36,970 nucleotides of DNA from Chiloscyllium plagiosum (taxonomy: Eukaryota). Location of the stretch: assembly GCF_004010195.1 (NCBI RefSeq), contig NC_057718.1:803608-840577 (forward strand), written 5' to 3'. Each line of letters begins with the position of its first letter. The stretch's first letter is position 1. A program made the translations under genes and the position numbers. The notes below the pieces were generated by a model that saw only the letters and a program-made list of their open reading frames with translations, did not search any database and was not told the DNA's origin. Positions 1 through 36,970 of this stretch are shown here, one piece after another.

Positions 1-18
1 CCCTGCCTTTGCCGCCCC

Positions 19-77
19 CTCTCTGCCTCTCTCTCTCTGTCTCGTTCTCTCTCTCTCTCTCTCTCTGTGACTCTCTC
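19..77. repeat. (CT)n microsatellite, imperfect
   Basis: Direct reading of ctct runs. Confidence 0.85.
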
Positions 78-206
78 ACACTCAGGCTGTGTATCCTGGT
101 AACTGTGTGTAGCACCCAGGCCTGGATGATGTGGCGATTTATTAACTTCCAACTGCGACGATGGAGAGAGTTTCAAGCAGAGCAGGCATCTCGTAGGAAG
201 ATTGTA

Positions 207-220
207 GGCGCCATGGCAAC
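207..220. promoter_or_regulatory. RFX X-box-like site
   Basis: GGCGCCATGGCAAC has a perfect GGCAAC half-site versus consensus GTTGCCATGGCAAC and sits in a locally CpG-rich patch. Confidence 0.45.
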
Positions 221-527
221 GCGAGGCCGGGTCCTCCGCAGGGAACCAGGTCAGTTTGTGGCTGTGGGAGGTTGAGGGGGGAGCTGAGGCAGGTGTGGGT
301 CTGATGGGTTTGTGGGATCACGGCTCAGGTGGGGGTCAGGGAGTTCTGGTTTGGAGTCGGTGAAGGTCAAATGGAACTCAACCTGAGTGTGGGAATGTCG
401 GGGAATGGGTTGCAGTTTTGGGGTCAGCTGGGGTTCAACGGTCAGAATGGGAGTGTGAGGGTTTGGGTGAGGATTGGGGTCAGGGCTCCATGGTCTCTCA
501 GTAACTTCTCCTCTTTCTTTCTCCCAG

Positions 528-541
528 GTCACCATGACAAC
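528..541. promoter_or_regulatory. RFX X-box
   Basis: GTCACCATGACAAC fits the GTHNYY-AT-RRNAAC X-box consensus. Confidence 0.55.
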
Positions 542-1524
542 GGTTTGATCAAATCAGAGAATGGCACATCACCTCGGACTCGAAAATCCAAATCACCCTA
601 AACTCGGCCAGTCAGGGCTGGGAGTCTTTCTGATCACATCACCCCTGCCCCAGGGGGATCAAACTTGGACCTTCAATAATTGTTTCTCATTCACCATTCT
701 TCCCTGAAGCACAGCCCCACCCTCCACTTATTGTGTCCATTTTCCAGTCAGCGCCTCAGTAAACCACGCCCTCCACATTTTATCCAAATCTCTCCCATTT
801 TCCAAATCCTTCCCAGGATCAAAGCATAACTTCATTTCACCATCCCCAATCCATGCCCAATCCTAACTCTTATCCACACACTGGATGAGATCAGTTCAGT
901 GGGTGTAGATTTGGAGATAAAGCCCTGTCCCCTCCCTGCCTCAGAGTGTGGACCACAGCACCATCTTTTTGGCTGATTGGATTAACATGGGTCTCTTTAC
1001 ATGTAAAGTGCATCTGGATATGTGTCAGCATGTACCTCAGCAACTGCCAGTGGTCCTTGGAGGCTCTGTCAGACCCAGAACAGTGTCTCCCAGTGCCCAG
1101 AGTAAGATTTCACAGTGCCCAGAGCTGGGATGAGCCTACCTGATGTCCAGTGTTTATCTGCTGTACTTACAGCTCCCCATGAGCAGCAGTGATTGATGGA
1201 TGACTGCAAATATCAACACCGTGATCCTTACTGTCCTCGCTGTAGGGTGACAGTCGTGTAAGTCTGACTGTAAATAAACATGCAAATTCAACAAGATATC
1301 TTTTTGTGTTCTGTTAATCTTTGAACTTTGTACCTTACACGTTGTGGGAAGGTGTCAGTATTACTTACAGTCCCTCAAGCAGAGTCTGGGAGCCCTGCAG
1401 TGGGCAGATCAGTTGTCTGACAGTTTTGAGAGGAGGGTGCTGTGTTAGTTAAACCACACTGGAGCTGAGATGTACCACTCACTGAAGGATAATCACAGAC
1501 TGCTGGAAGTGTTTCAAATATTAC

Positions 1525-1530
1525 TTTATT
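1525..1530 (-). terminator. Candidate polyadenylation signal of the EFHC1-like gene
   Basis: tttatt on plus = AATAAA on minus, downstream of the TAG at 1636-1638. Confidence 0.6.
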
Positions 1531-1635
1531 CAGTTTGCATTATGTTCCCAATTACAAAGATCATTGTTCCACTTTTGACATCAACAGTTATAATCCCCTA
1601 TATGTATTTTGATCTTGGAGTCCCATGGGAGCACA

Positions 1636-1957
1636 CTAAGGTGTACGGATATCTCCCTGGGACGGTGGTGGGCAGATATCTCTCTGGTGTTGAGGTGTAC
1701 GGATATCTGCCTGGTTCTGAGGTGGGCAGATACCTGCTTGATATTGAGGTGCACTGATATCTGCTTGGTTCTGAGGTATGCGGATATCTCCCTGGGATGC
1801 TGGTGGGCAGATATCTCTATGGTATTGAGGTGTACGGATATCTCCCTGGTTCTGTGGTGGGCAGATACCTGCTTGATATTGAGGTGTACGGATATCTCCC
1901 TGGTTCTGTGGTGGGCAGATATCTTTCTTGTACTGAAGTGTGCGGTTATCTCCCTGG
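1636..1957 (-). repeat. Coding minisatellite: 27-bp subunit, 54-bp higher-order unit, about 12 subunits
   Basis: Plus-strand unit gaggtgtacggatatctccctggttctgtggtgggcagatacctgcttgatatt; the peptide alternates QGDIRTPQY / QAGICPPQN. Confidence 0.92.
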
Positions 1958-2074
1958 GATTGTGCTTTTGATGGTCTCTTGTCAAGAAATTGCCAACATT
2001 CTGATGGCATCGTTACACAGTCCTCGCTGCTCATCTCAGCAGGAGCAAGCTCTGGATCACCAAATGACATAGAG
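1636..2074 (-). CDS. EFHC1: Putative terminal coding exon of the EFHC1-like gene encoding a tandem-repeat tail (145 aa)
   Basis: Strong acceptor (ttttgtttttgttctccAG|C). The phase-2 join with the previous exon (CG|C = Arg) enters the open frame SMSFGDPEL...QGDIRTP-stop. AATAAA lies about 105 nt past the stop. Confidence 0.7.
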
Positions 2075-2149
2075 CTGGAGAACAAAAACAAAATTACAAA
2101 GGAAAAAATGAAACCAGAGCAGGAGTCAGTTTTTCATCCTCTTCAGTTT

Positions 2150-3070
2150 GTGTCACCACAATGCCAGTTCCCATACTATCCCCATATCCCTTGATATCTT
2201 CAATATCTATTGATCTTTGACTTGAATCTACTCAGTGATTGAGCCATCACAGACCCCTGAGGTAGAGATATACCAAATTCAAAGTGAAGACAATCTTCCT
2301 TATCCCAGTCCTCAATGGTTCCCCTCTTATTTTGAGACTGTGCAGTGATAACCTGGGACTTCGATGTTGTGGCATCACAGACCCCTGAGGTAGAGATATA
2401 CCAAATTCAAAGTGAAGACAATCTTCCTTATCCCAGTCCTCAATGGTTCCTCTCTTATTTTGAGACTGTGCAGTGATAATTAAACCTCTTGTGTAGGACC
2501 TTATCAAATCTTGCTGAATTTTAAACTGACATTTCCACCATTTCCCCTCTATCTATTCTCCTGATTAGATATTCACAAAACCCCCAACTGGTTTATTAAA
2601 CAAGATTTCCCTTTCACCAATCCAGAATGACTCTGCCTAATCCTATCATCGTTTTCTCAGTGTTTAATGATACAATTCTTTATCAGTGATTCCAGCATTT
2701 CCCTATCATTGATGTCAGACTGATGAGTCAGTAGTTGTCCATTTTCTATTTTTTTTAAATAGTGTAGTTCATTTGGCATCTTCCAATCTGCAGGAGCCAA
2801 GCAGATTCTGTAGGGTTCTGAAAAGTGAGCCCTCTCTGGGATGTAAATCATTGGGTCCAGGGGATTTATCTCTTTAAAGTCCCATTACTTTCCAAAATAC
2901 TATTCTTTTTACTGTCACTAATATATTTCACTTTGTAATTCTTACTCATCCTGTGGCTCTCACGTATTCCCAGGAGTTTCTTTCTCAGATTAAAATGAAT
3001 AACTTTGTTTCTCTGTCATTCCCTTTCCCCCCATGGTATGTTTTGCTATCCCTGCTTATATTGCATCCAT
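2150..3070 (-). mobile_element. Old, degenerate CR1-type LINE remnants
   Basis: Reverse strand resembles CR1 3' end and RT-region sequence seen elsewhere in the window; many stops. Boundaries approximate. Confidence 0.55.
2245..2479. repeat. Local direct duplication, 107 bp x2 (2245-2351, 2373-2479)
   Basis: catcacagacccctgagg...gtgcagtgataa repeated with about 1 mismatch and a 21-bp spacer. Confidence 0.9.
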
Positions 3071-3104
3071 TTTTGTTCTTTCTAATTTTTTTTACAAACC
3101 AATA

Positions 3105-4180
3105 GCTGAAAGTGTTGGAGAAATTAGTCCGATCTGGAGAGAAAGCAGAATGAACATTTTGTGTCTTGTCCTTCTGAACTGATAACTATTATGACAAGGT
3201 GGTATATACGCTGACGAGACTGATGGAGGTGGAGCCCACTGAGAGAGAGCAACAGTTAGGAGGGAAAGGGATGGCTACTGGTAAGCCAGGGAGAAAGAAA
3301 AGATGATAATGGGAACCATGAGTAGGTGAAAATGGGTGGGCTGTGCTGAAAGAAGCCCATGTCATGACAAGGCCTGATGTGTTGGGATGGGTAAAGGACC
3401 TGAAAGGAGGTGCTCGGGTTCTGAAATTATCGAACTCGATATTGAGTGCGGAGGGCTGCAGGGTCCCCGAGGGGAAGGTGAGGTGCTGTTCTTCCAGCTT
3501 GTGCTGAGCTTCACTGGAGCACTGCAGCCAGCCTGAGACAGAGATGTTGGCCGGGAAACAGGGTGGGGGGGTTACAGTGACAGGGAACTGGAAGCTCAGG
3601 GTCTGTTTTAGAGTCAGAGAGTCTTAGAGATATACAACATGGAAACAGACCCTTCCTTTGCTCCCCCCAGTGTAGGGGAGACCACATTGTGAGCAGCGAG
3701 TGCAGTCGACTAGATTGTGGGAAGGGCTGGGAAAGTGCTGCTTCACCTGGAAGGTGTGTGAAACATTGGATAGTGAGATGGGAGGAAGTATAAAGGCAGG
3801 TGTATCTTCTGTGATTGCAGGACAAAGTGCCATTTGGCTGTGAGGATGTGGTGGTGATGGTGTTGGGAGTGGACCAGGGTGTCATGGAGGAAATGCTAAC
3901 AAGGGAGGGCAATATTTACCTGGTTATGGCATTCTGCTCAGAAATGGCAGCTTATGGTCCTTTAAACGTAGATGCTGCCAGAGTGGAATATGAGGACGGC
4001 GGGGGACCCTACCAGTGTTGTTGGAGGGAAGAGAAGTGCAGGAGGTGGGTCAGACGTGGCGAATGGCCCTGTCGAACAAGGTAGCAGGGAATCCTCAGTT
4101 GAGGAAAAAGTGGACATTTTTGAGAATCCCCTGTGGAATGTGGCATCCAAAACACATGAGATGCAGCTGGAGAAACTAGG
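3105..4180 (-). mobile_element. Penelope-like element 3' part (decayed GIY-YIG endonuclease region and terminal repeat)
   Basis: Minus-strand HNLVDCTRCSQCGLPYTG resembles the PLE motif YCIRCS.CG..YIGET. Shares sequence with the PLEs at 27130-27990 and 6322-6616. Confidence 0.7.
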
Positions 4181-4275
4181 AGAAGGGACTGGAATAGCTT
4201 TTGGATCTGCTTTTATATTTCTTTCCTTTAATCTTTTCACTTAAATCGAGCAGTTAGACTTTGACCACAGAGACA

Positions 4276-4311
4276 GTTAACGTTTCAGGTTCAGTAACCC
4301 TTCTTCAGAAC
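4276..4311 (-). ncRNA. Minimal type I hammerhead ribozyme motif (PLE-type)
   Basis: gtt-CTGAAGA-a-gggtt-actg-aacct-GAA-ACGT-T-aac: intact core, stem I gtt/aac, stem II of 5 bp, palindromic ACGT stem III. Confidence 0.65.
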
Positions 4312-4623
4312 CCATTTATTGCCAGTAGAATCTTGGGGGTTATTATATTCCAAGCTTAGCAATGGAGCTCAGCCTGCAGGCCAGCTGTGTCTGTCTGTGA
4401 GAATTCCTGAGTGCTAGTTACCAGCTAACCAGTCTCGTTCTGTCAAGGAAATAGGTCAGTTCAGGTTGTTTAGACACAGTGAGTGGAGTCAGTGCATTGA
4501 GCTGATTTGATTGAGGTCAGGTTCCTAATTTGGTGAAAGGGCTGTTGCTGAAGCTGCCAGGGCTATATGTCAGAGTCTACACGATAAAATTAAATTGGAA
4601 ATGAAAACAAAGGGATGACTGAC

Positions 4624-4822
4624 CGAGCTTTCTGATCCATCTCCTGTTGAGTCTTGGGGAGGGACTCTTGGACCAGAGACGCCTGGACCATTTGAGCCTT
4701 CCTTTCCTGAGCTTTCTGCTGAAATGAGTCGAGAACTTCACTCGGAAATTCTGCAGCATTCGCTTGCAGGTATTTGTGAACATATTCATCAGCGTCAGTG
4801 ATGATGAAACGGCAACCGAGCA
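4624..4822 (-). CDS. EFHC1: EFHC1-like exon (end of DM10-3 plus tail), 199 nt
   Basis: VLGCRFIITDADEYVHKYLQANAAEFPSEVLDSF... resembles EFHC1 [23 protein letters not shown]. Acceptor polyT-ctccAG, donor CG|GTcagt; phase 1/2. Confidence 0.9.
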
Positions 4823-5189
4823 CTGGAGAAAAAAAAAGGTGAGCAAGGCTGTTGGCACTGACTGAGGCAAAGGAGAAACCATGGATCTGAGATTGAACTG
4901 TAGCCCTGGGAGTATTACATACACAACATAACACACAAGATACAGCACAGAAACAAGCTGTTCAAACAGCTAATCTGTATCGATTTTTAAGCCCCAGTCG
5001 ACTCTTCTCCCATCTTTCCTCATTTAAATACCAACATATCTCTCTACTCCGTTCTCTCTCATCTGTCTCTCCCTTAATGCATCTATACTATGCACTTCAA
5101 TTAAACCCCGGGGGAGCATGTTACACATCGTCAAACATACATTTGTCACAAAACTGGTCCCTTTTTTCTAAAAGCTGTCTCCTTTTTGA

Positions 5190-6616
5190 TGTAGGTTTGC
5201 TCGCTGAGCTGGAAGGTTGGAGGATGGGAGGAGGTGTAATCTAGGTAGCTGTGGGAGTTGGTCGGTTTATAGTAAATGTCCGTGTTGATTCGGTCGCCCG
5301 AGATAGAAATTCGACTGACTGAACTGGTCCTTACCCTGAACAACTCTTTCCAATCCTCCCACTTCCTCCAAACCAAAGGAGTAGCCATGGGCACCCGCAT
5401 GGGCCCCAGCTATGCCTGCCTCTTCGTAGGATATGTGGAACAGTCCATCTTCCACAGCTACACTGGCCCCACCCCCCACCTTTTCCTCCGCTACATCGAT
5501 AACTGTATCTGGGCCGCCTCGTGCTCCCACGAGGAGGTTGAACAGTTCATCCACTTTACCAACACCTTCTACCCCGACCTCAAATTCACCTGGACCGTCT
5601 CAGATTCCTCCCTCCCCTTCCTAGACCTTTCCATTTCTATCTCGGGTGACCAAATTGACACGGACATTTACTATAAACCGACCNNNNNNNNNNNNNNNNN
5701 NNNNNNNNNNNNNNNNNNNNNNNNNNNNNNNNNNNNNNNNNNNNNNNNNNNNNNNNNNNNNNNNNNNNNNNNNNNNNNNNNNNNNNNNNNNNNNNNNNNN
5801 NNNNNNNNNNNNNNNNNNNNNNNNNNNNNNNNNNNNNNNNNNNNNNNNNNNNNNNNNNNNNNNNNNNNNNNNNNNNNNNNNNNNNNNNNNNNNNNNNNNN
5901 NNNNNNNNNNNNNNNNNNNNNNNNNNNNNNNNNNNNNNNNNNNNNNNNNNNNNNNNNNNNNNNNNNNNNNNNNNNNNNNNNNNNNNNNNNNNNNNNNNNN
6001 NNNNNNNNNNNNNNNNNNNNNNNNNNNNNNNNNNNNNNNNNNNNNNNNNNNNNNNNNNNNNNNNNNNNNNNNNNNNNNNNNNNNNNNNNNNNNNNNNNNN
6101 NNNNNNNNNNNNNNNNNNNNNNNNNNNNNNNNNNNNNNNNNNNNNNNNNNNNNNNNNNNNNNNNNNNNNNNNNNNNNNNNNNNNNNNNNNNNNNNNNNNN
6201 NNNNNNNNNNNNNNNNNNNNNNNNNNNNNNNNNNNNNNNNNNNNNNNNNNNNNNNNNNNNNNNNNNNNNNNNNNNNNNNNNNNNNNNNNNNNNNNNNNNN
6301 NNNNNNNNNNNNNNNNNNNNNACCTTGTCTCAGTCCCAACCCTCGAACTCAGCACCACCTTCCTAACCTGCAATCTTCTTCCTGACCTCTCCGCCCCCAC
6401 CCCTCTCCGGCCTATCACCCTCACCTTAACCTCGTTCCACCTATCGCATTCCCAACGCCCCTCCCCCCAAGTCTCTCCTCCCTACCTTTTATCTTAGCCT
6501 GCTTGGCACACTTTCCTCATTCCTGAAGAAGGGTTTATGCCTGAAACATTGATTATCCTGCTCCTTGGATGCTGCCTGACCTGCTGCGCTTTTCCAGCAA
6601 CACTTTTTCAGCTCTG
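5190..6616 (+). mobile_element. Penelope-like element (RT fragment, gap, 3' terminal repeat) with an inverted 5' segment, nested in the Gypsy element
   Basis: QTKGVAMGTRMGPSYACLF, FLRYIDN, FLDL, TDIYYKPT are PLE RT motifs. The 3' end has a hammerhead-like core at 6520-6553. Spans the gap at 5684-6321. Confidence 0.85.
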
Positions 6617-7142
6617 AAACAAAATTTGCTCAATCAAGTAAAAAGAGGCTAGAGAGTCCAGAGAAGAGTGGAAATTTTGAGGTAGGCGTACTGGACAAAG
6701 TCTCAGCTCCAGGAATACAATTTGGCCTTGCAAATGATACAGCTGATTCACTGGTATATGTACTGCCTACTTTAGTTGAAAAGCCAGTAGAGACGCTGGC
6801 AACTGAAGATTGTGTGATCACAAGATCACAGAGGCACAAGCTGAAGCAGGAGAGACCAAAAGGCCCAGCTAAGGAATACGACCTAGCTCGATGGGACTTT
6901 TTTTTTATCAGATAAATGGAACAGAGCAGGAGCAAATAGGTAAGCATGCAAGTATCTTTAAGCTGATCGAGTTACAGCAGAAAAATGAGAACTTAAACCA
7001 GTTATATCAAAAGACATATACAGTGAAAGAAAGTGAATGTATCCATGTGTGTTACAACTTAACAAATGATGTCTTAATGAGGAAATGGAGACCATCACAC
7101 ATTTAAGTAAGTGAGAAATGGGCAGAGCTTCTTCAAATTGTT

Positions 7143-8160
7143 TTGCCTGTTGGGTATAGAAAGGAGGTGCTGCGAGTGGCCGATGAGCTACCACCTGGAG
7201 GTCATTCAGGGGTGAGGAAAACACGGCTAAAATACAAAGACATTATTACTGGCCTGGCCTACACAAAGATTTTTCCAAACATGTCATACATGTCAGCTAA
7301 TTGGAAAACTACCGGCATAATAAAACCTGCACTTTTATTCCCTATTCCAACATTTGAGGAACCTTTCACAAGTCTTGATTGATTGTGTAGATCCTCTACC
7401 TCAAACAAAAAGTGGGAATGAGTAATTATTAACTGTAATGGATATGTCGACTAGATTTCCAGAGACAATCCCATTACACAATATCATAGCTAAAAGGGTT
7501 GTAGAAGAAATACTTAAATTTTTTTTTGATACAGACTGCTAATAGAGATCTAGTCAGATCGAGGATCAAACTTCACATCCAAATTATTCAAGGTAGTTGT
7601 GGATAAGTTGGGAATGTGTACCATCCAGTATCGCAGGGGGCTAGAGAGGTGGCATCAAACATTAAAGACCATGCTGAGGGCTTATGGTCAGGATTATCCA
7701 GATGACTGGGATAAGGAAGTTCTGTTTGTACTGTCTGCGATCAGAGATGCACCGAATGAATCGACCAAATTCAGTCCGTTTGAATTAATTTTTGGGCATG
7801 AAGTAAGAGGATCGTTAAGATTGAGTAAGGAGAAATTAATAAATCAGAATTCACAGACCATCTATGTGGACTATGTGTCAAATTTTAGAGAACAATTAAA
7901 TAGAGCTGGAGGGTTAGCTAGGCAGCATTTAAAAGTATCACAGCATACAATGAAACAGGAAGCAGATAAAAAATCAAAAATTCACAATTTTGCAATTGGG
8001 AATGAGGTATAGATGTTACTTCCAGTGACAGGTTAACCTAAAAAGCAAGGTTTAGTGGATCTTGTCAAATTGGGAAGACATTGAGTGAGGTGAACTACCT
8101 CATCAGGACTCCAGTCAGGAAGAAATCTCACAAAGTGTGTGTCATGTGAATATGCTGGAA
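7143..8160 (+). pseudogene. Integrase remnant of the Gmr1-type element
   Basis: GGHSGVRKT, DCVDPLP..KSGN, MDMSTRFPE, SDRGSNFTS, GLERWHQTLKTML, FSPFELIFGHEVRG; stops and frameshifts. Confidence 0.88.
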
Positions 8161-8399
8161 AGGTATTTTGATAGGGAAGGAAAGCAAGAGGAGAAGGTGT
8201 CAATGATTACAGCACAGAAGTAAGAACCATGTTCAGAGGAATCTGAATTGGACATTCCTCAGATCAGATTGGACAATGAGGAAGTTGTCAAAAATTGGGA
8301 TAAATTATTGAGTTACCTTCCACAAGAAAATCAAAATGACCTGAAAGAGTTATTACTATCACATGGGGCAATATGTGGAAATAAACTGGGAAGTATTAA

Positions 8400-9677
8400 C
8401 CTAATTGTGCATGACGTAGAGATAGGAGATGCTGTTCTGATTAAGCAACATCCTCATAGCTATAACCCTCTAAAGTTGGCACAGGTTCAGAAGGAGTCAG
8501 AGTGCATGCTCCAAGATGGCATAATCAAAGTGAGTTACAGTGACTGGAGCTCACCCAGAGTCATGGTGCCAAAGCCAGATGGTACCCAATGGTTAGTTGT
8601 GGTCTATCGCAAAGTCAACACCGTTACAAAGACTGATGCATATCCAATTCCATGGTTGGAGGATTAGCTCAAAAAAGTGGGATAAGCAACTTACATTTCT
8701 AAGTTATACTTGCTCAGAGGCTAATGGCACATACCTCTGTCAGAGAGAGCAAAGGCAATTTCAGCTTTTGTAAAGCCAAATGACTTTATCAGATCATGAT
8801 TGTGCCATTTGGAATGAAAAATGCTCCAGCCACATTTCAGAGACTGACTAATAAGGTATTGCCGGATTACCCAACTGTTGGTGTATATTGATGACCTGGT
8901 GATTTTTAGTCACTCGTGGAAGGAACATTTACAGCATTTATCAGACTTGTTCGATCGACTTTGGAACGCAAACTTGGTAAACCGAGCTAAAAGTGAATTT
9001 GCCAAAGCCCAAGTCACCTTCCTAGGCCAAGTTGATGGACATGGACAAATGGCCCCACAGGATGCAAAAATGAAAGTAAATTGGGAATTTCCCACACCGT
9101 CAACAAAAAAGCAGCACCAACATTCCTGGGGTTGAGTGGATTTTACCGAAAGGTTGTGCTGAACTTTAACAGTGTGGCTGCTCCACTCACCGAATTGTTA
9201 AAGAAGGGTAAGAAGTTTCAGTGGACAGCAGACTGTCAAAAGGCATTTGACAGCCTAAAAACTGTGTTAACCACTGCCTCAGTATTAGCCACGCTAGATT
9301 ACACAAAGGTGGCTATCAATGCCAGTGATGTGGGTGTCAGTGCAGTGCTTGTGCAGGAGGATGATGACGGGATAGAAAGACCCATCGGGTATTTTTCCAG
9401 GAAGTTGAACGTTCGTCAACAGAAATATTCAACGGTGCAAAAAGAGACTTTAAACTTGGTGTTGGCATTACAACATTTCAGTGTTTGTATTACTAGCAAT
9501 GCATCTGAGACAATCGTATACACTGATCATAACCCATTGACATTTGTGGAAGAATTTAAGGACAAAAATGCCAGACTGTTTAGATGGAGCTTGTTGTTGC
9601 AGCCGTTCAGTTTGACAATTGTGCAGGTGGCAGGTCACGAAAACGTGATTGCTGATGCATTATCGAGACACAAATGA
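8400..9677 (+). pseudogene. RT and RNase H remnant of the Gmr1-type element
   Basis: SDWSSP..MVPKPDG, YRKVN, PFGMKNAPATFQRL, YIDD; RNase H NASDVGVSAVL, TDHNPL, NVIADALSR. Confidence 0.9.
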
Positions 9678-10093
9678 GATACGGGAGCGTTCGGTTGCGG
9701 CTGTGCCATAGCCTGAATTCGCATATGGTTGTGCATGTTTGCAATTTTATCTTTAATATAGTGTATTTGTGTGTTTAGACTACTATGGGTTATTGAAGGG
9801 TTTTAAAACTGAAGCCATCTTTTGGTAATGATGGTTCATATTTTAAGGGGGGAATGTGTCACAAAGTTGATCCCTTTTTTCTAAAAGCTGTTCCTTTTCT
9901 CAAGGATTCTGTGTCCTTCGTTTCTTTAGAGGGGTCATAAAACCCTCCTGGTTCCGAGGTGACTAGTTTGGTACAGAGATGAAAAGGATATTGAGAGGCC
10001 TTTTGATTATATTTAAACAGAAAAGACTTCCGGCCAAAATGGTCATGTTTTAGAAGAGAATCATTAAAGGGGAGTGGTCACACTAGCTGAGCA

Positions 10094-10222
10094 AAAGTGA
10101 GGACTGCAGATGCTGGAAACCAGAGTTTAGGTCAGAGTGGTGCTGGAAAAGCACAGCAGGTCAGGCAGCATCTGAGGAGCAGGAAAATCGACGTTTCAGG
10201 CAAAAGCCCTTCATCAGGAACT
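10094..10222 (-). mobile_element. 129-bp Penelope-derived mini-element with an 11-bp TSD
   Basis: CTAGCTGAGCA at 10083-10093 and 10223-10233; body homologous to the PLE 3' ends at 6520-6616 and 15865-15995. Confidence 0.85.
10187..10220 (-). ncRNA. Minimal type I hammerhead ribozyme motif
   Basis: ttc-CTGATGA-a-gggc-tttt-gcct-GAA-ACGT-C-gat; GUC cleavage triplet. Confidence 0.65.
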
Positions 10223-10869
10223 CTAGCTGAGCAGTTCAGTCCAGAACCAGTTCCACACGAGCTGTGTGGAAACAGGCTCTCTCTCTCTCCCCTTCTGCCC
10301 TTCTAACTTCAACCTGTAAGCATCTGTTCCATTTTTACTGTGTTTTAAGGGGGTTTGCTTATTGGGACTGTTGTGTATATTCAGAACTGTATAATTAAGT
10401 CTAGTTTGGACAGACTGAGTTCTGTAGGGGTTTTTAATTCTGTTCTTGGTGTTTCGTTGTGTAATTTTGTGAATAAATTTTTGTCTGTTTTAAAACCTGG
10501 TAGTCAACCTAGCTAGCTTACTCCGGGTAATTCTCTCTGTACACTGACTGAAACAGATTGCTAAGTTATGGTCTGGGCTGCCTGCTTAAGAATGTTTTAA
10601 GTGGTCTGGCCTAGTCCATAACACACTTTCCAGACTTCGACACATACACACACCAGAAAAGCTCGGTCGAGAGGTAAAGGTAGGTATTTAGCTTATGAGT
10701 AGCAATATGAGTAAATCAAGTAAATGAAATGTTCCGTTAAGTTGCGTATGTTTCAAGCCTGTGTGGGTTCCCTTGTAGTTCTTTAGATCCAATGAAATTG
10801 GAATCTCAGAACTTCTAGAGAAGTTCTACAGCCGAGTTCCTGTAAAGGAAACCTTTGCAGGTGAAAAGA

Positions 10870-11212
10870 ATTAGATTCTCTACAGTGTGGAAACAAGCCC
10901 TTCGGCCCAGCATGTCCACACTGACTGTCTGAAGAGTAACCCATCCAGACCCATTCTCCTACCCTATATTTACCCCTGACCTACACATTCCTGAACACTG
11001 TGGGCAATTTAGCATGGCCACGCTGTAAGTAATCTAATAATAAAAAAAATGGCCAATTCATCTAAACTGCACATCTTTGGACTGGAGCACCCAAAGGAAA
11101 CCCACGCAGACACAGGGAGAATGTGCAAACTCCATGCAGAGAGTCACCCAAGGCTGAAATTGAACCCAGTTCCTTGGCAGTGTGAGGCAGCAGTGGAAAC
11201 CACTGTGTCGCC
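10870..11212 (-). mobile_element. HE1-like tRNA-derived V-SINE
   Basis: Reverse complement of the SINE at 18127-18448 (A/B boxes, central conserved domain, CR1-like tail). Confidence 0.85.
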
Positions 11213-11319
11213 CTATAACTGAGATGCCTTTGCACTGACCGGTTGTTAGACAGGTGTCTGCTCTTCTGATCCTGTCTGCAAACTGACCTGATTCCCCATG
11301 GACTGGTTATAATATTACA

Positions 11320-11585
11320 AAACTGCCTGCCTTCTGAAAAGGCTTCAATGGTTGGAATAATGCTAATTTAAGCCCTTATTCAAAAAGGGAGGGAGAAAGT
11401 AGGAATATATAGGAATCTATAGACTGTTTAGTTTAATATCTGACATTGATAATAGATTCTAATAGTTTCCCAAAGAAATAACAGTATGACATTTGGAAAG
11501 TCAAAACGTAATCCATCAGAATAAGCATGGTTTTATGAAGGGTAAATCAAGTTTGATTAATTTACTTAAAGTTCTTCAAAAATGT
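11320..11585 (+). mobile_element. Degenerate CR1 RT fragment
   Basis: Remnants of PLFKKGGR, YRL.SL and HGFMKGKSSLINLL. Confidence 0.6.
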
Positions 11586-12289
11586 AGATTCTCAAGTTTA
11601 TTATCACGTGTACTCGATCGAGTATAGGAGTACTGGAGTACAGGAGTACAATGAAAGTATCTAATGTTGCCACTTTAAGTCCCAAGGTGTCAAGGTACAA
11701 AGTTGTAAGAGAAACGAGAGTTTAAACGTTAAGCATTACTTCATAGAATAGTAGATAAATAGAGAAATAAGGTAATAGTTACCATTAAAGTCTCTCAATT
11801 TAAACAAGGAAAATAAAAGAATAAGTAAAAAGTCAAACAGGTTTTGATGAAACCTCGGTTTATCAAGCTGCTGCCATCAGAGATACTGTCACTGCTACTG
11901 GAACTGCTGCCTCTTCGATCACCCCCAGTGCCTCAGCAACATACTCAGGTAAGGTCCACTTGTTTGCCAAGCTCAGGTACTGCCATGAGCAGCTGAGAGA
12001 CCAGGCCAGGACCCACTACGAGCAGCTGAGAGACAAGGCAAAAATAAGGTGGAACTGAACATCAGTCCCACTCATAGACACAGTGTCTTTCACTGGTGTC
12101 AAGGTTACGATATCTGCCGTGTCTATCTCAGAGGTTTCTTTTGACACTGGGTGGAGGGGGAAAACCCATGTTTCCGAGGGGCTGGGTATGTTTTGGTCCT
12201 GACCCGTTTGTGAGTTTGCTGCTTTCATGTGGTCCACCGGTTTGTTTAAGACCACCTCACCTTCCCAAACTTTGTGTGTCCTGGGACCT

Positions 12290-15200
12290 CATCCTGCGTT
12301 GACTGTGCCTCTTATGGAGCTCATCTTTTATGCTGAATGCCGTTCGCGTTCAGAAAATACTTGAATAACTTGTGAGTAAGTGATGGCCTGTTGCTTGTGA
12401 CCAACACTTCCGGGAGCCTGTGAATTGTAAAATGGTGCTTGCAACTTTTCAATTATCATCCCAGAGTTTGACGAATGAACTGTATGTGATGCACATTCAA
12501 AGTGATTGGACGTGCAATGACCGAGAACATTAAGCCCATGAAAGGACTGGTATAGATGATGTGTAACAGAGTCCAGGGTTTACCTGGCTGGCACAGTGGG
12601 GGAGCTGCTGCTGTAATGCAGCAATGTCAACATCCAATCCTAACCATCAGACAAGCATTCTTACCAACAGCTCCATTTTGGAAATTCCTGGTGGAGTTCA
12701 GCCAGTATCTGGCAGCGACCTTTGCTCAGGATAATAACTCTTCCTCCTCAAATACAAAATGCCACCTCAACGGTGATCGGGTCTCGCTGTGTCCAGAAAG
12801 CTTTCAATTCTGGTTGTGATTAGCTTTGACTTGTCCCATCACCACCAGCTGTTTTAGTTTTGCCAGGACTGGATCCTTTTGTCCCCACAGTCTGATATGG
12901 TCAGTGCTGAGTGGAAGGGTGTCCAGAAAGTATAAAACCAGATGGTGGTGTATCTGCTAGTAGGAGGCAGCTCAAGGCACCATATTTCCTACTTGGCCTC
13001 CCAGGCAGTGTCCCACCTTATAATTGTACACACTGACATTGAGAGTCCACTGCTGGATTTGACCTGAAGCTATGACCGCCTTATCCTCTTTGATCATCCC
13101 GAGCAGGGGAACGTTACAAATTTACATCCATTAAAAAATGCTATTGATGGAACCTTCTCACATTGAAAATAACGACCAAAGCTGCCTTCTCGAGCTTGAC
13201 GTATTTACCATCTGCATCAGGCAAAGTCTGGGAAGCATTTGCTGTTGGGCCATCTGGGAGGTACACGACCCTGATACCGTATGGAGAGGTATTTCACGTC
13301 AGCTCCAGATCTCACTTGAGTTTAGAATGTGCCAACAACTTAGACAATACCAGCTGCTTTCTCACTTCCCTAAAGGCTAATTCTGGGCTCTGAGACCATT
13401 TCCAAGGCTGCCCCTTTCTCAGATGTAAGGCAACCAGGATGGAGGCCAGACTAGGTATGGACTTTTCATAATAATTCACCAACTCAAGGAAAGACCAAAG
13501 CTTCTGTAGAGATACGGGAGCTGGGGCAACTTTGATTACCCTAATTTTATCTTCCAACAGCTGTTTATCTGGTTTTGAGAACTGTGTAGCCCAGGTAGCC
13601 CATTTCCCCCCTCAGGCAAATGCCTGCCTTGGGGTAGACCATCTAAACTGTTCCCCATCATCCATAGAAAAATAGCACACGCTGATGAAACCCCAAATGG
13701 CAGCCTCGTATATTTGTACAAACCCTTATGGGAATTAACTTTTGCATATTTCTGGGAATCCCCATCTAACTGCAATTGGAGATACGCATGATTTATATCC
13801 AGCTTCCTGAAGGACAGCTCCCACCACCAGCTTTATGTATCAGTTCTCTATGCGAGGGGTTGGGTATTTATCCAGCTGTGAAAAGGTGTTTACTGTTTGT
13901 TTAAAATCCCCACAAAGACGAACCAGCCATCGGGTTGCACTATCAGTACAATCGGTGCTGCCCATTTATAAACTGTACAGTTTGATGATTCCCTCGTTTT
14001 CCAGTCATAGAGTCAGAGCGAGGTACAGCACGGAAACACACTCTTCAGTCCAACTCGACCATGCTGACCAGATATCCCAACCTAATCTAGTCCCATTTTC
14101 CAGCACTTGGCCTGTATCTCTCTAAACCCTTCCTATTCATATACCCATCCATTTAAATGTTGTAATTGTACCAGCCTCCACCATTTCCTCTGGCAGCTCA
14201 TTCCACACACGCACTACCCTCTGAATGAAAAAGTTTCCCCTTAGGTCCCTTTTATATCTCTCCCCTCTCACCTTAAACCTATGCTCTCTAGTTCTGGACT
14301 CCCCCATGCAAAGGAAAATATCTTGTCTATTTATCCTATCCATGCCCCTCATGCTTTTGTAAACCTCTATAAGATCACCCCTCAATCTCCGACGCTCCAG
14401 GGATAACTGCCCCAGCCTGTTCAGACTCTCCATGTGGCTCAGATCCTCCAACCCTGGCAATATGCTTGTTTTTTCTGCACCTTTTCAAGTTTCACAACAT
14501 CCTTCCTGTAGCAGGGAGATCAGAATTGCACATAATATTCCAAAAGTAGTCTAATCAATGTCCTGTACAGCTGCAGCATGACCTCCCAACTCCTGTACTC
14601 AACGCTCTGTCCAATAAAGGAAAGCATACCAAACTGCCACTCCTCAGCCCATTGGCCCATCTGATCAAGATCCCATCGTACTCTGAGGTAACCTTCTTTG
14701 GTGTCCACTACACCTCCAATGTTGGTGTCATCCGCAAACTTACTAACTGTACCTCCTATGTCCATATCCAAATCATTTATATAGATGATGAAAAGCAGTG
14801 GACCCAGCACTGAGCCTTGTGGCATACCATTGGTCACAGGCCTCCAGTCTGAAAAACAACCCTCCACCATCACCCTCTGTCTTCTCCCTTTGAGACAGTT
14901 CTGTATCCAAATGGCTAGTTCTTCCTGTATTCCAAGAGATTTAACCTTGCTAACCAGTCTCCCGTGGGGAACCTTGTTGAATGCCTTACTGAAGTCCATA
15001 TAGATCATGTCCACCGCTATGCCCTCATCAATCCCCTTTGTTACTTCTTCAAAAAATTCAACCAAGCTACTGAGACTTCTGATTTCTGCCTCCATTTTTG
15101 CCAGTAAGGAAAATGGCATAAAGCAGGCCTTGCAGAGTCATGGTCAACAAACAAGGTGGCTTTGGCTCCATTGACAACCCTTAAACCTTCCTGAAAAATA

Positions 15201-15590
15201 TCCAGGTATTGATTAGGACTTCACTGAGGCAGCCATTTTCTATTCAAAAAATGCTGAGCCAATCAAGGTTGAAACTTCCAGCCAATTCCATCTCATCAGG
15301 CTTGTGCCCGAGCCTTTTACTACAGTCAGTGCGAACTGAACCATCTACTTCTCATAAGCGACAGGATCTGAAGTTATACCCTTAATCTGTAAAAAGGTTT
15401 CAAGGTGTAGGTGCTGAGTCTAGCTGCGGTCTTGTGTAAACTTAAGGGTTGGTGGAGTCCAGAGTGAATGTTGGTAAAGACTGCTTCGCAATTGTTGCCA
15501 CAGTGCTACCGATCTCCGTTAGAACCAGGTGACCATTTAACTGGACTTTGATCGGTTCTGATTTAGATGCTGCTGAGCAATTTAACTGTT
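12290..15590 (-). mobile_element. Decayed Gypsy element with canonical PR-RT-RH-IN order, interrupted by a CR1
   Basis: Minus-strand RLCGDFKQTVN, KLDINHAYLQ, GLYKYTRLPFGVSSA, SFLELVNYY; RNase H and integrase remnants lie at lower coordinates. LTRs not identified; ends approximate. Confidence 0.75.
14007..15066 (-). mobile_element. 5'-truncated CR1 LINE (RT and 3' UTR)
   Basis: YMDFSKAFNKVPH, GMPQGSVLGPLLF, KFADD, LERRRLRGDLIEVYK; (ctatga)-type tail. Confidence 0.92.
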
Positions 15591-15995
15591 GCAAGCCAGA
15601 GGTAGGAGGGCTTTCGCCTCGGGACCCTTCAACCCCAGGGCATCAATGTGGACTTCACCAGTTTCCTCATTTCCCCTCCCCCCATCTTACCCCAGTTTCA
15701 ACCTTCCAGCTCAGCACCGTCCCCGTGACCTATCCTACCTGCCTATCTCCCTTCCCACCTGTCCACTCCACCCTCCTCTCCGACCTATCCCCACCTACAT
15801 CCACCTATTGCATTCTTAGCTACCTTTTCCCCAGCTCCCCCACTCCCATTTATCTCTCCACCCTCATTCCTAATGAAGGACTCCTGCCCAAAACGTCGAT
15901 TTTCCTGCTCCTCGGATGCTGCCCGACATGTGCTTTTCCAGCACCACTCTGATCTTGACTCTGACCTCCAGCATCTGGAGGCCTCACTTTCGCTC
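15590..15995 (+). mobile_element. Penelope-like element 3' terminal fragment with a degenerate hammerhead (15867-15900)
   Basis: Homologous to 6322-6616; core mutated to CTAATGA...AAAACGTC. Confidence 0.78.
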
Positions 15996-16014
15996 AATTT
16001 GATTGAGTCCAGCT

Positions 16015-16510
16015 CTCAACCCTACACTTTAGGAAGATTGTGAAGACATCAGAGAGAGTATAGAGAAGATTCATGAGAGTGGATACAGGGATGAGGAACC
16101 TCTGTTATGAAGATAGATTAGAGAAATTGGGGCTATTCTCAGTGTGGAGATGGTAGAGGGGAAATTTGATCATCAAAGTGTTCAAAAGCATGGAGGTGGC
16201 TGGACAGAGCAGACAGAGAGAAACTGTTCCCTATTTGGAAGGACCAAAAACCAAACAATCCTGCAACAAAATGAAACAATGGAAACACTATTTCACATAG
16301 TGAGTGGTGAGAGTCCGGAGCGTGTGTGGAGGAGGCCAGTTCGCCCAAGGCATTCAAATGGGAATTTGATTATGACCTGTAAAAGGAAGAATGTGTAGGA
16401 TTATGGGGAGAAGGTGGGAGAATGGTACTAAGTGAATTGCTCCTTCAAAGATCCAACATGGACACAATGGGCTGACTGGCATCACTCTATGCTCTAACCA
16501 CTCTGTAATT
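16015..16510 (+). mobile_element. Old CR1 3' fragment
   Basis: Degenerate YEDRLEKLGLFS...RG motif and CR1-type 3' UTR. Confidence 0.65.
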
Positions 16511-16669
16511 TCAGAGAGAAATAGACAGGGAATGGTACTGAGTGAATACTAAACCCATCTTTGGACTGTAATCTGTTGCTGGCTCAGAGACACACCAAGT
16601 CACAGGTCAGGACCAGGGGTCAAGTGCCACGTTGAGGTCTGTGAGAGTTATTTGCTGGATGAATTTTAC

Positions 16670-16883
16670 CTTCAACAATTGAGCAGATGGCCAGATCCTT
16701 GGCTGTATAAAATTCTGGGTTTTCCACATTGGTTCCTGGTTTGGGAATCCTTATCTTTGATAAAACTCTTCCTCCTATTCTCCCAGAGTTCCGGATTGGA
16801 GGTTCAAAGATGCTGATCTCATCAGTGGCCACGTGGAAGCTGAGGATAAAACGTCGATTCCAGTCATCAGGATTCCTGGACTC
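16670..16883 (-). CDS. EFHC1: EFHC1-like exon (DM10 domain 3), 214 nt
   Basis: ESRNPDDWNRRFILSFHVATDEISIFEPPIRNSGRIGGRVLSKIRIPKPGTNVENPEFYTAKDLAICSIVE contains the DM10 motif ISIFEPP.RNSG.IGG. Acceptor ctgcAG, donor GAAG|GTaaaa; phase 0/1. Confidence 0.95.
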
Positions 16884-17423
16884 CTGCAGCCAAGACAGAG
16901 AGCAGTGCACTTAATAAGAGGGCTTAATACTTGTTAGCACAGACCCTCAGAATAGACTCACCCCTCTTTCCCTCTTAACCTGGCCTCCACTGCGAGTACA
17001 GCCCACCCAACTGGCAACTTAGTCCTGCCCTGTGCCCACTCCCTGTACTCTTGTCTCTGTGTCTCAACTCTCCCTGTGACACCCCCAACCCCATGTTCCC
17101 TGTCTCCTGCCCTTTCCTCTGTCTTGCCCTGTACTGCCTCCTCTAACGTGCCTCACTGATCCACCTTATTCTTCCCCTCTCTTTCTGTGTACCGTGGTTT
17201 AATGAAATGCAATCCCACCCTTTGTGTACTGGCAGGCTTGCCGTACTCATGTAGCATTTGCTGTAAATGCCTTTATGTGCAGTCAGAGAGAGTCATTAAA
17301 CACATCACTTGAAACATGGTGCAGCTAAAAATGTGTAAATTTTCACAGCAGTAAGGAAGTCAGCTTCTGAAACAAAACAGCAAAGAAGGAGTAGGAAACC
17401 TGGTCAGCATGGACAAAAATAAT

Positions 17424-17836
17424 GAGGTGTACAAAATAATGAGAGGAATAGATAGAGTCAATCGTCAGAGACTTTTCCCCAGGGCAGGAGTGACTGGCAC
17501 AAGAAGTCACAGTTTGAAAGTACCAGGAGGAAGGTATAAAGGAGACATCAGAGGTAGGTTTGTTACACAGACAGTTGTGAATGCATGGAATACATTGCCA
17601 GTGGTGGTGGTGGAAGCAGAGTCATTGGGGACATTTAAGCAACTGCTGGACATGCACATGGATAGCAGTGAGTTGAGGGGTGCGTAGGTTAAGGTACTAT
17701 ATTTTACATTAGGATTAAATCTCAGCACAACATGGTGGGCCGAAGGGCCTGTTCTGTGCTGTACTGTTCTATGTTCTATGGACAGTGTGGGCCAAACGGC
17801 CTGTTTATGTGCTGTACAGTTTTGACTATGACTCTA
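17424..17836 (+). mobile_element. CR1 3' end followed by a second short tail
   Basis: EVYKIMRGIDRV...TRSHSLK...VVNAWNTLP; tail gggccgaagggcctg...(ttctatg)n, then a repeated tail at 17781-17836. Confidence 0.85.
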
Positions 17837-18126
17837 ATGACTGCATTTTCTAATCTGTGCTCCTCTAGAAATCAAAGAGGTTTTCCTATTTTCTCAGGAA
17901 AATAATATGTTTTAGCAACTAGAGCATACATGAGCAGTCCTTGTTACCTGTGTTGGGGAATGAGTGATCTTAGCTGAATTATAGGCCCCGATATACCACT
18001 GAGGGGCAGCAAAGTCAGACAGTAGATATTCTAAAAGTTTTAGAGGCACACTTTGAATATTATATTAAATAGTAATTGTACTTAACATCAGAGCTCAGGG
18101 GAAAAGGGAAACTATTGATCAGGTAA

Positions 18127-18448
18127 CACGGTGGCACAGTGGTTAGCACTGCTACCTCACAGCACCAGGGACCCGGGTTCAATTCCCACCTCGGGCAACT
18201 GTCTGTGTGGAGTTTGCACATTCTCCCCGTGTCTGCGTGGGTTTCCTCTGGATGCTCTGGTTTCCTCCCACAGTCCAAAGATATGCAGGTTAGGTGAATT
18301 GGCCATGCTAAATTGCCCGTAGTGTTAGGTGCATTAGTCAGGGGTAAATGTAGGGGAATGGATCAGGGTGGGTTGCTCTTTGGAGGGTCGGTGTGGACTG
18401 GTTGGGCCGAAGGGCCTGTTTCCACACTGTAGGGAATCTAATCTAATC
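18127..18448 (+). mobile_element. Full-length HE1-like tRNA-derived V-SINE
   Basis: A-box TGGCACAGTGG, B-box GGTTCAATTCC, conserved core tgtgtggagtttgcacattctcccc, CR1-like 3' end with (aatct)n tail. Confidence 0.9.
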
Positions 18449-18479
18449 AGTGTTCTGGCTGAATCTCTGAGTTTGGTGA

Positions 18480-19550
18480 TCTCATCAGAAATAGGTTGTC
18501 TTGTCAAGACAGGATACCCATAGAGAGGAGAAACTTACTCTCAAGAAAGCGGTTGACAAGTGCAGAAACATTGATGTTGTCAATTATAATTCAAAACATT
18601 AATGGGAAAAGAGATGACTTTGATGAGAGATGTTCCAGGTGGAATGGATTTAGCAATTTGGGGAAAAAATATTTATAGAAAAGCCAATGGAACAAGAAAG
18701 GTCAGAGGAGACAATGTCAATCTTGCAGAGGAGATCACACAGGAGAAAAAAGGAGGAATGTCCAGCACATTAAAATCAGTCCTGTACCTTCAAGAAGTGG
18801 AATCACTCTGGATTCAATTGTTTTAGTTCAGAGAATCAGAGAAAGTTGACAAAAAGGTGACTGCTGAAAAGGTATCAGATGATGATTCTGATGAGTCACT
18901 CATCGTCCAGTCGAAAGGTGTGAAATGGATTGTGACAGTTAGATTGATGACTGCAGAAGGAGAGCATGAGGTAAACAGGTGAAGTGGTGTCCTCAGTGCT
19001 TCATGCAGTACCATCAGTCTTGCAGACCTGACAAAAGTGGCTCAAGGTAGTGATCCAGAAATGAAGCCCTCAAAAAACATAAAGTTGATGTTATTTGAGG
19101 GAACACTCAATCCAAGAGGACAAATGAAACTGAGATGCTAACCATAACTCATCTCAGCTGTAGCAAATCGAAAGCTTGGACTAATCACTCTGAACATGCT
19201 GAAAGAGATTTGTAGCATTTCATTGATGACTAAGTCACTGAACCAAAAGGATTACTAAGACTTTTTAAAAAAGAAAAACAGGTCTTGATGTCTTCCTGGT
19301 GAATATCATCTCAAAGGCCAGTTCAGCATCTGAAAGGCCAGCCTGAAAGGCAAGATAAAATAGCTGGACAAGAAAGTGAGGAGAAACGTGACAACTCTGA
19401 GAAACTGGGTTAGTGACATAAACGGAGAAAACCTGGAAAACTGAGAGGATGCATAGATCCAAATAACATAAAGAAATCTTTTAACAGGTATCATTACCCT
19501 CTGCCAACCGTTGAAGAAGGTTTGGAGGCAAGTGAAGCTGACTGAAACCA
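18480..19550 (+). mobile_element. Heavily decayed Gypsy gag-protease-RT fragment
   Basis: Protease-like KWIVTVRL...ASCSTISLADL...KLMLFEGTLNPRGQMKL, then PGEYHL and the RT start CIDPNN..RYHYPLPTVEE; many stops. Confidence 0.65.
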
Positions 19551-19567
19551 GCAGAAGCAGAGAATGC

Positions 19568-19710
19568 CTAGAGTGCAGTAAGAGGCCATTCTGCCCATTG
19601 TGTCTGCAGTGACCTTCTGAAGAACATCCCACCCAGACTCACCCTATCATCATAACTCCCATTTCCCATGGCCAAATCAACCGGAACTGCACATGTTTGA
19701 ACTGTGGGAG
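19568..19710 (-). mobile_element. SINE 3' portion running directly into the minisatellite
   Basis: Colinear with SINE copy 23430-23630 up to cacat.ttt.gactgtgggagg. Confidence 0.65.
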
Positions 19711-21628
19711 GGAGGGACACACACACACACATGTTTGAACTGTGGGAGGGAGGGACACACATGTTTGAACTGTGGGAGGAAGGGACACACACACACACAC
19801 ATGTTTGAACTGTGGGAGGAAGGGACACACACAAACATATTTGAACTCTGGGAGGGAGAGACACACACACATGTTTGTACTGTGGGAGGGAGGGACACAC
19901 ATGTTTGAACGATGGGAGGGAGGGACACACACACATGTTTGAACTGTGAGAGGGAGGGACACACACACACATGGTTGAACTGTGGGAAGGAGGGACACAC
20001 ATGTTTGAACAGTGAGAGGGAGGGACACATGCACTCATGCTTGAACTGTAGGAGGGAGGGACACACATGCTAGAACTGTGGGAGGGAGGGACACACACAT
20101 GTTTGAACTGTGGGAGGAAGGGGCACACACACACACATGTTTGAACTGTGAGCAAGAGGGACACACACATGTTTGAACTGTGGGAGGGAGGGACACACAC
20201 ACACACATGTTTGACCTGTGGGAGGGAGGGACACACACACATGTTTGAACTGTGGGAGGGAGGGACACACACATGTTTGAACTGTGGGGGGGAGGACACA
20301 CACACATGTTTGAACTGTGCGAGGGAGGGACACACACACACATGTTTGAACTGTGGGAGGGAGGGACACACACATGTTTGAACTGTGGGGGGACACACAC
20401 ACACACATGTTTGAACTGTGAGCAGGAGGGACACACACACACATGTTTGACCTGTGGGAGGGAGACACATGTTTGAACTGTGGGAGGGAGGGACACAGAC
20501 ATGTTTGAACTATGGGAGGAAGGGACACACACACACATGTTTGAACAGTGAGAGGGAGGGACACATACACTCATGCTTGAACTGTAGGAGGGAGGGACAC
20601 ACACATGCTTGAACTGTGAGCGGGAGGGACACACACACATGTTTGAACTGTGGGTAGAATGGACACACACATGTTTGAACTGTAGGAGGGAGGGTCACAC
20701 ACACATGTTTGAACTGTGGGAGGGAGGGACACACACATGTTTGAACTGTGGGAGGGAGGGACACACACACACATGTTTGAACTGTGGGAGGGAGGGACAC
20801 ACACACACATGCTTGAACTGTGGGAGGGAGGGACACACACACATGTTTGAACTGTGGGAGGGAGGGACAACATGTTTGAACTGTGGGAGGGAGGGACACA
20901 CACACACATGCTTGAACTGTGGGAGGGAGGGACACACACACATGTTTGAACTGTGGGAGGGAGGGACACACATGCTTGAACTGTGGGAGGGAGGGACACA
21001 CACACACATGCTTGAACTGTGGGAGGGAGGGTCACACACACATGTTTGAACTGTGGGAGGGAGGGACACACACATGCTTGAACTGTGGGAGGGAGGGACA
21101 CACACACACATGTTTGAACTGTGGGAGGGAGGGACACACACACATGTTTGAACTGTGGGAGGGAGGGACACACATGTTTGAACTGTGGGACGGAGGGACA
21201 CACACATGTTTGAACTGTGGGAGGGAGGGACACACACACACATGCTTGAACTGTGGGACGGAGGGACACACACATGTTTGAACTGTGGGAGGGAGTGACA
21301 CACACACGTTTGAACTGTGGGAGGGAGGGACACACATACATGTTTGACCTGTGGGAGGGAGAGACACATACACACACGTTTGAACTGTGGGAGGGAGGGA
21401 CACACATACATGTTTGAACTGTGGGAGGGAGGGACACACACACACACAAGTTTGAACTGTGGGAGGGAGGGACACACACACACACATGTTTGAACTGTGG
21501 GAGGGAGGGACACGCACACACGTTTGAACTGTGGGAGGGAGGGACACACATACATGTTTGACCTGTGGGAGGGAGAGACACATACACACATGTTTTAACT
21601 GTGGGAGGGAGGGACACACACATGTTTG
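19690..21628 (+). repeat. Minisatellite, about 30-40 bp unit atgtttgaactgtgggagggagggac(ac)n
   Basis: Dozens of tandem copies with a variable (CA)n tract. Confidence 0.97.
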
Positions 21629-21732
21629 ATCAGAGTCGAGAGTGTGGTGCTGGAAAAGCACAGCAGGTCAGGCAGCATCCGAGGGGCAGGAGAATCGATG
21701 TTTCGAGCAAAAGTCCTCCATCAGGAATGAGA
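21629..21732 (-). mobile_element. Penelope-derived mini-fragment with a degenerate hammerhead
   Basis: Same family as 10094-10222; core CTGATGG...GAAACATC. Confidence 0.75.
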
Positions 21733-22103
21733 AAAAAGTATTACCAGATTAGAATCTCCTCAATTCAGATGACTGACTCCAAGCTGGTAAACCACAGCCA
21801 GAGTACTGTATGGAAGTAAATGATGATTAGGTGACAGGGTACTGTCCTCTGTAGTTATTTCACACTTTGAATTTCTTAGTCCTTTACAAAGCACTGAATT
21901 CTTCACTTGTACATCTTTGGGAATGGTATAATCAGTACTGTCAGACATTCTACAACCTCTGAAGTCATGGACATCAGCTGGTTAACTCTCAACCTTAACG
22001 AGCTGATGGCCATGACTTTGGAGATTGTAGAACGATCACTGACCATCTTGTGCTGACTGGGTAGATATTCTGTCAGAGCAGTGCGATACTACAATCTATG
22101 TCT

Positions 22104-22800
22104 CGTGTGTGTGTGTCCCTCCCTCCCTCCCACAGTTCAAACACGTGTGTGTCCCTCCCTCCCACAGTTCAAACATGTGTGTGTCCCTCCCTCCCACAGT
22201 TCAAACATGTGTGTGTGTGTGTCCCTCCCTCCCACAGGTCAAACATTAGTGTGTGTCCCTCCCTCCCACAGTTCAAACATGTGTGTGTGTCCCTCCCTCC
22301 CACAGTTCAAACGTATGTGTGTGTGTCCCTCCCTCCCACAGTTCAAACGTGTGTGTGTGTGTGTGTCCCTCCCTCCCACAGTTCAAACATGTGTGTGTCC
22401 CTCCCTCCCACAGTTCAAACATGTGTGTGTCCCTCTGTCCCACAGTTCAAGCATGCGTGTGTCCCTCCCTCCCACAGTTCAAACATGTGTGTGTGTGTCC
22501 CTCCCTCCCACAGTTCAAACGTGTGTATGCGTCCCTCCCGCTCACAGTTCAAACATGTGTGTGTGTGTCCCTCCTGCTCACAGTTCAAACATGTGTGTAT
22601 GTCCCTCCCTCCCACAGTTCTAGCATGTGTGTGTGTGTCCCTCCCTCTCACAGTTCAAACGTGTGTGTGTGTCCCTCCCTCCTACAGTTCAAACGTGTGT
22701 GTGTGTCCCTCCCTCCTACAGTTCAAACATGTGTGTGTGTCCCTTCCTCCCACAGTTCAAACATGTGTGTGTGTCCCTTTCTCCCACAGTTCAAACGTGT
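22104..22800 (-). repeat. Inverted array of the same minisatellite
   Basis: Unit (gt)n-ccctccctcccacagttcaaacat is the reverse complement of the 19690-21628 unit. Confidence 0.97.
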
Positions 22801-23032
22801 GATCTCCTTATATTTTTTTCTCCCTAATTTGTTTTTTTCTCTATAAAGGAACAAAAAAAACCCTAAAAACACAAAACTAAAAAAGAAAATCAGAAGGCAA
22901 ATGTCTCCTTATTCAAGGAGACCCTCTTCCTCCTTACAGTTACACTGGCTGTGGCCATTCAGCTCAGAGTCAGTCACCCAAACCAAGGAGATTATAATCT
23001 GGTTATATTCTTTTCTCCCTAATCTGGTTATA

Positions 23033-23367
23033 CCTTTTTAAAATTTTTTTTTCTTTTTTCCCTTCTCTGGTTATGTCTTTTTATAATCCCTACACTACTG
23101 CCAAACAGCGGTAGTGCTTATTTTGCCCAGCACCCTTGTTGCGTGCGTACAGGTATAAGTCACAGTGAATGAACAAGTGCATAAATCCTTATTCATGTCC
23201 CACCACCAGAAAGAAAGGAAAACACCCGAGCGGCCAGTGACAAGCAGAGCTCTGCCCAACAAAGGGCGATGTTGAGTGATCAAAAAGTGAAACAGGGGGG
23301 TGGGGTGCAGGGATTAAATCAAAATAGAGTTGGAGGGGGAAATAAAGCACTCCACATCCCATGGCGC
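23033..23367 (-). mobile_element. Unclassified retroposed insert with an A-rich tail and 16-bp TSD
   Basis: CCCTAATCTGGTTATA at 23017-23032 and 23368-23383; T-rich run at the left end. Family not recognised (possibly an L1/Tx1 3' end). Confidence 0.6.
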
Positions 23368-23429
23368 CCCTAATCTGGTTATAAATATTTCATTCATTTT
23401 GAGTCTGTTGCAGTATTTGTTACGTGATC

Positions 23430-23743
23430 ATAGAATCCCTCCAGTGTGGGGACAGGCCATTTGGCCCAACCAGTCTACACCGGCCCTTCAAAGGGTATAC
23501 CACCCAGATCCATTCCCCTACCGCTCTATATTTCCCCTGACTCCTACACCTAGCCTACACACCCCTGGACACTATGGGCAAATGAGCATGGCCAATTCAC
23601 CTGACCTGCACATCTTTAGACTGTGGGAGGAAACCCATGCAGACACGGGGAGAATGCGCAAACTCCACACAGACAGTCACCCAAGGCTGGAGCCAAACCC
23701 AGGTCCCTGGCGCTGTGAGGTAACAGTGCTAACCACTGAGCCA
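23430..23743 (-). mobile_element. HE1-like V-SINE
   Basis: Reverse complement of 18127-18448. Confidence 0.88.
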
Positions 23744-24011
23744 CCCTAATCTGGTTTTTAATTTAACAAAGATGATTAGACTTTTATCCAGAATATTAAC
23801 ACCAATAACATAGCTGGCAATACATCAACTGGAACAGACTCCAATGAACATGCTTTAGTCCTGGATGTGATTAGCACCAAAATCCCATCACGGTAGTGCC
23901 TTATGAACTCGCTGGTGTCTCAGCAGGGTGGATGAATGAATGGAACCCCTCCCACATTTAGAACAGGTAAATGCTCTCTCCCCACTATGTATTCGGTGGT
24001 GTGTCAGGATT

Positions 24012-24244
24012 CATAGAGTCATAGAGATGTACAGCGTGGAAACAGACCCTTCGGTCCAACCCGTCCATGCCGACCAGATATCCCAACCCAATCTAGTCCC
24101 ACCTGTCAGCACCCGGCCCATATCCCTCCAAACCCTTCCTATTCATATACCCATCCAAATGCCTCTTAAATGCTGCAATTGTACCAGCCTCCACCACATC
24201 CTCTGGCAGATCATTCCATACATGTACCACCCTCTGCGTGAAAA
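24012..24244 (-). mobile_element. CR1 3' end running into a gap
   Basis: Closely similar to 14007-14232; FTQRVVHVWNDLPE. Confidence 0.88.
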
Positions 24245-24931
24245 NNNNNNNNNNNNNNNNNNNNNNNNNNNNNNNNNNNNNNNNNNNNNNNNNNNNNNNN
24301 NNNNNNNNNNNNNNNNNNNNNNNNNNNNNNNNNNNNNNNNNNNNNNNNNNNNNNNNNNNNNNNNNNNNNNNNNNNNNNNNNNNNNNNNNNNNNNNNNNNN
24401 NNNNNNNNNNNNNNNNNNNNNNNNNNNNNNNNNNNNNNNNNNNNNNNNNNNNNNNNNNNNNNNNNNNNNNNNNNNNNNNNNNNNNNNNNNNNNNNNNNNN
24501 NNNNNNNNNNNNNNNNNNNNNNNNNNNNNNNNNNNNNNNNNNNNNNNNNNNNNNNNNNNNNNNNNNNNNNNNNNNNNNNNNNNNNNNNNNNNNNNNNNNN
24601 NNNNNNNNNNNNNNNNNNNNNNNNNNNNNNNNNNNNNNNNNNNNNNNNNNNNNNNNNNNNNNNNNNNNNNNNNNNNNNNNNNNNNNNNNNNNNNNNNNNN
24701 NNNNNNNNNNNNNNNNNNNNNNNNNNNNNNNNNNNNNNNNNNNNNNNNNNNNNNNNNNNNNNNNNNNNNNNNNNNNNNNNNNNNNNNNNNNNNNNNNNNN
24801 NNNNNNNNNNNNNNNNNNNNNNNNNNNNNNNNNNNNNNNNNNNNNNNNNNNNNNNNNNNNNNNNNNNNNNNNNNNNNNNNNNNNNNNNNNNNNNNNNNNN
24901 NNNNNNNNNNNNNNNNNNNNNNNNNNNNNNN

Positions 24932-25126
24932 GTGGGTTTCCTCCGGGTGCTCCGGTTTCCTCCCACAGTCCAAAAATGTGCAGGTCAGGTGAATTGGCCA
25001 TGCTAAATTGCCCATAGTGTTAGGTAGGGGGTAAATGTAGGGGTATGGGTGGGTTGCGCTTCGGCGGGTCGGTGTAGACTTGTTGGGCCGAAGGGCCTGT
25101 TTCCACACTGTAATGTAATCTAATCT
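24932..25126 (+). mobile_element. HE1-like SINE 3' half
   Basis: Matches 18236-18448 with a (taatc)n tail. Confidence 0.85.
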
Positions 25127-26157
25127 AAAAAACCTAGGTGGTTCCAAACACCCGACTGCCCCCAGTCTGAGGATGGAGGCCTGGTCTTTCTCTTGTAGCC
25201 TTTCTTGTGATGTTTTTGCCCCAGCTCCAGTGCCTCTGACTCTGACACAGGCAGCATATAGCAGACCATGGCCCATCGCCTGCATCCAAAGAATCTAGGG
25301 AGAGCTTCCTCCTCTTTTTCCGGTGGTAACAGTATCAATGTTTAGTCATAGTGTAGGTTAGGTGGATTCACCTTGGTAGATATGGAGCTACAGGGATAGG
25401 GTAGAGGGCTAGGTCTAGATAGGATGCTCTTCAGAGGGTCAGTGTGGACATGATGGGCTGAATGGCTTGCATCCACATTGTTTGGATTCTATTCTGTTCT
25501 TTCTAGCATGATTTAACAATCACATATGTGATGCATGTGCAGAGATGTGGAACTGATGAGATGAGAGTTAATGTACTATTCTGTGAATGACCAATAGGTT
25601 ACTTTATGACCATGTTTACTGGGTAATTTGCACAACTTGTAACTGTGAGTTATAATGCAGACAAACCTTTTTAAAATTTAGGGAATATATGAACAATAGG
25701 ACCCTGGGAAGTGCTGAGGATCATAGGGGCCTTAATGTGTCTTGGTACCTTTAAGGTAGCAGGACAGATACCTGTACATTAAATAGTTATGAACACATAT
25801 GGGATACTTGCCTTTATTGGTTGAGGGGTGAGGGCTAAGAGCAGAGGGCTTATACTGGAACTATATAAAATGTTAAATAGTGAGGCCACTTGAGGGGGGG
25901 TCATAATTGAGATGTACAAAAATTATGAGGGGCATTGATACGGTAGACAGGAAGAAACCTTACCCCTTGATGGAGTGATCAATGACCAGGGCATAGATGC
26001 AAAGTAAAGGGTAGGAGGTTAAAACAGGATGTGAGGAAAATCTTTTTCACCCAGAGGGTTGTGGGAATTTGGAATCCACTGCCTGTAAGTGGCAGAGCCA
26101 GAAACCTTCATTACGTTTAAGAAGTATTTATGTGATGTCAAGGTATACAAAGCTATA

Positions 26158-26375
26158 AAGTTAAAAATCACACCACACCAGGTTATAGTCCAACAGGTTT
26201 AATTGGAAGCACTAGCTTTCAGAGCTCCTCTCTGAATCAGGACAACCACCTGATGAAGGAGCGACACTCCGAAAGCTAGTGTGCTTCCAATTAAACCTGT
26301 TGGACTACAACCTGGTGTGGTGTGATTTTTAATTTTGTACACCCCAGTCCAACACCGGCATCTCTGAATCATAAC
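26158..26375. mobile_element. Palindromic Penelope-derived mini-element
   Basis: About 60-bp inverted arms (26161-26220 / 26271-26332) with hammerhead cores. Imperfect 12-bp TSD tacaaagctata (26146-26157) / tacaaggctaca (26376-26387). Confidence 0.8.
26247..26281 (+). ncRNA. Minimal type I hammerhead ribozyme motif (best preserved copy)
   Basis: cac-CTGATGA-a-ggag-cgaca-ctcc-GAA-AGCT-A-gtg: stem I cac/gtg, stem II ggag/ctcc, palindromic AGCT stem III. Confidence 0.72.
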
Positions 26376-26610
26376 TACAAGGCTACAGGCTAAGTGCTGG
26401 GAAATGGGGTTAGAATGGTTAGAAGGTAGTTTTTGACCACTGCCGATGGGCCAAAGAGCCTGGTTCCGTGCTGTATAGTGCAGAGGCTGTAAAAAGGGGA
26501 ATATTTGGAGAAATACAATTGGTTTGGTGTAGTCATGTGACTTCTCCTCTGCTGTGAGTGCAACCTATGGGAGCTATTAAACAGACATCACTTGAAACAA
26601 TACTTCTTAC

Positions 26611-26751
26611 CATCTTAGCCTCATATCGCAGGATGATCTTGTCCATTTCCAGTATTTTGCGGACGTCCTTCTTTGGTGGTTTGGGGATGAACGATAAACA
26701 ATTCCCCAGTGAATCCTCCACTGATCCAAATCCATTGTATGGAGGAACCCA
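26611..26751 (-). CDS. EFHC1: EFHC1-like exon, 141 nt
   Basis: WVPPYNGFGSVEDSLGNCLSFIPKPPKKDVRKILEMDKIILRYEAKM contains the EFHC hallmark PPYNGFG.EDS..NC. Acceptor ctctAG, donor ATG|GTaaga; phase 0/0. Confidence 0.95.
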
Positions 26752-26839
26752 CTAGAGCCAATGGGAACAGAGTATTACAACACAACTACCATAAGAACAG
26801 GGTATTTAGCACAGCAGCCAATGAGAACAGGCCATAATA

Positions 26840-26960
26840 TGGATGTGCAAATGTTGGACTGGGGTGGACAAGGTCAGAGGTCACATGACACCAGGTTATA
26901 GTCCAAACAGGTTTATTTGAAATCACAAGCTTTTGGAGCACTGCCCCTTCACCACTTCAC
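26840..26960 (-). mobile_element. Single-arm copy of the same mini-element family
   Basis: tgttggactggggtggacaagg...caccaggttatagtcc is shared with 26158-26375 and 31010-31286. Confidence 0.7.
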
Positions 26961-27129
26961 TTCATGAATGAGAACAGGAGAAAGGGAGAGGCCAATGATT
27001 GGGTATGATCAGACTCGGAGGTTGATTAGACTCTAAAACAAGATGGTGGTTATATCAGTGAACATAAAACATCACGATAATTGCAATAATTACAGTAGAC
27101 TAGATTGAGTGTAATTTAGGTAAATCAGT

Positions 27130-27990
27130 ACTTTACCCAGAAGGTGTGTCTCGAACCCAGGATGGTGAGGAGGGAGGAAGTAAATGGGCAGGTGTTATTC
27201 CTTCTGGGATACCAGGGGAAGTGCTGTGGAGGTTTGGGGATGTACTGGGAGTGGAGGAGGGTTGGATCAGGGTGTCCCGGTGGGAACGGTCCCTAAGGAT
27301 GGCTGACAAGGGAGAGGAGAGGAATATGTATCTGGTAGTGGCATTCTGCTGGAGGTGGCGGAAGTGTGCCTTATGATCTTTTGGATGCGGATGCTGTTGA
27401 AGTGGTGCTTGAGGACCATGAGACCCTGTCGGTGTTGTGGGTGAGAAGACAGGAGGTGAGGGGTCAGACACAGCTTGTTTACTACAGTGATTGGGAATCC
27501 TGGATTGAGGAAGAAGGTGGACATTTCAGAGGCCCCCTTGTGGATGTTGGTATCATCAGAATAGATGTGATGGGTTTGGACAAACTGGGAGAATGGAATA
27601 GATTCTTTACAGGAAAGCAGTGTGTGAGGATGTATGGTCAAGCTAACTGGAGGAGTCAATGGGTTTGTAGGGATATTGGTGGCCCGCTTATCACTAGAAA
27701 TGGAAACAGAGGTGTTGAGGAAGGGAAGGGAGGAGTCAAGTGAAGGTGAGCGCAGGGTGGAAGTTGGAAGTGAAATTGATCATTTTTCCAAGCCTGGACA
27801 AGAGAGGGAAGGAGCACTGATGATGTCATCGATGTAGCAGAGGAAGAGTTGTGGGGAGGGACCTGAGTAGGACTGGAACAAGGAATGTTCCGCAAGCCCC
27901 ACAAAGGGCCAGCCATAACTGGGCCCATGTGGGTACCCATGGCCACACTTTCACCTGAAGAAAGTGAGAGGTGTTAAAGGGGAAGTTGTT
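27130..27990 (-). mobile_element. Decayed Penelope-like element RT fragment
   Basis: VAMGTHMGP, YIDD and KESIPFSQF; homologous to 5311-5683. Confidence 0.8.
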
Positions 27991-27994
27991 ACAT

Positions 27995-29590
27995 TGCAGT
28001 ACGTCCCAACAGTGAGCGTGAGGTAGAAGAACAAATAGGTAAACAGATTATGGAAGGATGTCGAGGCAACAGGGTAGTGGTGATGGGAGATTTTAATTTA
28101 CCCAACATTGACTGGGATACACTTAGAGTCAGAGGTCTGGATGGGGTAGAGTTTGTAAGGAGCGTCCAGGTGAGTTTTCCGGAGCTGTATGTCAATAGCC
28201 CGACGAGGGAAGGGGCCATATTGGACCTGGTACTGGGGAATAAGCCAGGCCAGGTGGTAGAAGTTGTGGTGGGGGATTTCTTTGGGAACAGTGACCACAA
28301 TTCTGTAAGTTTTAGAATATTCGTAGACAAAGATGAGAGTGGTCCTCAGGGAAGAGTACTAAACTGGGCCAAGGCCAATTATATCAAAATTAGGCAGGAG
28401 CTGGGAAATGTGGATTGGACACAACTATTTGAAGGGAAGTCCACATCTGATATGTGGGAGGCTTTCAACGATAAGTTGAAGATAGTGCAGGATAGGCATG
28501 TCTCTTTGAAAACAAGGGAAAGGTATGGTAAGATTCATGAACCGTGGATGACAGGAGAAATCGAGCAAATAGCCAAGGGGAAAAGGGAAGCGTACATAAG
28601 GTCCAGGTAGCTAAGAACAGGACGTGCCTTGGAGGAATATCAGGAGAGTTGGACCATTGTTAAACGAGGAATCAAGCGGGTAAAAGGGGACATGAAATAG
28701 CTTTAACGAGCAGAATTAAGGAGAACCCCAAAGCATTTTATTTTTATATAAGAAGCAAGAAGGTAACTAGAGAAAGGATTGGTCCACTAAAGAGATCTGG
28801 GTGTTCTTGTATACCAGTCAATGAAGGTAAGCATGCAGGTACAGCAGGTAGTGAAGAAGGCTAATAGCATGCTGGCCTTCATAACAAGAGGGATTGAGTA
28901 TAGAAGCAAAGAGGTTCTTCTGCAGCTGTACAGGGCCCTGGTGAGACCGCACCTGGAATATTGTGTGCAGTTCTGGTCTCCAAATTTGAGGAAAGACATT
29001 CTGGCTATTGAGGGAGTGCAGCGTAGGTTCACAAGGTCAATTCCCGGAATGGCGGGACTACCTTATGCTGAAAGACTGGAGCAACTGGTCTTGTATACCC
29101 TTGAGTTTAGAAGACTGAGAGGGGATCTGATTGAGACGTATAAGATTATTAAAGGATTGGACATTCTGGAGACAGGAAAAATGTTTCCGCTATGGGTGAG
29201 AGCCGAACCAGAGGACACAGCTTAAAAATACAGGGTAGACCATTTAGGACAGAGCTCAGGAGAAACTTCTTCACCCAGAGAGTGGTGGCTGTGTGGAATG
29301 CTCTGCCCCAGAGGGCAGTGGAGGCCCACTCTCTGGATTCATTTAAGAAAGAGTTGGATAGAGCTCTCAAGGATAGTGGAATCAAGGGTTATGGAGATAA
29401 GGCAGGAACAGGATACTGATTAAGGATGATCAGCCATGATCATAATGAATGGTGGTGCAGGCTCGAAGGGCAGAATGGCCTACTCCTGCACCTATTGTCT
29501 ATTGTCTATAAAGGATAAGGAAGGAAGGCTGTGTGTCAAACCTGAGAGAATGGGTGAGATTCTGAATGATTACTTTGCAACAGTGTTCAG
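27995..29590 (+). mobile_element. CR1 ORF2 endonuclease fragment with a nested CR1 3' end
   Basis: VVMGDFNLP, PTREGAILDLVL and NSDHN (APE endonuclease). The host resumes at 29509 after the nested insert. Confidence 0.88.
28793..29508 (+). mobile_element. 5'-truncated CR1 inserted in another CR1
   Basis: LVRPHLEYCVQFWSP, RRLRGDLIETYK; (tattgtc)n tail; 5-bp TSD TAAAG at 28788-28792 / 29509-29513. Confidence 0.88.
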
Positions 29591-31009
29591 TTTAAGATGT
29601 GTCTGGACAGATGCATGAGTAGGTGGGGAGCAGAGGGATACAGATGCTTAGGGATTGGGCGATAGGTTTAGAGAGTGGATTTGAATCGGCTCAGGTTTGG
29701 AGGGCTGTAAATTTTCTTTTTTCTTTGTTCAGAGTGAGGATGAGCCTGGCCGGGCAGAGGAGGGTGAGGGGAGATGAAGATGGTTTAGGCCAGATAGGAG
29801 CAGAGAGCCCTGACACTATCCTGGTGTGTAAAGGAATTGCATGTCTGTATTGATGAGGTGGTGGCTGGTGTCGGCAAACTGGAAATTCTGAAGTTGATTT
29901 AAAATGCCAGAAGAATTGTGGATGTAAGTGGGAAGAGGTTGGCCAAAGAGAAAGAAAATCAAGTTGAGGCAGGCAGTGACAAGCTGCACTGGGTATATTG
30001 TCAGAGCATCAGCATTTGCTGTTCTTTGTTTTATTCAAGAGTCAGTTGGCAAAGATTTAGGTAGACAGTGACCATTGTATGACCAAGGTTGATGTTGATT
30101 ATGAAGAAGAACAAGAGCAAATCCTGAGTGAAATCATTACTTGGGGGAGGGCTGATCTTAATGGTATAAAAGACTGAACAATGGGCTGCCTCTGAAGAGG
30201 TGACAGTTTGGGGTACTGTCAAGGCAAATGCCTAAAGTTCCCTGGATAAAGCAGAAGAAAGTTGTACATAACAGATATTGGATGGCTAAAACAGTTGGAT
30301 GGCTGATGTCATCTCAACCTCAACTCCCCTTTCCTGCCCACTCCCTGTAACCTCTCAAACTGTTACTCATTAAAACTCTGCCTATCTCCTCCTTAAACTT
30401 ACTCAAAGTCCCAGCATCCTCAACACTCTAGGGCAGCGAATTCCACAGATTTGTGATCCATTGAGAGGAATAATTTCTCCTCATTTCCATTTTAAAACTG
30501 CTTCCCCTTATCGTAAGACAATGGCTTCTCCTTCTATATTGCCACACATGAGGAAACACCCTCTCTACATCTACTTTGTCAACCTCGTTTAGCATCTTAT
30601 ATACCTCAATTAAATTTTCTCTCATTTTTCTAAACTCCATAGTGTTCCGTCTAAAACTGCTCACTCTCTGCCCAAGACAAATCCCTCATCTCTGGAAACA
30701 AGGTAGTGAACCTCCTCTGAACTGCCTCTTAATATAATCACATCCCTCGCCAAGTCAGGGGACTATGATTGTAACCAATGCTCCAGGTGCAGTCTCACTA
30801 TTGCCTTGTACAGTTGCAGAAACACTTCCCAACTTTTACACTCTATTCCTTTAGCAATAAATGCCAATGTTCCATTTACCTTCCTTATTACCTGCTCTAA
30901 TTGCATACTTTCTGTGGTTCACCAAATCCTTCTACATCAAAACCATCTGCAGTTTCTCTCCATTTAGATAATAGGTTGCCTTTTCATTTCTCTGATCAAA
31001 ACAGTTAAT

Positions 31010-31286
31010 GATGTGGAGGAGCTGGTGTTGGACTGGGGTGGACAAGGTTAAAAATCACCCAACACCAGGTTATAGTCCAACAGGTTTATTTGGAAGCACT
31101 AGCTTTCTGAGCACTGCTCCTTCACCAGGTAACTAGTAGGGCAGGATAAGTAAACATAGAACTTATAGTAAAAGTTGTATCATACTTTGATCTTTTACTA
31201 TAAATTCTGTATCTTATGATCCTGCCCCACTAGCCCCACCTGATGATGGAGAAGCACTCTGAAAGTTTGAACTTCCAAATTAAACA
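31010..31286. mobile_element. Second palindromic Penelope-derived mini-element
   Basis: Inverted arms at about 31084-31175 / 31192-31285; degenerate hammerhead cores on both strands (31097-31131 minus, 31237-31271 plus). Confidence 0.75.
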
Positions 31287-31327
31287 GATAGCCTCACAGT
31301 TAACCACATTAAACTCCACCTGCCAAC

Positions 31328-31428
31328 GTTCTGAGGAAGGGTCAATGGATCCAAAACGTTAACTCTGATTTCTGTCCACAGAGGCTGCCAGACCTGCTGA
31401 GCTTGTTCAGCAATTTCTGTTTTTGTTC
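31328..31428 (+). mobile_element. Penelope-derived terminal fragment with a degenerate hammerhead
   Basis: gtt-CTGAGGA-a-gggtc-aatg-gatcc-AAAACGTT-aac; same family as 4276-4311. Confidence 0.6.
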
Positions 31429-31982
31429 CATTTGCCAAATTTGGCCCATTCACCGAATCTATCGCTGTTCTTTTGTCAAGTTATTTTTTCTTCATTGCAA
31501 CTTCATTTCCCATCTATTTTAGTGCCATTTGAAAATTTGGCTCTAGCACCTTATCTCCCGGCTGAGAAATCATGAATATCGATTGTAAATAGTTGGGGCC
31601 TGAGGGTCAAACCCTGTGGCACCTCACTAGTTACGACATACCAAGGGAAAAAGACCCATTTATCCCAGCTATCTGGCCAAAATCTTCCAATGGTGTGAGA
31701 TATGGTGAGGCAATGACCATCTCCAACAACAGGCAACCTAAACATCACCAATTAACATTCAATGTTGTCACTATTACTGAATTCCATACTATCAAACATC
31801 CTGGATATTACTGTTGATTAGATACTGAACTGGACTAACCTTTTAGATATTGTGGCTACAGACTAACATCCTGACTCCCCAAAACCTGTCCACCAGCAAC
31901 AGGGCACAATCCAGGAATACTGGGTGAGCCCTTAATCACAGGTTCCTGGGAATACATGAATTCAATTAAAAAAACTGCAAAC

Positions 31983-32203
31983 CTTTTTCTCTGGTGGTGC
32001 AGGTTTCTTGATGACATCAACGGGATGAAGCTCCACCCCCCTAATGTTCTGGTAAAAGTAATTCTTTGTGAACTCATCACAGTCATAGATGAAGAATTCA
32101 CGGTCAAGAAGAGTGACAGATTGACCAACAATGAAATCCCGTGGACCACACCATTCCTTCACCTCCTGGTCAGACATCTCCATTGAGATCGACGGGAAGG
32201 TTG
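31983..32203 (-). CDS. EFHC1: EFHC1-like exon (end of DM10 domain 2 and linker), 221 nt
   Basis: Translates TFPSISMEMSDQEVKEWCGPRDFIVGQSVTLLDREFFIYDCDEFTKNYF...PPEKK, resembling vertebrate EFHC1 ([38 protein letters not shown], from memory). Acceptor tctgtAG, donor AAG|GTttgc; phase 1 in, phase 0 out. Upstream exons lie outside the window or in the gap. Confidence 0.92.
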
Positions 32204-32269
32204 CTACAGAGGCAGGGACAGAAAAACAATGTGTGAGAGGGAGGTAATGACCATCAATGGGACTCAGAG

Positions 32270-33224
32270 CTATATCCCCAGTGAGAGTCAGTGCCTGGGG
32301 AACACCATACCCCAGTGAAAGTTAGTAAGTATATGACCAAAACCCAGTGAGAGTCGGTGTGTGTGGGACTGTACCTCAGTGAGAATCAGTGTGTGGGGGA
32401 CTATACCCCAGTGAGAGTCGGTGTGTGTGGGACTGTACCTCAGTGAGAATCAGTGTGTGTGGGGCTGTACCCCAGTGAGTGTCAGTGTGTGGGGGACTAT
32501 ACCCCAGTGAGAATCAGTGTGTGTGGGGCTGTACCCCAGTGAGTGTCAGTGTGTGTGGGACTGTACCCCAGTGAGTGTCAGTGTGGGTGGGACTATACCC
32601 CATTGAGGGTCAGTGTGTGTGGGGCTGTACATCAGTAAGAGTCAGTGTGTGTGGGACTGTACCCCAGTGAGAGTCAGTATGTGTGTGGGACTGTACCCCA
32701 GTGAGTGTCAGTGGGTGTGTGGGACTGTACCCCAGTGAGTGTCAGTGTGTGTGGGACTGTATCCCAGTGAGAATCAGTGCGTGTGGGACTATACCGCAGT
32801 GAGAGTCAGTGTGTGTGGGACTGTACCCCAGTGAGAATCAGTGCGTGTGGGACTATACCCCAGTGAGAGTCAGTGTGTGTGTGGGACTGTACCCCAGTGA
32901 GTGTCAGTGTGTGTGGGACTGTACGGCAGTGAGTGTCAGTGTGTGTGGGACTGTGCCCCAGTGAGAGTCCGTGTGTGTGGGATTTTACCCCAGTGAGAGT
33001 CAGTGTGTGTGGGACTGTACCCCAGTGAGAATCAGTGTATGTGGCACTGTACCCCAGTGAGTGTCAGTGTGTGTGGGACTGTACCCCAGTGAGAATCAGT
33101 GTGTGAGTGACTATACCCCAGTGAGAGTCAGTGTGTGTGGGACTATACCCCAGTGAGAGTCAGTGTGTGTGTGGCACTGTACCCCAGTGAGAATCAGTGT
33201 GTGTGGGACTATACCCCAGTGAGA
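32270..33224 (+). repeat. Minisatellite, about 28-30 bp unit gtgtgtgtgggactgtaccccagtgagagtca
   Basis: More than 30 tandem copies running into the gap at 33225-33724. Confidence 0.97.
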
Positions 33225-33724
33225 NNNNNNNNNNNNNNNNNNNNNNNNNNNNNNNNNNNNNNNNNNNNNNNNNNNNNNNNNNNNNNNNNNNNNNNNNNNN
33301 NNNNNNNNNNNNNNNNNNNNNNNNNNNNNNNNNNNNNNNNNNNNNNNNNNNNNNNNNNNNNNNNNNNNNNNNNNNNNNNNNNNNNNNNNNNNNNNNNNNN
33401 NNNNNNNNNNNNNNNNNNNNNNNNNNNNNNNNNNNNNNNNNNNNNNNNNNNNNNNNNNNNNNNNNNNNNNNNNNNNNNNNNNNNNNNNNNNNNNNNNNNN
33501 NNNNNNNNNNNNNNNNNNNNNNNNNNNNNNNNNNNNNNNNNNNNNNNNNNNNNNNNNNNNNNNNNNNNNNNNNNNNNNNNNNNNNNNNNNNNNNNNNNNN
33601 NNNNNNNNNNNNNNNNNNNNNNNNNNNNNNNNNNNNNNNNNNNNNNNNNNNNNNNNNNNNNNNNNNNNNNNNNNNNNNNNNNNNNNNNNNNNNNNNNNNN
33701 NNNNNNNNNNNNNNNNNNNNNNNN

Positions 33725-34018
33725 GTGAGGGAGAGTGTGTGTCAAAGGGTAGTTTATAAGAGGGTTGGAAATTTAAACAGTCGAGTTATATGTTGACTGA
33801 TCATAACTGTTTTCTTGTAGCTAGAGTCTAATAACATTTAATAAGTAGTAATTCCTGTAAAGTAAAGAAAGCTGGTCCATTTCTTTCGTTTAAGCTGAGT
33901 CTAAAAGCCTGGGAAATTGGGGCTTTCTACGCATTGTGTGAAATCTTTTAGTTTTTGTGATGACTGTGGGGATCGTGGGTGTTTGTTTCCGGGGCGATAC
34001 TCCAGTCAGAGGTAACAG
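33725..34018 (+). mobile_element. Possible LTR 3' portion
   Basis: T-rich LTR-like composition ending GGTAACA; left end hidden in the gap. Confidence 0.25.
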
Positions 34019-34439
34019 CAATCATTCTAAAAGGAATGGGATCTGCTGATGAAGTGGTAATGTCCCTTTTTCAGGAATAAAGGTACAAATCCCACTATGA
34101 CATACGTGTGTCATAAAATTGCCAAACAAATTATACATCATTCAGAAGGGAGTTCAGGAAAAGGGGATGTGTGAGCAGGAGTAAAACATCAAGATGCCTC
34201 CCAGAGGACCATAGGATTGTTTTCTCATTAGAGAGCGAGAGAACTGATGCTGAGTTTACCTTAAGGGTCACTGCACCTCAGGTGAGGGAGGTGATTAAAG
34301 CAGGATCTTCGTGGTGATCTCGGTCAGTGCAGGAATGGAACACGTGCTGTTGGCACCACTCTGTCTCTCAAACCAGTTGTCTGCCCAACTGAGCTAACTG
34401 ATGTGCCCTAACCAATATCACAACCAAGTCAACCATTTG

Positions 34440-35322
34440 CCTTCAGTTCAATGGGCCCTGACAACATTTTGGCAATAGGACTGAAGCGATAGTGCTCCAG
34501 AACTTGCCATTCACCTATCGAGCTGTTTCAATACAGTCACAACACTAATACCTTCCCAACAATGTGGAAAATTGCCTGGGTATTTCCTGTACACAAAAAG
34601 CAGGACAAATCCAACCTGGCCAAATACCGCCCCATTGGTCCACTCTCCATCCTCAGTAAAGTGATGGAGGGTGTCAGTAACAGCGCTATCAGGCAGCACC
34701 TGCTCAGCAATAACCTGCTCAGTGACGCCCAGTTTGGGTTCCCCCAGGGCCACTCAGCTCCTGACCTCATTACAGCCTTGGGTCAAACATGGACAAAAGA
34801 GCTGAATTCCAGAGGGGAGGGCAGGGGAGAGGGACAGCCCTTGACATCAAGGCTGCATTCGACTGAGGAGCCCTAGTTAAACTGGAATCAATGGGTATCA
34901 GGGGGCAAACTTTCCAGTCGTTAGAGTCATCCCTGACACATAAGAAGATGGCTGTGGTTGTTGAAGGTCAGTCATCTCAGCTCCAGGACATCTCTGCAGG
35001 AGTTCCACTGGGGAGTGTCCTAGGCCCAACCATCTTCAGCTGTTTCATCAATGACCTTCCCTCTATCTTAAGGTCAGAAATGGGATTGTTCACCGATGGT
35101 TGCACGATATTCAGTACCATTCACAACTTCTCAGATACTGAGGCAGTCCATGTTCAAATGCAACAAGACCTGGGTCATATCCAGGCTTGGGCTGACAAGT
35201 GGCAAGTAACATTTGTGCCACACAAATGCCAAGCTCCGACCATCAGACATTCTAACCACATGGTTACATTGTTATCACTGAATCTCCCTCTATCAATATC
35301 CTGGGAGTTACCATTGATCAGA
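34440..35322 (+). mobile_element. CR1/L2-group LINE RT fragment (distinct family)
   Basis: WKIAWVFPVHKK, YRPIGPLSILSKVME, QFGF, GVPLGSVLGPTIF, FTDG; frameshifted. Confidence 0.85.
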
Positions 35323-35399
35323 AACACACACAACACACGCACCCCCCACACAACACACATACAAACACCCTCCCCCACACACGCAAACACATGGACACA

Positions 35400-35800
35400 C
35401 TTTAACCCCTCATGCCCCCCCATCCAAGTACCTTTCAGGTGATTTGTATTTCTTTCAATTAACTCCCTTTATCTAGTCCAATGTATTTGCTATTCACAAT
35501 GAGACCACGTAATTGAGTTAGAGGGTTTTGATTGATAATGGGATCAAGGGTTGTGGGGAGAAGGCAGGAGAATGGGGTTTAGAAACATAGCCATGATTGA
35601 ATGGTGGGCAGACTCAGTGGGCCCAATGGCTTAATTTTCCTGCTATATTTTATGGTCTCATAGTCTCTTTACATTGAGGAGACCAAACCTTGACTGTGTG
35701 ACCACTTTGCAGAACACCTCCACACTGTCTATAAGAATGAACCCAACTTCTGGTTATGGCTATTTCAATAAACTGCCTTGCTGCCGTCACTACCACTTCC
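35400..35800 (+). mobile_element. Decayed PLE GIY-YIG fragment split by a CR1 tail
   Basis: YIEETK...DHFAEHL remnant near 35670-35720; CR1-type tail at about 35505-35660. Confidence 0.45.
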
Positions 35801-36185
35801 ACCCTGATCTCACTGCAGTGTCCCAGCAAGGAGGATCAAATGTACCACTTCTTTCACTTAAATGCAGTTTATTGATAAGACTCAATATTAAGTTAAGATG
35901 TTACTACAGTTGTTATAGGGGATTTCAACATACAGGTAGACTGGGAGAATCAGGATAGTATTGGACCTCAAGAAAGAGACTTTGTGGAACCACTTCCACC
36001 CTGATCTCACTGCAGTGTCCCAGCAAGGAGGATCAAATGTACCACTTCTTTCACTTAAATGCAGTTTATTGATAAGACTCAATATTAAGTTAAGATGTTA
36101 CTACAGTTGTTATAGGGGATTTCAACATACAGGTAGACTGGGAGAATCAGGATAGTATTGGACCTCAAGAAAGAGACTTTGTGGA
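35792..36185. repeat. Exact tandem duplication, 197 bp x2
   Basis: 35792-35988 appears identical to 35989-36185. Confidence 0.92.
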
Positions 36186-36970
36186 GTGCCTCAGAGATGG
36201 ATTCTTAGAGCAGCTGGTGCTGGAGCCGACCAGGGAGAAGGCAATTCTGGATCTGGTATTGTGTAACGAACCAGAATTGATCAGTGACCTCGAAGTGAAG
36301 GAGCCATTGGGAAGTAGTGACTATAATACAATAAGCTTCAATCTGCAATTTGAGAGGGAGCGGGTACAATCAGAAGTGACAATATTTCAGTTGAATAAAG
36401 GGAACTATGGAGCTATGAGGGAGGAGCTGGCCAAAGTTCAATGGTGCAATACCTTAGCAGGGATGACCGTGGAGGAACAATGGCGGATATTTCTGTGTAT
36501 AATGCAGAAGTTGCAGGATCAGTTCATTCCTAAAAGGAAGAAAGATCCCAGGAGGAGGCATGGGCGGCCGTGGCTGACGAGGGAAGTAAAGAAACATATA
36601 AAGTTAAAAGAGAAAAAGTATAACATAGCTAAGATAAGTGGGAAAACTGAGGACTGGGAAGCTTTTAAAGAGCAACAGAGGATTACTAAGAAGGAAATAC
36701 GCAGAGGAAAAATGAGGTACGAAGGTAAACTGGCCAAGAATATTAAGGAGGACAGTAAAAGCTTTTTTAGGTATGTGCAAGACAAAAAAATGGTTAGGAC
36801 AAAAATTGGGCCCTTGAAGACAGAAACAGAGGAATATATTACTAGGAACAAAGAAATGACAGAGGAATTAAATGGGTACTTCAGATCTGTGTACACTGGG
36901 GAAGACACAAACAATCTCCCTGAGGTAACAGTGGCTGAAGGACCTGAAATTAAGGGAATTTATATTTGCC
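36103..36970 (+). mobile_element. Young CR1 LINE ORF2 (endonuclease and linker); frame open to the window end
   Basis: TVVIGDFNIQVDW, PTREKAILDLVL, GSSDYN, PWLTREVK, KSFFRYV; no stop seen in about 870 nt. Confidence 0.9.

Follow-up and report, generated by a model that had tools for sequence, protein, structure and literature searches.

Does the EFHC1 gene of the shark Chiloscyllium plagiosum end in a tandem-repeat tail at the place where members of its family often carry an EF-hand, and if so, what is this tail? EFHC1/Rib72 proteins are among the best-studied microtubule inner proteins, and their EF-hand is the usual basis for proposed intradoublet calcium sensing. We analyzed a window of 36,970 nt (assembly GCF_004010195.1, NC_057718.1:803,608-840,577), in which EFHC1 lies on the minus strand. 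Positions given below are those of the window, and all features of the gene are on that strand.

Exon structure and splicing of the gene

The window covers the end of the second DM10 domain (DM10-2) and the complete third (DM10-3). The furthest-upstream EFHC1 exon on this contig (31983..32203, 221 nt) was located by tblastn with residues 306-386 of a close relative, P0002. It encodes the end of DM10-2 and the subsequent linker, and it lies between an acceptor, CTCTGTAG, at 32204 and a donor, GTTTGC, past 31983. The following exon (26611..26751, 141 nt) has AG/GT borders and 100% identity to residues 68-114 of the public protein P0123. The core of DM10-3 is encoded at 16670..16883 (214 nt), where Pfam placed a DM10 domain at C9:820278-820496, equivalent to window positions 16671-16889 (E 1.5e-13), and where the top PDB matches corresponded to EFHC1/Rib74 residues 421-497. 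The lengths 221/141/214 are presumably also those of human EFHC1 exons 6-8, as the initial annotation had it. The penultimate coding exon (4624..4822, 199 nt) encodes the end of DM10-3 and a helical linker and matches human EFHC1 residues 497-558; the equivalent residues of P0002, 526-565, are helical by AlphaFold2 prediction. This exon ends in phase 2, with two codon bases left at 4624 (..GCT CG before gtcagt). After a last intron of 2549 nt (2075..4623, GT..AG), the coding part of the terminal exon (1636..2074) supplies one base that closes CGC (Arg), 145 tail codons and TAG at 1638-1636. Read from 32183, the internal start codon of the model, the five joined exons translate exactly to P0123 (397 aa), to whose end the terminal coding part is identical letter for letter.

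The C. plagiosum gene is split over three contigs, with exons 1-5 on C16 and C80953 (91-96% identity to P0002). The full-length relatives P0001, P0002, P0008 and P0005 each have three DM10 stretches by Pfam (PF06565). Among solved structures, EFHC1/Rib74 outranked EFHC2 as matches to the DM10-3 exon, with E-values of 2e-26 to 1e-21 against 4e-18 or weaker. Judged by these matches, the window gene is the EFHC1 ortholog, not EFHC2, which agrees with the initial annotation. Its further suggestion that the gene might be a paralog is not borne out: the genome has one EFHC1, with its 5' exons on other contigs, and one EFHC2 at a separate locus on C12.

The tail exon begins at 2074 with a C, directly behind the acceptor ...TTCTCCAG. 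In the spliced frame it reads QKAR-SMSFGDPELAPAEMSSEDCVTMPSECWQFLDKRPSKAQS; the unique stretch claimed ahead of the repeats is present, at 39 residues instead of about 38. This proximal part contains P-S-E-C-W-Q (1990..2007), an instance of a P-x-E-C-x-Q motif that is invariant in elasmobranchs. The nonapeptide array follows (1639..1956; 318 nt) and consists of 11 full 27-nt units plus 21 nt, or 11.8 units where about 12 had been estimated. As described from the first inspection of the sequence, the units alternate between QGDIRTPQY-like and QAGICPPQN-like types and keep the 27-nt phase, all being in register without indels. Tandem Repeats Finder placed 11.5 copies of a 27-nt period at 1648-1957, with 1% indels, and also called higher-order periods of 54 and 135; the autocorrelation of the tail peptide peaked at lags 18, 27 and 9. 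The terminal exon DNA has a single genomic copy in a genome search that skips simple repeats, and on the same search an origin of the array from a dispersed minisatellite or transposon is unsupported.

The stop codon (TAG, 1636-1638) and the AATAAA signal (1530-1525) both stand on the minus strand where they had been placed. The 3' UTR is taken as 1505..1635, following the putative poly(A) site proposed near 1505. In this region, a contig of run X1 covers 1578-1693 only, and none of the RNA-like runs covers 1505-1577. X9, a run of single-cell poly(A) raw reads, has 0 reads on the whole stretch and so does not bear on the site. Immediately behind the stop, positions 1581..1635 read as a vestige of an ancestral C-terminal cap, now untranslated: the in-frame continuation is CAPMGLQDQNTYRGL followed by a stop, and another frame ends ..GDYNC and a stop. 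In whale shark and zebra shark the corresponding end, to which this vestige aligns, is (Q)CVP(N/T)GLQDQST(Y/F)(K/Q)NYNC, and the TAG of the window falls at their Gln. An Rfam scan of window positions 1-5600 found nothing. The EFHC1 locus is rich in minisatellites, and the last intron contains a very high-copy repeat (~3408-3779, from the depth table) and a 128-nt duplication (2245-2479, from Tandem Repeats Finder).

The junction from 4624 to 2074, claimed to be in phase 2 and to use a strong acceptor, is found in one intron-less contig each of X1 (1022 letters, depth 30.7) and X2 (1931 letters, depth 42.7), which are presumptive RNA runs from two other, related organisms. The joint skips 2549 nt that begin and end CT..AC on the plus strand, equivalent to GT..AG on the minus strand. 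Both joint-bearing contigs extend into upstream exons, with 4624-4824 covered, and X2 has depth 0 over the unique intron bins. In the DNA-like run X6, all 30 bins are covered and the joint is absent. The array's two other frames and one plus-strand frame are likewise open, so an open array frame is no evidence alone; it is the splice that fixes the frame. The plus-strand ORF at 1594-1971 has no Pfam family. The joint in X1 and X2, together with the same tail in all elasmobranch models (see below), places the observation beyond chance.

Distribution, constraint and possible roles of the tail

Every one of the 23 elasmobranch EFHC1 models that we found, which comprise 16 named species (11 sharks and 5 rays) and one further protein, carries the repeat tail together with the P-x-E-C-x-Q motif; the motif occurs in 0 of 113 other EFHC1 models. 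The tail is the sole 3' end in all 23, including nine isoform models of four species. This makes it the constitutive end of the shark and ray ortholog, not the lineage-specific isoform that the initial annotation had proposed. None of the 23 models has simply lost the tail exon. In 16 aligned models the tail has six invariant columns, C278 and C305 among them, and the invariant columns of the motif are P275, E277, C278 and Q280. The nonapeptide consensus QGDIxxPQ(Y/N) is common to galeomorph and squalomorph sharks and recognizable in rays. Ray tails are degenerate and show no recent homogenization, and they are colinear and in frame between families. Past the motif the tails run for 46-207 residues, and the strongest periodicity differs between species, at 9, 18 or 27.

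A phmmer search of 1.84 billion representative proteins with the tail returned 70 matches at E ≤ 0.001. Of the 22 that were inspected, P0138 and P0145 were elasmobranch EFHC1s, as is P0008, and these are the only true relatives. The other 20 were AHNAK-like and other unrelated proteins of tandem short repeats, whose likeness is compositional and periodic. A search of the ESM Atlas with the tail gave no usable match. No chimaera (holocephalan) EFHC1 appeared among the 120 listed of 1765 matches, nor among 6 short matches. The elasmobranch tail is already present, undescribed, in public gene models: judged by titles, the literature that we found on EFHC1 with shark, elasmobranch or skate does not describe it.

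The initial annotation characterized the tail as a Pro/Gln/Cys periodic, probably disordered sequence, and two methods agree on this. Using P0002, a close relative, as a proxy, AlphaFold2 with 131 sequences gave pLDDT values mostly of 80-94 for ten-residue blocks of the DM10 domains and of 30-39, with no secondary structure, for tail residues 563-799. The prediction for P0123 itself, made with 16 sequences, had a mean pLDDT of 36 throughout, DM10 domains included, and was uninformative. On a charge-hydropathy plot, six of six tails fell on the disordered side and six of six bodies on the folded side. The tail is thus predicted to be intrinsically disordered.

We have high confidence in the descriptive part of the analysis, namely the exon, its splice, its clade-wide presence, the failure to find an EF-hand exon, the predicted disorder and the weak constraint on the array. 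Our preferred explanation, to which we assign a probability of about 0.65 as a whole, joins a constitutive last exon of the single EFHC1 ortholog, an exon swap and a docking tail. In the common ancestor of sharks and rays, one exon would have taken the place of the two 3' exons that code for the EF-hand. The new exon would have encoded, in order, a short linker, a P-x-E-C-x-Q-(F/L) motif, a Q-G-D-I-x-x-P-Q-(Y/N) array and a Cys end cap. The array would then have expanded, contracted and been homogenized independently in each lineage, and in this lineage a change from CAG to TAG would have cut off the ancestral cap (..PQC.P.GP..). Because the DM10 domains are kept, we infer that the protein still lines protofilaments A01-A05 of the A-tubule lumen. 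EFHC1's own Ca2+-binding module would be gone, and Ca2+ sensing by the protein probably lost with it. The tail would form a disordered, fast-evolving extension off DM10-3, in which the invariant motif and, less so, the spaced Pro, Tyr and Cys of the nonapeptides may act as docking motifs to luminal neighbors or to the tubulin wall; the array would mainly be a tolerated spacer of variable length. The docking role of the motif is the tentative component of this explanation, and on its own we rate it as more likely wrong than right. We consider it quite doubtful that the tail is a new luminal microtubule-binding module, threading from A05 along the A-tubule interior and contacting tubulins or tektin-bundle proteins. 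If true, such a module would, in one whole vertebrate clade, have taken over from Ca2+-dependent regulation by EFHC1, bracing cilia and sperm flagella mechanically in a way that is tunable through its copy number.

Constraint on the array is weak, which bears on the alternative that survives best: that the tail is translated and functionless, a downstream stretch captured after loss of the EF-hand exons, whose disordered array drifts by slippage and is tolerated. Variable sites among the window's units favor no codon position (4/7/5 and 6/4/5) and show no third-position excess, and pN/pS is ~0.6. In the unique part of the tail, nonsynonymous and synonymous differences from the window number 7:4 in X1 (11 of 14 differences listed) and 3:3 in X2. 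Nucleotide divergence of X1 in this part (14/183 nt) is not below that of the compared intron pieces (60/1061, a figure biased low by the 90% cut-off). Identity in the proximal tail is 0.71 against 0.93 in the body between the window and zebra shark, and 0.29 against 0.70 between the window and manta. The wide range of tail lengths and the abundance of minisatellites at the locus also speak for this alternative, and EFHC1 models of amphibians, bowfin and tunicates end soon after DM10-3, so nothing past this domain seems required. Frame and ends are disturbed as well. In P0124, from the congener Chiloscyllium punctatum, the distal array aligns to the window read in frame +2 with a score of 609, against 94 for the true frame, two isoform models of Mobula hypostoma are frameshifted over their last ~18 residues, and a stop removes the cap both in the window and in Hemiscyllium. 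These frameshifts and stops may be real changes or assembly errors; every frame of the array is open, so a shift of the kind seen in P0124 escapes notice. Conservation of the repeat frame in relatives, which the initial annotation had set as a check, fails over most of the array in P0124 and holds between ray families. Against a functionless tail stand the invariance of P-x-E-C-x-Q in 23 of 23 models while its flanks fall to 29% identity, the nonapeptide consensus shared by galeomorphs and squalomorphs and still discernible in rays, the colinear and in-frame state of the degenerate ray tails, and the retention of the tail exon in every elasmobranch model. On balance we judge this alternative unlikely, though it is the one that we take most seriously.

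A more specific role has less in its favor. Elasmobranchs fertilize internally and have a long sperm flagellum, which disulfide cross-links among the tail's regularly spaced cysteines could stiffen; these recur once in every 18 residues here, and the motif and cap contribute more. The window's 145-residue tail has 7 Cys and other tails have 6-11, two of the tail's cysteines (C278 and C305) are invariant, the ancestral cap has further ones, and EFHC1 is presumably present in sperm doublets, going by the titles of matched PDB entries. However, the unit cysteines are not conserved, as Pristiophorus units are mostly QGDIPTPQY and several ray units are Cys-free, and the cap cysteines are lost in the window lineage. 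We regard disulfide stiffening as improbable.

Searches for an EF-hand

The preferred explanation includes a loss of the EF-hand exons. The initial annotation saw none between 4623 and the window start, and our searches of that interval found none either. Pfam detected DM10 only and no EF-hand in four of four elasmobranch proteins, and found EF-hand_7 at 579-639 in a turtle control. A custom HMM of the EF-hand C-terminus matched 70 of 135 models, none of them among the 22 from elasmobranchs. A tblastn search with 68 EF-hand C-termini against the window and 60 kb downstream, in which N masks ~19,000 bases of the downstream part and 1,825 of the window, gave a best E of 0.04, in a satellite. Weak matches at L012:1341-2996 were discarded as satellite coding for NCVSS..LSYRTVFPQL repeats. 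The proposed check for EF-hand exons elsewhere in the assembly was also negative: the turtle EF-hand region gave a best genome-wide E of 0.38, with no match on C9, and turtle residues 565-641 were unmatched in a whole-protein search, a stricter first pass that possibly missed weak matches. In the 150 long downstream ORFs that were scanned, out of 222, the only domains are those of retroelements. The tail is not a diverged EF-hand by profile-profile comparison (hhalign probability 0.1%), and kinship with the alternative end of coelacanth EFHC1 was rejected (BLASTP E 2.5).

These searches bear directly on the idea that the tail is one of two 3' ends and that exons of an EF-hand isoform lie downstream, masked, unassembled or used in unsampled tissues. 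The masked downstream sequence that could hide such exons amounts to the ~19 kb of N noted above, the assembly is fragmented here, with exons 1-5 on two other contigs, and some amniotes have annotated short EF-hand-less isoforms beside long ones (for example, echidna X2 with 547 aa vs platypus with 641 aa). The negative searches argue against this idea, as does the occurrence of an EF-hand in 0 of the 23 elasmobranch models, which span 16 named species and independent assemblies and include the nine isoform models; we consider a second end highly improbable. Least credible is that the coding reading is a gene-prediction artefact, the exon being 3' UTR or the transcript non-productive: predictors will always extend an ORF through an array open in all three frames, but the splice sets the frame and the first in-frame stop past the junction is at 1638-1636, so any translation of the spliced mRNA includes the tail, and in addition the preceding exon is stop-free and the motif is conserved clade-wide in the spliced frame.

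In our set, the general statement that vertebrate EFHC1 ends in an EF-hand is correct for amniotes and for one lungfish; outside the vertebrates, a sea urchin and molluscs keep the EF-hand too. It is missing from 43 of 113 non-elasmobranch EFHC1 models (amphibians, coelacanth, gar, bowfin, tunicates and some isoforms). EF-hand loss alone is not special to elasmobranchs. The portion of PMC6254578 that describes the EFHC1/Rib72 family likewise reports a C-terminal Ca2+-binding EF-hand 'in many cases', not universally. A missing EF-hand leaves family membership intact because accepted members exist without one.

On the preferred explanation, a whole vertebrate clade, represented by 16 named shark and ray species, would have swapped its EF-hand for a 60-240-residue disordered tail with one invariant motif, and numerous other anamniote and tunicate gene models are without the EF-hand module altogether. 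The general claim that EFHC1 acts through Ca2+ binding is weakened. For structural biologists, the elasmobranch protein offers a natural test case for the course of the tail in the crowded A-tubule lumen and for the contact made by the motif. Annotation is affected too, as proteins that have no EF-hand are named 'EF-hand domain-containing protein 1'.

Comparison with known systems

One likeness is to the Spt5 CTD (PF12815), which resembles the tail in its nonapeptide periodicity with Thr-Pro and Gly. Scores against this family were 18.3 bits for the window tail, 19.5 for P0008 and 12.0 for P0001 (E 0.0014-0.31). We rejected homology, as these scores of 12-19.5 bits are below the Pfam gathering threshold of 25.4 and the protein context and compartment differ; the likeness is taken to be one of period and composition. 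At E ≤ 1, Spt5 CTD and CR4_N were the sole Pfam hits on the tail, both below cut-off.

Another comparison is with short repeats that bind the microtubule lumen. Excerpts of PMC10973386 present Mn (MAP6/SAXO), PYG (FAM166/CIMIP2, FAP129) and GFG (EFHB, CFAP77) repeats as lumen-binding modules of microtubule inner proteins. By analogy the tail may follow a similar logic, in which a protein of the luminal wall carries tandem short units where Pro and Gly accompany a conserved aromatic residue, as in P-Q-Y-Q-G here. It differs in having no sequence kinship with these modules, in units of 9 residues, not ~31, and in a far more variable copy number. Pfam at E ≤ 1 detected no PYG, GFG or Mn signature in the tail, and phmmer of the tail against PDB chains, which include PYG, GFG and Mn proteins in doublet structures, gave 0 matches at E ≤ 10. 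The PYG loop follows a short helix, and the tail has no predicted helix.

A third comparison is with the amniote and invertebrate EFHC1/Rib72/Rib74 proteins (PDB 7RRO chain T, 7UNG chain T, 8SNB chain 7G), which have three DM10 domains and a C-terminal EF-hand pair. Bovine, Chlamydomonas and Tetrahymena members are placed in the A-tubule lumen in the relevant parts of PMC8595878 and PMC8742875, and the corresponding part of the latter anchors the RIB72 C-terminal domain at protofilament A05. The shark protein shares with them best-match orthology, three DM10 domains (in its full-length relatives) and a helical linker after DM10-3. Where the known proteins carry an EF-hand pair in their final ~85 residues, it carries a nonapeptide tail of 145 residues, or ~240 in relatives, and homology between the two regions is undetectable. 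Family members without an EF-hand have been reported in Tetrahymena, as RIB72B (passages in PMC6254578 and PMC8742875), and in Caenorhabditis elegans, as EFHC-1 (a passage in PMC6392500), which indicates that a Rib72-type protein can do without the EF-hand. These two and the EF-hand-less EFHC1 of amphibians, bowfin, gar, coelacanth and tunicates are like the elasmobranch proteins in having a DM10 core and no Ca2+-binding module. Unlike them, they stop 20-60 residues past DM10-3 or sooner, whereas elasmobranchs alone add a long repeat tail that bears a conserved motif.

The terminal exon and its locus

On the minus strand of the window, EFHC1 begins with its most upstream exon on this contig (32203-31983, 221 nt), and exons of 141 nt (26751-26611) and 214 nt (16883-16670) lie downstream. 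The penultimate exon (4822-4624) ends ..GCT CG/GTCAGT in phase 2, and the coding part of the terminal exon (2074-1636) has a strong acceptor, TTTGTTCTCCAG/C. The spliced frame reads ...EMDQKAR-SMSFGDPELAPAEMSSEDCVTMPSECWQFLDKRPSKAQS, with 39 unique residues ahead of a 318-nt array in which 11 full-length 27-nt units and a single 21-nt unit keep one register. QGDIRTPQY-like nonapeptides alternate with QAGICPPQN-like ones up to a TAG at 1638-1636, and an AATAAA lies at 1530-1525. Tandem Repeats Finder placed the array at 1648-1957, with 11.5 copies of a 27-nt period and higher-order periods of 54 and 135. The exon layout, tail reading, repeat units, stop and AATAAA of the initial annotation were all confirmed, its count of about 38 unique residues becoming 39 and the 27-nt phase being kept in all units. 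The array is also open in its other two frames and on the plus strand, so an open frame is no evidence by itself; it is the splice that determines the frame.

The junction 4624->2074, which the initial annotation put forward for a read check, was observed on spliced molecules from two relatives. One contig each from the sequencing runs X1 and X2, which come from related organisms and not from the window's species, and whose RNA nature is a guess on the record, joins 2074 to 4624 and skips 2549 nt with CT..AC ends on the plus strand (GT..AG on the minus). These contigs (lengths 1022 and 1931) carry 183 and 180 letters of the tail exon, respectively, and extend upstream past exon 4822-4624. Depth in unique intron bins was zero in X2 and about 1-20 in X1 vs 30.7 in exons. 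The joint was absent from X6, a DNA-like run under the window's own species label with all 30 bins covered. The single-cell RNA run X9 gave no aligned read anywhere in the window and so has no bearing on the junction. RNA-like contigs at the terminal exon reach down to window position 1578, short of the proposed poly(A) site near 1505. The X1 contig lacks 15 nt near window 4667, in exon 4822-4624, and the five corresponding residues of the helical linker (SLVQE) are absent from non-hemiscylliid shark models, which together point to an in-frame, duplication-like insertion of five residues in the window's lineage.

The DM10-3 and penultimate exons find their best solved-chain matches in EFHC1/Rib74 (residues 421-497 and 497-558), and the tail exon DNA is single copy in the genome. 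A public 397-aa 'EFHC1-like' model (P0123) is identical, letter for letter, to what the window's exons encode once joined, so the gene model is already public. It is partial, starting at an internal Met, because EFHC1 is spread across three contigs in the assembly: C16 (G000:C16:69204850-69206087, locus L001) carries the exons for residues 1-193, a 2.9-kb unplaced contig (G000:C80953, locus L003) those for residues 189-304, and C9, the window's contig, only those from residue 305 onwards. No EFHC1 exon was found in the 40 kb of C9 upstream of the window. The split is probably a scaffolding error or gap.

The introns hold many repeats. Window 3408-3779, in the last intron, is an extremely abundant dispersed repeat, probably a SINE-like element, with many rearranged joints and a summed contig depth of 528,000 in X6 and 30,000-64,000 in X1 and X2; Rfam gave no match in window 1-5600. 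Minisatellites of 32-36-nt units in up to 57 copies (19690-21629; 22120-22801, the reverse complement of the former; 32343-33224) are a source of long ORFs, spurious ones, in several frames. At 2245-2479 and 35792-36185 there are nearly perfect tandem duplications, of 128 and 197 nt respectively. Retroelement fragments (9036-9677 on the plus strand, 14523-15137 on the minus, 7554-8667 and 5276-5680 on the plus) include reverse-transcriptase RNase H-like (E 6e-28) and RVT_1 (E 1e-17) domains, and integrase-like and RT-like intronic ORFs had no Pfam match at E <= 0.001.

Occurrence and evolution of the tail in sharks and rays

With the DM10-3 exon as query, all seven proteins retrieved were elasmobranch EFHC1; a cluster look-up and two further searches brought the set to 23 models, from 16 named species (11 sharks, 5 rays) and one further protein. 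The tail exon is a constitutive terminal exon, clade-wide in elasmobranchs. The 'lineage-specific isoform or paralog' originally suggested is not upheld, since the same kind of tail ends all 23 models, including nine isoform models of four species, and EFHC2, on contig C12, is the genome's other gene with three DM10 domains. These tail sequences are already public and annotated, under a name that implies an EF-hand. A full-text literature search for EFHC1 in shark, elasmobranch or skate found no paper on the tail, judged by titles.

Six tail columns are invariant in 16 aligned models (P275, E277, C278, Q280, C305 and P307, P0123 numbering). The motif P-x-E-C-x-Q occurs in 23/23 elasmobranch models vs 0/113 other EFHC1 models among the matches listed. 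The sequence around it evolves at three to five times the rate of the body: identities of proximal tail vs body are 0.71 vs 0.93 (window/zebra shark), 0.77 vs 0.95 (manta/stingray) and 0.29 vs 0.70 (shark/ray). The consensus QGDIxxPQ(Y/N) is kept in galeomorph and squalomorph shark arrays and degenerate in rays. After the motif, array length (46-207 residues) and dominant period (9, 18 or 27) depend on lineage, which indicates separate expansions and homogenisation.

Variable sites among the window's units are spread evenly over codon positions (4/7/5, 6/4/5), with pN/pS about 0.6. Non-synonymous to synonymous differences from the window in the unique part of the tail are 7:4 in X1 (11 of 14 differences listed) and 3:3 in X2. 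Judged by these sequences, constraint on the array is weak. Three further features suggest laxity in the frame and end of the repeat. A congener's 801-aa model (P0124), compared with window 1639-1956, reads its distal array in the +2 frame of the window (RYLPTTEPGRYPYTSISS...; score 609 vs 94) and finishes in a different frame again, and two isoform models of Mobula hypostoma are frameshifted at the extreme end; these shifts are either real changes or assembly errors. That in P0124 left the model untruncated because all array frames are open; its name carries no warning of it. The ancestral C-terminal cap has been lost in the window and in a Hemiscyllium model. The window TAG (1638-1636) aligns to a Gln of five other shark genera (..TPQC..), and the untranslated bases past it (1581-1635) still read CAPMGLQDQNTYR vs whale shark CVPNGLQDQSTYK. 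The 45 nt after the TAG are a recognisable cap remnant, with the ancestral ..YNC* end (..GDYNC*) one frame over. From the alignment, the TAG is a lineage-specific truncation common to both.

Predicted disorder and possible role

AlphaFold2 was run with 131 sequences on a close relative's full-length protein (P0002), which has 96% identity to the window's model where the two overlap. Ten-residue blocks of the three DM10 domains mostly had pLDDT 80-94, the linker after DM10-3 formed helices (residues 526-565), and residues 563-799, from about three residues before the first tail-exon residue, had pLDDT 30-39 and no secondary structure. On a charge-hydropathy plot, 6/6 tails fell on the disordered side; 6/6 bodies fell on the folded side, as did the EF-hand region of the turtle. 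The disorder expected in the initial annotation is thus borne out as a prediction. No relatives of the tail outside elasmobranch EFHC1 were found in Pfam, PDB or Atlas, nor among the matches listed from 1.84 billion representative proteins. A Pfam match to the Spt5 CTD was sub-threshold and rejected, as was a diverged EF-hand, by comparison with the EF-hand region.

The tail is real and clade-wide, which corrects a common assumption on EFHC1; any function is a proposal only. Published work places EFHC1 in the A-tubule lumen, where it alternates with EFHC2 on protofilaments A01-A05 (PMC8595878), and the Rib72-type C-terminus near A05 (PMC8742875). By analogy with the family, the DM10 domains would still set elasmobranch EFHC1 there, and the tail would start near A05. 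P-x-E-C-x-Q may be a docking site for neighbouring luminal proteins or tubulin, as perhaps may the Pro, Tyr and Cys that recur at regular intervals in the units, and the array itself would be a largely tolerated spacer. We give the docking role a probability of roughly one in four. The main rival, that the whole tail is baggage without function, is doubtful too, at about the same odds as docking; the pN/pS of the array, the frameshifted models and the lost cap speak for it. A disulfide brace for sperm flagella seems improbable.

The EF-hand in elasmobranchs and in other EFHC1 proteins

Pfam recovered DM10 only and no EF-hand in 4/4 tested elasmobranch proteins, and EF-hand_7 at 579-639 in the turtle control. 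An HMM trained on 14 EF-hand C-termini matched 70/135 EFHC1 models and 0/22 elasmobranch ones. As initially stated, no EF-hand exon was found between 4623 and the window start: when 68 C-termini with an EF-hand were compared by tblastn with the window and 60 kb downstream (C9:743608-803607), the best match had an E of 0.04 and was rejected as an EF-hand exon as it sits in a satellite. This satellite (L012:1000-3450, G000:C9:764600-767050), whose minus-strand frames encode NCVSS(V/A)IELCFLSYRTVFPQLQ-type repeats, is the source of the best, spurious matches for EF-hand queries. A Pfam scan of the 150 longest of 222 downstream ORFs of >=62 residues found no domains other than reverse transcriptase and endonuclease. 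A genome-wide search with the turtle EF-hand region had a best E of 0.38 and no match on C9, and a stricter first look with the full-length turtle protein matched 16 exons, without any match to residues 565-641. These absences are limited by N bases (1,825 in the window, in runs at 5684-6321, 24245-24931 and 33225-33724; about 19,000 of 60,000 downstream, with loci L009-L014) and by the fragmentation of the gene in the assembly. That a second isoform with a hidden EF-hand-coding 3' end also exists is very improbable, since the 23 elasmobranch models, isoforms included, contain no EF-hand. We give hardly any credence to the tail being a prediction artefact.

Outside elasmobranchs, the EF-hand is present in EFHC1 of amniotes, a lungfish, a sea urchin and molluscs. 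It is lacking in 43 of 113 models (P0009-P0121, among the matches listed), from frogs, salamanders, caecilians, coelacanth, gar, bowfin and tunicates and in some short isoforms (reptile, monotreme). The EF-hand ending first ascribed to vertebrate EFHC1 therefore holds for amniotes and a lungfish but not for amphibians, coelacanth, gar or bowfin, and on these models the EF-hand is no constant of vertebrate EFHC1. Many proteins without an EF-hand bear the name 'EF-hand domain-containing protein 1'; one model, P0102, is named progestin receptor and is probably a read-through with the adjoining gene. The peculiarity of elasmobranchs is the replacement of the EF-hand, not its loss: in published work, Tetrahymena RIB72B has no EF-hand (PMC6254578; PMC8742875) and C. 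elegans EFHC-1 has two DM10 domains only (PMC6392500).
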